A stretch of 64,000 nt of DNA, from positions 576,001-640,000 of the forward strand of contig CAWBVY010000004.1 of NCBI GenBank assembly GCA_963792415.1, read 5' to 3'. Shown here piece after piece: positions 1 to 64,000 of the stretch; positions within the stretch are counted from its first letter, which is position 1; each line of letters opens with the position of its first letter. The notes below the pieces were generated by a model that worked only from the letters and a program-made list of their open reading frames with translations, searched no databases and was not told the DNA's origin. The stretch comes from Candidatus Deferrimicrobiaceae bacterium. Lineage in GTDB: Bacteria > Desulfobacterota > Deferrimicrobia > Deferrimicrobiales > Deferrimicrobiaceae. Position numbers and translations under genes: made by a program.

Positions 1-205
1 AGCGCGACGACGATTGCGGCTCCGTAAACCGAGGGACGCAGAGTACCTCCGGGCCGGAAGGGAAGTATTCCTCTTTTTCTGAAATCGAATTATACCTTGG
101 CGGGATTCCGGGGGAAGTATAATGCCACCAATATTTTCGGGTTTGGAGATCGCCCCGTGACGATGGGGCCGGCGAAAGAAGAGGAACCCGGGAGGGAAGC
201 GGCGG

Positions 206-1342
206 ATGGCGAAAAGATCGCGGTACCTGTCCGGCGCCCGGATCCTTCCCCCGCCCGTGGGGAAGAGGATGCCGGCGTCGGAGTTGATCGAGAGGACGTT
301 CCTCGCCTACAACGCGGGGAGGCTGCGGGAGGGGGCGCGGCTCCTGTCCGAACGGATGCTGAAACCCGACGTCACGGTGGGGCTCTCGCTGACGGGCGCG
401 CTCACCCCCGCGGGGCTCGGCGTGTCGTGCGTCGTGCCGCTGCTCAAGGCGGGGTTCGTCGACTGGATCGTCTCGACGGGGGCGAACCTCTATCATGACG
501 CCCACTTCGGGCTCGGGCTTCCGATGCACGCCGGCTCGCCGTTCCTCGACGACCGCGTCCTTCGGGAAGAGGGGGTCGTGCGGATCTACGACGTCCTGTT
601 CGACTACGGGGTGCTCCTCGACACCGACGCCTTCTTCCGCCAGGTGCTGGACCTTCCGGAGTTCCAGGCGGAGATGGGGACGGCGGAGTTCCACTACCGG
701 CTCGGGCGGTACATGGCCGAGCGGGAGAAGGCCCTCGGCCAGGGGGAGGTGAGCGTGCTGGCGGCGGCGTGGCGGTACGGGGTCCCCGTCTACACGTCGT
801 CCCCGGGAGATTCCTCCATCGGGATGAACGTCGCCGCGATGCGCCTCGGCGGGCGCGGGGTGACGTTCGACGTCTCCCTCGATGTGAACGAGACGGCGGC
901 GATCGTCTACGACGCGAAACGGCGTGGAGGGAAAAGCGCGGTCTGGATCCTCGGCGGCGGGTCGCCGAAGAACTTCATGCTCCAGACCGAGCCGCAGATC
1001 CAGGAGGTTCTCGGGCTCGACGAAAAGGGGCACGACTACTTCCTCCAGGTCACCGACGCCCGGCCCGACACGGGCGGGCTGTCCGGCGCGACGCCGTCGG
1101 AGGCGGTCTCCTGGGGGAAGGTCGACCCGGACAGGCTCCCCGACACGGTGGTCTGCTACCTCGACTCCACCGTGGCGCTGCCGCTCCTTTGCGCCTTCGC
1201 GTTCGACCGGGTGGGGAAGCGGGCACGAAGGCGCCTCTACGACCGCCGGGCGGAGATGCTGGCGGTCCTTGGAAAGGCGTACCGCAAGGCGGTGAACGCC
1301 GCCGTGGTGACGAAGAAGCGGAAGGTCGCGCGGAAGAAGTAG
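206..1342 (+). CDS. Deoxyhypusine synthase-like protein (probable homospermidine biosynthesis enzyme)
   Basis: Motifs [36 protein letters not shown] and [18 protein letters not shown] are typical of the DHS family. Confidence 0.88.
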
Positions 1343-1348
1343 GAAGGT

Positions 1349-1882
1349 CTATCGTTCTTCGTGCAGGTGGAGGAGGAGTTTCCCCGCGGCCCACGCGTCG
1401 GCTTCCGCCCGGTGGAAGGTGGTGCCGATGCCGAGCTCCCTGCAGAGGTTCGGGAGGGAGTGGGAGCGGAAGCGCCCGGTCCGGCGGGCCAGCGGAAGCG
1501 TGTCGATCACCCGGTTCCCCGGCCACGATCCCCCCGCGATCCGGGCCTCGCTCCGGAGGAACGACAGGTCGAACGGCGCGTTGTGGAAGACGAGCGGGTC
1601 GTCGGCGAGAAAGTCGAGGATCCGCGGAAGAAGGTCGGCGAAGGTGGGGGCCCCGGCCACCATCGCGTCGGTGATCCCGTTCACCGCCGACGCTCCTGGG
1701 TCGATGGGGCGCAGCGGATTCACCAGCGAAACGAAGGAGTCGATCACCGTCCCCCGCAGGAAGCGGAGCAGGGCGAACTCGCAGACCCGGTGGCCGTCGG
1801 CCGCGGAAAGTCCCGTGGTCTCCACGTCCGCAGCGACGTAAGGGATCTCGAGGATGCGGCCGCCGTGGGTCGGGTTCCTCAA
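1349..1882 (-). CDS. DEDDh 3'-5' exonuclease (DnaQ/epsilon-like)
   Basis: ExoI ADVETTG, ExoII HNAPFD, ExoIII HRAEADA. Start moved to TTG at 1882 because the ORF-track start overlaps the divergent gene; the start is uncertain. Confidence 0.85.
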
Positions 1883-1934
1883 TATTTCCCCCTGTTGTAG
1901 AATACGGCCAACATCATCGCACAGGAGCCCACCG

Positions 1935-2042
1935 ATGAAAAAGTGGAAGTGCACCGTCTGCGGCTACATCCACCAGGGGGAAGAGCCCCCTGCCAACTGC
2001 CCCGTCTGCGGGGCGTCCCGCGAGAAGTTCGTACAGCTTTGA
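1935..2042 (+). CDS. 35-aa rubredoxin-like protein (rubrerythrin C-terminal type CxxC-x12-CxxC)
   Basis: [35 protein letters not shown]; AGGAG RBS at 1923-1927; stop overlaps the next ATG (TGATG). Confidence 0.8.
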
Positions 2043-2758
2043 TGGCGGGTGCCGGGAGGAAGGTTGCGCTGGTCACCGGCGGGAGCCGGCGGATCGGCGC
2101 GACGATCTCCCGCGCCCTCGCGAAGGCCGGCTACGAGGTCATCCTGACGTACCGCGCCTCCGCCGCCGAGGGAAAGGCGCTGGCGGCGCGGATCGGCGGG
2201 AGCGCCGTTCCTCTCGACCTGTCCCGGCCGTCGACGTTCGGGCGGTTCGCGGACCGGCTGGGCCGGAAGTTCGGGCGCCTGGACCTGCTGGTCCACAATG
2301 CCGCCGTCTTTCCCCGGACGCCGGCCGGCGAAGTCCCCTCCGCCGACTGGGACGCCGTCTTCGCCGTCAATCTCCGCGGTCCGTTCCTGCTGACCCAGGC
2401 GCTGTTGCCGCTGCTGCGGAAGGGGCGGGGAGGCGCGGGGGTCCTGTTCCTCGGGGACGCCAACGCCTTCGAACTGTGGCCCGGGTACCTGCCGTACTGC
2501 CTCTCGAAGCTAACCCTCCTGCCTCTGGCCGCCGGTTTGCGGAAAGCCCTCCCGCCCGACGTTCGCGTCGGGGTCGTTCGACCGGGGCTGGTCCTCCCGC
2601 CCGACCGGTTTCCGGCGAAGCGGTGGGCGCGCCTCCGCGCTTCGATGGCGGGGCGGCGCGGGATCCGGACACCGGAAGGCGTCGCGAGAGCCGTCTTGCA
2701 ATTCGCGCGGGCGGGGATTTATAATGGCCGGACCAATCAACAAGGGGGTGTCCAATGA
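2042..2758 (+). CDS. SDR family oxidoreductase (pteridine reductase/FolM-like)
   Basis: [19 protein letters not shown] catalytic YxxxK; ATG coupled to the upstream stop. Confidence 0.8.
2696..2725 (+). promoter_or_regulatory. Putative sigma70 promoter for rubredoxin-fprA, inside the 3' end of the SDR gene
   Basis: TTGCAA-N18-TATAAT about 30 nt upstream of the rubredoxin ATG. Confidence 0.45.
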
Positions 2759-2916
2759 AGAAATGGAGATGCAACGTGTGCGGCTACATCTACGACCCGG
2801 CCATCGGCGACCCCGCCAACGGCGTGCCTCCCGGCACCCCCTTCGAGAAGATCCCGGACGACTGGGTATGCCCCCTCTGCGGCGTGGGCAAGGAAGATTT
2901 CGAAGCGGCCGACTGA
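2755..2916 (+). CDS. Rubredoxin (53 aa; absent from ORF track)
   Basis: Manual translation [53 protein letters not shown], a canonical rubredoxin; RBS AAGGGGG. Confidence 0.95.
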
Positions 2917-2949
2917 CCGGACCCTGAAAACCAGCGAGGTGCCATCCAG

Positions 2950-4155
2950 ATGCCCAACGTGACGCTTGCGCCCGACGTCTATTGCGTCGGGGTCAACGAC
3001 CCGGGGTTGACCGTTTTCGACATCGTCATCCCGACGGAGTACGGAACGACGTACAACTCCTACCTCGTCAAAGGTAAGGAGAAAACCGCACTCATCGACT
3101 GCGTGAAGCGTCCCTTCGTCGCCGAATTTTTCCGCAAGATCGAAGAGGTCCTTCCGCTCGAGAAGATCGACTATGTGGTCATCAACCATTCCGAGCCCGA
3201 CCACGCGGGCGGGATCGTCGACCTGCTGCAGCGGCATCCGAACGTCCAGGTCTACCTCTCCCGGCCCGCCAAGTCGTTCATCGACAACCTCGTCAACGGG
3301 GAGTACAAGTTCCACCTCGTGAACGACAACGAGGAGCTCCCCCTCGGCGGCAAGACGCTGCGCTTCATCAACGCGCCGTTCCTCCACTGGCCCGACACGA
3401 TCTTCACGTACCTGGTGGAGGACAAGATCCTCTTCCCCTGCGACTTCCTCGGCTCCCATTATTCGTCGCCCCACACCTTCAACGACGAGCTCGACCATCC
3501 CGAAAAGGCCCGCGCCGCCTTCGAGTTCTACTACAGCACGATCATGCGCCCGTACAAGGAGCCTGTTCTCAAGGCGTGCGAACGCCTGAAGGACCTGCCG
3601 ATCTCGATGATCGCCCCGTCCCACGGGCCGGTGCTCCGGAAGAACCCGCTGGAGTATCTGGCGTGGTACAAGCACCGGGCGGACATCATGGCGAGGGTGA
3701 AGGAAAAGAAGGTGCCGATCGTCTACGTTTCCGCCTACGGGAACACGGCCGCCATGGCGAAGAAGGTGGCGGAAGGGGTGGCCGCGGGAGGGCTCACGCC
3801 GGTGCTGTTGAACGGCGTCGAGGTCCCGATGGACAAGATCGTCGACGAGCTCGACGAATCCGTCGGCTTTCTGATCGGAACGCCGACCCTGAACAGCAAC
3901 CTGCCGCACCCGATCCTGAGCATGATCGGGCACCTGGTGGTGCTGAACCTCCGGGGGAAAACCGCTTCCGCGTTCGGTTCCTTCGGCTGGAGCGGCGAGG
4001 CGATCAAGATGGTGGCGGACATCCTGACGGCGATGCGGATCAAGGTGTCGCCCGAACCGATCAAGTTCAAGATGACGCCTTCCGCGCAGGACCTCGATTC
4101 CTGCTTCGCGTTCGGCAAGAAGTTCGCGGAGGACCTGGGGGGGAAGGCCGCTTAG
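2950..4155 (+). CDS. fprA: Flavodiiron protein (FprA/NorV-type A-type flavoprotein)
   Basis: GTTYNSYL, NHSEPDH, LHWPD, IAPSHG, then a flavodoxin domain (SAYGNT, AFGSFGWSGEA). Confidence 0.93.
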   Translation: MPNVTLAPDVYCVGVNDPGLTVFDIVIPTEYGTTYNSYLVKGKEKTALIDCVKRPFVAEFFRKIEEVLPLEKIDYVVINHSEPDHAGGIVDLLQRHPNVQVYLSRPAKSFIDNLVNGEYKFHLVNDNEELPLGGKTLRFINAPFLHWPDTIFTYLVEDKILFPCDFLGSHYSSPHTFNDELDHPEKARAAFEFYYSTIMRPYKEPVLKACERLKDLPISMIAPSHGPVLRKNPLEYLAWYKHRADIMARVKEKKVPIVYVSAYGNTAAMAKKVAEGVAAGGLTPVLLNGVEVPMDKIVDELDESVGFLIGTPTLNSNLPHPILSMIGHLVVLNLRGKTASAFGSFGWSGEAIKMVADILTAMRIKVSPEPIKFKMTPSAQDLDSCFAFGKKFAEDLGGKAA

Positions 4156-4282
4156 CAGCTGCGTCGCCTCGGAGGGCGGGGCTCCGTTCGTGGCTCGCCG
4201 TGCGGTGAACCCGCACGGCTGCGCTTTACCTCACTGCGCCCCCCTCCTACGGCGACTTCGCCGGATCCTCCCGTTAGCTGCC
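4155..4282. repeat. REP/BIME-like palindromic element, copy A
   Basis: Nested inverted repeats with internal hairpin GCCGTGCGG-tgaac-CCGCACGGC; 4221-4256 matches 32235-32271 apart from one C. Confidence 0.7.
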
Positions 4283-4453
4283 ATGCTTCTTCACGATTTC
4301 CAGTCCTTCTTTATGGAGGGAACGGTCCGATTCCTTCTTGATCTGATGCTGCTTCTCCAGGGCCTCGCCGCGGATGAGCGCCTTGCAAGGGTCGCAGATC
4401 CCGCCCTCGAACACCCCTTCCTTCGCGCAGGCCATGCAGCGTTTCTTGTCCAT
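4274..4453 (-). CDS. 59-aa CxxC...CxxC small protein (absent from ORF track)
   Basis: MDKKRCMACAKEGVFEGGICDPCKALIRGEALEKQHQIKKESDRSLHKEGLEIVKKHGS; host-like codon usage; fills the gap between fprA and cobO. Confidence 0.65.
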   Translation of the reverse strand: MDKKRCMACAKEGVFEGGICDPCKALIRGEALEKQHQIKKESDRSLHKEGLEIVKKHGS

Positions 4454-4555
4454 ACGGACAGTATCCCACAGGGGAACCCGGATGAATATTCCTCCTTGGG
4501 AATCGGTTCCGTCCCGGCGTCATCCCAGGAAGAGAGACATTGAAGGGAGAGAGCG

Positions 4556-5125
4556 ATGGAACCTCGAAAGGCGCCCGAACGGATCCCGGAAAAACCGCGC
4601 CGGGGGCTCGTTCTTGTGATCACCGGCGACGGGAAGGGGAAGACGACCTCGTGTCTCGGGATGTCGGTGCGGGCCGTCGGATACGGGATGAAGGTCCTGA
4701 TGGTGCAGTTCATCAAGGGTTCGCTCCATTACGGCGAGCTCGACGGGGCGAAGCGGCTGGCGCCCGAGTTCGAACTTCTGCCGATGGGGAAGGGGTTCGT
4801 GGGGATCCGCGGCGACTCGCTTCCGATGGAAGAGCACGTGGCGGCGGCGCGGGAGGCGCTGGCCCTGGCCCGCGACCGGATGCTGTCCGGGAAGTACGAC
4901 GTGATCATCCTCGACGAGGTGAACGTGGCGGTCCGCCTCGGGCTGATCGACGTGAAGGAGGTTCTCGCGCTGATCGCGGAGAAGCCGGAAAACGTCCACC
5001 TCATCCTGTCGGGGCGGAACGCGCACGAAGAGGTGGTCCGGGTCGCCCACCTGGTGAGCGAGGTCCGCAGCGTCAAGCACCCCTACGACCAGGGGATCGA
5101 GGCGGAGAAGGGGATCGACTACTGA
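4556..5125 (+). CDS. cobO: Cob(I)yrinic acid a,c-diamide adenosyltransferase (CobO/BtuR)
   Basis: TGDGKGKTT, VQFIKG, ILDEVN, LILSGR, KHPYDQG...GIDY. Confidence 0.93.
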   Translation: MEPRKAPERIPEKPRRGLVLVITGDGKGKTTSCLGMSVRAVGYGMKVLMVQFIKGSLHYGELDGAKRLAPEFELLPMGKGFVGIRGDSLPMEEHVAAAREALALARDRMLSGKYDVIILDEVNVAVRLGLIDVKEVLALIAEKPENVHLILSGRNAHEEVVRVAHLVSEVRSVKHPYDQGIEAEKGIDY

Positions 5126-5154
5126 CCCGCCCGGGGCGGACGGAGGAGATGCGG

Positions 5155-5370
5155 ATGGAATTCGACCGGGTCGACGTGGAGGAGGAACTCTCCTCCTGCC
5201 CGAAATGCAGGGCGGGTGGAGGGTTCCACGTCTCTTTTCGGAGAGTGGAACGGAGGCTCGAGGTCGTGCTGGTGTGCCCCTCGTGCGGGTACCGGTTCGC
5301 CGCCGGGGAGTTCCTCATTCCCGACGGGAGCCCGCGTCCCTTCGATCCCTCGATCGATTCCGGCCCTTGA
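5155..5370 (+). CDS. Small zinc-ribbon protein
   Basis: MEFDRVDVEEELSSCPKC...GFHVSF...VCPSCGYRF; RBS GGAGGAG at 5142-5148. Confidence 0.7.
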   Translation: MEFDRVDVEEELSSCPKCRAGGGFHVSFRRVERRLEVVLVCPSCGYRFAAGEFLIPDGSPRPFDPSIDSGP

Positions 5371-5385
5371 GGGGCCGGGGCCCGT

Positions 5386-6393
5386 TCAGGCTTTCGCGCG
5401 CTCGAGGAGCGGCGTCCCGAACAGAAGACCGAAGTAGTCCTCGGCGTTCTTGATGTAGACCTTCCCGCCTCCGGCCATGTTCTCGCCGGCGAGCTCCCCC
5501 TGCTTCATCGCGCTGCGCCACCCGAAGTTGATCCGGCTCCCTCCCCGGTTGATGTCGTACACCTCGGCGCAGTCGCCCGCCGCGTAGACGTTGCTGACGT
5601 TCGTGCGCAGGTACTCGTCGACCAGAACGCCGGCGCCCGCCTTCACGCCGCTCCCCTCGAGGAAGCCGATGTTGGGGAGCCGCTCGGTGGCCACCACGAT
5701 CAGGTGGCACCGGATCGCAGCGCCCCCCGCCGTCACCACGTCGAAGTTCTTCCCGTCGACGTCGACCACGTCGGCGATCTCCGTCCCCTCGTGGACCTTT
5801 ACGCCGCGGGTGCGAAGCTGGTCGGTGACCCGCGCCTCGACCTCCCCGGAGATGGGGTTCCCGAACCGCGGGAGCCCCGGGTTGATCCAGATCACCTGGT
5901 TCCCCAGCTTGCGCATCGCGCGCGCCGCCTCGATGCCGAGGTAGCCGGGACCGTAGACGACCGTCGTGTCGGAGCGCATCGCCCGCTCGCGGACCCGCTG
6001 CGCGTCGCCGAGGGAGTTCAGGAAGAGGAACGAGCCCGGCGCCCCCATCAGCGCGAGGGGGAGGATCGGCCGGCCCCCGGTGGCGACGCACAGGAAGTTG
6101 TACGTCTCCTCGGAGCCGTCGGAAAAGGCGACCCGGTTCTTCGCCGCGTCGACCCGGCGCGCGCGCTTCCCGCCGAGGAGCTTCACCCCGGATTGGGCCA
6201 GGTCCTTTCCTTGCGGATCGGCGACGCCGGAGAGCTCCCGGTCGCCGGAGACGAGGTCGGGGAGCAGGGGGCGAAGGTACGGCGCGGCGTGCTCCTCGGT
6301 GGCGATGACGACCTCCGCGTCCTTGTCCTGCTTCCTTGCCGCCTTCGCAGCGGCGATTCCCGCCGGGCCGCTTCCGAGGATCAGGTATCTCAT
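5386..6393 (-). CDS. NAD(P)/FAD-dependent pyridine nucleotide-disulfide oxidoreductase family protein (candidate rubredoxin reductase)
   Basis: GSGPAG FAD motif, VATGGRP, YGPGYLGIE, VYAAGDCAE; start MRYLILG. Confidence 0.85.
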   Translation of the reverse strand: MRYLILGSGPAGIAAAKAARKQDKDAEVVIATEEHAAPYLRPLLPDLVSGDRELSGVADPQGKDLAQSGVKLLGGKRARRVDAAKNRVAFSDGSEETYNFLCVATGGRPILPLALMGAPGSFLFLNSLGDAQRVRERAMRSDTTVVYGPGYLGIEAARAMRKLGNQVIWINPGLPRFGNPISGEVEARVTDQLRTRGVKVHEGTEIADVVDVDGKNFDVVTAGGAAIRCHLIVVATERLPNIGFLEGSGVKAGAGVLVDEYLRTNVSNVYAAGDCAEVYDINRGGSRINFGWRSAMKQGELAGENMAGGGKVYIKNAEDYFGLLFGTPLLERAKA

Positions 6394-6468
6394 GGGGTTC
6401 CTCCGTGGTCGGATGTCGCTACCGAATCTACCATCTACGGGTTGGAGGGGCAAAAAGAAAAGAGGGTT

Positions 6469-7314
6469 TCAGGGACGGAACTCCGTTCCGAAGACCCCCG
6501 CAAGCGAATCGGGCGGTCCGGCGATCTCGTGGAATTCCCGGAACCTCTCCTCCCGGAGCCGCCGGAATGCGGTCTCCAGTACGCTTTCCGTCGCCACGCC
6601 GAGGATGTCCCTGCGAAAGTCGCGTGCCTCGGCCAGGATCACGTCGAAGTCGTGGATCGTCCCCAGGAGGGTCTGGAAGGCGTGGAGGCGGTTCGCCGTT
6701 TCTTCCGTCGCCTTCGGGAAGAGCGGGAGGAGGATCTCCGCGGCGTAGCGGTAATTCTTGAAAGCGAGCCGCATCCGGTGCAGCGCTTCCGGGTGCGCCG
6801 GGTCGAGGGCCGCATCCCGGTGCTTCGAGACCTCGCGCTCCAGCCTTCCGAGAAGGCCCGGGGCGAGGATCGCCGCCTCGAGCCGGTCCCCGAGACCCCC
6901 GGCCCTCTTGGGGAAAGGTACCCGAAGGCGGCGGGCGGACCGCGTCCCGAGGCACGTTCGCACCCGGGACTCCCATCGGAGGACGTCGCTCGCCACCAGG
7001 ACGGCATACAGGCGGGAGGGTTCGTCCCCTTCCGGGACGAATTGAAGGATCCAGTCCCTCTTCACGTGGGCATCGCGCAGCTTTCCCAGCGGGATCATGA
7101 GCGTTTTCAGGGACGACCGGGCCGCGCGCAGCCCCGGATCGGGCCCCAGAATCGTGTCGCTCACGGCGATCCAGGCGAGGACCCTCCGGATCGCCACCCG
7201 CAGGTCGTGGACGGCCTCGTCGGAGGTCGGGTCGGCGGAAGTCCGCTTCAGCCGCGCCCGGAACCGGGCTGCCCGCGTCCGCCCCGACTCCTCGAGGAAG
7301 GCGGTCGCTTCCAA
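6469..7314 (-). CDS. CHAD domain protein (polyphosphate-binding)
   Basis: EAVHDLRVAIRR, LGKLRDAHV, EALHRMRLAFKNYRY, LGTIHDFDV: the duplicated CHAD His/Arg motifs. Confidence 0.9.
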   Translation of the reverse strand: MEATAFLEESGRTRAARFRARLKRTSADPTSDEAVHDLRVAIRRVLAWIAVSDTILGPDPGLRAARSSLKTLMIPLGKLRDAHVKRDWILQFVPEGDEPSRLYAVLVASDVLRWESRVRTCLGTRSARRLRVPFPKRAGGLGDRLEAAILAPGLLGRLEREVSKHRDAALDPAHPEALHRMRLAFKNYRYAAEILLPLFPKATEETANRLHAFQTLLGTIHDFDVILAEARDFRRDILGVATESVLETAFRRLREERFREFHEIAGPPDSLAGVFGTEFRP

Positions 7315-7323
7315 CGGGCTCCC

Positions 7324-7707
7324 CTAGCCCCCCATCTCCTTGCGGAGGGAGGCGGCGGCCTTCCCGATGCGCTCCAGGTCCTTTCGCCGCCCCTTCCGCG
7401 GCTTCACGGAGAGGTCGTGCAGGACCCCCAGCATCCTCTCGACCCGGGCGGCGGGGAGCGATTTTCCCTCGACGGCCTCGACCGCGGCCGCGATCTCCGC
7501 CTCCGTATTGGCGACGTACCGCTCCGCGATCTCGGTGAACATCGCCCGCAGGCGGCGCAGCTCGAGGACGAGCATATCCTGCGCCGTCTTCCGGGAAGGC
7601 TTGCGCGCGAGCGCCGCGGCGATGCTCTTTTTTTCCGGCGGGGGGGCGGCCCCCGGTTTCGCCGAGGCCGTCTTCCCCCTGGTCTGTTTCCCTTTGGTGG
7701 TGGCCAT
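7324..7707 (-). CDS. Hypothetical basic protein (Lys/Ala-rich N-terminus, helical C-terminus)
   Basis: 127-aa ORF with RBS AAGGGG, tightly packed between the kinase pair and CHAD. Confidence 0.75.
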   Translation of the reverse strand: MATTKGKQTRGKTASAKPGAAPPPEKKSIAAALARKPSRKTAQDMLVLELRRLRAMFTEIAERYVANTEAEIAAAVEAVEGKSLPAARVERMLGVLHDLSVKPRKGRRKDLERIGKAAASLRKEMGG

Positions 7708-7718
7708 TCGATGTCCCC

Positions 7719-8417
7719 TTATCCGTTCGGCGAGATGACGGCCTCGATCCGGGTCTGCAGGTCCCGCGTGATGGCGCGGGGAACCCGCATCCCGTTGATG
7801 GTTGCGAATCCGTAGATGGCCTGCAGCTTGTTGAAGGTCCGGTGGAGCTCGGACTGGTAGCGGATGAACGAGTCGTACCAGGACCGGTTGTACCCGATGT
7901 CCATTCCCGACTCCCAGTAGTCGAGCTCCCGCCCGCGGTAGATGTACCGCTCCATGAGCTTCTGGGGAGCCACGCGAAGGTACAGCACCAGGTCGGGGAC
8001 GAGGGCGATGCTGTACACCGATTGCAGCCAGGCGAGGTCGGCTCCCCGCACGATGTCACGCGCCATCAGGGTATAGATGTACCGGTCGGCGAGGACGATG
8101 AACCCCGCCCGCAGGGCCGGGAGGATCCGGTGCTCCAGCTGGTCCGCGAAATCGGTGGCGTAGAAGAGGGACAAGGTGCGCGGGGAGAGGACGTTCCCCT
8201 CCTTCGCCTCCGCCAGTTCATTCGCCACGAGGGTGGAGCGCTTCAGCCCCACGTGCTCGACCGCGTGCCCGCGCCGCTCCAGCCACTCGGTGAGAAAGGC
8301 GATCTGCGTGCTCCGCCCGGACCCGTCCGGCCCTTCGAGCACGACGAGCTTCCCCTTGAGGTCTCCGGTGGCGACCCCCGGAATCCCCTTGCCGTAGAAC
8401 GTTCTTGGCCGGTTCAT
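7719..8417 (-). CDS. Thymidylate-kinase-like protein 2 (degenerate P-loop; candidate PPK3 regulatory subunit)
   Basis: LEGPDGSGRSTQ (Lys replaced by Arg), LADRYIYT; ATG overlaps the upstream stop (ATGA). Confidence 0.8.
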   Translation of the reverse strand: MNRPRTFYGKGIPGVATGDLKGKLVVLEGPDGSGRSTQIAFLTEWLERRGHAVEHVGLKRSTLVANELAEAKEGNVLSPRTLSLFYATDFADQLEHRILPALRAGFIVLADRYIYTLMARDIVRGADLAWLQSVYSIALVPDLVLYLRVAPQKLMERYIYRGRELDYWESGMDIGYNRSWYDSFIRYQSELHRTFNKLQAIYGFATINGMRVPRAITRDLQTRIEAVISPNG

Positions 8418-9115
8418 ACCCGCCACCCCCTCGGGACCGTCACCTTGTATCGCGCGAGGTCGATCCGGTCGCGCAGGATCGCCCGGACCTCCTCCTGGAT
8501 CGCCTCCACGGGACGATCCGAGTTGATCCGGGTGAACCGGTGCCGGCGCGCGAGGGTTTCGTACGCCTTGTGGATCCTCCCCTGGAAGATCTTGAAGCTC
8601 TCCACAGGGTCCGGGGAGAGGCCGAGGTCCATTCCCGCCTCGTGGTATTTGAGCGCCGGGCGACCGACGAGGATCCGGTCCAGCGCCGTCCGGAGCGGGA
8701 GGGAGAAGTAGAAGGTGATGTCCGGCTGGAAGGCGAAGCTGTAGAGCTGCTCGACCCACTCCTGCGGGCACCCCCGGACGGTGTCGCGGGCGAGGGCGGT
8801 GAACTTGTACCGGTCCGCGAGGACGATGAACCCCGCCTTGAGCATCGGAAGGATGTTCCGTTCGTACCGGTCGGCGAAATCGGTGCAGTGGATGAGGGAG
8901 AAGGTGGTCGGTGTAAGGAGGTTCTGCTTCTTCCCCCGCCGGGTGGCGCTCCGGACGATCTCGGAGGAGTTCCACTCGGTGAAGAAGACTTTGTACCCGG
9001 ACAGCTCCAGCCAACGCTTGAGGAGGTACACCTGGGTCGACTTCCCCGATCCGTCGAGTCCCTCGACGGCGATCAGCTTTCCGGGGGTGGCGTTCGGGTT
9101 GGATATTTCCGGCAT
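8414..9115 (-). CDS. Thymidylate-kinase-like protein 1 (intact P-loop; candidate PPK3 catalytic subunit)
   Basis: VEGLDGSGKSTQ, LADRYKFT; clear paralog of the downstream gene. Confidence 0.82.
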   Translation of the reverse strand: MPEISNPNATPGKLIAVEGLDGSGKSTQVYLLKRWLELSGYKVFFTEWNSSEIVRSATRRGKKQNLLTPTTFSLIHCTDFADRYERNILPMLKAGFIVLADRYKFTALARDTVRGCPQEWVEQLYSFAFQPDITFYFSLPLRTALDRILVGRPALKYHEAGMDLGLSPDPVESFKIFQGRIHKAYETLARRHRFTRINSDRPVEAIQEEVRAILRDRIDLARYKVTVPRGWRV

Positions 9116-9119
9116 CCGG

Positions 9120-10658
9120 TCACTCCTCCCGGTCGATGGTCAGCTGCACGTCCACGCCGAAATGGTCGCGGAACATCGCGGCGTTGACGGTGACGCCCAG
9201 CGCCTCCAGGCGGCACGACTTCCGGCTCACCGCCCGCAGGAACAGCGACCCGTTCTGCAGGCGGCACGCGACGCTCCGGACGGCGGAGTTGTGCTCCTTG
9301 TCCAGCGCGTCGGCGATCCGGAGGATGGCGGCGAGGGAGGACACGGTGGCACGGTCCTTCTTGGGAAGCGCCTCGTACTCGGTGTGGGCCGTGTCCGGCG
9401 TGGCCTTCCGGTGATAGCGCGAAATCCCGGCGACGATGAGCCGCTCCGCCTGGGTAAGCCCGACGATTTCGGAGTTGGCGATGATGTAGTGGCTGTGCTT
9501 GTGGTGCTTCTGCATGCTGATGAAGTAGCCGACGTCGTGCAGGAACGCCGCCGCCTCGAGGTAGATCCGCTCCTGCTTCCCCAGCCCGTGCAGGGAATCC
9601 GTCTGGTCGAAGAGGCTCAGGGCGAGGTCCGCGACCTTCTCCGCGTGCTTCGGGTCCAGCTTGTACCGCGCGACCATCTCGCGGCACGACACGCCCACCT
9701 GCTCCCGGAGGTCCAGGAGGTGCTCGGCCCCCTTCGCCTGCTCGAGGATCTCCTGGATTACGCCGTCCTTCAGGCTCACCCGCGGGACGAGGATCTCCTC
9801 GGAGCCGTTCAGCTCCGCGATGCGGTGGTAGACGAAGCAGGCGGGCAGGATGACGTCGGCCCGGTCCTCCCGCAGCCCGAACCGCTCCATCCGGGTCTTC
9901 AGCGACATTCCGGAGAGCTCCTCCATCAGCCGCCGGAGGTTCCCCGCCTTGAGGCGCACGGTGTCCGGGTAGTCGGGGTGGGGCTCCGCGCGCACGTCGG
10001 GGATGGCGGCGATCGCCTCGATGTTCCCCCCCGTGGCGATGAACAGGGCCGCCTTCTTCCCGTTCCCCCGCCGGGACAGCTTCCGGCCCACCAGCTCCAT
10101 ATACTCGCCGAGCAGCTGGCCGGCGCCCCGCAGATCATCCTCCGCGGAGGAGAGCATGTCCAGCAGCCGCACGGCGCCGAAATTGTGGGAGTCCGCCAGG
10201 GTGATCCGGCCGTTCTCGACGAAGGTGATCTCCACCGACCCGCCGCCGAGGTCGACGATGAGGGCGCTCTTCTTCCCGAGGGGGATCCGCTTCCCGACGG
10301 CGACGGCGATCAGCCGCGCCTCCTCGTCGCCGTCGATCACCTCCACCCGGATGCCGGAGGCGCGCTCGAGACGGCTGAGCAGGAGATCTGCGTTGGAGGC
10401 CTCCCGGGTGGCGCAGGTGGCGACGGCCCGGACGGTCTGCACCCCGTGGGCCTTCAGCAACTGGCGGAAGCGCCGGAAGGCGGCCTCGGCCTTCCGGATG
10501 TTCTCCTCCCGGATGGTCCCCTTCAGGAAGACGTCCCCCCCCAGCCGGATCGGCTCCCGGAGGTTCTCCAGGACCCGGTACGGGGAGTCCCCCGCGGTCT
10601 CCACCACGTAGAACCGGATCGCGTTCGATCCCATGTCGATGGCGGCGATGCGGGCCAT
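9120..10658 (-). CDS. ppx: Exopolyphosphatase Ppx/GppA with C-terminal HD domain
   Basis: AIDMGSNAIR, VATCATREA, VDLGGGSVE, LHDVG, HHKHS, LRIADALD. Confidence 0.92.
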   Translation of the reverse strand: MARIAAIDMGSNAIRFYVVETAGDSPYRVLENLREPIRLGGDVFLKGTIREENIRKAEAAFRRFRQLLKAHGVQTVRAVATCATREASNADLLLSRLERASGIRVEVIDGDEEARLIAVAVGKRIPLGKKSALIVDLGGGSVEITFVENGRITLADSHNFGAVRLLDMLSSAEDDLRGAGQLLGEYMELVGRKLSRRGNGKKAALFIATGGNIEAIAAIPDVRAEPHPDYPDTVRLKAGNLRRLMEELSGMSLKTRMERFGLREDRADVILPACFVYHRIAELNGSEEILVPRVSLKDGVIQEILEQAKGAEHLLDLREQVGVSCREMVARYKLDPKHAEKVADLALSLFDQTDSLHGLGKQERIYLEAAAFLHDVGYFISMQKHHKHSHYIIANSEIVGLTQAERLIVAGISRYHRKATPDTAHTEYEALPKKDRATVSSLAAILRIADALDKEHNSAVRSVACRLQNGSLFLRAVSRKSCRLEALGVTVNAAMFRDHFGVDVQLTIDREE

Positions 10659-10834
10659 TCGGGATATCCCCCCTCCGGGATCATTGTAACGGGAACGGGC
10701 GCTCCTGCCCATGCCTTGTCGTGGAAAGGATTGTTGGATGCGCGCCGGGGCCGGAACGATCCCGGCGCGCATCCCGTTTCCGGAACAGGGCATCTTATTA
10801 TGGATTTGGTCGAGCCTGGCATATAGGGGGGGAG

Positions 10835-11749
10835 ATGGACAAGGAAAAGCGGGAGATCATGAAGAATATCGGGAAGTTCGTCGACCCTTATCGCATCACG
10901 AAAGGGAAGAGGTTCCGCCTCAAGGACATCGACCCGGGCGATACGGGCGACTACGGGTCGGAGCAGAAGCCGAGGGCCAAGGACCTGCTGGCGAAAGGCG
11001 TGCAGTGGATGGCGGAGGAGCAGGACAAGTTCTACGCCGCCGATCGCAACTCGATGCTGCTGGTGTTCCAGGCGATGGACGCGGCCGGAAAGGACGGCAC
11101 CATCCGCCACGTCATGTCGGGCGTGAACCCGCAGGGTTGCCAGGTGTACTCCTTCAAGCAGCCCTCCATGGAAGAGCTCGACCACGACTTCCTGTGGCGC
11201 TACCACAGGTGCCTCCCGGAACGGGGCCGCATCGGGATCTTCAACCGCTCGTACTACGAGGAGGTGCTCGTGGTCCGGGTGCACGAGGAACTGCTCGAGC
11301 GCCAGAGGATGCCGCGGGACCTGGTGACCAGGAGCATCTGGGAGGAGCGCCTGGAGGACATCGCGGGGTTCGAGCGCTACCTGGCGCGGCAGGGCACCAT
11401 CGTGCTGAAGTTCTTCCTGCACGTCTCCCGGAAGGAGCAGAAGCGGCGGTTCCTGGAGCGCCTGGAAATGCCGGAGAAGAACTGGAAATTTTCCACGTCC
11501 GACGTGACGGAGCGCGGTTACTGGGGGAAGTACATGGCGGCGTACGAGGATGCCATCCGGCGGACGGCCTCCAGGGAGGCGCCGTGGTACGTGATCCCGG
11601 CCGACAACAAGTGGTTCACCCGCCTCGTGGTCGCGGCGGTGATCGCCGAGGCGTTCTGGAAGCTGAAGCTCGCCTACCCGCAGGTCGACGACGCGAAGAA
11701 AAGGGAACTCGCCGCGGCGCGCAAGGCATTGATGGGCGAAAAGAAATAG
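10835..11749 (+). CDS. ppk2: Polyphosphate kinase 2 family (class III-like)
   Basis: FQAMDAAGKDG, FKQPS, IFNRSYYEEVLV, KFFLHVS, PWYVIPADNKW. Confidence 0.93.
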   Translation: MDKEKREIMKNIGKFVDPYRITKGKRFRLKDIDPGDTGDYGSEQKPRAKDLLAKGVQWMAEEQDKFYAADRNSMLLVFQAMDAAGKDGTIRHVMSGVNPQGCQVYSFKQPSMEELDHDFLWRYHRCLPERGRIGIFNRSYYEEVLVVRVHEELLERQRMPRDLVTRSIWEERLEDIAGFERYLARQGTIVLKFFLHVSRKEQKRRFLERLEMPEKNWKFSTSDVTERGYWGKYMAAYEDAIRRTASREAPWYVIPADNKWFTRLVVAAVIAEAFWKLKLAYPQVDDAKKRELAAARKALMGEKK

Positions 11750-11761
11750 GGCGGCTGCCGG

Positions 11762-12268
11762 TCACATGCGGGGAGTTCGGGGAAGTCGGGTCGCCGTCCC
11801 CTTGCCGTCCTCGATCCAGAGGAACTTCGCCGTTCCTTTCGGCACCCCTTTGTCCGTTTCCAGGGCCACCACGGCTCCCTTTCGGAGAGGGAAACCTCCC
11901 GGGACGGAGATCAGGGCCGCGGCGATGCCGCCCAGGTCCGGCTCGTGGCCCACGAAGGCCGCTTCCGCGGGGTTTCCCGCACGTGCCAGCAGGGCGCGGA
12001 GGGCCCGAAGGTCGAAGCCGGGAGAGAGTTCCCTGGCGACCACGACCTCGCCCTTGTGTTTCAGGCGCTCCGCGAGGATCTCGGCGGTCTGGACGGCGCG
12101 CAGCAGGGGGCTCGTGAAGATGACGTCCGGGGCGGCGCCCGTCTTGCGGGCCCGCCGGGCGATCTTCCGGAAGGAGAGCCGGCCCGTCGTCGTCAGGTAG
12201 CGGGAACCGTCCGGAATCGTCGCCGCTCGCTCGATCGCCTCCGCGTGGCGGACGAGGTACACTTTCAC
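11762..12268 (-). CDS. sixA: SixA-type histidine phosphatase
   Basis: LVRHAEA, TSPLLRAVQTA, VGHEP. Confidence 0.88.
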   Translation of the reverse strand: MKVYLVRHAEAIERAATIPDGSRYLTTTGRLSFRKIARRARKTGAAPDVIFTSPLLRAVQTAEILAERLKHKGEVVVARELSPGFDLRALRALLARAGNPAEAAFVGHEPDLGGIAAALISVPGGFPLRKGAVVALETDKGVPKGTAKFLWIEDGKGTATRLPRTPRM

Positions 12269-12271
12269 GGG

Positions 12272-12511
12272 CTACCCCGTACCCTTCTTCTTCTTCTTCC
12301 CTTTTCCCTTCTTCCCTTTCTTTTTCTTCTTCTTCTTCCCCTTCTTATCCTTCTTCTTGTCCTTCTTCCCCCGCTCCGGACGGGCCGCTTCACCCTCCGC
12401 CGGCGGCGGGAGGCCCGCGGTCTTCGACGTCTTCCTCGTTCCGGCCGCTTCCTCCATCGCGTGCCGCAGCCCTTCCCACTTCTCCTCCGGGATCAGCGTC
12501 TTCTTACCCAT
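12272..12511 (-). CDS. Small poly-lysine-tailed protein
   Basis: 79 aa; 22 Lys in a 28-residue C-terminal stretch; RBS AGGAGG inside the parA 3' end; 8-nt overlap with parA and 3-nt gap to sixA. Confidence 0.75.
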   Translation of the reverse strand: MGKKTLIPEEKWEGLRHAMEEAAGTRKTSKTAGLPPPAEGEAARPERGKKDKKKDKKGKKKKKKKGKKGKGKKKKKGTG

Positions 12512-13253
12512 GCTGCAACACCTCCTGCGCCAGCGCGCGGTAATCCTCGGCCCCCCGTCCCCCCGGCTGGTAGGAGAGGACGTCCTTCGAGCGGGCGGGC
12601 GCCTCGGCGAGGGAGATGCTCTGCCGGATGACCGTCCGGAACACCTTGTGGCGCAACGTTTCCCGGAGGTGCTCCTCGACCTGGCGGGAGAGGGAAGTCC
12701 GGACGTCGTACATGCAGGGGAGGATGCCCAGAATCTCCATCGGAAATCCGGCCTCGCGGATGGTCTTCACCATGCCGAGGATCTTTTCCAGTCCGTTCAG
12801 GGCCATGTACTGGGTCTGGAGCGGGATCAGCAGGGAACCGGAATACACCATCCCCATCAGGGAAAGGGCGCCCAGCGACGGGGGGCAATCCACGATGACG
12901 AAATCGAACCCCCGCATTCCGGCCAGGGCGTCCTTCAACGCCAGTGGGTACTCCGACGGCCGCTCGCGGAGGATCCGCTTCTCCGTTTCGGCCAGGACCG
13001 GGGTGGAGGGGAGGACGGTGAGGTGGGGGAGGGCGTGAAACGCCTCGCGGGGTTCCGCCTCGCCCGTGAGCACTTCCGCGACGGTCGGGCCGCCGGACGT
13101 CTCCACCCCGAGCGACTCCGTGAGCCCGGCCTGGGGGTCCAGGTCCACCAGGAGGACTTCCCGGCCCACTTCCGAGAGCGCCGCGCCGAGGTTGACGGCG
13201 GTCGTGGTCTTCCCGGTGCCGCCCTTCTGGTTGATGACCGTGATCTTCCGCAT
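12504..13253 (-). CDS. Orphan ParA/Soj family ATPase
   Basis: Deviant Walker A NQKGGTGKTT, VDLDPQ, VDCPPSLG, IRQSISLAEAP; no parB nearby. Confidence 0.92.
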   Translation of the reverse strand: MRKITVINQKGGTGKTTTAVNLGAALSEVGREVLLVDLDPQAGLTESLGVETSGGPTVAEVLTGEAEPREAFHALPHLTVLPSTPVLAETEKRILRERPSEYPLALKDALAGMRGFDFVIVDCPPSLGALSLMGMVYSGSLLIPLQTQYMALNGLEKILGMVKTIREAGFPMEILGILPCMYDVRTSLSRQVEEHLRETLRHKVFRTVIRQSISLAEAPARSKDVLSYQPGGRGAEDYRALAQEVLQHG

Positions 13254-13434
13254 GGCGCCACCCCCTGAATCCTCGCTCTCCCGGAGATTTCCGATTATAA
13301 GTCAGGCCCGCGGGTTCCGCCGGGGAAATCCGTATGGAAATCCTTGCGGGTCGGGTACACTGAAAGGGAGGTTTCCGGGCATCCGGCGACACGTTCTGCG
13401 ACGGAAGAAAATTTCCCTCTGGAGGTCGAACGCC

Positions 13435-13917
13435 GTGCTCTCCGCGCGCCTGATCGAACTGATCCAGACCAACGCCGAACACCTGACCCGCGACGTGCTG
13501 AAGGATTATGCCACCAACCCGCGGACGCGCCACTGGAACGTCGTGCCCGTCGCCGAGCTGGAACAGCGCGTGATCAGCACCTACAGGAACCTGGGAAACT
13601 GGATCGGCGACCCCAGGGAGGACGCGGTGCAGGCGGAGTACGAGGAGTGGGGCCGCAAGCGGTACCGGAACGGGATCCCGCTGAGCGAGGTCGTGTTCGC
13701 CGTGATCCTGCTGAAGCAGCACCTGAGGAGATACATCCGCGAGCACGGGCTCGTTGAGCACGTCCGGGACCGCAACGCCTCGCAGGAATTCCTCCCGGTT
13801 CACCTGTACGGGATCCAGGAACTGAATTCCCTGGTGGGGGATTTCTTCGACAAGGCGCTCTACCACCTGGCGCGGGGCTACGAGATGGAGGCCCGGGCGG
13901 CCCAGGGCACCCGGTAG
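13435..13917 (+). CDS. Hypothetical all-alpha protein (RsbRD-N / non-heme globin-like sensor domain)
   Basis: GTG start after GGAGG; GRKRYRNGIPLSEV and FFDKALYHLARGYE resemble globin-like sensor N-terminal domains. Confidence 0.65.
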   Translation: MLSARLIELIQTNAEHLTRDVLKDYATNPRTRHWNVVPVAELEQRVISTYRNLGNWIGDPREDAVQAEYEEWGRKRYRNGIPLSEVVFAVILLKQHLRRYIREHGLVEHVRDRNASQEFLPVHLYGIQELNSLVGDFFDKALYHLARGYEMEARAAQGTR

Positions 13918-14013
13918 CAACGGACCGCGTCGGACCCCATGTCGCGATGGGGGCGGTGCGTGCCGTTCGCGGTTCCCGGGCCCCGGATGCAACCGTATTT
14001 TTGAAACGCAGCG

Positions 14014-14676
14014 CTACGCCAGCGGCCCCTGGTGCCGGACGTCCTTCCCCTTGACCATGAAGATCACGTCCTCGCAGATGTTGGTGGCGTGGTCGGCGAT
14101 CCGCTCGATGTGGCGCGAGACGAGGATCAGGTCCATGGCGCGGGGGATGGTGGTCGGGTCGGACATCATGAAGGTCAGCAGCTCCCGGAACACCTGGTCC
14201 TTCAGCTGGTCGACCTCGTCGTCCTTCAGGATCGTCCGGTACGCCAGTTCGTCGTCCCCGTTGACGTAGGCGTCCAGGGAGGCCTTCAGCATCTCCTGCG
14301 CGATGTCGGCCATCCGCGGGATGTCGATCAGCGGCTTGAGAGGCGGAACGGCGAGCAGCGACTCCCCCCGCTCCACGATGTTGATCGCCTGGTCCCCGAT
14401 CCGCTCCATGTCCACGATGATCTTCATCGCCGCCGTGATGAACCGCAGGTCGGCGGCCGCCGGCTGGCGCAGGGCGATGAGCTCCAGGCACGCCTCGTCG
14501 ATCTCGACGTGGAGCTGGTTGACCTGGGACTCCATCCCCCGGACCTCGGCGAGGATGCCCGCGTCGCGCTGCACGAGCGCATGGATGACCCGGCGGGTCA
14601 TCTGCTCCGCCAGCCCCCCCATCCGCAGGACCATTTCCCGGACATCCGCCAATTGACCCGTGTAATGCTTCTTCAT
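14014..14676 (-). CDS. phoU: Phosphate signalling protein PhoU
   Basis: RQPAAADLR, DMERIGD, DDEVD, ERIADHATNICE; follows pstB. Confidence 0.95.
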   Translation of the reverse strand: MKKHYTGQLADVREMVLRMGGLAEQMTRRVIHALVQRDAGILAEVRGMESQVNQLHVEIDEACLELIALRQPAAADLRFITAAMKIIVDMERIGDQAINIVERGESLLAVPPLKPLIDIPRMADIAQEMLKASLDAYVNGDDELAYRTILKDDEVDQLKDQVFRELLTFMMSDPTTIPRAMDLILVSRHIERIADHATNICEDVIFMVKGKDVRHQGPLA

Positions 14677-14702
14677 CTCCGTTCACCGCCTTCCGGTATG
14701 TG

Positions 14703-15464
14703 TCAACCAAACCGCCCGGTGATGTACTGCTCCGTCCGCTTGTCCGACGGATTGGTGAAGATCTTTCCGCTCTTGTCCATCTCGATCAGTTCGCCCATGA
14801 GGAAGAATGCGACCTGGTCGGAGATGCGCGCCGCCTGCTGCATGTTGTGCGTCACCACGGCGATGGTGTACTTCTCGCTCAGGTCCTCGATCAGCTCCTC
14901 GATCTTCGCGGTGGATGCCGGGTCCAGCGCCGAACACGGCTCGTCCATCAGGAGCACTTCCGGCTCGACGGCGAGGGCCCTCGCGATGCAGAGCCGCTGC
15001 TGCTGGCCGCCGGAGAGGGAGATCCCCGGCTGGGAGAGGTGATCCTTCACCTCGTTCCAGAGCGCGGCCATGACGAGCGACCGTTCGACCCTCTCCGCGA
15101 TGTCCCCTCGAGAGAGTGCCTTCCCGTTCAGCTTGAGCCCGACGGCGACGTTCTCGAACACCGACATGCGGGGGAACGGGTTCGGCTGCTGGAAGACCAT
15201 CCCGACCCGCCGCCGCAGGTATACCGGGTCGACCCGCTCGGAGTGGATGTCGACGCCGTCCAGCAGGATCCGCCCGCTGATCCGGAAACCGGGGGTCATG
15301 TCGTGCATCCGGTTGAGGCACCGGATGAAGGTGCTCTTACCGCACCCGGAGGGACCCATCACCGAGGTGACGGAATTTCGAGCGATGTCCATCCGGATCT
15401 TCTTCAGCACCTGGTTCTCCCCGAACCAGTTGCTCAGGTCGTGGATCTCGAAGATGTTCGCCAT
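14703..15464 (-). CDS. pstB: Phosphate ABC transporter ATPase PstB
   Basis: [39 protein letters not shown]. Confidence 0.96.
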
Positions 15465-15479
15465 CTCGCTTCCTTCCTT

Positions 15480-16319
15480 CTACCGCTTCTCCCGGGTGAG
15501 AACCCGGGCGGCGATGTTGATCAGCAGTACCATCGTGATCAGCACGAGGGCCCCCGCCCACGCCTTGTCGTGCCAGTCCGCGTAGGGCGAGATCGCGTAT
15601 GTGAACACCTGGAGCGGCACCGCCGCCATCGGCTGGTCGAGCTTCGTCTGCCAGAACTGGTTTCCGAGCGCCGTGAAGAGAAGAGGCGCCGTCTCTCCTA
15701 TGATGCGCGACATGGCGAGGAGGATACCCGTGAGGATCCCCGGCCACGCCGTCCGCACCGTGATGCGCAGCGTGGCTTTCCACCGCGCGATCCCCAGCGC
15801 CAGGGCGGCTTCCCGCACCGTCGTCGGCACGGTCCGAAGCATGTCCTCCGTCGTCCGGACGACGACGGGGATGAAGATCATGGAGAGCGCCGCCGCGCCG
15901 GCCCAGGCGGAGAACCGCTTCATCGGAAGGACCAGGAGAACGTAGGCGAAGATCCCCATGATGATCGAGGGGACGCCGGTCAGCGTGTCGACGGCGAACC
16001 GGACGGCGGAGGCGAACTTTCCCCTGCCGTACTCGGCGAGGTAGATGCCGGACATGACCGCCACCGGCACCGACCACGTCATCGTGAGGAGGGTGATGAC
16101 GACGGTGCCGAGGATCCCGTTTGCAATCCCGCCCCCGGGTTCCCCGACCGGGTGGGGAAGGTCGACGAGCAGGGTCCACCGGAGTTCCTTCGCGCCCTTG
16201 ATCACCAGGTCGAAGAAGATCAGGAACAGCGGCAGGACAACGAGCAGCGCGCAGAGGTAGAAGACCCACTTCATGGCGCGGTCGGCGGCCTTGCGGCGGA
16301 AGGTGATCGTCCCCGTCAT
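15480..16319 (-). CDS. pstA: Phosphate ABC transporter permease PstA
   Basis: GIYLAEY, GVPSI, IGETAPLL; operon position. Confidence 0.95.
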   Translation of the reverse strand: MTGTITFRRKAADRAMKWVFYLCALLVVLPLFLIFFDLVIKGAKELRWTLLVDLPHPVGEPGGGIANGILGTVVITLLTMTWSVPVAVMSGIYLAEYGRGKFASAVRFAVDTLTGVPSIIMGIFAYVLLVLPMKRFSAWAGAAALSMIFIPVVVRTTEDMLRTVPTTVREAALALGIARWKATLRITVRTAWPGILTGILLAMSRIIGETAPLLFTALGNQFWQTKLDQPMAAVPLQVFTYAISPYADWHDKAWAGALVLITMVLLINIAARVLTREKR

Positions 16320-16320
16320 G

Positions 16321-17250
16321 TCAGATCCCCCGCGAGGCGCGCGCGACCATCTTCGAAAGCATCCCCTTGGCCGCGAAGTTGACGATGAGTGTCAACAGCA
16401 TCAGGAGAAGGCCGATCAGGATGAGCGACGAAAGCTGGAGGCCGCCGGCCTCCGCGAATTCGTTGGCGATCACCGCCGCCATGGAGTACCCCTGCTGGAA
16501 CAGGGAGGCGAAGATCTCGGGCCGGTTCCCGATGACCATCGTGACCGCCATCGTCTCGCCCAGCGCCCGCCCCAGGCCGAGGATGGTGGCGCCGAAGATC
16601 CCCGGGAGGCAGTGCTGCCCGATCACGATGCGGATCATCTCCCAGCGGGTCCCCCCGAGCGAAAGGACCGCCTCCTTCTGCCGCTGCGGGACGGTGGCCA
16701 GCACCTCCCGGGTGACCGACAGGATGAACGGGATGATCATGATCGCGAGGAGCACCCCCGCCGCGAGCATGCTCGGGCCGTACACCGGCCCCTTGAAGAG
16801 GGGGATCCAGCCGAGGTATCTGGTCACCGGCTTCATGAACACGTCCCGGAGGATCGGCACCAGGACGAAGATCCCCCACAGGCCGTAGATGACGCTGGGG
16901 ATGGCGGCGAGGAGTTCCGCCAGCAGCGAGACGGGGGCCTTCAGCCACGGCGGTGCGAATTCGTTGATGAAGATCGCCGCCCCGACGCTGAGCGGGACGG
17001 CGATCAGCAAGGCGAGGAAGGAGGAGACCAGGGTTCCGAAGAGGAAAGGGAGCACCCCGAACTGCTCGAGTACCGGGTCCCATGTGCTGGTGACGAGGAA
17101 CGAGGCCCCGAACTTCCGCAGGGCGGGGAGCGATTCGCGCAGCAGCACCGCGGACAGAAGGACCGCGAGGAAAAGGACGACGGAGGCGAAGAAGGCGGAC
17201 GCCTTTTCGAACACGAGGTCTTTCGATATTTTTCCGGTTCGCGCCGCCAT
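16321..17250 (-). CDS. pstC: Phosphate ABC transporter permease PstC
   Basis: LAAIPSVIYGLWG, GRALGETMAV, IANEFAEA. Confidence 0.95.
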   Translation of the reverse strand: MAARTGKISKDLVFEKASAFFASVVLFLAVLLSAVLLRESLPALRKFGASFLVTSTWDPVLEQFGVLPFLFGTLVSSFLALLIAVPLSVGAAIFINEFAPPWLKAPVSLLAELLAAIPSVIYGLWGIFVLVPILRDVFMKPVTRYLGWIPLFKGPVYGPSMLAAGVLLAIMIIPFILSVTREVLATVPQRQKEAVLSLGGTRWEMIRIVIGQHCLPGIFGATILGLGRALGETMAVTMVIGNRPEIFASLFQQGYSMAAVIANEFAEAGGLQLSSLILIGLLLMLLTLIVNFAAKGMLSKMVARASRGI

Positions 17251-17353
17251 GCGAAATCAGGGTCCTCGTTTTACAGAGACAGGAAGGGGGGGATGGTCCC
17301 CCCTTCCCGATCCATATTGATGAACGGCAGTCCGCGGAGGCGGACCGCCGGGT

Positions 17354-18400
17354 CTAGTACAGCGATTTTCCCTTGAAGGAGATCTGCTTCAGCGTCTGGT
17401 CGACCTTCTCCACCACGTCTTTCGGCAGCGGCGCGTAGTCGAGCGCGGCCTCCATCTTCTGGCCGTCGCGGATCGCCCACTTGAGGAACTGTACAACGGC
17501 CTTCCCCCTGGCCTCGTCCTTCTGGTCCTTGTACACGAGGATCCAGGTGAGCCCGGAGATGGGCCATGACTCCTTCCCGGGAGCGTCGACGAGCGAGACG
17601 CGGAAATCGGCGGGCATCGACTTCGCCACTCCCGCGGCGGCGGCGGAGGTCGCCTCCAGTGTTGGTGTTACGAATTGTCCGTCCTTGTTCCGCAGCGACG
17701 CCACCGTCATCTTGTTCTGCTTGGCGTACGCGAGCTCGACGTATCCGATGGCCCCCGGCGTCTGTTTCACCACGCCGGCCACCCCCTCGTTCCCCTTGCC
17801 GCCGATCCCCAGCGGCCAGTTGACCGCCTTGCCGTGTCCGACCTTGGCCCGCCACTCGGTGTTCACCGTGGCCAGGTAGTTCGTGAAGATGTCCGTGGTA
17901 CCCGACCCGTCGGAGCGGTGGGCGACCACGATGTCCGCGTTCGGCATCGTGACGGTCTTGTTCAACTCCGCGATCCTCGGATCGTTCCAGCGGGTGATCT
18001 TCCCGAGGAAGATCCCGGCGAGGAGGTCGGGAGTCAGTTTCAGGCCGGACCCGACCTTGTCGAGGTTGTACACGACCACGACGGCGCCCATCGCGGTGGG
18101 GATGTGCAGGATCGCGCCCGGAAGCTTCGCCATCTCCTCCGCGGACATGGGGGCGTCCGTCGCGCCGAAATCGACGGTCCCCGCGGTGATCTGCTTGATC
18201 CCCCCCCCGGAGCCGATCGACTGGTAGTTGAACCTCACGCCCGGATTGGCGTTCGAATATTCGTAGAACCATTTCGAATAGAGCGGGTAAGGGAACGTCG
18301 CCCCCGCCCCGTTGATCATCAGTGGATCCGCCGCGAACGCGAATGACACGACGGCGAGCGTTGCCAGGACCCCTGCAAGAACTCCGTAGATCTTTTTCAT
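17354..18400 (-). CDS. pstS: Phosphate ABC transporter substrate-binding protein PstS
   Basis: Signal peptide; GAGATFPYP, YQSIGSGGG, HRSDGSGTT, GGKGNEGV. Confidence 0.96.
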   Translation of the reverse strand: MKKIYGVLAGVLATLAVVSFAFAADPLMINGAGATFPYPLYSKWFYEYSNANPGVRFNYQSIGSGGGIKQITAGTVDFGATDAPMSAEEMAKLPGAILHIPTAMGAVVVVYNLDKVGSGLKLTPDLLAGIFLGKITRWNDPRIAELNKTVTMPNADIVVAHRSDGSGTTDIFTNYLATVNTEWRAKVGHGKAVNWPLGIGGKGNEGVAGVVKQTPGAIGYVELAYAKQNKMTVASLRNKDGQFVTPTLEATSAAAAGVAKSMPADFRVSLVDAPGKESWPISGLTWILVYKDQKDEARGKAVVQFLKWAIRDGQKMEAALDYAPLPKDVVEKVDQTLKQISFKGKSLY

Positions 18401-18482
18401 GCTGTCGACCCCCTGAGAGATGGATTCGCCTTGGCGGCTTGAGGGTACCCTACGTTGTGTACATCAAGTGGGGGTGTGCCGT

Positions 18483-18500
18483 GTGTGAAGTTCGTGTTAA
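18483..18500 (-). promoter_or_regulatory. Putative Pho box upstream of pstS
   Basis: Minus strand TTAACAC-gaac-TTCACAC, a direct repeat with 11-nt period about 85 nt before pstS. Confidence 0.5.
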
Positions 18501-18583
18501 GAAACCCCGCCCCGCGAGATTCCTGTTGATAATCGATGAGCGCGAATTTATGATCTCCGGAACAACACTCCAGGAGGTATGCG

Positions 18584-18919
18584 ATGAGGAAAGTGGCGTT
18601 CTTGACAGCGTTGATCGCAGCGGTGGTCTTCGCAGCGGGTCCGGGATTCGCCGCCGCTCCGGACAAGCCCCTCGTCCTGAAGGCCGAGAAGTCGAAGGGG
18701 CCGGTCACCTTCGACCACGCGAAGCACGGCAAGGATTGCGCCGCATGCCACCACAAGGACAAGGCCGGGGCCGAGCAGAAGTGCGGGAAGTGCCACGGCG
18801 ACAAGACCGAGGGGAAGAAGCTCTCCGCGAAGGAAGCGTTCCACACCCAGTGCAAGGATTGCCACAAGAAGTCGAACAAGGGTCCCTACAAGAAGTGCGA
18901 CGACTGCCACAAGAAGTAG
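18584..18919 (+). CDS. Periplasmic tetraheme cytochrome c3-like protein
   Basis: Signal peptide; VTFDHAKH; four CXXCH (CAACH, CGKCH, CKDCH, CDDCH); RBS AGGAGG. Confidence 0.9.
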   Translation: MRKVAFLTALIAAVVFAAGPGFAAAPDKPLVLKAEKSKGPVTFDHAKHGKDCAACHHKDKAGAEQKCGKCHGDKTEGKKLSAKEAFHTQCKDCHKKSNKGPYKKCDDCHKK

Positions 18920-18971
18920 TCGCGTCAACCGCCCGGGACTGACCGACCCCGCCGTCGCGTCGGCGGGGGGA

Positions 18972-19003
18972 GGGGCGGGGGGATCCCCCGCCCCTTTCCT
19001 TTT
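18972..19003 (+). terminator. Intrinsic terminator after the cytochrome gene
   Basis: GGGGCGGGG...CCCCGCCCC hairpin followed by a T-rich tract. Confidence 0.5.
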
Positions 19004-19011
19004 CGGGGGAA

Positions 19012-20793
19012 TTACCCGGGGATCCGGATCGTGAAGCGGGTGCCGACGCCTATGCGGCTTTCCACCCGGATCGTCCCCCCGTGCGATTCGACGATGTGTT
19101 TCCCGATGGAGAGACCCAGGCCCGTCCCCCCCAGATCCCTCGACCGGCCCTTGTCGACGCGGTAGAACCGCTCGAAGATCCGGGAAAGGTGGTCCTGGGA
19201 GATCCCCGGTCCGTCGTCCGCCACCTCGAGGAGGCATGCGTCCCCCTCCATCCGGCCGGAGAGGGTGACGCGTCCCCCCGCCTTCCCGTACTTCAGGGCG
19301 TTGTCCACCAGGTTCGAGACGGCGAGGGCCAGCTTCCGGACGTCGGCGCGCAAGGTTCCCTCGCTCGCCGTCACGTCGATAACCTTTCCCATCCGGCCCG
19401 CCGCGGGACGATGCGGGTCGGCCACCCGAAAGAGGAAGACGGAGAGGGGGATCTCCTCCTTACCCAGCGGCACGGAGCCGGACTCGGCGCGGGAAAGCTC
19501 GAGGAGATCGTCGAGCAATCGTTCCATCCGGAGGGCGTTCCCGAGCGCCACGTCGACGAAGGACGGTTCCGGCGCGGCCCCTTCCCGGATCGAATCCTGG
19601 ATCGCCTCGAGGTACCCCCGGATGTTCGTCAGCGGCGTGCGCAGTTCGTGGGAGGCGTTCGACACGAAGTCGCTCTTGATCTGCGCCAGCCGCCGCTCCT
19701 CGGTGACGTCCCGAAGGGTGAGGAGGACGTCCACGTCCGATTCCCCGAGGTACCGGACCGTCGTCCCGGAACATCGGATCGTCCGGCTTCCCCGGCGCGT
19801 CATGATGGAAACGTCCCGCGATTTCGGCTGCTCGCCCTTCATCCATCCGTCGATGAAGGCGAGGGCCTGGGGATGACGGATCACTTCCGGGTACGGGCGT
19901 CCCGCGCCCATCGTCTCCGAGGCGTCGAAGATCTTCCCGGCTTCACGGTTCATCATCCGCACCGACCGGTCCGCCGCGATGACGATGACCCCGTCGTCGA
20001 GGTTGGCGAGCAGCGTCTCCAGGCGGGCTTTCCCCGCGTCCAGCTGTCCGATCGTGGCGGCAAGGTGCGACGCCATCCGGTTCATCGCGTTCGCCATGGC
20101 TTCTAGCTCATCGCCCGTCCGGATCTGGGCGCGCCGCGCGAGGTTGCCGGCCCCCATCTCCTTCGCCGCCGCCCGCATCTCCGCCAGGGGGCCGGTGACC
20201 TTCCGCGCCATGAAGGCGGCTCCCCCGAGGATGAGGAGGAGCGCGGCGAATCCCGTTCCCCAGATGATCGCGGTGATCTGCCAGAGGCGGCGGGTGAGGA
20301 CCGCGACGGGGACCGAGGCGCGGGCCGCTCCGACGATCGCGCCCTCGATCGAGATCGGGATGGCCGCGTACCGCTGTTCCTCGCGGACGGTGATGCTTCG
20401 CCGGAGGGATACCCCCGTCGTCCCCGACAGTGCGTCGCGGATCTCGGGGTGGTGCGCGTGGTTCTCCATGCCCGAAACGCCGGCCGCCCCCACGGCGGAA
20501 TCGGCGACCACGGTTCCGTCGGGCAGGACGACGGTGATGCGCGCTCCGATCTCCTTCCCGAGGCGGTCCCCTTCCCGGGAGATTCGCTCCCTGTCCTGGA
20601 CGGGGTCCGCGAGCAACGGCCGGAACGTTTCGGCGACGATGTGGGCCCGGGCGAGCAGGTTCTCGTCCGCGTCCGCCATCACGAGACTTCGCACGAGGAA
20701 GAAGCCGACGGCGCCGGCGATCAAAAGCGCGATCCCGGCGATCACGAGGTGCGTGAGGAAGAATTTCGCGGCGATGGAGAGGCGGCGGGCCAA
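19012..20793 (-). CDS. phoR: PhoR-like sensor histidine kinase (HAMP-PAS-HisKA-HATPase)
   Basis: Two TM segments, FVSNASHELRTPLT, NLVDNALKY, FYRVDKGRSR, GTGLGL. Confidence 0.9.
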   Translation of the reverse strand: MARRLSIAAKFFLTHLVIAGIALLIAGAVGFFLVRSLVMADADENLLARAHIVAETFRPLLADPVQDRERISREGDRLGKEIGARITVVLPDGTVVADSAVGAAGVSGMENHAHHPEIRDALSGTTGVSLRRSITVREEQRYAAIPISIEGAIVGAARASVPVAVLTRRLWQITAIIWGTGFAALLLILGGAAFMARKVTGPLAEMRAAAKEMGAGNLARRAQIRTGDELEAMANAMNRMASHLAATIGQLDAGKARLETLLANLDDGVIVIAADRSVRMMNREAGKIFDASETMGAGRPYPEVIRHPQALAFIDGWMKGEQPKSRDVSIMTRRGSRTIRCSGTTVRYLGESDVDVLLTLRDVTEERRLAQIKSDFVSNASHELRTPLTNIRGYLEAIQDSIREGAAPEPSFVDVALGNALRMERLLDDLLELSRAESGSVPLGKEEIPLSVFLFRVADPHRPAAGRMGKVIDVTASEGTLRADVRKLALAVSNLVDNALKYGKAGGRVTLSGRMEGDACLLEVADDGPGISQDHLSRIFERFYRVDKGRSRDLGGTGLGLSIGKHIVESHGGTIRVESRIGVGTRFTIRIPG

Positions 20794-20799
20794 GCGGCG

Positions 20800-21522
20800 T
20801 CAGCTTTCCCGAAGTTTGTAGCCGACGTCCTTGACCGTCTCGATCGCCTTGGCCAGGAAGGGGATCTTCTGGCGAAGCTTCGCGATGTGGACGTCGACCG
20901 TGCGGTCGATCACGTGCGTGTCCTCCCCCCAGACCTTCGTAAGGATCGCCTCGCGGGAGAGGACCCGCCCCGAAGAGGAGAGGAGCGTCTGAAGGATGCG
21001 AAATTCCTTGGAGGTGAGGGAGACCGGCTTCCCCTGGCACCGGACCTCGTGGCGGGCCACGTCCATCCGCAGCTCCCGGTAGGCCAACGTTGCCGGCTCG
21101 GGTTCCTGGGACCCGGGGCGACTCCGGCGCAGGATCGCCTTGATCCGGGCCACGACCTCCCTCGGGCTGAACGGCTTCGGTATGTAGTCGTCCGCGCCCA
21201 GCTCCAGCCCGACGATCCGGTCCGTCTCGTCCCCCTTCGCGGTGAGCATCACCACCGGCGTCCTGCCGATCGCATCGTCCGACCGGATCGCCCGCAGCAC
21301 TTCCAGCCCGTCGGCCTTCGGGAGAAGGATGTCGAGGAGAACCAGGTCGGGCTTCTCCTTCCTCGCCTTGAGAATCGCCGTTTCTCCGTCCGGCGCGAGA
21401 AGCGCGGAGAACCCCTCCTTGCGCAGGTAGTGGGCGAGCAGGTCCCGGATCTCTTTTTCGTCTTCGACGACGAGGATCGAGCGCGGCAAGGCGGTCTCCG
21501 GGGTTTCCGATGCGAGACCCAT
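20800..21522 (-). CDS. phoB: PhoB/PhoP-like OmpR family response regulator
   Basis: LVVEDE, LLDILLP, GADDYIPKPF, RTVDVHIAKLRQK; next to phoR and pst. True start may be slightly downstream. Confidence 0.87.
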   Translation of the reverse strand: MGLASETPETALPRSILVVEDEKEIRDLLAHYLRKEGFSALLAPDGETAILKARKEKPDLVLLDILLPKADGLEVLRAIRSDDAIGRTPVVMLTAKGDETDRIVGLELGADDYIPKPFSPREVVARIKAILRRSRPGSQEPEPATLAYRELRMDVARHEVRCQGKPVSLTSKEFRILQTLLSSSGRVLSREAILTKVWGEDTHVIDRTVDVHIAKLRQKIPFLAKAIETVKDVGYKLRES

Positions 21523-22871
21523 TATAGGGGGTTTCGGGGGGCCGGTACACCTTCACAGAAGAGGCGAATCCGGTTTTCCAACTCACGGTAGGTGGAACGA
21601 AAGGCATTCCTCCTCGCGAGTTCATCCCCTTCCGCCGCCGCCGGATCGGGCACTCCCCAGTGGGCCGTCACCGGGGATCCGGGCCAGACCGGGCACACCT
21701 CTCCCGCCGCGTCGTCGCAGACGGTGAAGACGAAATCGAGTTCGGGGGACCCGGGGCGGGCGAACTCCTCCCAGCTCTTGCTGCGGCAACCTTCCGTCGG
21801 GTACCCGAGCGATTGGAGGAGCTCCAGGGCAAGAGGGTGCACGGCCCCCTTCGGGTGACTTCCGGCGCTGTATCCCCGGAACCGTCCTTCGCCGAGTCGT
21901 GTGATCAGGGCTTCGGCGAGGATGCTGCGCGCGGAATTCCCCGTGCAGAGGAACAGAACGTTGCAGACCTTCGGATTCTTCGTGAGCGGAACGTCCGGAG
22001 AGGGGAACTCCTTCGGGACCACGACCTGAAGGAGGGCGTCCGTCACCGTGAACCGGACCGGGAGCGGCCCCAGGTACTCCCCGTCGACCTGGCAGGCGGA
22101 CGGGATCGGGCAGCGGACGAAGAGGGAAGGGCTCTCCCGGACCAGGACGTGGCGGGAGGCGACGTGCTTCCCCCGCAGGGCGTCGAGGGCGAACTTCGCG
22201 ATCGACCAGCGCCCTTTCCGGAGGAGGGCGATCACCTGGAACGTCTCCCCGGCGATGTCCCCACCGGGTGCGATCGTCACGTTCCCGCCGTATTTTTTCC
22301 CCCGCGCGACGATGACGGCCTGCGCCTCGATCCGCTGGCGGTCCGGGAATTCGAGCCAGAGGGTCGGCTGGGAGCGGAGGAGGTGCCGCGCGCCGCACAG
22401 GACGTAGGCGGCGATGCCGAGGAGGTTCTTCTGGCGGGAGTTCATCCGCTCCACCACCTCGGCGTCGAACCCCGCGGAGGCGAGCAGGACGAAGCGCCGG
22501 TCGTTCGCCTTCGCCATCCGGACGGAGATCGTCTTCCCGGAGGAGAGAAGGTCCAGGCACCCTTCCACCGATTCGGGGAGGGAGAACTCGCGGGCGAAGA
22601 CGTTCCCGGTACCGTGGGGGACGAAGGCCAGGCGGGTGGCGCTGCCCGCCAGCCCGTCCGCGACCTCGTTCATCGTGCCGTCCCCGCCGACGGCGACGAC
22701 GGCGTCGGCCCCTGCCAACGCCGCTTCGCGCGCCATCACGATGGCGTCCCCGGGGGCGGACGTCTCCCGGATCCGGAACGGGAGGCCGCGCGCCGAGAGG
22801 TACGCGCGGACCCGGCCGATCCGCTTCACGACCTTGGGGCCGGCGACGGGGTTATGGATCACGTCGATCAT
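21522..22871 (-). CDS. Fusion of diacylglycerol-kinase-family lipid kinase and LMW-PTP-type arsenate reductase (ArsC)
   Basis: N-terminal NPVAG, VGGDGT, PHGTGNVFA, QVDGE; C-terminal VLFLCTGNSARS, FTVCD, CPVWPG, HWGVPDP; one uninterrupted frame. Confidence 0.85.
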   Translation of the reverse strand: MIDVIHNPVAGPKVVKRIGRVRAYLSARGLPFRIRETSAPGDAIVMAREAALAGADAVVAVGGDGTMNEVADGLAGSATRLAFVPHGTGNVFAREFSLPESVEGCLDLLSSGKTISVRMAKANDRRFVLLASAGFDAEVVERMNSRQKNLLGIAAYVLCGARHLLRSQPTLWLEFPDRQRIEAQAVIVARGKKYGGNVTIAPGGDIAGETFQVIALLRKGRWSIAKFALDALRGKHVASRHVLVRESPSLFVRCPIPSACQVDGEYLGPLPVRFTVTDALLQVVVPKEFPSPDVPLTKNPKVCNVLFLCTGNSARSILAEALITRLGEGRFRGYSAGSHPKGAVHPLALELLQSLGYPTEGCRSKSWEEFARPGSPELDFVFTVCDDAAGEVCPVWPGSPVTAHWGVPDPAAAEGDELARRNAFRSTYRELENRIRLFCEGVPAPRNPL

Positions 22872-22899
22872 TCGAAGCGATTATAGGATACTTTACGGT

Positions 22900-23757
22900 A
22901 TGCGTCCCTTTTTCCCAGGCAGGGAGCGGGGGCGGCCGGTCTTCGTCGCCCACCGCGGCGCGTCCGACCGCGCGCTCGAGAACTCCCCGGCCGCGTTCGC
23001 CCTGGCGGTCGCGGCTGGCGCCGACATGATCGAGTTCGACGTGCGGCTGTCGTCCGACGGCGTCCCGGTCGTTTTCCACGACGACCGCACGGGGAGGACG
23101 GCGAGGGAGAACCTGGCCGTCGCGCGCACGCCGGCGGCGCGTCTCCGGTCGGTCCGGCTGAAGAACGGGGAGAAGCTCCCGTTTCTCGCCGACGTGCTCG
23201 AGATCGTCGGGGGGAAGGTCCCGGTCAACATCGAGTCGAAAGCGCCCGGCGGGATCGCCGCCGCCGCGAAGGCGCTGTGGAGGGCGGGCTGCGGCGGGGA
23301 ACTTCTCCTGTCGTCGGGGCTGCGCGACGAGTGCCTCGCCGCGCGGGACCTGCTTCCCGGGATCCCCTGCGGACTGGTCACCCGCCGCCCGTCGGCGTCC
23401 GACCTCGCCTTCTGCCACCGCCACGGGATCTCCTCGATCCACCCCGCCCGCCGGCTTCTCACCGTGCTGCGGCTTCGGAAGCTGGCGGCATCGGGGATCC
23501 CGTTCCTGCCGTACACGGTCGACGACCCGGCGGAGGCGTTCGCGCTGATCGCCGCCGGCGCCGCCGGCGTCTTCTCCGACCGCGCCCTGACCCTCCGCGA
23601 GGAGTGGACGGCAGGCGCTCAGCGATCCGCCTACCGCCCCAGCTCGGCGCCGAGGATGTACTCCTTCGCGCTGTTGACGGCGGTGGCCGCCTCGCCGGAC
23701 CCCGCGGTGATGAGGAGGATCTTGCCGGGGTACGTGACGATGTCCCCCGCCGCGTAG
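22900..23757 (+). CDS. Glycerophosphodiester phosphodiesterase (GlpQ/UgpQ family)
   Basis: AHRGAS, ENS, IEFDV, VVFHD, NIESK, YTVDD, GVFSD; 3' end overlaps the convergent gene. Confidence 0.88.
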   Translation: MRPFFPGRERGRPVFVAHRGASDRALENSPAAFALAVAAGADMIEFDVRLSSDGVPVVFHDDRTGRTARENLAVARTPAARLRSVRLKNGEKLPFLADVLEIVGGKVPVNIESKAPGGIAAAAKALWRAGCGGELLLSSGLRDECLAARDLLPGIPCGLVTRRPSASDLAFCHRHGISSIHPARRLLTVLRLRKLAASGIPFLPYTVDDPAEAFALIAAGAAGVFSDRALTLREEWTAGAQRSAYRPSSAPRMYSFALLTAVAASPDPAVMRRILPGYVTMSPAA

Positions 23758-24599
23758 ACGCCGGGGAGGTTGGTGGACATGTCGGGTGCGACGGCGATCC
23801 CGCTGCCGACGATGTTCAGCCCCCAGTCCCGGAACGGCTCGATGTTCGTGAGCATCCCGATCGACAGGACGATCGCGTCCACCGCGATCGTCTCCTCGAG
23901 CCCGCTCCGCTCGTTCCAGATCACCGCCCCGGTCACCTTCTCCTCGCCCATCACCTCCTTCAGCGTGAAGTACGGGTACTTCACGCGCACGTTGGAGGAG
24001 AGGAGGCGGTGGACCATCGCCTCGTGGGCGTGCCACTTGTACATCCGGTGGCAAAGGGTGACCTCGGAGGCGATCCCGTCGAGGGAGAGCGCCCAGTCCA
24101 CCGCGCTGTTCCCCCCGCCGACGATCAGGACCTTTTTCCCCCGGAGCGGTTCGAACGAGGGGAGAAAGTAGAAGATCCCGTGCCCCTCGAAATCGATCAG
24201 GTTCGGGATGTCCAGCTTCCTGGGGACGAACGCGCCGCAGCCGGCGGCGAGGATCACGGTCTGGGTGTAGTGGATCCCCGCCGGCGTCGTCAGCTCGATG
24301 ACGCGCTCGCCGAGGATCCGCAGCCCGGTGACCCGCTGGTTGAGGACGACGGTCGGTTCGTACTGCATCGCCTGGGCGGTCAGCTCGCGGATGAGTTCCG
24401 CGGCGACGATATTGCGGTGGCCCGCGACGTCGAAGATCTCCTTTTCCGGGTACATGGAGATCAGCCGCCCGCCGACCTGTGGGTACGTCTCGATCAGCTT
24501 GGTGCGGCACTCCCGCAGCCCCGCGTAATACGCCGCGTAGAGCCCCACGGGCCCGGCGCCGACGACCGTTATGTCGAACATCTCGTCCGCCTTGACCAT
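23631..24599 (-). CDS. Thioredoxin-reductase-like ferredoxin--NADP(+) reductase
   Basis: GAGPVG, YPEKEIFDVAG, GGGNSAVDWA, VYAAGD, YPGK; no CxxC, as in YumC-type FNR. Confidence 0.85.
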   Translation of the reverse strand: MVKADEMFDITVVGAGPVGLYAAYYAGLRECRTKLIETYPQVGGRLISMYPEKEIFDVAGHRNIVAAELIRELTAQAMQYEPTVVLNQRVTGLRILGERVIELTTPAGIHYTQTVILAAGCGAFVPRKLDIPNLIDFEGHGIFYFLPSFEPLRGKKVLIVGGGNSAVDWALSLDGIASEVTLCHRMYKWHAHEAMVHRLLSSNVRVKYPYFTLKEVMGEEKVTGAVIWNERSGLEETIAVDAIVLSIGMLTNIEPFRDWGLNIVGSGIAVAPDMSTNLPGVYAAGDIVTYPGKILLITAGSGEAATAVNSAKEYILGAELGR

Positions 24600-24715
24600 T
24601 TTCGCACTATAGCAGAATCCCCCGGGCCGCCCACCCTCCGAATGGGGTGTGTTTCCGCCCCATGTCTGGTATATATTGTCTGTTTGCCATCCTGGTTTTC
24701 CCCGGAGCGAATCCG

Positions 24716-25741
24716 ATGGAGTTGCAGCAGTTGAAGCACCTGCCGCGCGCTTGGAAACGCGGGACCGACTTCCTCGGGACCCGGTACGCGATCATGTGCG
24801 GGGCGATGACCTGGGTCTCCGAGGCCAATCTCGTCTCGGCCATCTCGAACGAGGGCGGGTTCGGCGTGCTCGCGGGCGGGAACATGCCGCCGGAGATCCT
24901 GGCGAAGGAGATCGCGAAGACCCGCGGGATGACGAAAAACCCCTTCGGCGTGAACCTCATCACGGTGGCGCCGGCGTTCCGGCAGCACATCGAGGTAGTG
25001 ATCCGGGAAAAGTGCCCGTTCGTCTTCTTCGCGGGGAGCATCCCGGCGGGCCGGGACATCGCTGCAGTGAAGGACGCCGGACTGAAGGTGATCTGCTTCG
25101 CCCCCGTTCTGTCGCTGGCCAAGCGGATGATCAAGCAGGGGATCGACGCCCTCGTGATCGAGGGGAACGAGGCCGGGGGGCACATCGGCCCCGTGTCCAC
25201 CTCCGTCCTGGCGCAGGAGTTCCTCCTGAGCGTCACGGAGGTCCCCGTGTTCGTCGCGGGCGGGATCGGGACCGGGGAGATCATCGCCCACTACCTTTCG
25301 CTGGGGGCCGCCGGAGTCCAGCTCGGGACGCGGTTCGTCGCCGCCGAGGAGTGCGTCGCGCACCCCCGGTTCAAGGAGGCGTTCGTGCGGGCCTCGGCCC
25401 GCGACGCAATGCCCACCACGCAGTTCGACCCGTCGCTGCCAACGATCCCCGTGCGGGCGATCATCAACGAGGGGACGAAGGACTTCAACCGGCTCCAGCT
25501 CGACCTGCTGACCAAGGTGAAGGCGGGCGAGCTTCCGCGCGAGGAGGCCCAGGTCAAGCTCGAGGAGTTCTGGGTCGGGGCGCTGCGGAGCGCCGTGATC
25601 GACGGGGACGTCGAGCACGGGTCGCTCATGGCGGGCCAGAGCGTGGCGTTCGTGAAGAAGATCCAGCCGGTGCGGGAGATCCTCGACGACCTGGTGACGG
25701 GCGCCGAGGCGGCGCTCGCGCGCATGGCGGGGGAGGGGTGA
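24716..25741 (+). CDS. Nitronate monooxygenase / FabK-like FMN enoyl-ACP reductase
   Basis: GAMTWVS, EGNEAGGHIG, VAGGIG, GVQLGTRF, GSLMAGQSV. Confidence 0.85.
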   Translation: MELQQLKHLPRAWKRGTDFLGTRYAIMCGAMTWVSEANLVSAISNEGGFGVLAGGNMPPEILAKEIAKTRGMTKNPFGVNLITVAPAFRQHIEVVIREKCPFVFFAGSIPAGRDIAAVKDAGLKVICFAPVLSLAKRMIKQGIDALVIEGNEAGGHIGPVSTSVLAQEFLLSVTEVPVFVAGGIGTGEIIAHYLSLGAAGVQLGTRFVAAEECVAHPRFKEAFVRASARDAMPTTQFDPSLPTIPVRAIINEGTKDFNRLQLDLLTKVKAGELPREEAQVKLEEFWVGALRSAVIDGDVEHGSLMAGQSVAFVKKIQPVREILDDLVTGAEAALARMAGEG

Positions 25742-26364
25742 TGTTCCGGATCATTCCGCGGGACCAGGAGTTCTTCGTTCTCTTCCAGAAGGCGTCGGAG
25801 AACATCATCGAGGGGGCGGAGCGGCTCAAGGCTCTCCTCGAGGATTTCAACGACGTGCGGGGGCGGGTACAGGCGATCGAGGAGGTGGAGCACAAGGGCG
25901 ATTCCCTCACCCACGAGATCATCAAGAGGCTGAACACCTCCTTCGTCACCCCGATCGACCGGGAGGACATCCTCGCGCTGGCGTCGTCCCTCGACGACGT
26001 GATCGACCTGATCTACGGGGCGGCCACCCGCCTCATGCTCTACAAGGTGACCGAGACCACCGCGTACGCGAAGGAGCTCGGGTTCCTCATCCTCAAGTCC
26101 GCCCAGGAGCTGCACAAGGGCGTCCTCCACCTTCCGTTGTCCAAGGGGCGGGACCGCGTCTACGAGCATTGCGTCGAGGTGAACTCCCTCGAGAACGAGG
26201 CGGACCGGGTCTGCCGGGACGCGATCGCGCACCTCTTCGAGCACGAGAAGGATCCCGTCGCGATCCTCAAGTGGAAAGAGATCTACGAGACGCTCGAGAC
26301 GGCGACCGACAGGTGCGAGGACGTCGCGAACGTCCTCGAGGGCGTGGCGCTCAAGAATGCCTGA
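25741..26364 (+). CDS. DUF47 / Pit accessory phosphate transport regulator
   Basis: MFRIIPRDQEFF, EHKGD, FVTPIDREDI, ENEAD, KWKEIYE. Confidence 0.92.
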   Translation: MFRIIPRDQEFFVLFQKASENIIEGAERLKALLEDFNDVRGRVQAIEEVEHKGDSLTHEIIKRLNTSFVTPIDREDILALASSLDDVIDLIYGAATRLMLYKVTETTAYAKELGFLILKSAQELHKGVLHLPLSKGRDRVYEHCVEVNSLENEADRVCRDAIAHLFEHEKDPVAILKWKEIYETLETATDRCEDVANVLEGVALKNA

Positions 26365-27361
26365 CGCGCCGCTGGTCCTGCTCGGGCTCGTGATCGTCGC
26401 GGCCCTCGCGTTCGACTTCATCAACGGCTTCCACGACACGGCGAACGCCATCGCGACGTGCATCTCCACGCGGGCGCTGTCGATCCGGAACGCCATCCTG
26501 ATGGCGGCGGGGCTCAACTTCCTGGGCGCCTTCATCTCCACCCACGTGGCGACGACGATCGGCAAGGGAATCGTCGACCCCTCGGACGTCACCCAGATCG
26601 TGGTCCTGTCGGCCCTGGCCGGGGCGATCTTCTGGGACCTGCTCACCTGGCATTACGGCATCCCGGCCTCGTCGTCCCACGCGATCATCGGGGGGCTGAT
26701 CGGGGCGGTGGTCGCCTCTCGGGGCTTCCACCCGCTCCAGTGGAGCGGGATCTCGAAGATCCTGGTCGCCATCGTCGTCTCCCCCGTCGTGGGGACGCTC
26801 TTCGCGTTCCTCATGATGGTCGTCATCTACTGGGTCTTCCGGAGACATCACCCCTCTCCGCTCAACCGCGCCTTCCGGAAGCTGCAGATCTTCTCGGCCG
26901 CCTTCATGGCCTTCTCCCACGGGTCGAACGACGCCCAGAAATCGATGGGGGTGATCACGCTCGCCCTCTTCTCCTACGGGGCGATGCCGGTCTTCCACAT
27001 CCCGCTGTGGGTGATCGTTTCCTGCGCCACGGCGATGGCGCTCGGGACCGCGATGGGGGGGTGGCGCATCATCAAGACGGTGGGAAGCGACTTCGTGGAG
27101 CTGCAGCCGGTCCACGGCTTCTGCGCGGAGACGTCGTCGTCGGCCGTCATCCTCACCGCGACCGCGATGGGAATCCCGATCAGCACCACCCACGTCATCA
27201 CCTCGGCGATCCTCGGGGTGGGGCTTTCCCAGGGGCGGAAGAAGGTGAACTGGAAGGTGGGGATCCGGATCGTCTGGGCCTGGATCCTGACGATCCCGGC
27301 CTCCGCCGCCGCGGGGTATTTCGCCTTCCGTATCCTCTCCCCCTTCCTCGTCAAACTGTAA
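26357..27361 (+). CDS. pit: Inorganic phosphate transporter (PiT family)
   Basis: NGFHDTANAIAT, PASSSHA, HGSNDAQK, PISTTH. Confidence 0.94.
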   Translation: MPDAPLVLLGLVIVAALAFDFINGFHDTANAIATCISTRALSIRNAILMAAGLNFLGAFISTHVATTIGKGIVDPSDVTQIVVLSALAGAIFWDLLTWHYGIPASSSHAIIGGLIGAVVASRGFHPLQWSGISKILVAIVVSPVVGTLFAFLMMVVIYWVFRRHHPSPLNRAFRKLQIFSAAFMAFSHGSNDAQKSMGVITLALFSYGAMPVFHIPLWVIVSCATAMALGTAMGGWRIIKTVGSDFVELQPVHGFCAETSSSAVILTATAMGIPISTTHVITSAILGVGLSQGRKKVNWKVGIRIVWAWILTIPASAAAGYFAFRILSPFLVKL

Positions 27362-27384
27362 ACCGCACGAACGGGAGGTCCCTC

Positions 27385-27798
27385 ATGATCCGCAGGATCC
27401 AGCACATCGGCATTGCCGTCCGCAGCCTCGGGGAGGCGATCCCCTTCTACCGGGACGTCCTCGGGCTGGAGCTGGTCGGGACCGAGGAGGTGGCGGACCA
27501 GAGGATCCGCGCCGCCGTCTTCCGCGTGGGGGAAAGCACGATCGAGGTGATCGAGTCGACCGCCCCCGACGGCCCGGTCGGGAAGTTCCTCGAGAAGAAC
27601 GGCGAGGGGATCCACCACCTCTGCTTCGAGGTGGAGGACGCCGCCGCCGCCCTCTCCCACGCGAAGGGGAAGGGGGTCCGGCTCATCGACGAGATCCCCC
27701 GGCCGGGGGTCCACGGGATGCGGATCGGCTTCCTCCACCCGAAGTCGACCTTCGGCGTGCTGACGGAGTTCGCGCAGACAAGGGACGAGGGACATTGA
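27385..27798 (+). CDS. mce: Methylmalonyl-CoA epimerase
   Basis: QHIGIAV, GEGIHHLCFEV, IGFLHPKSTFGVLTE. Confidence 0.88.
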   Translation: MIRRIQHIGIAVRSLGEAIPFYRDVLGLELVGTEEVADQRIRAAVFRVGESTIEVIESTAPDGPVGKFLEKNGEGIHHLCFEVEDAAAALSHAKGKGVRLIDEIPRPGVHGMRIGFLHPKSTFGVLTEFAQTRDEGH

Positions 27799-29930
27799 GC
27801 AGACCTGGCCCCGCGCCGTCCCGGCGCACTCTCCTCCTGTGCCTCCACAACCACCAGCCGGTGGGGAACTTCGACTCCGTGATCGGGGACGCGGCGCGCG
27901 ACGCGTACCTGCCGTTCCTCGAGACCCTCGCCGATTTCCCGTCGGTCAAGGTCACGATCCACTTCTCCGGCTTCCTGCTCCGGTGGCTGGCCGAACGGTC
28001 TCCCGGGACGTTTTCGCTCCTGAAGCTCCTGTCCGACCGGGGGCAGGCGGAAATGATGGGCGGGGGGATGTACGAGCCGATCCTCGCGCTGCTGCCGGAA
28101 CGGGACCGCCTGGGACAGATCGAGGCGCTCGCGGCCGAGGTGACGCGGCTCTTCGGGAAGGCGCCGGAGGGGGTCTGGCTCGCCGAGCGCGTGTGGGAGC
28201 CGGACCTGCCCGCCACGCTCGCGGCGGCGGGGGCGAAATACCTTCCACTGGACGATTACCACTTCGTGCGGGCGGGTCTTTCGCCCGGGGAACTGGACGG
28301 TGTCTACCTCACCGAATACAACGGCGCCTCCGTGCGCGTCTTCCCCGGGAGCGAGCGTCTCCGGTACATGATTCCGTTCTGGGACGTGGGGGAAACGCTG
28401 CGGGAGATCGAGCGGCTGACCTCCCGCGCGGTGCCGTACCCGGCGGCGATCTTCGCCGACGACGGCGAGAAATTCGGCGTCTGGCCCGGGACGCACCGCA
28501 GCGTCTACGGGGAAGGGTGGCTTCGCCGCTTTTTCGGGGGGGTCGCGGAGCGCGCGGATTGGCTCACGACGATGACGTTCGGGGAGTACGTTTCCCTGGC
28601 GCCCGCGCGGGGAACGGTCTACCTGCCCACCTGCTCCTACGCCGAGATGGGCGAGTGGGCCCTGCCGCCGCGCGCCGCCGCGCGGTTCGGCGACCTGCTT
28701 CATGACCTCCGCGAGGGCAGGATGGCCGAGATGAAGCCGTTCCTCCAGGGCGGATATTTCCGGAATTTCCTGCGCAAGTACGACGAGTCGAACCAGCTCC
28801 ACAAGCGGATGCTGTGGGTGAGCGATCGCGTCGCGGCGTCGCGGCGGTTGCGGCCGGCCCGCGGGCGCGCGGGATGCGACTTCCTCTACCGGGCACAGAG
28901 CAACGACGTCTACTGGCACGGCGTCTTCGGAGGGCTCTACCTCAACCACCTGCGCGAGGCGGCGTACGCGAACCTCCTCCGTGCCGAGGCGGCGTCCGAC
29001 GCGGTCCTGCACGAAGGGGAGGCACATTGGACCGAGGCGGCGCGCGGGGACATCGACCGGGACGGCGGGGAGGAACTGCTGCTGAAGACGGCGGGGCTGA
29101 CCCTCCTCGCCCACGCCCATGACGGCGGCGCGGTGACGGAGATCTCCCTCCCCCGGCGGGCGGTGGCGCTCGGGCACGTGCTGACGCGGCGGGAGGAGGG
29201 ATACCACGAGAAGTTCCGCCGGGCGGTCGGGTCGTTCGACGGCTCCACGAGCATCCACGACGCCATGGTCTTGAAAGACCCCTCGGTTCTGTCCGCCCTC
29301 GGTGTCGACCCGTGGCAGCGGGCCTCCTTCCGGGAGGCGTATTACGGCGACGGGGATCTCCCCGAGGCGATCCTTGAAGGTGCGGCCGCCCCCCGTGGTT
29401 TCACCGCGGGTCGGGAGGCGTCCGTCACGGTCCTGCGGCGGGGCGGCCGCCTGGCCGCGGAGTTCTCGGTGCCCCTCGGGGAGGAAGGAGTCGATCTCCA
29501 CCTGGTGAAGACACTGGTTCTGCCCGGGAGCGGGGAGCGGTTCGAGGCGCGTTTTCTGCTCGAAAACCGGGGCGCCGGGACGGTGTCCGGGACATTCTGT
29601 TCGGAGTGGAACCTGAACCTGCTGTCGGGGAGCGGGCCGGACCGGTATTACGAGGGGATGGGCGAAGCGCGCGACCTTTCCTCTTCCGGGGTCGCGAAGG
29701 GGGTGCGCGCTTTCCGCGTCGTGGACGCATGGCGGAACGTGGCCGCCGAAGCGGCCCTCGACCGGGAGTGCGTCGTGCTGCGGGAGCCGGTGGAAACGGC
29801 ATCCCTTTCCGAGTCGGGGGCGGAGAAGATCCACCAGGGGGTCTGCCTGCGGATTCTCTTCCCCGTCCGGCTGGAGCCGCGACACCGGGAACGGTGCTCG
29901 ATCCACTGGTCGTTCAAATCCGTTGATTGA
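27795..29930 (+). CDS. GH57 4-alpha-glucanotransferase / alpha-amylase
   Basis: HNHQPVGNF, YEPIL, WLAERVWEP, DDGEKFGVWP, AQSNDVYWHGVFGGLY. Confidence 0.92.
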   Translation: MSRPGPAPSRRTLLLCLHNHQPVGNFDSVIGDAARDAYLPFLETLADFPSVKVTIHFSGFLLRWLAERSPGTFSLLKLLSDRGQAEMMGGGMYEPILALLPERDRLGQIEALAAEVTRLFGKAPEGVWLAERVWEPDLPATLAAAGAKYLPLDDYHFVRAGLSPGELDGVYLTEYNGASVRVFPGSERLRYMIPFWDVGETLREIERLTSRAVPYPAAIFADDGEKFGVWPGTHRSVYGEGWLRRFFGGVAERADWLTTMTFGEYVSLAPARGTVYLPTCSYAEMGEWALPPRAAARFGDLLHDLREGRMAEMKPFLQGGYFRNFLRKYDESNQLHKRMLWVSDRVAASRRLRPARGRAGCDFLYRAQSNDVYWHGVFGGLYLNHLREAAYANLLRAEAASDAVLHEGEAHWTEAARGDIDRDGGEELLLKTAGLTLLAHAHDGGAVTEISLPRRAVALGHVLTRREEGYHEKFRRAVGSFDGSTSIHDAMVLKDPSVLSALGVDPWQRASFREAYYGDGDLPEAILEGAAAPRGFTAGREASVTVLRRGGRLAAEFSVPLGEEGVDLHLVKTLVLPGSGERFEARFLLENRGAGTVSGTFCSEWNLNLLSGSGPDRYYEGMGEARDLSSSGVAKGVRAFRVVDAWRNVAAEAALDRECVVLREPVETASLSESGAEKIHQGVCLRILFPVRLEPRHRERCSIHWSFKSVD

Positions 29931-29951
29931 CAAATCATAAAACGGTATGTT
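29923..29951 (+). promoter_or_regulatory. Putative promoter/operator upstream of the fadL-like gene
   Basis: TTGATT-N17-TATGTT with an overlapping palindrome TGATT-gaca-AATCA (29924-29937) in an AT-rich patch. Confidence 0.35.
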
Positions 29952-30003
29952 GTGTCCAAACGTAGTTCACTGGGGGCGGGCCACACCCGCAAGGAGGGGG
30001 CGA

Positions 30004-31300
30004 ATGAGGGGATGGAGGATGGTAGCGGTGGTTCTGGTCCTGCTGTTCACGGCGTCGACGTCGTTCGCTGGCGGGTTCCGGCTCCCGGAGCAAGGCGCCA
30101 AGGCGATGGGAATGGGGTTCGCGTTCACGGCGCAGGCGGACGATCCGTCCGCGATCTACTTCAACCCCGCGGGGCTCACGCAGCTCAAGGGGAACAACGT
30201 CATGGTCGGCGCGTCGTACGTGCGGTTGAACGGCGGGGAGTTCACCGGGACGACTCCGGTGGACGACTTCACCACCGGATTCACCACCGTAAAAAATGAG
30301 ACCCAGAAGACCCTACACTTATTCATCCCCAACGCGTATTACACGAAGACCACCTCTGACGGGTATTTCGCCTACGGCGTCGGGGTCTTTGCCCCGTTCG
30401 GCCTGGGGCAGGAGTACGAAAACAACCACTCGAGCATCTTCCGGAACCAGGTCACGAAGATCGACCTTCAGACGGTCGTCGTAAACCCGACGATCGCGTT
30501 CAAGGTGAACGAGGTCCTGTCCATCGGCCTCGGGATCGACTGGATGTACGGGAAGGCGAACCTGAGGAAGACTCCCTGGAATCCCGCACTCATCCCCGCC
30601 GGTCAGAACGGGAACGTCTTCGATCTCGAGCTGGATGGAGACGGGGACGCGTGGGGGTACAACTTCGGGGTCCTCCTGAAGCCCACGGAAAACTTCCGGA
30701 TCGGCGCCAACTACCGCAGCCCGTTCACCCTCAAGATCAAGGAAGGGGACGTGACCGTCTCCAACGTCAGCGCGGGAGCCCCCGCGTATGCCGCGGCGAA
30801 CGGAACGAAAGGGGACACGACCATCGGGATGCCCGCCACCTTCGCCCTCGGGGCTTCGTATACGATGGGCAAGCTGACGGTGAACGCCGACGCGGACTGG
30901 ACCTTCTGGTCCTCCTACAGCAGTCTGCCGATCAATTTCGACGAGCCCGTTTCTGCCGGACACCAATGCGGCCAAGAACTGGAAGGATGTCATCGCGTTC
31001 CGCCTCGGGACGGAGTACCGGGTGACCGCCCCGCTTTCCTTGCGGGCGGGCTTCGTCTACGACCCGAGCCCGGCCCCCGCATCCACGATGGGGCCGGAGC
31101 TTCCGGACGCGGACAAGTTGGACTACATGGTCGGCGTGGGGTACAAGATCGGTGCGTGGACGATCGACGTCGCCGGCATGTACGTCGACAAGAAGGACCG
31201 CACCGTCAACAACCAGAACAACGCGGCATTGACCGGGTTCAACGGGACCTGGACCGGAGACTCCTGGCTGGCGGGGCTGGATATCGCGTACAATTTCTAG
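30004..31300 (+). pseudogene. OmpP1/FadL outer-membrane transporter with one frameshift near 30950
   Basis: Signal peptide, GMGFAFTAQADDPSAIYFNPAG; homology continues in another frame as LPDTNAAKNWKDVIAFRLGTEY...ELPDAD...AYNF (terminal Phe). May be a sequencing error. Confidence 0.8.
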
Positions 31301-31347
31301 GCGGACGCGCGGCGGGGAGGGGCCGGGAGGTCCCTCCCCGCATGCGG

Positions 31348-31827
31348 TCAGAGCGCGGCGAGTTCCTTCTCGATCAGCTGGACGTGGTTCCGCTCGAACC
31401 CCACGAGGAAGTCGAACACCTTCTTCAGCTCCGGGTCCTTCATCTTCGCCGACGCATCGCTGAAGAGGGTGAACGCCTCCTTCTCCAGCCCCAGCGCCAT
31501 CTCCAGGACCTCGCGCTTCGTCGCGACCCCCCGGATCCGGGAGAGCAGCTCCTTGTGCGTCTCCTGCACGAGCTCGTCGATGTCCGGCAGCCCCTCCTTG
31601 CTCAGGATGTCCTTGTAGGGCGCCCACATCTCGGACCGGACGTTCCGGTCGTAGAGGTCTTCGAGCGACAGGAAGTGCCCCTTCTCGTCGTTGGCCAGCT
31701 TGTGGAGCGTGTCCTGGAGCCCCTTCTCCTTCACGATGGCCCCGGCGTGCTTGTAGAAAACGTACGCCGCGATCTCGGCGCTGATGCCAAGGTTGATGAA
31801 TTTCAGCGCGTCTTCGGTAAATTGCAT
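31348..31827 (-). CDS. Ferritin-like / rubrerythrin family protein
   Basis: AEIAAY, DEKGH, LEKEA, FERNH di-iron motifs. Confidence 0.85.
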   Translation of the reverse strand: MQFTEDALKFINLGISAEIAAYVFYKHAGAIVKEKGLQDTLHKLANDEKGHFLSLEDLYDRNVRSEMWAPYKDILSKEGLPDIDELVQETHKELLSRIRGVATKREVLEMALGLEKEAFTLFSDASAKMKDPELKKVFDFLVGFERNHVQLIEKELAAL

Positions 31828-31879
31828 TTTGTGCGTCCTCCGCTGTTGATGGATACCCTTTTCTACCACAAATCCGCTT

Positions 31880-31899
31880 CGGTCGGCCACCGGCCGACC
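31880..31899 (-). promoter_or_regulatory. Putative SECIS element for the C-terminal UGA
   Basis: GGTCGGCC-GGT-GGCCGACC hairpin starting about 11 nt after the UGA at 31911-31913. Confidence 0.6.
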
Positions 31900-31901
31900 C
31901 G

Positions 31902-32126
31902 TCAGACCCCTCAGCTTCCGCCGTAGCCGACGGTCGCCTTCCCCCCCTCCAGCACGACCGGCACGTCCCGGCGGCCGCCGACGAGCCGCAGCATCTCGGA
32001 CATCGCGGCGGGATCCTTCAGGACGTTCCGGTACTCCACGGCGGCCCCGGCCTTCTCGTAGTCCCTACGAGCGTTGGTGGTGTACGGTCAGGTGTCCTTC
32101 CCGAAGATGACGACGATGCGCGACAT
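31902..32126 (-). CDS. Glutaredoxin-like UXX-star selenoprotein with two selenocysteines (absent from ORF track)
   Basis: MSRIVVIFGKDT-U-PYTTNARRDYEK...RDVPVVLEGGKATVGYGGS-U-GV-stop; in-frame TGA at 32088-32090 and 31911-31913; RBS AAGGAGG; a hairpin follows each UGA. Confidence 0.85.
32055..32071 (-). promoter_or_regulatory. Putative SECIS element for the N-terminal UGA
   Basis: CTCGTAG-GGA-CTACGAG perfect hairpin starting 16 nt after the UGA. Confidence 0.6.
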
Positions 32127-32174
32127 GTTCTCCCTCCTTCGAGTGATGATTGCTTGGCGATTCCCCTTCGGTTA

Positions 32175-32271
32175 TGCCCCCCGTTCTTCCTACTGCGGGG
32201 GTACCCCAGGGAGCGCATTTCGTACGGGAGTGGGGCGCTTTACCTCACTGCGCCCCCCCTCCTACGGCGAC
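32175..32271. repeat. REP/BIME-like composite element, copy B
   Basis: Left part matches 46365-46398 (direct) and 46422-46467 (inverted); right part matches 4221-4256; hairpin GGGGCGC-N11-GCGCCCC. Confidence 0.75.
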
Positions 32272-33351
32272 GCCGCCCATGGCCCGTAATCGTTGGATGC
32301 GCGCTTCCGTCGGGGGATGCGTCGACATCAGGGCGGTGGATCGCGGGCCGAACACCCGCAGCGGGTTGACGATGAACAGGTGCTGCGTCCCGCGGTTCTC
32401 CCCGGGGACTTCCGGCCCGCCGGAGGCGATCTTCGCGAGGGCGGAGGCCAGGCCGAGCGGGTTGCGGGTGAAGCCTGCCGCCGCGGCGTCGGCGTGGTAC
32501 TCCCGCTGGCGGGAGATGCTCATCTGCAGGATCTTCGCCGCCAGCGGCGCCAGGACCGCCAGCAGCAGCGCGAGGACGAAGAAGGCGGCGTTTCCCCGGC
32601 CGCCACCCCCGCGCCCCCCTCCCCCGGTGCGCCCCCGGCGCCCCCAGAAGGCGCCCCGGAGGAACATGTCGGACAGCAGGGCGACGGCCCCGACGAGGAC
32701 GGCCGCGCAGACGTTGTACAGCGTGTCCCGGCTCTTGATGTGCGCGAGCTCGTGCGCGATCACCCCCTGGAGCTCCTCCCGGTTCAGCCGGTCGACGAGT
32801 CCGGCCGTGACGGCGACGCACGCCTCTTCCGGGCGCCGCCCGGCGGCGAAGGCGTTCATCCCCGCGGCGGGGATCACGTACACCTTCGGGGGGGGCACGC
32901 CGGCCGCGATCGCCATCTCCTCGACGACGTTGCGCAGCTGCCGATGCTCCTCCCCGACCGCTTCGCGCGCTCCGTGGATCGACAGCACGATCGAGGAGCC
33001 GCTGAAGTACGCCGTCGTGCCGAGGATCGCGTACAGCACGAAGGAGAGGCCGAGCCCCGTCCCCGGGTCCCCGTAGGCGCCTCCGATCGCGGTCCCGAGG
33101 AGGAAGAAGGCGGCGAAGAGGAGGGCGAAGAGGAGGGCGGACATCCGGACGTTGTGCCGCGCCGCCTCGGTGAAGAGCAGCATCGGGATCGGCCGCAAGG
33201 GAGGACGGGCGGCGGCGGGCGCGGCGTTGCCGACGAAGGCGTTCGCGCCGGGGCCCGCACCGAGCGGATCCCCGCAGAGGTAGCAGAGGTCGGCCCCGGG
33301 ACGGTTGATCCCGCCGCACTTCGGACATGCCGGGGCGATGCCGCCGATCAC
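32245..33351 (-). CDS. HtpX-like M48 zinc metalloprotease with N-terminal zinc ribbon
   Basis: CPKCG...CYLCG; NAFAAG, HELAH, SRQREYHAD, STHPP; downstream of lemA. Confidence 0.9.
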   Translation of the reverse strand: MIGGIAPACPKCGGINRPGADLCYLCGDPLGAGPGANAFVGNAAPAAARPPLRPIPMLLFTEAARHNVRMSALLFALLFAAFFLLGTAIGGAYGDPGTGLGLSFVLYAILGTTAYFSGSSIVLSIHGAREAVGEEHRQLRNVVEEMAIAAGVPPPKVYVIPAAGMNAFAAGRRPEEACVAVTAGLVDRLNREELQGVIAHELAHIKSRDTLYNVCAAVLVGAVALLSDMFLRGAFWGRRGRTGGGGRGGGGRGNAAFFVLALLLAVLAPLAAKILQMSISRQREYHADAAAAGFTRNPLGLASALAKIASGGPEVPGENRGTQHLFIVNPLRVFGPRSTALMSTHPPTEARIQRLRAMGGVAVGGGAQ

Positions 33352-33366
33352 GCAGCGCTCCTGAAA

Positions 33367-33915
33367 CTACCGCAGGCTCGCCTTCGGCACCGCCCGGCTT
33401 TCGGGTTCCGTTTCGAAGTACGCCTCCTGGGCGAAGCTGAAGAAGGAGGCGATGAAGTTCGTCGGGATCGACTGGATCGCGTTGTTGTACGTCATCACCG
33501 AGTCGTTGTAGAACTGCCGGGCGAAGGAGATCTTGTTCTCCGTCCCGGTCAGCTCCTCCTGCAGGGAGGCGACGTTCTGGTTCGCCTTGAGCTCCGGGTA
33601 CCTCTCGACGACGGCGAAGAGGCTCTTCAGCGTCTCGGTCAGGACCCCTTCCGCCTTCGCCTGGGCCGCGGGCCCTTTCGCCGACAGGGCGGCGCCGCGG
33701 GCCTCGATGACCCTGGTGAGCGTCTCCTGCTCGTACGCCATGTAATCCTTCACGACCTCCACCAGGTTCGGGATGAGGTCGTACCGGCGCTTCAGCTGCA
33801 CGTCGATCTGGTGCCAGGCGTTCCTGATCTGGTTGCGAAAGCGGACGAGCTTGTTGTAGGCGGCCACGAACCAGGCGACGATGACCACCAACAGGACCAG
33901 CGGAATATACGCCAT
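33367..33915 (-). CDS. lemA: LemA family protein
   Basis: IDVQLKRRYDLIPNLV, YPELKAN, TENKISFARQFYN. Confidence 0.95.
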   Translation of the reverse strand: MAYIPLVLLVVIVAWFVAAYNKLVRFRNQIRNAWHQIDVQLKRRYDLIPNLVEVVKDYMAYEQETLTRVIEARGAALSAKGPAAQAKAEGVLTETLKSLFAVVERYPELKANQNVASLQEELTGTENKISFARQFYNDSVMTYNNAIQSIPTNFIASFFSFAQEAYFETEPESRAVPKASLR

Positions 33916-33992
33916 CGACGTCCCTCCGGCGGGGGGAATGGGGCGATTCACCTTGCGAATCGCTATTTTCCGAATAGTTTATCCGATGTATT

Positions 33993-36614
33993 ATGGTTTT
34001 CAACCAAATAAGGGTTTCGCTGTACCAATATTCCGAAGGGGAACGGCGTATCAGCACACCGCACGGAAAAGACCCGAAACGCCCGACCGGCGGCCACGAG
34101 GGGAAATCCCGCGTCGTCCGGCGGGGGCCCGGAGAGGTAAAGCTCCCGCCCCGTCCCGGGGATGCCCGGAGGGGATCCCCCGGGGGACGGCCTCGTCCCC
34201 GTCCCGCGCCGCCGGACAAGCCGGGAAAGAGGGGTCCCGCGGCGGAACCGGGGAAAGCGGCGCGCCGGCCGCAGGGCGGCCCGCGGAGTCCGCTCCCCCG
34301 CGCCCCGCGCCCCGCGTTTCCGGAGCTCCTCGCGCCCGCCGGGTCCGCGGAGGCGTACTACGCCGCCGTCGACGCGGGGGCCGACGCCGTCTACCTGGGC
34401 CTCGGGAAGTTCAACGCGCGCGAGCGGGCGGAAAACTTCAACCTCGAGGATCTTTGCCGCATACGGCCCCACGCCCGCTCCCGCGGCGTCCGACTGTACG
34501 TGGCGATGAACACCCTCCTCACGGAGGCGGACCTCCCTGAAGCGATCGGCCTGCTCCACCAGGTGGCGCCGCTTCAGCCCGACGCGATCATCGCGGCGGA
34601 TCTCGGGCTGGTGCGGATCCTCCACGAATTCTTCCCGGGGATTCCCGTGCACATGAGCACGCAGGCCGGCTGCGCCTCCGCCGAGGCGGCGGAGGAGTTC
34701 GCCCGGATGGGGGTGTCCCGGGTCATCCTCGAGCGCCACCTGCGCAAGGAAGAGATCGCGCGGATCGCCGAGCGTTCTCCCGCCGCCGTGGAGATCTTCG
34801 TCCACGGGTCCCTCTGCTACTCGTACTCCGGGAAATGCCTCTTCTCCTCGTACCTCGGCGGCAAGAGCGGGAACCGCGGGGTCTGCGTCCAGCCGTGCCG
34901 TCGCCTGTACGGACACGGAGGGGAGGCGGAGGCGATCTTCTCCACCCGCGACCTGTCCCTTCTCCCGCACCTGCCGGACCTCGTTCCCCTCGGGATCGCC
35001 TCGCTGAAGATCGAGGGGCGGATGCGGGGGGCGGAGTACGTCGCCGGCGTCGTCTCGGCGTACCGGGCGGCCCTCGACGGGATCCGCGCGGGCACCCCGG
35101 CGGAGGGGGTGGCCGAGGGGACCCGGATCCTCTCGCAGGTGATCGGACGGGAGACGACCCCCGGGCTCCCCGGCGGCGCGCGTCCCGGGGAGGTCGCGAC
35201 GGGAGGCGAATCGGGGAACATCGGGGAACGGATCGGGATGGTGACGCGTGTCGAGGACGGCTGGGCGTTCGTTCCGGGCGCGGCCGGGATAGCCCCCGGG
35301 GACCGGTTGCGCGCCCAGTTCCGGGAGGACGGATCGGGGCGGGGCTTCTCCGCGATCGATCCGCGGGGCGAGGGGGGCGGGATCCGGGTCAAGGTGCCGT
35401 TTCCCGTTTCGCCCGGCGACCTGCTGTTCCGGGTGGGGGCCGCGGGGCGGACGGAGTTCGCCCGGCTCGCGCGCAAGGAGATGGAGGCGATCCCCCCGGA
35501 CGGCGCCCGCTTCCTGGTTTCCGTCTCTCCCGGGACGGTGACGGTCAGGGCGTCGTACGGAAACGTGGAGAAGGCGTTCGTGTACCGGATCTCGGGTCCG
35601 CCGGGCGGCCCGGCCGGGACGGTGCCTCCCGACGGGGAACGCCAGCTGGCCGACGCGTACCGGGGCGACCTTCCCCTGGCGGGTGTCCGCGTGGAGATCC
35701 ACGGGGGTCCGGGCGTGTGGGGGGATGTGCGGACCCTCTTCCTCCAGGCGGCCCGGCAGTTCGACAGGGAGTTCTACCTCGAAGGGAAACGGCTGCGGGT
35801 GGAGATCCTCCCGACGCTGCGGGTTTCCGGGAGCCGCCCGGAGGAGGCGCCCGGCACGGTGATCTTCGCGGGGTGCCGCCCGGAGCAGCTTCCTCACCTC
35901 CCGAAGACCCCGGAGGTTATCCCCGTGGTCGAGTTCACCCGCTCCCTCGCCCGCGATCCGTCTCCCGCGGCGCGGTACGCCCGGTCCGGCGGATTCCTGC
36001 GGCTTCCCTCCCCGATGCTGGAATCGGACGCCGCGTTCCTTCGCCGAACCGTGACCGACGCGATCCGAAAGGGGTACACCCGATGGGTCGTGTCGGACGC
36101 CGGACACTTCCGCCTCTTCGCCCCCGCTCCCCTGCGGCGCCAGGTGACGCTGGTCAGCGACCATTACCTTTACGCCTTCAACATGGGCGCCCTCGCGGCC
36201 CTTTCGCGGATGGGGGCGACGCGGATGATCCTTCCCGTGGAGGCGACCGTCCCGGCGCTGCGGGACGTCGGGAAATTCCTCTACGGGCTGGGGATCGCCG
36301 TCGCGTACGGCCCGGTTCCGCTCATGATCTCCCGTCTCCTCCCGGCGGGCGGGGTGCGCGGCGGGGAGGTCGAGAGCCCCCGCGCCGAGCGGTTCCGGGT
36401 GACGGCGGACGAGCACGGTTCGGCCGTGCTGCCCGCGGAGCCGTTCTCCGCGTCCGGATCGCTCCACGTGCTGCGGGAGGCCGGGATCCGGGATTTCTTC
36501 GCCGACCTCCGGGGGCTCGGCCCGTCGGAGATCGCGGAAGTCCTGTCGGCGCTCTCCGCCGACCGCGAGATCCCCGGGACGACGACCTTCAACATCCTCC
36601 GGCGGAACTTCTGA
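33993..36614 (+). CDS. Peptidase U32 family protein (Fe-S RNA hydroxylation family, RlhA/TrhP-like); start uncertain
   Basis: ELLAPAGS, GADAVYLG, HMSTQ, EIFVHGSLCYSYSGKC, NRGVCVQPCRR, LKIEGRM; the Arg/Pro-rich N-terminus is probably partly non-coding. Confidence 0.85.
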   Translation: MVFNQIRVSLYQYSEGERRISTPHGKDPKRPTGGHEGKSRVVRRGPGEVKLPPRPGDARRGSPGGRPRPRPAPPDKPGKRGPAAEPGKAARRPQGGPRSPLPRAPRPAFPELLAPAGSAEAYYAAVDAGADAVYLGLGKFNARERAENFNLEDLCRIRPHARSRGVRLYVAMNTLLTEADLPEAIGLLHQVAPLQPDAIIAADLGLVRILHEFFPGIPVHMSTQAGCASAEAAEEFARMGVSRVILERHLRKEEIARIAERSPAAVEIFVHGSLCYSYSGKCLFSSYLGGKSGNRGVCVQPCRRLYGHGGEAEAIFSTRDLSLLPHLPDLVPLGIASLKIEGRMRGAEYVAGVVSAYRAALDGIRAGTPAEGVAEGTRILSQVIGRETTPGLPGGARPGEVATGGESGNIGERIGMVTRVEDGWAFVPGAAGIAPGDRLRAQFREDGSGRGFSAIDPRGEGGGIRVKVPFPVSPGDLLFRVGAAGRTEFARLARKEMEAIPPDGARFLVSVSPGTVTVRASYGNVEKAFVYRISGPPGGPAGTVPPDGERQLADAYRGDLPLAGVRVEIHGGPGVWGDVRTLFLQAARQFDREFYLEGKRLRVEILPTLRVSGSRPEEAPGTVIFAGCRPEQLPHLPKTPEVIPVVEFTRSLARDPSPAARYARSGGFLRLPSPMLESDAAFLRRTVTDAIRKGYTRWVVSDAGHFRLFAPAPLRRQVTLVSDHYLYAFNMGALAALSRMGATRMILPVEATVPALRDVGKFLYGLGIAVAYGPVPLMISRLLPAGGVRGGEVESPRAERFRVTADEHGSAVLPAEPFSASGSLHVLREAGIRDFFADLRGLGPSEIAEVLSALSADREIPGTTTFNILRRNF

Positions 36615-36615
36615 C

Positions 36616-38637
36616 GTGGGGCCCGCCGTGAATCTCCGGAACATCGGGATCATCGCGCACATCGACGCGGGGAAGACGACCTTCACCGAGCGGCTCCTCT
36701 ACTACGCCGGGATCACCCACCGGATGGGGGAGGTCCACGACGGCGACTCGCAGATGGATTACCTGCCGCAGGAGAGGGAGCGGGGGATCACGATCACCGC
36801 GGCGGCGACGCACTTCTCTTGGCTGGGCGCCGAGATCCACCTGATCGACACGCCCGGGCACGTCGATTTCACCATCGAGGTGGAGCGGTCGCTCCGCGTG
36901 CTCGACGGCGCGGTGGCGGTGTTTTGCGGCGTGGGGGGCGTGGAGCCGCAGTCGGAGGTCGTCTGGCGCCAGGCCGACCGGCACGGGATTCCGCGGCTGG
37001 CGTTCGTCAACAAGCTCGACCGGCCCGGTGCCGATTTCGACCGGGTGGTCGACGACATGGCGCGAAAACTCGACGCCCGCGGCGTTCCGCTGACCGTTCC
37101 GCTCTACGAGGACGGGGCGTTCGTGGCGGTGGCCGACCTCGTGACGATGGAAAAGGTCTCCTTCTCGGCGGAAGACCAGGGGGGGGGAGTGTCGCGGGCG
37201 CCCCTCTCCGAGGCGGAAGGTTTGTCGTGCGCGCGGTACCGCGAGACGCTGCTCGAGGCGGCGGCCGACCTCGACGACGCGGCGGCGGAGAAGTACCTCG
37301 CCGGGGAGGCGGTCCCGGCGCCGCTTCTGCGGGCCGCCCTGCGCAAGGGGACGCTGGCGGGCAGGATCTTCCCCGTCTTCGCGGGCTCCGCGCTGCGGAA
37401 CCGCGGGGTGCAGCCGGCGATGGACGGGATCGTCCAGTACCTCCCCTCTCCGGAGGAGGCGCAGCCCGCCCGGGGCGACGACCCCCTGACCGGTGTGCCG
37501 GCGACCCGCGAACCGGTCCCGTCCGCCCCGTTCTCGGCCCTCGTGTTCAAGGTCCTCCAGGAGGAAGGGCGCCGCACCGTCTATCTGCGCGTCTACTCGG
37601 GGAAGGTGGTGGAGGGGGAACCGCTGCTGAACGCCGCGACCGGCCAGAAGGAGAAGGTGGCGCGTCTCTTCCGGATGCACGCCGGGAAGAAGGAGGGGAT
37701 CACCTCCGCGGCGGCGGGGGCCATCGTCGCCGCGCGCGGGATCCGGTTCGCCCGGACGGGGGACACGCTGTGCGACCCCGGGGCGCCGATCGTGTACGAG
37801 TCGATCGAGATCCGCAAGCCGGTCGTGTCGGTCGTCGTCGAGCCGAGGACGGTGCGCGAGATGGACCGCCTTCGGGAGCTCCTCGGCGCGATGACGGACG
37901 AGGATCCGACGCTGTCGTATCGCGAGGACGCCGACACGGGGCAGATCGTCCTTTCCGGGATGGGAGAGCTTCACCTGGAGATCGCGATCGACCGCCTGGC
38001 GCGGGAGCACGGCATGGAGGTGCGCAAGGGGAACCCGGAGGTGGTCTACCGGGAGACGGTGGCGTCGCCGGCGCGCGAGGAGAGCGTCTTCGAGCGGGAG
38101 ATCGCGGAGCGCCAGGTGAAGGTGGCGACCGTGGTGGGCGTGTCGCCCGCCCCGCGGGGCTCCGGTGTCCGGATCTCCGACCGGTACCGCCTGCTCGGCC
38201 TGCCGCCGGACGTGGCCGACGCCGTGGAGATGGGGCTGCGGGAGGGGGCGTTCTCCGGCGCTCTCGGCTATCCGGTGGACGATGTGACGATCGAGCTCTC
38301 CCGCCTCGAGTTCCTCTCCGGCGTCCCCTCGCCGATGGTGGCGAAGGTGGCGGCCGCGAAGGCGTTCCACGAGGCGTACGAGAAGGGGAAGCCGTACCTG
38401 CTCGAACCGGTGATGGCGGTGGAGATCGTCGTGCCCGACGAGTTCCTCGGCGGGGTGATCGGCGACGTCAACGCCCGGCGCGGCAAGGTCTCCTCGGTCG
38501 ACCGGCGCCCGGGAGGGAGCTTCCTGTCGGCGGCGATCCCCCTCAAGGAGATGTTCGGCTACGTCACCGCCCTGCGGTCCCTGTCCCAGGGCCGGGGGAA
38601 CTACACGATGAAGTTCTCGCACTACGACAAGGGTTGA
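36616..38637 (+). CDS. Elongation factor G paralog (outside the str operon)
   Basis: AHIDAGKTT, ERGITI, DTPGH, NKLD, GMGELHL, LLEPVM, LRSLSQGRG. Confidence 0.9.
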   Translation: MGPAVNLRNIGIIAHIDAGKTTFTERLLYYAGITHRMGEVHDGDSQMDYLPQERERGITITAAATHFSWLGAEIHLIDTPGHVDFTIEVERSLRVLDGAVAVFCGVGGVEPQSEVVWRQADRHGIPRLAFVNKLDRPGADFDRVVDDMARKLDARGVPLTVPLYEDGAFVAVADLVTMEKVSFSAEDQGGGVSRAPLSEAEGLSCARYRETLLEAAADLDDAAAEKYLAGEAVPAPLLRAALRKGTLAGRIFPVFAGSALRNRGVQPAMDGIVQYLPSPEEAQPARGDDPLTGVPATREPVPSAPFSALVFKVLQEEGRRTVYLRVYSGKVVEGEPLLNAATGQKEKVARLFRMHAGKKEGITSAAAGAIVAARGIRFARTGDTLCDPGAPIVYESIEIRKPVVSVVVEPRTVREMDRLRELLGAMTDEDPTLSYREDADTGQIVLSGMGELHLEIAIDRLAREHGMEVRKGNPEVVYRETVASPAREESVFEREIAERQVKVATVVGVSPAPRGSGVRISDRYRLLGLPPDVADAVEMGLREGAFSGALGYPVDDVTIELSRLEFLSGVPSPMVAKVAAAKAFHEAYEKGKPYLLEPVMAVEIVVPDEFLGGVIGDVNARRGKVSSVDRRPGGSFLSAAIPLKEMFGYVTALRSLSQGRGNYTMKFSHYDKG

Positions 38638-38652
38638 CGGCGTTCTCACGCA

Positions 38653-38682
38653 AAAACCCGCGAGGAACCCCGCGGGTTTTTC
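38653..38682. terminator. Hairpin (possibly bidirectional terminator) after the EF-G paralog
   Basis: AAAACCCGCG-aggaaccc-CGCGGGTTTT. Confidence 0.5.
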
Positions 38683-38695
38683 CTTAGGAGATGAT

Positions 38696-39193
38696 ATGAA
38701 GGTTTTCGACGAGGAGCTGGTCAAGGACCGGGTGAACCGGTTCCCGTTCGTGAAGATGATGGGGATGAAGCTGGTTTCGTGCAGCGGCGGCGCGAGCGTG
38801 ATGCGGTGCCGCGTGCGGCAGGCGCTCAGGAATTCGGGCGGGACGCTCCACGGCGGGGTGCTGGGAACGCTCGTCGACATGTCCGTGGCGACCGCGCTGC
38901 GAAGCGCCCTTCCCCTCACCTCGCGAATGACCACGGTGGAATACAAGGTGAACCTCCTGAAGCCCGTATCGGAGGGTACGATCACCGCGCGCGGATCGGT
39001 CCTCCGGCTCGGGAAGACGATCGCGGTCGGCTCCACGGAGATCCGGAACGCCGCGGGGGACCCGGTCGCCTTCGGCTCCGCCACCTTCTACATCCTGAAC
39101 GTCCGGTCGCCGGCGGATTCCCCGGGTATAATGGTGGCGACGACGGGCCGGTCGAAGCCGAAGACGATGGCGGTCCTCAAAGGGGAAAGTTGA
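38696..39193 (+). CDS. PaaI family hotdog thioesterase
   Basis: NSGGTLHGGVLGTLVD, TVEYKVNLLKP. Confidence 0.88.
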   Translation: MKVFDEELVKDRVNRFPFVKMMGMKLVSCSGGASVMRCRVRQALRNSGGTLHGGVLGTLVDMSVATALRSALPLTSRMTTVEYKVNLLKPVSEGTITARGSVLRLGKTIAVGSTEIRNAAGDPVAFGSATFYILNVRSPADSPGIMVATTGRSKPKTMAVLKGES

Positions 39194-39194
39194 C

Positions 39195-39414
39195 ATGGTC
39201 AAGCATCCGCCGATCGTTACCGACACAGCTGGTAGGGGACCTCTTGCGCGACTATCCCGCGCTTCGGGAGAAGGTCGCCGAACTCTTCGGGCCGGAGTGC
39301 GTCTCGTGCCGGTCGAACCGCCACGAGACGATCACCTACACCTCCTGGCACAAGGGGCTCGACCCGGAGTCGGTGGTCCGCGCGCTGAACGACGCGCTGA
39401 AGAAAAGCAAGTAA
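39195..39414 (+). pseudogene. Small DUF1858-like CxxC protein with an apparent frameshift near 39225
   Basis: MVKHPPIVTD in one frame joins QLVGDLLRDYPALREKVAELFGPECVSCRSNRHETITYTSWHKGLDPESVVRALN in another. Confidence 0.55.
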
Positions 39415-39455
39415 CCCCCCCGATTCGGGAAACCGCCGCCCAAGGAGAGCGTTCG

Positions 39456-40616
39456 ATGTTCAAGGGAATCGACTATTACGATCTGGAAAGCGGGTTTACG
39501 TCCGAGGCGCGCATGATCCGGGACTCGGTCCGGGATTTCGTGGAAAACGAATTCCTCCCGATCGTCCGGGATCATTACCGGGCGGGCGGGTTCCCGATGC
39601 ATATCGTCCCGATGCTGGGGGAGATGGGGCTTCTCGGCTCCAACCTGAAGGGGTACGGGCTGCCCGGCATCGACCAGATTTCGTACGGCCTCGTCATGCA
39701 GGAGCTGGAGCGGGGCGACTCGGGGCTCCGCAGCTTCGCCTCCGTGCAGGGCGCGCTGGTGATGTACCCGATCCACACGTTCGGGAGCGAGGCGCAAAAA
39801 GGACGGTGGCTCCCGGCGCTGGGGGCGGGGAAGGCGGTCGGCTGCTTCGGCCTGACCGAGCCCGACCACGGCTCGGATCCGGGAGGGATGAAGACGAAGG
39901 CGGTGAAGGACGGGGGGCACTACGTGCTTTCCGGCGCGAAGATGTGGATCACGAACGGCTCCGTCGCCGACGTGGCGGTGGTGTGGGCCAAGCTCGACGG
40001 CGTGGTGCGCGGGTTCCTCGTCGAGAAGGGGATGAAGGGCTTCTCCGCCCCCGAGATCCACTCGAAGCTCTCCCTGCGGGCCTCCGTCACGTCGGAGCTG
40101 ATCTTCGACGACGTCCGGGTGCCGGCGGAGAACCTCCTTCCCGGCGCGCAGGGTCTGAAAGGCCCCCTCATGTGCCTGACCCAGGCGCGGTACGGGATCG
40201 CGTGGGGCGCGATCGGGGCCGCGATGGCGTGCTTCGACGAGGCGCTCTCCTACACGAAGGAGCGGCAGATGTTCGGCCGGCCGGTCGCCTCCTTCCAGCT
40301 CACGCAGGCGAAGTTCGCGGACATGCTGACGGAGATCACGTCGGCGCAGCTCATCGCCCTGCGGCTGGGTCACCTGAAGGAGGCCGGGAAGATGCGCCCG
40401 CAGCAGGTGAGCCTGGCGAAGCGGAACAACGTCCGGATGGCGCTCGAGGTCGCCCGGACCGCGCGCGGGATGCTCGGGGCCAACGGGATCAGCGACGAGT
40501 ACCAGACGATGCGGCACATGTGCAACCTCGAGTCGGTCGACACCTACGAGGGGACCTACGAGATCCACACCCTCGTCCTGGGGAAGGACGTGACCGGCAT
40601 CGACGCGGTGTCGTGA
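39456..40616 (+). CDS. gcdH: Acyl-CoA dehydrogenase, glutaryl-CoA dehydrogenase-like
   Basis: ELERGDSGLRSFASVQ, CFGLTEPDHGSDP, KMWITNG, TYEGTYEIH. Confidence 0.85.
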   Translation: MFKGIDYYDLESGFTSEARMIRDSVRDFVENEFLPIVRDHYRAGGFPMHIVPMLGEMGLLGSNLKGYGLPGIDQISYGLVMQELERGDSGLRSFASVQGALVMYPIHTFGSEAQKGRWLPALGAGKAVGCFGLTEPDHGSDPGGMKTKAVKDGGHYVLSGAKMWITNGSVADVAVVWAKLDGVVRGFLVEKGMKGFSAPEIHSKLSLRASVTSELIFDDVRVPAENLLPGAQGLKGPLMCLTQARYGIAWGAIGAAMACFDEALSYTKERQMFGRPVASFQLTQAKFADMLTEITSAQLIALRLGHLKEAGKMRPQQVSLAKRNNVRMALEVARTARGMLGANGISDEYQTMRHMCNLESVDTYEGTYEIHTLVLGKDVTGIDAVS

Positions 40617-40647
40617 GAAGGGGGATCGGGGCCGGGGGAGGGGTGCG

Positions 40648-41832
40648 ATGAGCGGCCCGTTGTCGGGGGTCCGCGTCCTCGACCTGTCGCGGGTCCTGGC
40701 GGGTCCCTTCTGCACGATGATCCTCGGGGACCTCGGGGCCGAGGTGATCAAGGTCGAGCGGCCCGGGGGGGGGGACGACACGCGCGAGTGGGGCCCCCCC
40801 TTCGCCGCCGGGGAGTCCGCGTACTACCTGTGCGTCAACCGGAACAAGAAGAGCGTCGCCCTGGACCTCAAGTCGCCGAAGGGGATCGAGGCCGTGCGGG
40901 CGCTTTCCGCGCGCAGCGACGTCGTGCTCGAGAACTTCCGGGTGGGGGTGGCGGACAAGCTGGGGCTCGGGTACGAGGCGCTCTCGAAAGGGAATCCCGG
41001 TCTCGTCTACTGCAGCATCACGGGGTACGGTCAGACCGGCCCGTACCGGGATCTTCCGGGGTACGACTTCATCGCCCAGGCGATGAGCGGGCTGATGAGC
41101 GTCACGGGGGAAAAAAGCGGCGAGCCGATGAAGCTGGGGGTGGCGACGGTCGACCTGACCACGGGGTTGTACGCCGCCGTGGCGGTCCTGGCGGCCCTGC
41201 GCCGTCGGGATTCCACCGGCGCGGGGCAGCGGATCGACCTCGCACTGATGGACTCGGCCCTCTCGTGGCTCGCGAACGTGGGGGAGAATTCCCTCGTCTC
41301 CGGCGAGGTCCCGGGACGGTTCGGCAACGCGCACGCGACCATCGTGCCGTACCAGGTGTTCCGCTCGAAGGACGGGTACCTCGCCGTCGGGATCGGCAAC
41401 GACCGGCAGTACCGGAGGTTCTGCGAGATCGCCGGCGCGCCGGAGCTTTCCTCCGACGAACGGTTTTCGACGAACCCGGAGCGGGTGCGCAACCGGGAGG
41501 CGCTCGTCCCCCTGCTGGAGCGCGTGTTCGCGACGCGGCCGACCGCCGAGTGGATCGAGCGTCTCTGGAGCGAGGGGATCCCGGCGGGGCCGATCAACAC
41601 GGTGGACCGGGCGCTGGAGGACCCGAACACCCTTGCGCGGGAGATGGTGGTCGAGATGCCGCACCCGAAGGCCGGTTCGGTGCGGCTGATCGGCTCCCCG
41701 ATGAAGTTTTCCGAGACCCCCGTGGAGTATCGCCGGCCGCCGCCGCTGCTCGGGGAGCACACGGAAGAGGTCCTCCGCGACGTCCTCGGGATGCCCGCGG
41801 AGGAGATCCGGGCGCTCGTCGGCCGCGCCTGA
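40648..41832 (+). CDS. CaiB/BaiF family III CoA-transferase
   Basis: DLSRVLAGP, NRNKKS, ENFR, GYDFIAQAMSG, PPLLGEHT. Confidence 0.92.
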   Translation: MSGPLSGVRVLDLSRVLAGPFCTMILGDLGAEVIKVERPGGGDDTREWGPPFAAGESAYYLCVNRNKKSVALDLKSPKGIEAVRALSARSDVVLENFRVGVADKLGLGYEALSKGNPGLVYCSITGYGQTGPYRDLPGYDFIAQAMSGLMSVTGEKSGEPMKLGVATVDLTTGLYAAVAVLAALRRRDSTGAGQRIDLALMDSALSWLANVGENSLVSGEVPGRFGNAHATIVPYQVFRSKDGYLAVGIGNDRQYRRFCEIAGAPELSSDERFSTNPERVRNREALVPLLERVFATRPTAEWIERLWSEGIPAGPINTVDRALEDPNTLAREMVVEMPHPKAGSVRLIGSPMKFSETPVEYRRPPPLLGEHTEEVLRDVLGMPAEEIRALVGRA

Positions 41833-41844
41833 CCCGAAGCGGTT

Positions 41845-42729
41845 CTACGTCAGGACGTAGGCGCCGTCGCGGAGGGCGGCCTCCCCCCGCGCGAGCATCC
41901 CGTCGAGGTGCTTGGAGAGGAGCGCCCACTCGCCGTAGTCGAACCATGGGCCGTCCCTCCCGGGGCCGTAGATCAGGCGCCGCGCGATGATCTCCGCCCG
42001 CGTGCGCGGCTCCCGGAGATAGTCCCGCAGCGCCTCCTCCCGCCGGTCGATCACCGCGAGGTACGCGTTCATCCTCTCCGTGATCGGGCCGCGGTGGACC
42101 GGCTCCCCGTGGGAGACCACGTATCGGTCCGCGCCGATCGCGGCGAGGCGGAGGGCGGACTTCCGGAACGCGTCGATGCCGCACGGGGCGTCGCCGTACC
42201 ACGGGCCGAACGCCGTCAGGTCGTAGTCGCCGAGGAACAGGATCCCGTCGTCGGGGAAATGAAGGCACAGGTGCCCGGGCGTGTGGCCCGGCGCGACGAC
42301 GGCGACCGCGCGCGTTCCGCCGAAGCGCAGCTCCTCCCCGTCCGCGATCCTCCTGGCGATCCTCCTCGGCGCGAAGTGGAACTTTTCCGCGAACAGTTTC
42401 CGGTAGAAGGCGTCCCACTCGTTCCCGAGGACGCCGTACCACGCCAGCAGCGTCTCGAGCGATTCGAAGGCCGGGGCGTCCGCGGCCGAGGATTCCACCG
42501 GCGTGTCCGGCAGTAGGGACAGGAACGTGAAGTGGTCCTCGTGGTAGTGGGTCATCACCACCGCCGCGATCCCGTCCTCCTCCCGAAGCCGTCCGATCTC
42601 CACGGGATCCGAGCCGGCGTCCACGAGGATGCCGCCTCCGTCCGCCACGTACAGGGAGTGCGCGTACGGGTACCGCCCGTCCTTCCCGCCCTCGACGACC
42701 CGGATCCTGTCCGTCAGCCCGTGAATCAT
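41845..42729 (-). CDS. Metallo-beta-lactamase fold hydrolase
   Basis: THYHEDH, PGHTPGH, FLGD, SHG. Confidence 0.88.
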   Translation of the reverse strand: MIHGLTDRIRVVEGGKDGRYPYAHSLYVADGGGILVDAGSDPVEIGRLREEDGIAAVVMTHYHEDHFTFLSLLPDTPVESSAADAPAFESLETLLAWYGVLGNEWDAFYRKLFAEKFHFAPRRIARRIADGEELRFGGTRAVAVVAPGHTPGHLCLHFPDDGILFLGDYDLTAFGPWYGDAPCGIDAFRKSALRLAAIGADRYVVSHGEPVHRGPITERMNAYLAVIDRREEALRDYLREPRTRAEIIARRLIYGPGRDGPWFDYGEWALLSKHLDGMLARGEAALRDGAYVLT

Positions 42730-42759
42730 CTCCCCTCAGCGCTGCGATATGATGTCGGC

Positions 42760-43179
42760 GTGAAGAAGATCCTGCTGCTCCCGTTCTGCCTTTCCCGCGA
42801 GGCCGAGGAAATGGCGGAATCCCTCGCCGCGCGGGAAGGGTACGTCGTCGTGGTGGCGCGCTCGACGACCCGGGCGCTGGCGGAGGTGCGCCGGCACGCC
42901 GGTCCTCCCGGAAGCGGCGCCCCGGTGCGGATCGTCGGCGTGGTGTGCGACGGTCGGGCGAAGAAGGTGTGGGCGGGCCTCGTGCTGCTGAAAGCGCGGC
43001 AGATGGGGAAACGTCTCCTGCGGCGGCGCGTCCGCCGGATCGAACTGGCCCGGGTGGCGATCACGGGCGGGACGAAGTCGCTGTTCGGGCGGCGTCATTG
43101 CCATGTGGGCCGCAACGAGCCCGATATGGAAGGGTTGCGCGCGGCGCTGCGGGGCGGCGACACCTTCATGATGGTGTGA
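42760..43179 (+). CDS. Hypothetical protein, DUF116-like
   Basis: GTG start; LLLPFCL...IVGVVC...HC pattern resembles DUF116. Confidence 0.55.
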   Translation: MKKILLLPFCLSREAEEMAESLAAREGYVVVVARSTTRALAEVRRHAGPPGSGAPVRIVGVVCDGRAKKVWAGLVLLKARQMGKRLLRRRVRRIELARVAITGGTKSLFGRRHCHVGRNEPDMEGLRAALRGGDTFMMV

Positions 43180-44779
43180 CCCCGTTTCCTCCGCCCCCCT
43201 CGCCGGGAATCGACCCCGGCGGGTGGAGCAGGTCCTCGCGCCGGTGGATGGTCCGGACCGTTCCGCTGCGGAACAGGAAGGCGAGGAGGAAGTAGACGCC
43301 GCCCACGAACGACGCCCCGGCGGCCAGCCGGACCATCGACCCGAACACGGTTTCCCACGCGAGGAACCGGGAAGCCGCGTCCAGAAAGAAGAATCCGGCC
43401 GTACCGGCCACCGCCGCGGCCACCGCCAGCTTCCCGTACTCGATCAGTTCGGGCACTCCCCGCCGCCCCACCGTCCGCCGCATCAGGATCCCGTAGAGCG
43501 CTCCCGCGTAGAGGAGGATTCCCGCCGTGCTGGCGAGCGCGAGGCCGAAGACGCCGTACGACTGCTGCAGGAGGTAGTACATCGGGAGGGCGACGATCCA
43601 CGCCCCGGTCCCCACGATCGTCGGGGTCCAGGTGTCCCGCATCGCGAAGAATCCGCGGGAGACGATCGCCTGCGAGCACCAGAAGGGGATCCCGAGGCAG
43701 AAGGCGGACAGGGCGGACGCGGTGCGCATCGTGTCGTAGATCGTGAACGCCCCGCGCTGGTAGACGAGGAGGACCGCCTCCCGCGACAGGACGACGGCGA
43801 TGGCCGCCACCCCGGCGGAGAGGAGGAAGACCCACCGCAGGGTGAGGGACAGCGTGTTCCACATCTCCTCCGTTTTCCCCTCCGCGGCCAGCGAGGAGAG
43901 GAACGGGTACGACGCCACCCCCGACGCCTGGCCGAGGATGCCCACGGGCACCAGCATCAGGCGGCGCGCGTTGTTCAGCCAGGTGATCGCCCCCGCGAGG
44001 AGGAAGGAGCCGAAAACGCGCGTGGTCCACTCGTCCACCACGACGAGGGAGAAGCCGAGCATGATCGGGATGGAGAGCCGGACGAACTCCTTCAGGCCCG
44101 GGTCGGAGAAGTCGAGCCGGGGGGAGAAGGAGAGGCCGCCGCGCCGCGCGCCGTGGATCTGCAGGACGAAGTTCCCGAGGAACGCCCCGGCGAGGACTCC
44201 CCAGGCGAACCCTTCCATCCCGCGGTCGCGCCCGAGGAGCAACCCTCCCGCGATGATCCCGGCGTTGTAGACCAGGGGCGCCAGCGCGGGAAGGAAGAAC
44301 TGCTTCCGCGCGTACTGCACCGCCATCAGGAGCCCGCCGATGTAGAAGAAGATCTGCGCGGGGAGCACGATGCGCGTCAACCGGGCCGCGAGCGCCGCCT
44401 GCGCGGGTGAAAAGCCGGGGGCGAGGAGGGGGATGACGCGGGCCGCGAGGAACTCGCTCAGCACGATGAAGAAGAGCATGCCGATCCCCATCACCGTGGC
44501 GATCGTCGAGAAGGAGCGGAAACCCTCCTCCTCCTTCCCCTCCGCCAGGTACCGCGCGAAGATCGGGATGAAGGTGATGGAGAGCGCGCCGCCCGCGAGC
44601 AGGTAGTTGAGGAAGTCGGGGATCGTGAACGCGACGAAATAGGCGTCGGTCTCGGGGGTGGCGCCGTGCTGCCAGGCGATCACGGCGTCGCGGGCGTACC
44701 CGAGGATCCGGGAGAGGAGCACCGACCCCATCATCAGCGCCGCGGCGCGCCCCATCTGTCGGCCCGGGAGGTCGGACAT
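43166..44779 (-). CDS. murJ: Lipid II flippase MurJ (MviN)
   Basis: SRILGYARD, DAYFVAFTIPD, GGALSITFIP, RGFFAMRDTWTP; many TM segments. Confidence 0.9.
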   Translation of the reverse strand: MSDLPGRQMGRAAALMMGSVLLSRILGYARDAVIAWQHGATPETDAYFVAFTIPDFLNYLLAGGALSITFIPIFARYLAEGKEEEGFRSFSTIATVMGIGMLFFIVLSEFLAARVIPLLAPGFSPAQAALAARLTRIVLPAQIFFYIGGLLMAVQYARKQFFLPALAPLVYNAGIIAGGLLLGRDRGMEGFAWGVLAGAFLGNFVLQIHGARRGGLSFSPRLDFSDPGLKEFVRLSIPIMLGFSLVVVDEWTTRVFGSFLLAGAITWLNNARRLMLVPVGILGQASGVASYPFLSSLAAEGKTEEMWNTLSLTLRWVFLLSAGVAAIAVVLSREAVLLVYQRGAFTIYDTMRTASALSAFCLGIPFWCSQAIVSRGFFAMRDTWTPTIVGTGAWIVALPMYYLLQQSYGVFGLALASTAGILLYAGALYGILMRRTVGRRGVPELIEYGKLAVAAAVAGTAGFFFLDAASRFLAWETVFGSMVRLAAGASFVGGVYFLLAFLFRSGTVRTIHRREDLLHPPGSIPGEGGGGNGVTPS

Positions 44780-44843
44780 GCTTCAGACTATACAGGAACG
44801 TCCCCGTTCAACGGTAGTTCTCGGGAACGTCCCTGTTCTGCGG

Positions 44844-45449
44844 TTACGCCCCCTCCCTCTCGCGGGTGGGGTAGGAGAAGTACTCGTGGGTCTGGATGCT
44901 CGCCCAGAACTCCTCGAGGTCCTTCGTCAGGACGAGCAGGTCGTGCCGCACGCCGATCTGGTCGCGCACGTGCCCGCGGAACGTCGCCTCGAGCTTGAAG
45001 CCCAGCTTCTCGAACACGCGCCTCGCGCCCGGCTGCGACTCCATCACCTCCGCCACCACCTTCTCGAGGCCCGACTTCAGGGCGTGGAGGAACAGTTCGT
45101 TGGCGAGGATGCTTCCCAACCCCTTCCGGTGGAAGTCTGTCGCCACGACGGCCCGGATCGTCCCGACGTGCTTCATCCACCCGCCGAGGTTCTTGTGCAG
45201 CGTGGCGTCCGCCACGATGTCGTTCCCCTTCAAGGCGAGGAGCGGGAAGATCCGGTCGTAGTTGAGCTCGGCCGCCCACCGGTCGATCACGGCGGGGTCC
45301 GACACGTTGTCCTTGAGGAAGATCCGGTCCCCCTCGGGAAGCCGCTGGAAGAAGGTGAACAGGGCCTCCTTGTCCTTCCGTTCGAACGGCCTCAGGGTGA
45401 TCGTCGAACCGTCCTTGAGCTTCGCTTCCTTGGGGTATTCCGGGTTCAT
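44844..45449 (-). CDS. GNAT family N-acetyltransferase
   Basis: LKDGSTITLRP, FHRKGLGS, FEKLGF. Confidence 0.85.
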   Translation of the reverse strand: MNPEYPKEAKLKDGSTITLRPFERKDKEALFTFFQRLPEGDRIFLKDNVSDPAVIDRWAAELNYDRIFPLLALKGNDIVADATLHKNLGGWMKHVGTIRAVVATDFHRKGLGSILANELFLHALKSGLEKVVAEVMESQPGARRVFEKLGFKLEATFRGHVRDQIGVRHDLLVLTKDLEEFWASIQTHEYFSYPTREREGA

Positions 45450-45559
45450 GGCGCGTCCTCCTTGTCCGGCGGGTGTATGGGTCGATCGAACACGGTGACC
45501 GATGGTGTCTTTTCATTATAATGGGCGCGGGGCCCGGCACAACCGGGAAAGGGGGGGAA

Positions 45560-46348
45560 ATGGGCGGCAAGGTGATCGTGGAGCGTGACGGGGGGGTCGC
45601 GACGGTCACCCTCTCCAACCCGGCGAAGAAGAACGCGCTGAACCTGAAGATCCTGAACGAGCTGCGCTCGGCGCTCGACGCGCTCGCATCCAGGGACACG
45701 CGCTGCCTCGTCCTGCGGGGGGAGGGGAGCGAGGCGTTCTGCGCGGGGTACGACATCACCCAGATCCCCGCCGGGGGGAGCGGCGAGGCGCAGGTGCTCC
45801 TTTCCGCCAACCCGTTCGACGACATGATCCGGGCGATCGAGGCGTTCCCCTCGCCGGTGATCGCCATGCTGAACGGCTTCGCCTTCGGCGGAGGGCTCGA
45901 GATGGCGGTGGCGTGCGACATCCGGATCGCCTCCGACCAGGCGGTCTTCGGGATGACGCCGGCCCGCCTCGGAATCATCTACCGTCCCGCGGGCCTCATG
46001 CGGTTCGTGAACACGATCGGGCTCCCCGCCACGAAGGAGCTCTTCTACACGGCGCGCAAGGTGAGCGCCCGGCGGGCGCTGGACCTGAAACTGGTCGGCC
46101 GCGTCTGCCCCCCGGAGGAACTCCCCCAGGTCGTCCTCGAGATGGCGCGGGAGATCGCCGGGAACGCCCCCCTCTCGATCCGCGGCACGAAGCGGATCCT
46201 CGCCCTGTGCATGCGGTTCCGCGACCTCCCTCCCGGGGAGGCGGAAGAGGCGGAGGAGCTGATCCGCGCCTGCATGAACAGCCGCGACCTCCTCGAGGGG
46301 AAGCAGGCGTTCCTCGAGAAGCGGAAACCGAAGTTCCAGGGGAGGTAA
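45560..46348 (+). CDS. Enoyl-CoA hydratase/isomerase family protein
   Basis: KKNALN, AFCAGYDI, GFAFGGGLE, ACDIRIA, AFLEKRKP. Confidence 0.9.
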   Translation: MGGKVIVERDGGVATVTLSNPAKKNALNLKILNELRSALDALASRDTRCLVLRGEGSEAFCAGYDITQIPAGGSGEAQVLLSANPFDDMIRAIEAFPSPVIAMLNGFAFGGGLEMAVACDIRIASDQAVFGMTPARLGIIYRPAGLMRFVNTIGLPATKELFYTARKVSARRALDLKLVGRVCPPEELPQVVLEMAREIAGNAPLSIRGTKRILALCMRFRDLPPGEAEEAEELIRACMNSRDLLEGKQAFLEKRKPKFQGR

Positions 46349-46364
46349 CGCGCGGAAAAACGGG

Positions 46365-46467
46365 TGCCCCCCGTTCTTTCTACTGCGGGGGTACCCCACA
46401 AGCGCGAAGCTCGTGGTGGGGCGCCCCACTCCCGTAAGAAATGCGCTCCCCGGGTACCCCCGCAGTA
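46365..46467. repeat. REP/BIME-like element, copy C (two inverted units)
   Basis: TACTGCGGGGGTACCC ... GGGTACCCCCGCAGTA inverted pair; both halves match copy B. Confidence 0.75.
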
Positions 46468-46475
46468 ATAATGCA

Positions 46476-46507
46476 AAGGGGGCAGCCCGGTCTCGGGCCG
46501 CCCCCTT
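46476..46507. terminator. Hairpin between the convergent ECH and aconitase genes
   Basis: AAGGGGGC-AGCCCG-gtct-CGGGCC-GCCCCCTT. Confidence 0.45.
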
Positions 46508-46578
46508 CGTGCAATTCACCCTCCGGCTTCGCCGGACCTTCCTGTTGCGCGCGTCTTCCGTCTACGTTATGCCGATCG

Positions 46579-48534
46579 TCAGAACGACCCTTTCTCCTTC
46601 GTGTACGCGAGGCGCCCGCCGGCCAGGATGATGTCGATCTGCCGCCCGGTCAGGGAGTGGGTGACCTCGAAGTCGAACCCCTTCGTGACGTTGCGCGCCT
46701 TGAGCTTCGTCCCCTTCCGGATCGCTTCCCGCACGTCCGGGATCTCGATCTCGTCGCCCTGGGCGACCCTGTCGTAGTCGGCCTCGTTCGCGAAGAGGAA
46801 CGGCACGATGCCGAAGTTGATCAGGTTCGCGGAGTGGATCCGCTCGAACGACTTGGTGATGACCGCCTGGACGCCGAGGTAGCTCGGGCAGATCGCCGCG
46901 TGCTCGCGCGAGGAGCCCTGCCCGTAGGAGAGCCCGCCGACGATCACGTTGTGGACCCCCTTCGCCTTGTTCTCCAGCGACCGCCTGCTGAACGTGGGGT
47001 CGACCCCCTCGAAGACGAACTCGGCGTATTTCGCGATGTTGGAGCGGTATTTCAGCCGCGCCCCGGCGGGCATGATGTGGTCCGTGGTGATCTTGTCGCC
47101 CAGCTTCAGCGTGACCGCGCCGCGGATCGCCTCCGGCAGGGGGGCGCTCTCCGGCGGCTTCCCGATGTTCGGGCCGCGCCGGACCTCGACCGCGACGCCT
47201 TCGGCGGCGGGGGCCAGGACCATCGAGTCGTCGATGTGGAACTTCTTCGGGGCCTTCACCTCGGGGTACGCGACCCCGAGCTCCGCCGCGACGTCCCTCG
47301 GGTCGGCCATCTCGCCCTTCAGGGCGCACGCCGCCGCCGTCTCGGCGGAGACGAGGAAGATCCCGGCGTCCTTCGTTCCCGACCGGCCCTCGAAGTTCCG
47401 GTTGTTCGTGCGGACCGAGACGCCTCCCGACGGGGGGGCCTGCCCCGCGCCGATGCAGAAGCCGCAGGCGGTCTCGAGGATCCGCGCCCCGGCGCTCACC
47501 AGCGTCGCGATGCTGCTCTCCTTCGCCGCCATCTGGAGCACCTGGCGGGAGCCCGGCGCGACCCCGAACGACACGTTGGGGCTGACCGTCCGGTCCTTGA
47601 GGATCCGCGCGAGGGTGGTGACGTCCTTGTAGGAGGCGTTCGTGCAGGAGCCCACGAGAACCTGGTGGACCTTCTTCCCCGCGATCTCCTTCACCCGCTT
47701 GACGTTGTCCGGGCTGTGGGGCATCGCGACCATCGGCTCGAGCGCGGACAGGTCGATGTCGATCACCCGCTCGTACTTCGCCGAGGCGTCCGCCTTGAGC
47801 TTCACGTACGCGTCTTCGCGCCCCTGGGCCTTGAGGAACGCCTTCGTCACCTTGTCGGAGGGGAAGATCGAGGTGGTCACGCCGAGCTCGGCGCCCATGT
47901 TCGTGATCGTGGCGCGCTCGGGGACCGACAGCGTCTCCACGCCGTCGCCCCCGTACTCCACGATCGAGCCGACGTTCCCCTTCGTCGTCAGGATCTCCAG
48001 CAGCTTGAGGATGACGTCCTTGGCCGCCACCCACGGCTGGAGCTTCCCGGTCAGGTTCACCTTGACCACCTTCGGATACGTCATGTAGAAGGGGCCGCCC
48101 GCCATCGCCACGGCGACGTCGAGCCCCCCCGCGCCGATCGCCATCATCCCGATCCCGCCGCCCGTGGGGGTGTGCGAGTCGGAGCCCAGCATCGTCTTGC
48201 CGGGGGCCCCGAACCGCTCGACGTGGACCTGGTGGCAGATCCCGTTCCCGGCCCGTGAGTAGAAGATCCCGTGCTTCGCGGCGACCGTCTGCAGGTACAG
48301 GTGGTCGTCGGCGTTCTCGAACCCTTCCTGCAGCGTGTTGTGATCGACGTAGGAGACCGACTTCTCGGTCTTCACCCGGGGAACCCCCATCGCCTCGAAC
48401 TGCAGGTACGCCATCGTCCCGGTGGCGTCCTGGGTTAGGGTCTGGTCGATCCGGACGGCGACCTCCCTGCCCGGCTTCTTGTCACCGGAAACGTAGTGCG
48501 CGTCGATGATCTTCTGGACGATGTTCTTTCCCAT
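46579..48534 (-). CDS. Aconitate hydratase (short, about 650-aa type)
   Basis: TQDATGT, GICHQ, GSDSHT, GSCTN, ACGFCIG, NRNFEGR, YGQGSSREHA. Confidence 0.92.
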   Translation of the reverse strand: MGKNIVQKIIDAHYVSGDKKPGREVAVRIDQTLTQDATGTMAYLQFEAMGVPRVKTEKSVSYVDHNTLQEGFENADDHLYLQTVAAKHGIFYSRAGNGICHQVHVERFGAPGKTMLGSDSHTPTGGGIGMMAIGAGGLDVAVAMAGGPFYMTYPKVVKVNLTGKLQPWVAAKDVILKLLEILTTKGNVGSIVEYGGDGVETLSVPERATITNMGAELGVTTSIFPSDKVTKAFLKAQGREDAYVKLKADASAKYERVIDIDLSALEPMVAMPHSPDNVKRVKEIAGKKVHQVLVGSCTNASYKDVTTLARILKDRTVSPNVSFGVAPGSRQVLQMAAKESSIATLVSAGARILETACGFCIGAGQAPPSGGVSVRTNNRNFEGRSGTKDAGIFLVSAETAAACALKGEMADPRDVAAELGVAYPEVKAPKKFHIDDSMVLAPAAEGVAVEVRRGPNIGKPPESAPLPEAIRGAVTLKLGDKITTDHIMPAGARLKYRSNIAKYAEFVFEGVDPTFSRRSLENKAKGVHNVIVGGLSYGQGSSREHAAICPSYLGVQAVITKSFERIHSANLINFGIVPFLFANEADYDRVAQGDEIEIPDVREAIRKGTKLKARNVTKGFDFEVTHSLTGRQIDIILAGGRLAYTKEKGSF

Positions 48535-49264
48535 CGATCTTCTCCTTCCTTCAAGGGTGTGTTTTTCGCGGCGTTCGAACCGAAGACTCAGGCATGTCGA
48601 CAGTATCCGATGAAAAATCGTCCCATCATACGCAAAGCCCCCCCCGAATTCAACCACGGAAAGCGCACCCTGCCGGACCGGTCGAAATGGTGTCACCTGC
48701 AATCGTGTATATGGTCCTACCACTTCGTCCGGCGGGTCATCCTCCCGTCCCGCGAAGATCGGGAGAGAGATAAGGATAGTGCCTTCGAAAAATTCAGGAA
48801 AACATATCGTTTACGGCAGGTTGCAGTTAGAGTGAAAATCCGTGAAGCCGGTCGTCACTCCGCGTGAAAAACCGCTTGCATTCTGATTTCTCCACGGTAT
48901 ACAATTCCCAAACAGCGCCCCCAAAGGTGTGTACAGTATACAATTGGTGGAGGCTCTCGATATCCCATGATGTCCGGTCGAACGGAACCCCTTGGATCCT
49001 CTTTTTCGACGAACTCGCGCGGCATGCTCCCCCCGGGAGGAAGCGCTGTGATGATTTGTCACAACGCTACTTTCCCTTCGGCATGCGGTTTGGACAACGC
49101 GGCGATGTCTCCCGGCGACAAGGCCGTTTCTTCAGGTAATCACAAATTGAAAGGAGGGTTTCGCGCTCAGGAGGAGACCCGCAAGGAACGAAATCGAGGG
49201 AGCAGTCAGAATTTCAACACCCGCGTGAAAAACCACCGCATCCCCAGGGAGCGATAAAAGTTGC

Positions 49265-49292
49265 TTGACGAGGGCGGAGGATTTTGTATATC
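49265..49292 (+). promoter_or_regulatory. Putative promoter of the multiheme cytochrome leader
   Basis: TTGACG-N16-TATATC; a second candidate TTGCAT-N18-TACAAT lies at 48876-48905. Confidence 0.4.
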
Positions 49293-49310
49293 GTCCTACC
49301 ATGTAGTATC

Positions 49311-49510
49311 CGGTATCGGTAAGACGGGAGATCCTTCCCGGGCGAGGTCAGTCCACCAACAAGAAAAAGGAATGCGCGATTTCCCTTTGGGGCGTGGAAT
49401 CAAGAGTGCGTAGGATAAGTCGGTGGAATTCCATCCTGCTTGATGCGATTTGTTGGTGGCGGGTCTAAAATTTTTTTCAGCGAAGATGACCAGGCCGGCA
49501 ACGGATACCG
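49311..49510 (+). ncRNA. Candidate structured cis-regulatory leader RNA
   Basis: Five nested complementary segment pairs (see findings); no known Rfam motif recognised. Confidence 0.35.
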
Positions 49511-49606
49511 AAAGGAGGTGCATGCGGACGAGGCTTCGAAGGCGAAGACCTGGAAGGGCATTGCACGCGACCAATGATTCTGCGTAACCATCCCAAGGAG
49601 GGAACG

Positions 49607-52018
49607 ATGAGAAAACTGATTACCCTGTTGGCTGTGTTAACCCTCGCTATGCCGTTGATGTTCCTAGGTTGCAGCGGGGACGACGGTTCGACCGGCGCCA
49701 CCGGCCCCCCCGGCGCCCCCGGCGACCCCGGACCTCCGGGACCCGGCGTGGTGACGGAAGAGACATGCAACCTCTGCCACGGTTCGGGCAAGGCGGAAGC
49801 GGTCGCCGGAGTGCACCGCATCGGCGAGACCGCCGGTCCATCGCGGTCACCATCACCTCCGTCGATTTCGGCGCCGTGACCGTCGACAACACCGTCCCGG
49901 TCACCGTGAATTTCACCTTTGGGGCGACCAACAGCGCAGGGGCTGACGTCACCGGCGACATCGACCTGACCACGCTTTCCACCTCCGGCAGCAGCGCCGG
50001 GAATCTCGCGTACTTGCGGTTCTCCCTCGCCCAGTTGATCCGCCGGTACGAACGGCGACGCCGACACGTGGGCAGGTTTCGTCGTGAGGCCGGGAGCCAC
50101 CGGCAGCGGTCCCTATTACGCGTTCGACCCGACGGGATGGTGGGAACGGCCACCGGCGATTTCTCCTACACCTTCCCGGACAACGCCGTGCGGCTTTCCG
50201 ACGGGTACCTGGACAACGTGGTCACGCGGGCCGCGATCCAGGTTTCCGGCATACCGATCACCACGTTCACGTCCGACCCGTACTTCAACACGAGCCTGAG
50301 AAGGCCGGTGGCGAACGCCGTGCACGACGTGGTGTCCGGGTCGGCGGCGGACCGGATGGCGCCAGACCGCGGCGTATCCGAAGAAGAACGACGTCAGCAC
50401 CGCATCCAGCACCGTATCCTGCAACAAGTGCCACGATCCGCTGGGGATCCACGGCGGCAGCCGCCGCGATTACAAGTTCTGCGTGGTCTGCCACAACGCC
50501 AAGACCGAAGCCGTTTATGCAAACGTTGACCTGGTAAAACTGGTCCACAAGATCCACTCGGCCAGGACCTCGGCGACCTCGGCGATTACAGCGAAGTGGG
50601 CTATCCCCAGGCCATCAACAACTGCCTGACGTGCCACAGCGGCCCCGACGCCGACAATACCTACGACAACTGGAAGACCCGTCCGACCATCGAGGCGTGC
50701 GGCGCCTGCCACACGAACGTCGACTTCGCGACCGGCACCGGGCATCTGGGCGCAAGCCACCAACGCCGGCTGCGCGGGATGCCATCCTCCCACGGCCAGG
50801 GATCGGTGGATGTTACCAATGTGCACGCCGCCAAGGAGGGCGCGCCTCCCACGCCGAACAACCCGGTGCTCGCCGCCGACCTGAAAATCGTTGAGTACTG
50901 CGATCAACAGCGTGACGGTCGACAACACCAACGCGGCGATCATCAAGTTCAACATCAAGATCGACAACGTGGTCGCGAACCTGGGCGCCACAGGCGACAA
51001 CGCCGCCCGGCCCACCGGCTTCACCGGCGGCCCGAGCTTCCTGTTCGCCTACGCCCTGCCGCAGGACGGCGTGAGCGCACCTGCGGACTACAACAACCTC
51101 GGCCGGTCCGCGGGCCAGCCGCAGTCCGTCTCCATTATAAACTCAACAACCGGCGTCGGCCTGCCCATCACGGCGACCGACAACACGTGGACCACGGTGA
51201 AGGTCGCTAACGCGTTCCCGGCCGGCGCGAAGATGCGGGCGGTCGCGCTCCAGGGGTACTTCACCCAGACCAACGCCATCGGCACCGACAATGTGGCCCG
51301 GCACACCATCTCGGTCCAGAAGGCGGTCACCGGCGACGCCGTCCGCCGCACCGTGATCAAGGGCATCGGTTATAACGCCAGCGGCGTTGGTACCCCCACG
51401 GGCTGCCTCGAGTGCCACGAGGTCTTCGAGGGGCACGGCGGAAACCGCGTCAACGACGTCCAGGTCTGCGTGATGTGCCACAATCCCAACCTCACCACCA
51501 GCGGGCGCACCATCACGGCCGACCCGATCAACCCGGACATCGTGGCCCTCTTCGGGACCGATCCTCTTGCGTACCCCGAAGTGACCAACAACTTCAAGGA
51601 GCTGATCCACGGGCTCCACGCCAATGAGATGCGGGTCAACGAGTTCGTGGACATCCGCAACCGGCTGGACGGCATCCTCCTCCTCGGGAGCGAGGTTACC
51701 TATCCCGGCGACCTGAGCCACTGCACGAAGTGCCACGTCGGCACGACGTACCAGAACGTCCAGGTCCCCAACGGCCTGCTGACCACCGAGAAGATCACGA
51801 CGGGGAACGCGTCCGAAACCCTCGCCGAGATCACCGCGGCCCGTGCCAGCGTGCCGAACGCCACCGACCTCGTGAACACGCCGGCCGCTTCCGCGTGCGG
51901 CTACTGTCACGACACCCCGACCGCCGTGAGCCACTTCGGCCTGCAGGGGGGGAAGGTCAAGACGGATCGCGGTACTGCGACGTTGCCGCTTCCGGAACTG
52001 GCCCCGGTGACACCGTAA
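49607..52018 (+). pseudogene. OmcA/MtrC-family decaheme c-type cytochrome lipoprotein, broken by about 8 frameshifts
   Basis: Lipobox FLGC, collagen-like GxP run, ten CXXCH across frames (CNLCH, CNKCH, CVVCH, CLTCH, CGACH, CAGCH, CLECH, CVMCH, CTKCH, CGYCH), HGGSR/HGGNR and VHKIH/IHGLH motifs. Confidence 0.85.
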
Positions 52019-52063
52019 GGGTGGAAGCACCGTTGTAAACGGCAGCACGCACAACGCACGGAG

Positions 52064-52094
52064 AGCCCGGCCCCGAAAGGGGCCGGGCTTTTTT
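52064..52094 (+). terminator. Rho-independent terminator
   Basis: AGCCCGGCCCC-GAAA-GGGGCCGGGCT followed by a T run. Confidence 0.9.
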
Positions 52095-53697
52095 ATGCCG
52101 CCCGGCCGCCCCTGTGGCCCCCGCCTCTCCCCGCCGCAAGGACGATCCCCGCCGTCAGCCAGAGGACCGCGGGCACGAGCCGGAAACCGTATTCCTGGAA
52201 GAAGGTGGAAGGGGGCGCTTTCCTGTAGGGGATTTCGTAGAGGTGCGTCCACTCCTCGTGCAGCGGGGATTGCGCAAGGAGGGTCCCGTCCGCCCGCATC
52301 GCGGCGGAGATGCCGGTGTTGGTGGCCCGGACGACGGGGCGGCGGAACTCGATCCCCCGGGCCAGGGTCATGGACAGGTGCTGGTACGGTTCCGCCGTGG
52401 TCCCGAACCAGGAGTCGTTGGTGACGTTGAGGAAGACCTGCGCCCCCTGGTCCGCCAGTCCCCGCGAAAAGTCCGGGAACAGCCCCTCGTAGCAGATCTG
52501 CGGCCCCACCCGGATGCCGGCGATCCGCCGGGTCCCGGGCCCGGGCCCCCGGGCGAAATCCGCCGTGAACGGAAACCATTCCCTCAGAACGGGAAACCGT
52601 TCGGAAAACGGGAAATATTCCCCGAAAATCAGCAGGTGGACCTTGTCATAGGGTTTGTCCGCCACGCTGCCGTCCCGGTCCAGGAAAGACATGGAATTGG
52701 TCGGCTTCCCGCTGGCCGCGTCGCGCCCCAACGCGCCGGTGACCAGGGCGGTCCCTTGGGAACGGACGAAATTCGACAGTACCCCGGCATACCCCTCGTC
52801 CAGCCGGCCGGCAGCGAGCCGGTGGGGGAAAGCCGTTTCGGGCCACACCGCGAAATCCGGCGCACCTCCCTTCGCCTGCGCGACCCCCTGCCGGGTCAGG
52901 CGGAGGTACCTCCGGAGGATCTCCTCCCGGTACAATCCCCGGGTTTCCGCGTAGACCTTCTCCTCGTTCCCGATATTGCCCTGGACGACCAGGATCCTGG
53001 CCGTCGCATCCGGCGTCGGCTGTGCCTTCCCGGCGATCCATCCCGCCCCGTTGAGCAGGAGCAGAAGCCCCACCGTACCTCCCAGCAGAACCGCCCCCCT
53101 TCGCTCCTTCCGGTGCTCCCATGCCGAAAGGAGCGCCAGGTTCAGGAAGAGGGTGAGGGCGCCCAGTCCCTCGAACCCCACGAACTCCGCCAGCTGGAAC
53201 GCGGGGAGCCGGGCCCCCAGCCACGGGTACCCCAGGTTCCAGGGAAAGATCATGGGGACGTATCGCCAGCAGAGCGCGGTGACGCAGGGAAGAAGGAGCC
53301 GCTGGGCCGCCCTGGAGAGCCCCAGCCGGTTCCGCAGCAGGGCGAAGGCCAGCCCGGCGAGGACGAAAAACAGGTGGCCGAACGCGCAGAACAGGAGCAG
53401 GACGAGCAGCGCCGCCGGCCACGGCATGTGGCCGAATTCGTGGGCCGTGTGCGCCACCCAATGGAAGCCGACGAGGCAAAAAAGGAACTGGGCCAGCCAC
53501 CCCCCCCAGAGGATTTTCCGTACCGAGCTTTCCCGGAGCCAGAACAGCCACAGGGGCACGAAGCAAAAAAAGAGCGCCCAGGGCGGGAACGGAATATAGC
53601 TGGTCCCTATGAAAAGACCCGAGAGCAGAGGAAGCCTGTAGAGGGAAAGGCGGGATCGCATTTTCGACAAGATACCGCGAACCGCTCCTTCCGTCAC
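52093..53697 (-). CDS. lnt: Apolipoprotein N-acyltransferase
   Basis: FPWNLGY, VQGNI, VWPETA, YDKVHLLIFGEYFP, QICYE, NVTNDSWFG, RATNTGIS. Confidence 0.93.
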   Translation of the reverse strand: MTEGAVRGILSKMRSRLSLYRLPLLSGLFIGTSYIPFPPWALFFCFVPLWLFWLRESSVRKILWGGWLAQFLFCLVGFHWVAHTAHEFGHMPWPAALLVLLLFCAFGHLFFVLAGLAFALLRNRLGLSRAAQRLLLPCVTALCWRYVPMIFPWNLGYPWLGARLPAFQLAEFVGFEGLGALTLFLNLALLSAWEHRKERRGAVLLGGTVGLLLLLNGAGWIAGKAQPTPDATARILVVQGNIGNEEKVYAETRGLYREEILRRYLRLTRQGVAQAKGGAPDFAVWPETAFPHRLAAGRLDEGYAGVLSNFVRSQGTALVTGALGRDAASGKPTNSMSFLDRDGSVADKPYDKVHLLIFGEYFPFSERFPVLREWFPFTADFARGPGPGTRRIAGIRVGPQICYEGLFPDFSRGLADQGAQVFLNVTNDSWFGTTAEPYQHLSMTLARGIEFRRPVVRATNTGISAAMRADGTLLAQSPLHEEWTHLYEIPYRKAPPSTFFQEYGFRLVPAVLWLTAGIVLAAGRGGGHRGGRAA

Positions 53698-53830
53698 GGG
53701 TCAATCGGATCCAGGGTGGGCAGGGCAGGAAGGACACGGACGAGCGGACCTCGTTCTTGCCGCCGAAGTTCCCGGGACCTGCGGCCGATAAAGAAACCGG
53801 TAGGGAAGAATCCGTCCGCAGAGGTGGCGA

Positions 53831-54010
53831 GTGGGCAGGGACGACTGGAAGTACGACGAGGACGCGTGGGACGAGATGGAGAACGAGGGGGTGAAGGCCG
53901 TTTCCTCTCCGGAGAAGCAGTGCCTCAATTGTCTCCACTGGGTCGACCGGGAGGCGGCCTACTGCCCCTGGTGCGGGAAGCCGCTCGGGGAGAAGGGCCG
54001 GAAGCGGTGA
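53831..54010 (+). CDS. 59-aa zinc-ribbon small protein (absent from ORF track)
   Basis: GTG start after GAGG: MGRDDWKYDEDAWDEMENEGVKAVSSPEKQCLNCLHWVDREAAYCPWCGKPLGEKGRKR. Confidence 0.65.
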   Translation: MGRDDWKYDEDAWDEMENEGVKAVSSPEKQCLNCLHWVDREAAYCPWCGKPLGEKGRKR

Positions 54011-54044
54011 TCCCGGCGGGAACCTGTAGCCGGAAGGGAAAGTA

Positions 54045-54074
54045 TTGACAAACGTCCGGAAGGATTGATAGGTT
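54045..54074 (+). promoter_or_regulatory. Putative cspA promoter
   Basis: TTGACA-N18-TAGGTT; leader contains hairpin TCGAAT...ATTCGA. Confidence 0.45.
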
Positions 54075-54147
54075 CACGGTTGCTGCGAATTCCGGGCGGT
54101 CGAATGTCCGGATTCGACAGCGGAATCCAGCAAGGAGGTACAAGGAA

Positions 54148-54348
54148 GTGGCACAAGGAACGGTGAAGTGGTTCAACGACGCGAAGGGGTACGGGTTCAT
54201 CGCACAGGAGGGCGGTCCGGACGTGTTCGTGCATTTCAGCGCGATCAAGATGGACGGCTTCCGCTCCCTCAAGGAGGGCGAGCGCGTCGAGTTCGAGATC
54301 ACCGAAGGCCCCAAGGGCCCGCAGGCCGCCAACGTCACCAAGCCGTAA
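54148..54348 (+). CDS. cspA: Cold-shock protein
   Basis: [29 protein letters not shown]. Confidence 0.95.
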
Positions 54349-54392
54349 CCAGGGCGGGGAACCCAGGGGCACGACGAAACCCCTGCAAACCG

Positions 54393-54428
54393 AAGCCCCC
54401 GGCGGGAAACCGCCGGGGGCTTTTTTTT
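54393..54428 (+). terminator. Rho-independent terminator
   Basis: GCCCCCGGCGG-GAAA-CCGCCGGGGGC followed by T8. Confidence 0.9.
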
Positions 54429-54455
54429 ATGTCCGCTCGCCCGGTCGGGCGAAAG

Positions 54456-54812
54456 TTACCTGGCCGGGGGCGTGCCTGGCACCGCGGGGACGCCGGCGGG
54501 GGCGGCGGGCATGCCCGCCGGCGGGGCCGGCATCGTCTGGGCCGGAGGGGCGGCGCCGCTCTTCATGATGCTGCCGGAGGGCCCCCTGCCGGAGAAGTAG
54601 GCGAGGAACAGGGACGTGAGCATGAAGACGATCGCCGCCCCCGCCGTCAACTTGCTCAGGAAGCTGGTCGGCCCGGTCGAGCCGAACAGGGTCTGCGACG
54701 AGCCGCCGCCGAAGACCGCCCCGATGTCGGACCCCTTTCCCGTCTGCAGCAGGATGACGAGGATCAACGCGACGGATACGATCACGTGCAGGATGACGAT
54801 CAGCGTGTGCAT
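54456..54812 (-). CDS. secG: Preprotein translocase subunit SecG
   Basis: ILLQTGKGSDIGAVFGGGSSQTLFGS; two TM segments; follows tpiA. Confidence 0.95.
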   Translation of the reverse strand: MHTLIVILHVIVSVALILVILLQTGKGSDIGAVFGGGSSQTLFGSTGPTSFLSKLTAGAAIVFMLTSLFLAYFSGRGPSGSIMKSGAAPPAQTMPAPPAGMPAAPAGVPAVPGTPPAR

Positions 54813-54843
54813 GGTTCGTGGTTTCCTTCTTCGGTGTCAGGTA

Positions 54844-55593
54844 TTAGTGGAACGTCACGATCTTCGCGAACGACTCGGGGGAGAGGCTCGCGCCTCCCAC
54901 CAGCGCGCCGTCGATGTCTTCGTTCGCCATCAGCGCGGCGATGTTGTCCGGCTTCACGGAGCCGCCGTAGAGGATCCGGACGGAACCGGCGGCGCCCCCC
55001 CACAGATCCTTCAACCGTCCCCGCAGGAAGGCGTGGACCTCCTGCGCCTGGGCCGGGGTCGCCGTCTTCCCGGTTCCGATGGCCCACACGGGTTCGTAGG
55101 CCACGATGACGCGCTTCGCTGCGGCGGCGGGGATCTCCTTCGATCCTCCGGCGAGCTGCCGCCCGACCACGTCGAACGTCTTCCCGCCCTCGCGCTCCGG
55201 GTCCGTTTCCCCCACGCAAAGGATGGGGGTGAGCCCGGCGGCGAGCGTGGCGAGGACCTTCCGGTTCGCCGCGTCGTCCGTTTCCGCGAAATATTGCCGC
55301 CGCTCGGAGTGGCCGATGATGCAGTGGGTCGCACCGGCCTCCCTCAGCATCCGGGTCGACACCTCGCCGGTGAACGCACCCTCGTCCGCGAAGTGGACGT
55401 TCTGGGACGCCACCCCGATGCCGCTCCCCCGGACGAGCTGCGCCACCGCCCCGATCGACGGGTACGGCGGTGCGAGGACGATCTCGACACCCCGGACGCC
55501 CGACACCAGCGGCAGGAAGGCCTGGACGAAGGCCGCGGCTTCCGCCGCGGTCTTGTACATCTTCCAGTTGCCGGCGATGACCGGGACGCGCAC
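54844..55593 (-). CDS. tpiA: Triosephosphate isomerase
   Basis: AGNWKM, GHSERR, AYEPVWAIGTG, YGGSVK, LVGGASL. Confidence 0.97.
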   Translation of the reverse strand: MRVPVIAGNWKMYKTAAEAAAFVQAFLPLVSGVRGVEIVLAPPYPSIGAVAQLVRGSGIGVASQNVHFADEGAFTGEVSTRMLREAGATHCIIGHSERRQYFAETDDAANRKVLATLAAGLTPILCVGETDPEREGGKTFDVVGRQLAGGSKEIPAAAAKRVIVAYEPVWAIGTGKTATPAQAQEVHAFLRGRLKDLWGGAAGSVRILYGGSVKPDNIAALMANEDIDGALVGGASLSPESFAKIVTFH

Positions 55594-55597
55594 CGCG

Positions 55598-56800
<1,203 letters not shown>

Positions 56801-57316
56801 TCAATTGAAGCCGATACCCTTCCGGCGGAGGATGTCCATGGGATCGATCGTCCCGGTCCGGGAGAAGGGGACGCGGACCACGCCGACGACCGGGGCGACC
56901 ACGCCCACCGAGCCGTTGAACTCGTAGGTGACCGCGCGGGCGTCGAGCACCTCGCGCAGCGCGTCGGCGAAGACGTCGGTCTGCAGCCGGACGGGAACCT
57001 TGACCACCGTTTCCCCGGAGGGCTCGATGCGCACCTCCTCGGTCCGCTCCCCGTAGGCGAGCCGCCGGGTTCCCACCGTCGCGGAGTAGGCGACGCTGGC
57101 CACCGTCAGGGCGTAGGAGTTCGGGTTTTTCACCGCGAGATACAGAACTACCTCGGACGGGCCCCGGGACTGGAAGGGGTTGCCGGCGACCCCGATGTCG
57201 ACGACCCGCACCTTCGGGGCCTCGAAGACCTCTTTCAGGAGGGGGCGGCACGAGGAGACGGGCAGGCACGACGCTCCGACCAGCAGCAGGAGGACCCACC
57301 GCTTGACGATCCGCAT
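56801..57316 (-). CDS. LEA type 2 / WHy domain (lipo)protein
   Basis: Hydrophobic leader with Cys, VKNPNSYAL motif, beta-rich. Confidence 0.8.
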   Translation of the reverse strand: MRIVKRWVLLLLVGASCLPVSSCRPLLKEVFEAPKVRVVDIGVAGNPFQSRGPSEVVLYLAVKNPNSYALTVASVAYSATVGTRRLAYGERTEEVRIEPSGETVVKVPVRLQTDVFADALREVLDARAVTYEFNGSVGVVAPVVGVVRVPFSRTGTIDPMDILRRKGIGFN

Positions 57317-58904
57317 CTTCGACGTCCGTGTCGATCCGTCCCTGCCGGAACGGTCCCTGCCCGCGCGCATAGCGACGATTATAGGCGTTCCGACCGAGGA
57401 GGTGCACCGGTTTTCCGTCGTCCGGCGCGGGTACGACGCCCGCCGGAAGGGCGACGTGCGCCGCGTCTACACGGTGGAGTGCTCTCTCGGCTCCCCCGCG
57501 GCCGAGGAGGCGGCGTGCTCCCGGGTCCCCGGCGCGAAGCGGTACGAACCGCCCCCGGATCCGTTCCCGGCCTCCCCGGTGCGCCGGCCGGACCTTCCTC
57601 CGGTCGTCGTGGGGGCCGGCCCGGCCGGGCTGTTCGCCGCCCTGACATTGGCGCGGTTCGGCGCCCCCCCCGTCGTGCTGGAGCGCGGCCGGCCGGTGGA
57701 GGAGCGGGCCGGGGACGTCGCCCGGTTCTGGCGCGACGGGACGCTCGACCCGGAGAGCAACGCCCAGTTCGGGGAGGGGGGCGCGGGTACGTTTTCGGAC
57801 GGGAAGCTCACCACCCGGATCGGGGACCCCCTCGTGGACCACGTCGTGTCGACGTTCGCGGAGTTCGCGGGGATCCCGGGACTCGTCAAGGACGCGAAGC
57901 CGCACGTCGGGACCGACCGGCTCCGGCACTTCTGCCGTCGGATGCGCGCGGAACTCGTCTCTCTCGGCGCCACGGTCCGGTTCGGCGCCCGGGTCGAGGA
58001 GTTGTCGGTGTCGGAAGGGGAGGTGCGCGGGGTTCGCCTGGACGGGGGCGAGGAGGTGCGGTCCGCGGTCGTCCTCCTGGCGACGGGCCACTCGGCGCGG
58101 GACACGGTGCGGCGGCTCTTCGCGCAAGGCGTCGGGATGTCGGGGAAGGCGATCGCCGTCGGGTTCCGGGTGGAGCATCCCCAGGCGATGATCGACCGGA
58201 TCCAGTACGGGTCGATGGCGGGGAAAGGCCTTCCCCCCGCTTCCTACCGTCTTGCGGCGCGCGCCCCCTCGGGCCGCGGGGTCTACTCCTTCTGCATGTG
58301 CCCCGGCGGGGAGGTGATGAACGCGGCCTCCGGGGAGGGGCAGTCGCCCGTGAACGGGATGAGCGTCCGCGCCCGCAACTCCGGGTTCGGGAACAGCGGG
58401 ATCGTGGCGTCGATCGCGCCCGCGGAGTTCGGGGCCGCGGGGCCGCGGGAGGGCGGGCCCCTGGCGGGGATCGGTTTCCAGGAGGAGATCGAACGCCGGG
58501 CGTTCGATCGGGGCGGCGGCGGGTACGGCGTGCCGGCCGCGAACCTGCTCGCCTTCGTCCGGGGGAAAGCGCTCCCGCCGTCCCCCGGACGTCTCCTCGC
58601 CCCGCGGGTCGTCCCGGACGACCTGCGCGGCATCCTGCCGGCCGCGGTGGAGGAGGACCTCCGCTTCGGGCTGCTCCGGTTCGGGGGGGCGATGCGGGGG
58701 TTCCTCACCCGCGAAGCGACGCTGTACGCCGTCGAGTCCCGGACCTCCTCCCCCGTCCGGATCGAGCGGGTGAATTACGAGTCGGTGACGCACAAAGGGT
58801 TGTATCCTGTCGGGGAGGGCGCGGGGCATGCCGGCGGGATCGTCTCCTCCGCCGTGGACGGGATCCGCGCCGCCCTCCGCATCCTCGAAACCTATTCCTC
58901 GTAG
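57303..58904 (+). CDS. Uncharacterised FAD-dependent oxidoreductase
   Basis: VGAGPAGLFAA, FGEGGAGTFSDGKL, ATGHSARD, YSFCMCPGG, ESRTSSP, GEGAGHAGGIVSSAVDG; TTG start uncertain. Confidence 0.85.
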   Translation: MTIRIFDVRVDPSLPERSLPARIATIIGVPTEEVHRFSVVRRGYDARRKGDVRRVYTVECSLGSPAAEEAACSRVPGAKRYEPPPDPFPASPVRRPDLPPVVVGAGPAGLFAALTLARFGAPPVVLERGRPVEERAGDVARFWRDGTLDPESNAQFGEGGAGTFSDGKLTTRIGDPLVDHVVSTFAEFAGIPGLVKDAKPHVGTDRLRHFCRRMRAELVSLGATVRFGARVEELSVSEGEVRGVRLDGGEEVRSAVVLLATGHSARDTVRRLFAQGVGMSGKAIAVGFRVEHPQAMIDRIQYGSMAGKGLPPASYRLAARAPSGRGVYSFCMCPGGEVMNAASGEGQSPVNGMSVRARNSGFGNSGIVASIAPAEFGAAGPREGGPLAGIGFQEEIERRAFDRGGGGYGVPAANLLAFVRGKALPPSPGRLLAPRVVPDDLRGILPAAVEEDLRFGLLRFGGAMRGFLTREATLYAVESRTSSPVRIERVNYESVTHKGLYPVGEGAGHAGGIVSSAVDGIRAALRILETYSS

Positions 58905-58913
58905 AAAGCGGGA

Positions 58914-59888
58914 GTGCCGATGCAGAAGACGCGTTTCGTGAAGGATCTCAAGGAGGGGGAGCCGGTCCGCGACCTGTTCCTCGTCGCGAACAAGGCGCTG
59001 CTGACCAGCAACGCCGGGAAGCCGTACCTGACCCTGCAGCTGCGCGACCGGACGGGGCAGATCGAGGCGAGGGTGTGGGACCGCGCCGAGGAGATCGGGA
59101 AGCGGTTCGACCGGGACGACGTGGTCGAGGTGGGCGGAACCGCCATCGCCTACCAGGGGCGCGTCCAGCTGAAGGTCCACGACGTGCGGAAGGAAGAGGG
59201 GGGGACGAAGGACCTTTCCGAGTACCTGCCGGTCACGAAGAAGGGGATCGAGCCGCTCTGGAAGACGCTCCAGGAGTACATCGGCGGTGTTAAGGACAAG
59301 GACCTGGCCCGGCTCCTCGCGGCCGTCTTCCCGGACCCGCCGGAAACGGACGTGGCGCGCCGCTTCCGCCAGGCCCCGGGCGGGAAGACGATGCACCACG
59401 ACTACATCGGGGGGCTGCTGGAGCACACGGTCTCCGTCGCGGCGATCTGCCGCATGCTGTCGGCCCACTACGAAGGGGTGGAAGCCGACCTGCTCCTCGC
59501 CGGGGCGCTGCTGCACGACGTCGGGAAGGTGCACGAGCTTTCCTACGAGGGGGCGTTCGACTACACGGACGAGGGGCGCCTGCTGGGGCACCTCTACATG
59601 GGGGCGGAGTACGTGAGCCGCGTCTGCGCCGCCCTCCCCGGCTTTCCGCCGGAGAAGGCGATGCTGCTGAAGCACATCATCCTGTCCCACCACGGGGAGC
59701 TCGAGTACGGTTCCCCCAAGCGGCCCAAGACGCTGGAGGCGATCCTGCTCCATCACGTTGAGAACATGGACGCCAAGGCGACCGCGTTCGGCGACGCGAT
59801 CGCGGAGCTGCGCGAGGGGGCCCGCTGGACCGACTACCAGAGGATGTTCGAACGGTACCTCTTCTCCGGGAAGTTCCCGAAGGAGTAA
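58914..59888 (+). CDS. YhaM/Cbf-like 3'-5' exoribonuclease (OB + HD)
   Basis: GKPYLTLQLRDRTG, MHHDYIGGLLEH, LLHDVGK, ILSHHG. Confidence 0.88.
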   Translation: MPMQKTRFVKDLKEGEPVRDLFLVANKALLTSNAGKPYLTLQLRDRTGQIEARVWDRAEEIGKRFDRDDVVEVGGTAIAYQGRVQLKVHDVRKEEGGTKDLSEYLPVTKKGIEPLWKTLQEYIGGVKDKDLARLLAAVFPDPPETDVARRFRQAPGGKTMHHDYIGGLLEHTVSVAAICRMLSAHYEGVEADLLLAGALLHDVGKVHELSYEGAFDYTDEGRLLGHLYMGAEYVSRVCAALPGFPPEKAMLLKHIILSHHGELEYGSPKRPKTLEAILLHHVENMDAKATAFGDAIAELREGARWTDYQRMFERYLFSGKFPKE

Positions 59889-59894
59889 CCGCCG

Positions 59895-61040
59895 ATGGAG
59901 GATTGGAAGGCTTTTCTCGAGGAGCGGGAGCGGCGGCAGCTGCTGCGGCGGCTCGTCCCGTCGTCCGGGCGCGCCCCCGCCCTCGCGGTGCGGGACGGCC
60001 GGGAATACGTCGACTTCTCCTCCAACGACTACCTCGGGCTGTCGTCCCACCCCGCGCTGGTCGCGGCGGCCCGGGAGGCGCTCGACCGCTTCGGCGTCGG
60101 GTCCGGGGCGTCCCGCCTGATGAGCGGGGACCTGGCGATCCACCACGAGCTCGAGGACACCGTCGCGGTGTTCAAGGGGTGCGAGGCGGCCCTGGTATTC
60201 AACTCCGGCTACCAGGCGAACACGGGGATCCTCCCCGCCCTGTTCGGGCGCCGGGACGCCGTTTTCGCCGACCAGCTCTGCCATGCCAGCCAGCTGGACG
60301 GCGCGCTCCTGTCGCGCGCCAGGCTCGTGCGCTTCCGGCACAACGACCCGGAGCACCTCGAACGGATGCTCGTGAAGCACCGCGGGGCGTTCGGGAGGGC
60401 ACTGGTGATGACGGAGAGCGTCTTCAGCATGGACGGGGATCTCGCCCCCCTCTCCGCCCTCCTCGCCGCAAGCCGCCGGCACCGTTGCCTCCTGATGGTG
60501 GACGAAGCCCACGCCACGGGCGTGTTCGGCCCGCAGGGGCGCGGGTGCGTCGAGGCTTCGGGGCTCGCCGGGCAGGTGGACCTCGTGATGGGGACGTTCA
60601 GCAAGGCGCTGGGCGGGTTCGGGGCGTATCTCGCGGCGTCGCGGACGGTGATCGACACCCTGGTCAACACGGCCCGCAGCTTCATCTACTCCACCGCGCT
60701 TCCGCCTCCGGTGATCGCCGCCGATCTCGCCGCCCTCCGGCTCTGCCTGGGCGGGGAGACGCGCGGGGAGGAGCTTCTGCGACGGGCCGGCGCGTTCCGG
60801 GGCGCGCTGCGCGGGAAGGGGTGGACCGTCGGCGGGGAGAGCCAGATCGTCCCCGTCGTCGTGGGGGAGAGCGCGCTTGCCGTCTCCCTCTCGAAAACGC
60901 TCGCGGACCAGGGATTCCTCGCGCTGCCGGTGCGCCCGCCCACGGTCCCCGAAGGGTCGGCCCGGCTACGCTTCTCCCTGACCGCCGCGCACACCGATCT
61001 TCAGGTCGCCGCCGTCGTGGAGGCCCTCGGTGCCGCCTGA
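59895..61040 (+). CDS. bioF: 8-amino-7-oxononanoate synthase
   Basis: FSSNDYLGL, FNSGYQAN, FSMDGD, VDEAH, GTFSKALG, RPPTVP. Confidence 0.93.
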   Translation: MEDWKAFLEERERRQLLRRLVPSSGRAPALAVRDGREYVDFSSNDYLGLSSHPALVAAAREALDRFGVGSGASRLMSGDLAIHHELEDTVAVFKGCEAALVFNSGYQANTGILPALFGRRDAVFADQLCHASQLDGALLSRARLVRFRHNDPEHLERMLVKHRGAFGRALVMTESVFSMDGDLAPLSALLAASRRHRCLLMVDEAHATGVFGPQGRGCVEASGLAGQVDLVMGTFSKALGGFGAYLAASRTVIDTLVNTARSFIYSTALPPPVIAADLAALRLCLGGETRGEELLRRAGAFRGALRGKGWTVGGESQIVPVVVGESALAVSLSKTLADQGFLALPVRPPTVPEGSARLRFSLTAAHTDLQVAAVVEALGAA

Positions 61041-61719
61041 GGAGTTCATCGTGGTCGGGGAGGGGGATCCGTCGATGGTCCTGCTGCCGGGGTGGGCGAC
61101 CGACGGGCGGATCTTCGAAGGCGTGCTTCCCGGCGTGATCGCGGTCACGACCGGGCCGCTCCGCCCGGAAGGGCTCGCCGCGCGGCTCGCGGCGTTCCTC
61201 GACCGCGCCGCGCGCGGCCCCGTGACGGTCGTCGGGTGGTCGCTCGGCGGGTTCCTCGCGGCGGAGTTCGCGCGGGAATTCCCGGACCGGGTGCGGCGCG
61301 TCGTCCTCGTCGGGATCCGGCGGGCGTATCCCGAAGGGGAGGTGGCGGCGCTCCTGCGATCGCTCTCGACCGTCCCGGGCGGCACTCTCTCGGGGTTCTA
61401 CGCGCGATGCTTCTACCCGTCGCAGATACCTGCGTATCGCCGGTTCCGTTCCGGGCTGCAGGAGGCGTACCTGCGGGAGATGGACGGCGGCGCGCTCCGC
61501 GAAGGGCTTTCGTACCTGGCGGCGGCGCGGCTTTCCGGCGGGACGCTTCCGGCGTGCCCCGTGGCGGTCGTCCACGGGGAGGACGACGTGATCGCGCCGA
61601 TCGCCGAGGCGGAGGGGGTGGCCCGGGAATGCGGGAACGCGACGTTTCACCCGCTGCCGGGGGCGGCGCACGCCGCCTTCCTCGCGGACGGGTTCCGCGC
61701 GGTGGTCGCCCATGGTTGA
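61030..61719 (+). CDS. Alpha/beta hydrolase, BioH-like pimeloyl-ACP methyl ester esterase
   Basis: LLPGWATD, GWSLGG nucleophile elbow, HGEDD, AHAAF; lies between bioF and bioC. Confidence 0.8.
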   Translation: MPPEEFIVVGEGDPSMVLLPGWATDGRIFEGVLPGVIAVTTGPLRPEGLAARLAAFLDRAARGPVTVVGWSLGGFLAAEFAREFPDRVRRVVLVGIRRAYPEGEVAALLRSLSTVPGGTLSGFYARCFYPSQIPAYRRFRSGLQEAYLREMDGGALREGLSYLAAARLSGGTLPACPVAVVHGEDDVIAPIAEAEGVARECGNATFHPLPGAAHAAFLADGFRAVVAHG

Positions 61720-62686
61720 CCCCGCCGTCCTTCGCCGCTTCTCGGCCTGCGCGGCCCGGTACGAGGCCCACGCGCACGCGCAGAGGCTCTCCGCCGCCGA
61801 TCTGCTGGCGTACACCGAGGCGTCGCTCGGTCTCGCCTCCAGCAGGGGTCGAGTCACAAACGGTATCGAGCCCGCCCCTAACAAGGGGCCAGCGCGACCC
61901 ACGAACGTTTTCGATCCGGCCCCCAAGAGGGGGCGGGTCTCCAAGATACTTGAACCCGCCCCTAACAAGGGGCCAGCGTTCAAAATACTCGAGCCGGCCC
62001 CCAAGAGGGGGCGGGCCTTCAAGATACTCGAGCCAGGCTGCGGGACGGGGCTCTACACGCGGATGCTCCTCGAAGCCTTCCGCGGCGCGTCCGTGTTCGG
62101 GGTGGACATCTCGGAGGCGATGGTGCGCGTCGCGAAGCGGGGGATCGACGACCCGCGGGCCCGCTTCGCCGCGGCCGACGCGGAGGAGATCGCCACGGGG
62201 AGCTACGACCTCGTGACCTCCAACGCCGTCTTCCAATGGTTTCGCTCCCTTCCCCGCACGCTGGCCCGGATGGCGTCCCTTCTCCCCGGCGGCGGCCTGC
62301 TCACCTTCTCCTTCTTCGGCCCCGGGACGTACGCGGAACTGGACGCCGCCTTGCGGGGGTCGGCGCTCCCGAGGGGCGCGCGCGACGGGGAGAGGGTCGC
62401 CGCCGCCGCGTTCCACTCCCGGGAAGAGATCTCCGACGCGCTTTCGGCCGCGTTCCCGCGGTGGGACGTCGTCGAGCGGCGGTACCACCAGGAATTCCCG
62501 ACCCTCGCGGACCTGCTGCGGAGCATCCGGTACACGGGGACGGGCGGGGGCGGGGCGCGGGAGTCGTGGAGCCCGGGGAGGCTCGCGCGGGTCGAGGAGG
62601 CGTACCGGGAGCGGGAGGGCGGGATCCGGACGACGTACCAGGTCTTCCTCTGCCGGGGCGCGATCCCGGAAGGGGGGGGCCGATGA
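61712..62686 (+). CDS. bioC: Malonyl-ACP O-methyltransferase BioC with in-frame repeat insertion
   Basis: RRFS..A..YE.HA..Q, ILEPGCGTG, SNAVFQW, FGPGTYAEL; operon context. Confidence 0.85.
   Translation: MVDPAVLRRFSACAARYEAHAHAQRLSAADLLAYTEASLGLASSRGRVTNGIEPAPNKGPARPTNVFDPAPKRGRVSKILEPAPNKGPAFKILEPAPKRGRAFKILEPGCGTGLYTRMLLEAFRGASVFGVDISEAMVRVAKRGIDDPRARFAAADAEEIATGSYDLVTSNAVFQWFRSLPRTLARMASLLPGGGLLTFSFFGPGTYAELDAALRGSALPRGARDGERVAAAAFHSREEISDALSAAFPRWDVVERRYHQEFPTLADLLRSIRYTGTGGGGARESWSPGRLARVEEAYREREGGIRTTYQVFLCRGAIPEGGGR
61826..62035 (+). repeat. Tandem 39-nt (13-codon) palindromic repeat within bioC
   Basis: Units at 61865, 61910, 61949 and 61988 (degenerate one at 61826), alternating GCCCCTAACAAGGGGC and GCCCCCAAGAGGGGGC. 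Confidence 0.85.
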
Positions 62687-63390
62687 AGGGGGTCTTCGTC
62701 ACCGGCACCGGCACCGGCGTCGGGAAGACGGTGGTGTGCGGCCTGCTGGCCGGCTTCCTCCGGGCGCGGGGGATGCGGGTGACGACGCAGAAGTGGGTCG
62801 AGACGGGGGGGATGGCCGGTCCGTCGGACATCGATGTCCACCGCCGCCTGATGGGGGATCCCGGCCCCGCGCCGGAACCGCCGCCGGCGGACCGGTGCCC
62901 GTACCGGTTCTCCCTCCCCGCCTCCCCGCACCTCGCGGCGGCGCGCGAGGGGCGACGGGTGGACCCGGCCGTCCTCGAGGCGGCGTTCCGCCGTCTCGAG
63001 GGGTCCCACGACGCCGTGCTGGTCGAGGGGGCGGGCGGATTCCTCGTTCCGCTCTCGGAGGAGCTGCTGACCGCCGACCTCGTGGCGCGGATCGGCCTGC
63101 CCGTCCTCGTGGTCGCGGCGAACCGGCTCGGGTGCGTGAACGACGCGCTGCTCACCGTGGAGGCGGTCCGCCGCCGCGGGGTCCCTCTGCTGGGGCTTGT
63201 CTTCAACCGCCTTCCGGCCGAGGAGGGCGGGACGCGGGCGGAGGCGCTCGCCGACAATCCGCGGATCGTGGCGGAGATCTCGCGGGCGCCCGTCCTGGGC
63301 GAGGTTCCCCCGCTGCCCGACCCGGACCGCGGCGCGGCGGCGTTCGCCCCCCTGGGGCGGGCGTTTCTCGAACGGTGGAGGTCGACCTGA
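62683..63390 (+). CDS. bioD: Dethiobiotin synthase
   Basis: VTGTGTGVGKT, PASPHLAA, VEGAGG, LGCVN. Confidence 0.93.
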   Translation: MKGVFVTGTGTGVGKTVVCGLLAGFLRARGMRVTTQKWVETGGMAGPSDIDVHRRLMGDPGPAPEPPPADRCPYRFSLPASPHLAAAREGRRVDPAVLEAAFRRLEGSHDAVLVEGAGGFLVPLSEELLTADLVARIGLPVLVVAANRLGCVNDALLTVEAVRRRGVPLLGLVFNRLPAEEGGTRAEALADNPRIVAEISRAPVLGEVPPLPDPDRGAAAFAPLGRAFLERWRST

Positions 63391-64000
63391 TGGACCGGAA
63401 AAGCTGGATCCTGAAGGACCTGCGGCACAGCTGGCATCCGTACACCCAGATGAGCACCCTTGCGGCGGAACCGCCGGTGCTGATCGACCGCGCGGAGGGT
63501 CTCTTCCTCTTCGACGCGGATGGGAACCGGTACTACGACGCGATCTCGAGCTGGTGGTGCGTCGTCCACGGGCACGGGGACCCGGGAATCCGGGAGGCGG
63601 TGACGCGGCAGATGGAGCGGCTGGACCACGTCCTTTTCGCCGGCGCTACCCACGAGCCCGCGGTGCGCCTGGCCTCGCGGCTCGCCGCCATCGCCCCGGA
63701 GGGCCTTTCCCGCGTCTTCTTCTCGGACAACGGCTCCACGGCCGTGGAGGTGGCGCTCAAGATGTCGCTGCAGTGCCGGCGCAACCTCGGGCGGGAGGAG
63801 CGGACCGGGTTCGTCTGCCTCGATCACGGGTACCACGGGGATACCACCGGGTGCATGAGCGTCAGCGGCGTGGAGGCGTTCCTGCGGGCGTTCCGGCCCA
63901 TCCTCTTCCCCGCCCGCCGGGTTCCCGCGCCGTACTGCTACCGGTGCCCCGTGGGGAAGACCTACCCGGGGTGCGGGGTCGGCTGCGTCGACGCCCTCGG
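63390..64000 (+). CDS. bioA: Adenosylmethionine-8-amino-7-oxononanoate aminotransferase (5' part, runs off the window)
   Basis: MDRKSWILKDLRHSWHPYTQM, YDAISSWW, FFSDNGSTAVEVALKM, GYHGDT. Confidence 0.92.
   Translation, partial: MDRKSWILKDLRHSWHPYTQMSTLAAEPPVLIDRAEGLFLFDADGNRYYDAISSWWCVVHGHGDPGIREAVTRQMERLDHVLFAGATHEPAVRLASRLAAIAPEGLSRVFFSDNGSTAVEVALKMSLQCRRNLGREERTGFVCLDHGYHGDTTGCMSVSGVEAFLRAFRPILFPARRVPAPYCYRCPVGKTYPGCGVGCVDAL

Follow-up and report, generated by a model that had tools for sequence, protein, structure and literature searches.

An orphan ParA-type ATPase coupled to a 79-residue poly-lysine protein in a polyphosphate locus: a candidate granule-positioning cassette

Introduction

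How bacterial polyphosphate (polyP) granules are spaced and inherited is an open question. In its available text, a 2025 review lists no ATP-dependent component for these granules, mentions AlgP alone, and asks if any energy is spent (PMC13052382). The window analyzed here, a stretch of 64,000 nucleotides from an uncultured bacterium of sediment, raises the question of whether a ParA-type ATPase may be such a component, as an orphan parA lies among its polyP genes, followed by a small poly-lysine ORF and a sixA-like gene. A first-pass annotation had proposed that the small protein links ParA to polyP granules in a module not known to be described. The claim of novelty holds only in part: a parA beside ppk and CHAD genes is in print for Acidithiobacillus (folD-ppk-parA-CHAD), with no positioning claim in the accessible parts of those reports (PMC10892726, PMC6416229).

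Results

A coupled gene pair in the only polyphosphate locus of the genome

Translation of the window confirmed the gene arrangement described by the annotation: parA, encoding the KGGTGKTT motif, overlaps the 79-aa ORF by 8 nt, and sixA follows 3 nt further on (Table 1). The sequence shared by the small-ORF ATG and the parA TAA is ATGGGTAA, and an AGGAGG motif is positioned 9 nt 5' of this ATG, within the 3' end of parA. Between the TAG of the small ORF and the GTG of sixA there are 3 bases. The parA gene precedes the small ORF in all 55 loci with enough flanking sequence, and the two genes are translationally coupled. The stop codon of sixA lies 12 nt from the end of the convergent ppk2 (11749). 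The Pfam context likewise agrees with the proposed placement, convergent on ppk2 between ppx/CHAD and pstSCAB-phoU, and no parB is nearby, the sole ParB_N match in the genome being about 378 kb away.

Table 1. Features of the polyphosphate/Pho locus in the window
Feature	Position	Strand	Basis
CHAD polyP-binding protein	6469-7314	minus	Pfam CHAD 1e-28; sole CHAD in genome
Second thymidylate-kinase-like gene, candidate regulatory PPK3 subunit	7719-8417	minus	Thymidylate_kin domain
Thymidylate-kinase-like protein, candidate catalytic PPK3 subunit	8414-9115	minus	2plr/5h70 E 1.1e-60
Exopolyphosphatase Ppx/GppA	9120-10793	minus	Pfam Ppx-GppA 9.2e-41 and domain III
PPK2, single-domain, PPK2_rel_1 type	10835-11749	plus	Pfam PPK2 4.5e-65; TIGR03709 385 bits
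SixA-like histidine phosphatase, 168 aa, GTG start	11762-12268	minus	His_Phos_1 3.6e-10; last gene of unit
Small ORF, candidate adaptor, 79 aa	12272-12511	minus	Translation; no Pfam or NCBIfam family
parA, orphan Soj-type ATPase, 249 aa	12504-13253	minus	Pfam AAA_31 1.3e-41, CbiA 3.2e-23
Promoter-like element, TATAAT box without -35	13284-13303	minus	About 40 nt 5' of parA ATG
phoU-pstB-pstA-pstC-pstS	14014-18400	minus	Pfam; PhoU 14014-14676, pstBACS 14703-18400
PhoR-like histidine kinase and PhoB-like response regulator	19012-21522	minus	Pfam

The TATAAT element upstream of parA occurs once in the window and is kept whatever the upstream neighbor, with a degenerate form in genome G023. A promoter and terminator search found no standard sigma-70 promoter pair or terminator of note between the genes. 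The direct repeat GGAAATCC-N4-GGAAATCC upstream of parA was considered as a shared Pho box and rejected; a good match to it recurs nowhere else in the window, and it is lost where the upstream neighbor differs. Contigs from RNA libraries, compared with the repeat at 12290-12348 left out, cover parA and sixA, and one spans the 3' end of parA to the start of the small ORF; such contigs may contain DNA and are silent on strand and level. An ORF at 13435-13917, which is also present in G014, matches no Pfam or NCBIfam family.

The locus that holds the cassette is the one polyP locus of the genome. The ppk2 gene is the sole PPK2 of the genome, which is scored 100% complete and in which PPK1 was not found. 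The protein encoded at 8414-9115 matches the S. tokodaii STK_15430 structure (2plr/5h70) far better than canonical dTMP kinases (about 1e-15), and this structure is a cPPK3 homologue according to the available text of PMC12995831. Its neighbor, with start candidates at 8417 and 8426, is a candidate regulatory subunit for which gene order is the sole basis. As far as that source goes, SixA-PPX-cPPK3-rPPK3-CHAD is a polyP operon type of archaea and bacteria (PMC12995831). The window has this set of genes, with paralogous dTMP-kinase-like genes beside ppx, sixA, and CHAD genes, but its operon is split by ppk2 and the parA cassette. ParA does not appear in the list, in the part of that paper at hand, of proteins typical of PPK1/PPK2 neighborhoods (PMC12995831).

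The sixA gene predates the pair

The SixA-like protein contains the RHAEA and GHEP motifs and scores 70.8 bits against TIGR00249 (sixA), for which the cut-off is 74.5. The annotation had counted sixA as a member of the operon. It is indeed the last gene of the unit, but it is not specific to it, since sixA orthologues come directly after PhoR in genus members lacking the parA-small ORF pair and the gene also belongs to the published SixA-PPX-PPK3-CHAD type. By these gene orders, sixA is older than the pair, which was inserted upstream of it with its own promoter-like element.

These neighbors bear on an alternative that we consider improbable, namely that the pair works in phosphate signalling or metabolism rather than in positioning. 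ParA might localise or gate the PhoR/PhoU/Pst complex or SixA; or the small protein, as a static 'phosin' or buffer for polyP, might modulate how PPK2, PPX, or PPK3 gain access, while ParA would serve as a regulated anchor on the nucleoid. Insertion sites adjoining sixA, phoU, PhoR, or phoB are in line with such a role, as are the ancestral position of sixA as the gene after PhoR and the presence of SixA after ParA in an unrelated CHAD-ParA operon. However, we know of no ParA/MinD system that acts on two-component kinases, the only long feature of the small protein is a tail of polyanion-binding type, and an intact, selected ATPase would be superfluous for a static buffer.

The small ORF encodes a conserved lysine-rich protein

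The composition claimed for the small protein (an MGKKTL N-terminus, a Pro/Ala linker, and a tail with 22 lysines in 28 residues) is borne out by its translation. The basic peptide is followed by a helix (residues 9-26), a Pro/Ala/Gly linker, and the Lys-rich tail, in which residues 49-76 contain the 22 lysines (counted from the C-terminus, the final 31 residues have 22 and the final 28 have 20). The helix, of about 18 residues, is the sole confident element of the AF2 model. Positions 3 and 4 are Lys or Arg in nearly all copies. Searches of Pfam and NCBIfam gave no matching family, and an exhaustive profile search of 1.84 billion representatives returned 9 matches, of which the 6 retrieved and 2 already seen are the small-protein family itself.

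From 74 metagenome loci we drew 69 complete copies of the small ORF. The Lys-rich tail is in frame in 67 of them, with protein lengths of 76-109 aa, and at codons 6, 9, 15, 16, 21, and 24 the variation is synonymous, leaving the residue unchanged. Because of this in-frame tail and the synonymous-only variation, the small ORF is a real, selected gene and not a chance reading frame. The annotation would have given up its proposal for an ORF that is not conserved; conservation is what these copies display. The G002 copy is frameshifted.

Lysine accounts for 0.52 of the tail and arginine for 0.07, compared with 0.045 and 0.084 in neighboring genes. The tail is of K/G/E/D composition, with 1.7% Ala and 0.2% Pro. 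PASK motifs are defined, in the available text of PMC12345225, by a window of 20 residues of which 75% or more are D/E/S/K, with Lys occurring at least once. Such a window is present in 109 of 117 family members, and the best window of this 79-aa protein reaches 0.90. According to the same source, as far as available, polyP shifts are lost when Lys is changed to Arg (PMC12345225). By its residues, the tail matches the PASK definition published for polyP binding rather than AlgP's K/A/P type.

DNA, RNA, and acidic lipids are further ligands of Lys-rich tails, which counts against the granule-positioning proposal. We regard it as unlikely, though deserving attention, that the tail binds DNA non-specifically and that the pair is a ParB-less nucleoid system, its position in the phosphate locus being incidental or a matter of Pho co-regulation only. 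Such a protein might act in compaction, help DNA segregation, or be a histone-H1-like nucleoid protein distributed by ParA. The Lys-rich tails of AlgP and PhaF do bind DNA (PMC9239181, available text). However, the composition found here is unlike that of KPAA-type DNA-binding tails, and a partner bound to the same matrix as ParA would provide no cargo.

The orphan ParA derives from ParB-linked ParAs

KGGTGKTT occupies residues 10-17 of ParA as a deviant Walker A motif. Residues K10, K15, D37, D39, and D122 are invariant in an alignment of 52 sequences, and all catalytic motifs are intact. The closest solved structure is T. thermophilus Soj (1WCV, E 1.9e-47). R185, invariant in the same alignment, aligns with the MxDxRT region of Soj, and we take it to be the equivalent of the DNA-binding Arg of B. 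subtilis Soj (R189). This arginine and the Soj derivation of the ATPase favor the DNA-binding alternative, against which stands the intact canonical parAB elsewhere in the genome, whose ParA is 42% identical to the orphan and whose parA adjoins the ParB_N gene. The orphan sequence shows no evident amphipathic helix at its C-terminus.

In chromosomal ParABS systems a ParB_N gene is the neighbor, whereas the gene 3' of the orphan parA belongs to no Pfam family. The orphan clade nests among ParB-linked ParAs in the tree, with a stem of 1.29 changes per site. In relatives at 40-47% identity a ParB-like gene comes next, and a small Lys-rich ORF was found in 0 of 29 such loci. The orphan ParA is a fast-evolving offshoot of ParB-linked chromosomal ParAs. 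No fusion of ParA to a Lys tail was found among 16 longer ParA homologues. Descent of the small-protein N-terminus from that of the genome's own ParB was considered and rejected, the similarity of KKKALGRGLSALL to GKKTLIPEEKWEGL being too weak.

Distribution of the cassette and its linkage to polyphosphate genes

The cassette is present in 8 of 28 genomes of the genus. These are 8 of the 17 CHAD-positive genomes, compared with 0 of the 11 CHAD-negative ones, the genomes being kin and not independent samples. The confinement to CHAD-positive genomes (8/8) speaks against the DNA-binding alternative. In most copies the cassette is directly upstream of sixA, and the parA-small ORF-sixA unit persists while the upstream neighbor changes among a stretch of conserved DNA (orfX region), phoU, CHAD, and PhoR. 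Insertion at another site, ahead of phoB-phoR, is seen in L201/L202. The G023 copy, with a ParA of 72% identity, adjoins VapBC, a PBP_like_2 protein, and a ShlB-type gene instead of polyP genes, and the sixA of that genome is on another contig, after PhoR. This copy outside the polyP locus favors the DNA-binding alternative. Linkage of homologous ParAs to polyP genes, on which the annotation had staked its proposal, was seen in 74 loci, though largely as synteny of close relatives (ParA at least 86% identical), and fails for the divergent G023 copy. Since the small-protein family is phylogenetically narrow, most of the linkage is inherited synteny, which counts against the granule-positioning proposal.

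A patchy distribution (8/28), a toxin-antitoxin pair beside the G023 copy, and the frameshift in G002 might also point to a plasmid or mobile-element partition cassette in decay that no longer has a cellular role. We disfavor this explanation as highly improbable. The best plasmid ParA in the 5000 top-scoring records reaches no more than about 41% identity; a viral contig search found the small protein encoded on no viral contig; and the reading frame and residues are strongly conserved, as is the promoter-like element.

Comparison with known systems

The McdA/McdB carboxysome system resembles the cassette in that an orphan ParA-type ATPase stands beside an adaptor that is small, mostly disordered, and basic at its N-terminus; here the genes overlap by 8 nt and the basic region is MGKKTL. 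The logic proposed here is also the same, with a nucleoid matrix, an adaptor on the cargo, and ATPase stimulation. However, no sequence relation between the adaptors was found (Pfam, NCBIfam, and a profile search that gave only the protein's own family), the ParA is a recent offshoot of ParB-linked chromosomal ParAs, and polyphosphate takes the place of the carboxysome as proposed cargo.

An unrelated ParA clade (23-31% identity) occurs in CYTH-CHAD-ParA-SixA or CHAD-ParA operons at 4 of 15 CHAD loci of the phylum. There too, a ParA gene lies among polyP genes, and in the CYTH-CHAD-ParA-SixA operons a SixA-like gene comes right after it. The two ParA clades split in the tree with 100/100 support. 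The putative adaptor of the other clade is the CHAD protein encoded directly upstream, whereas here CHAD ends 5 kb off (7314) and the coupled position is held by the poly-Lys mini-protein.

AlgP of P. aeruginosa and PhaF/PhaM share with the small protein a Lys-rich, disordered, length-variable tail and are implicated in granule spacing (PMC9239181, available text). As described there, AlgP has a 124-aa helical N-domain and KPAA (K/A/P) repeats, without a ParA partner. In contrast, the structured part here comprises 26 residues, the tail is of K/G/E/D type, and the gene is translationally coupled to parA. H1-like tethers of the AlgP/PhaF type combine K/A/P repeats with a granule-binding domain; outside its tail, the small protein has only the helix of about 18 residues.

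Discussion

Placement of putative polyP granules by the cassette is plausible because of the translational coupling, the conservation, the PASK-type tail, the polyP locus, and the second, CHAD-ParA-SixA clade; from genomics alone, we put its probability at roughly 0.45. With gene structure, coupling, conservation, selection, ParA ancestry, locus content, and tail composition documented above, we infer the contact between ParA and adaptor, the polyP binding, and the positioning. A duplicated chromosome-type ParA and the 79-aa adaptor would have entered the Pho/polyphosphate supercluster of some species of the genus as a two-gene cassette. ATP-bound ParA dimers would coat the nucleoid, and adaptor residues 1-26, including Lys3/Lys4, would dock on ParA and stimulate its ATPase. 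The disordered tail (56% Lys, with Gly, Glu, and Asp) would bind polyphosphate electrostatically. Granules would then ride ParA gradients and be spaced or partitioned, as in McdAB-type systems. Against this proposal, the adaptor has no second domain, and if its tail were on DNA there would be no cargo.

A broader possibility, which we hold tentatively and on balance doubt, is that ParA-type ATPases actively position polyP granules and have arisen for this at least twice, as the widespread CHAD-coupled ParA and as this duplicated ParA with its 79-aa adaptor, which would consist of hardly more than a peptide for docking on ParA and a poly-lysine tail for binding polyP; SixA would be a third conserved component of both. 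The Soj-derived ParA and the unrelated CHAD-linked ParA both adjoin SixA in polyP loci, and such a convergence would be difficult to account for unless the two had a cargo in common.

With this locus, a PPK3-type polyP operon is on record for a bacterial genome in which PPK1 was not found. The cassette is also a very small, portable test object, with one ATPase and one 79-residue protein whose two proposed functions lie in separable halves. If the proposal is true, the ParA family would have in this protein its smallest known cargo adaptor, and the cassette may be a minimal machine for polyphosphate granule placement.

Gene content around parA and the small lysine-rich ORF

Re-reading the sequence bore out every count in the first-pass annotation for parA, the small ORF and sixA (lengths, overlap, spacing and lysines). 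In the 8-nt overlap between parA and the small ORF, ATGGGTAA is common to the parA TAA and the small-ORF ATG, and an AGGAGG lies within parA, 9 nt upstream of that ATG. Three bases separate the small-ORF stop from the sixA start. The small protein runs from MGKKTLIPEEKWEGLRHAMEEAAGT through a Pro/Ala/Gly linker to a Lys-rich tail, where residues 49-76 include 22 Lys. The ParA catalytic residues are all intact, and the genome also carries a canonical parA-parB pair, at a distance of about 378 kb.

Pfam, NCBIfam and PDB searches identified the surroundings as one unbroken phosphate/polyphosphate (polyP) supercluster. The first thymidylate-kinase-like gene matched S. tokodaii STK_15430 (2plr/5h70) at E 1.1e-60, versus about 1e-15 for canonical dTMP kinases. 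PMC12995831 describes that structure as a homologue of the catalytic subunit of PPK3, a new polyP kinase, and reports SixA-PPX-cPPK3-rPPK3-CHAD as an operon of S. acidocaldarius; a bacterial version of this operon therefore appears to be present in the window. No PPK1 domain was found in the genome, scored 100% complete and searched with 72 kb set aside, whose single PPK2 and single CHAD genes both lie at this locus. The tandem thymidylate-kinase-like genes and the absence of PPK1 suggest that the polyphosphate kinase operon is a bacterial one of PPK3 type.

Features of the phosphate/polyphosphate supercluster in the window
Feature	Position	Strand	Remarks
CHAD	6469-7314	-	
127-aa ORF	7324-7707	-	no assigned function
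Tandem thymidylate-kinase-like genes	7719-8417 and 8414-9115	-	between ppx and CHAD
Ppx	9120-10793	-	
PPK2	about 10835-11749	+	convergent on sixA
parA, small ORF and sixA	11762-13253	-	
SixA-like gene	11762-12268	-	GTG start
Small ORF	12272-12511	-	79 aa
parA	12504-13253	-	249 aa, KGGTGKTT
Inverted copy of the GGAAATCC unit	13289-13295		
Perfect direct repeat GGAAATCC-GTAT-GGAAATCC	13324-13343		between parA and the divergent ORF
Divergent ORF	13435-13917	+	160 aa, conserved, no family match
PhoU	14014-14676	-	
pstBACS	14703-18400	-	
PhoR, PhoB	19012-21522	-	
YegS/diacylglycerol-kinase-like and low-molecular-weight phosphotyrosine phosphatase domain fusion	21522-22871	-	directly upstream of phoB

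The small ORF represents a narrow gene family

A word-based search with residues 1-40 of the small protein matched 116 proteins, all sharing the N-terminus and the Lys-rich tail. Scanning metagenome contigs yielded 74 small-ORF loci; in 5 of them no start motif with a Met was found, mostly because of a contig end. Among the 69 complete ORFs, the final 30 residues are ≥40% Lys in 67, at lengths of 76-109 aa; the remaining two are a 42-aa truncation and a frameshifted copy. Several of the first 26 codons vary synonymously only (36 distinct DNA versions). The tail is hypervariable in length through in-frame gain or loss of AAG/GAG-type codons (window 12272-12370 and the 69 metagenome copies), resembling the repeat-number variation reported for AlgP. 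Because indels in the repeat tract so often stay in frame, translation is indicated, and together these patterns mark the small ORF as a real gene.

A profile of the first 45 residues, searched exhaustively against 1.84 billion representatives (E ≤0.001), gave 9 matches. Eight belong to the small-protein family (6 fetched, plus P0228 and P0239), one of them a ParA/small-protein chimera attributable to an internal deletion or an assembly error; by this outcome the family is real but narrow. The ninth, a 17-residue stretch in a 1623-aa protein (E 2.6e-5), was taken as noise. AlphaFold2 on the family alignment predicted a single helix, spanning residues 9-26, with moderate confidence (block pLDDT 72-84), the remainder being of low confidence. 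In the near-complete genome G002, the small ORF is frameshifted beyond residue 14 (L021, 10404-10688), and the metagenome protein P0214 is its intact, near-identical counterpart; the frameshift is either a repeat assembly error or a real loss.

The 120 tails consist of K 56%, G 17%, E 12%, R 6%, D 2%, A 1.7% and P 0.2%, with a median net charge of +21. Lys is eightfold Arg in the tails, and Arg exceeds Lys in the neighbouring genes. A stretch matching PASK, a polyP-binding motif, occurs in 109/117 family members under the definition in PMC12345225, where such motifs are described as rare in bacteria and polyP as binding poly-Lys, Lys-to-Arg changes abolishing the polyP shift. AlgP, in contrast, carries a KPAA-type DNA-binding tail and a 124-aa N-domain (PMC9239181). 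On composition, the tails thus lean to polyP rather than DNA as ligand, a leaning that falls short of deciding between the two.

ParA ancestry and CHAD-linked ParAs

ParA orthologues at ≥72% identity are present in 8/28 genomes of the genus, and identity beyond this clade is at most 49%. Downstream of ParA relatives outside the clade, a small Lys-rich ORF was found at 0/29 loci (top Lys fraction 0.13), and 19 of these 29 downstream genes begin with a ParB-type GLGRGL-like motif, as read by eye from the N-termini. In a 22-row maximum-likelihood tree, midpoint-rooted for drawing only, the clade nests within ParB-linked ParAs, its stem measuring 1.29 changes per site. Eight positions at least 80% conserved elsewhere carry another fixed residue in the clade, for example LTLNAL to LSLMGM. 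These features fit a chromosomal ParA that duplicated and then changed partner.

Among 151 sampled genomes of the phylum, CHAD was found in 14, at 15 loci in all, and a ParA-like gene adjoins it at 4 of them. Two genomes of one other genus in the phylum carry an operon of CYTH-CHAD, ParA (overlapping start) and a SixA-like gene, which lies next to argJ (L227, 6170-8995; L228, 6362-9624), with no polyP kinase found within the fetched flanks; a third genome has the order CHAD, ParA, CYTH. Acidithiobacillus has likewise been described as carrying parA between ppk1 and CHAD, with no positioning claim in section 3.3 of PMC10892726 or the figure legend of PMC6416229. These CHAD-ParA pairs may be read as convergent evidence. 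The coupled partner there is CHAD, whereas the window has the poly-Lys mini-protein in its stead. The window ParA also differs in origin: CHAD-adjacent ParAs of the phylum are 23-31% identical to it and form a separate clade, the separation having 100/100 support in the 22-row tree.

Linkage of the pair to polyP genes

Across the 74 loci, parA lies upstream of the small ORF in 55/55 whose flank reaches 400 nt or more, a sixA orthologue lies downstream in 53/58, and ppk2 comes next in 31/33. This synteny is mostly inherited, since the loci come from close relatives. The parA-small-sixA unit nevertheless holds together while its upstream neighbour varies. At L201 and L202, the pair has a second insertion site, with a YegS-like gene (301 aa) on one side and phoB-phoR on the other, downstream of a PiT-type transporter; these neighbours were identified by their termini and by matching PhoR in tblastn rather than by Pfam. 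Within the genus, the cassette occurs in 8/17 CHAD-positive and 0/11 CHAD-negative genomes, several negatives being incomplete and all being kin. Together, the persistence of the unit, the second site and the co-occurrence with CHAD lend the polyP linkage some independence beyond synteny.

The divergent copy in genome G023 (ParA 72% identical) counts against the linkage. There, the pair is embedded in DNA of lower G+C, and its neighbours are a DUF6364 gene, a VapBC-type pair, a PBP_like_2 protein and a ShlB-type transporter. The toxin-antitoxin pair, a VapB-like RHH and a PIN-domain protein, lies immediately downstream of parA-small (L024, 2487-3127), and G+C is 62.7% around this copy versus 67.6% for the window.

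In members of the genus that lack the pair (G004, G011, G012 and G001), and for G023's own sixA, a sixA orthologue (70-90% identical) directly follows a 494-aa PhoR-like kinase and adjoins ppk2 or pstS. G014 has a lone sixA flanked by ppx and the divergent ORF; this is the locus of the window, but parA-small and ppk2 are missing from it. By this placement, sixA is itself a member of the Pho/polyP set, consistent with PMC12995831, and parA plus the small gene is, on comparative grounds, an insertion upstream of sixA. Since G014 has the divergent ORF but not the pair, this ORF is outside the cassette. About 40 nt before the parA ATG lies a conserved element, CTGGCTTATAATCGGAAATCTC, with a perfect TATAAT and no -35; it is kept with the divergent ORF, phoU or PhoR as upstream neighbour and is recognisable in G023. 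The GGAAATCC repeat is partly retained in relatives sharing the neighbour and gone where the neighbour differs.

Expression and interpretation

None of the RNA runs listed holds half of the sampled words. Logan contigs from four estuary metatranscriptome runs (four studies) cover both parA and sixA and differ from them at few positions, and one 424-nt RNA-library contig bridges 12369-12694, spanning the small-ORF start and the parA 3' end; such contigs may reflect DNA carry-over, and neither strand nor level is readable from them.

The first-pass annotation had proposed that the small protein links ParA to polyP granules. A neighbourhood survey of the ParA clade found the pair beside sixA/ppk2 in most loci, but these are close relatives and the G023 copy is outside any polyP locus. 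The proposal gained comparative support, but sixA proved not specific to the pair and the family narrow. Granule positioning by ParA and an adaptor is the best reading so far, its adaptor-ParA and tail-polyP contacts being putative. We found no prior description of an ATP-driven polyP positioning system in the literature, including the available part of the review PMC13052382. ParA-plus-adaptor systems are known, and the pair, if this reading is true, would be a variant of them with a poly-Lys mini-protein as partner.
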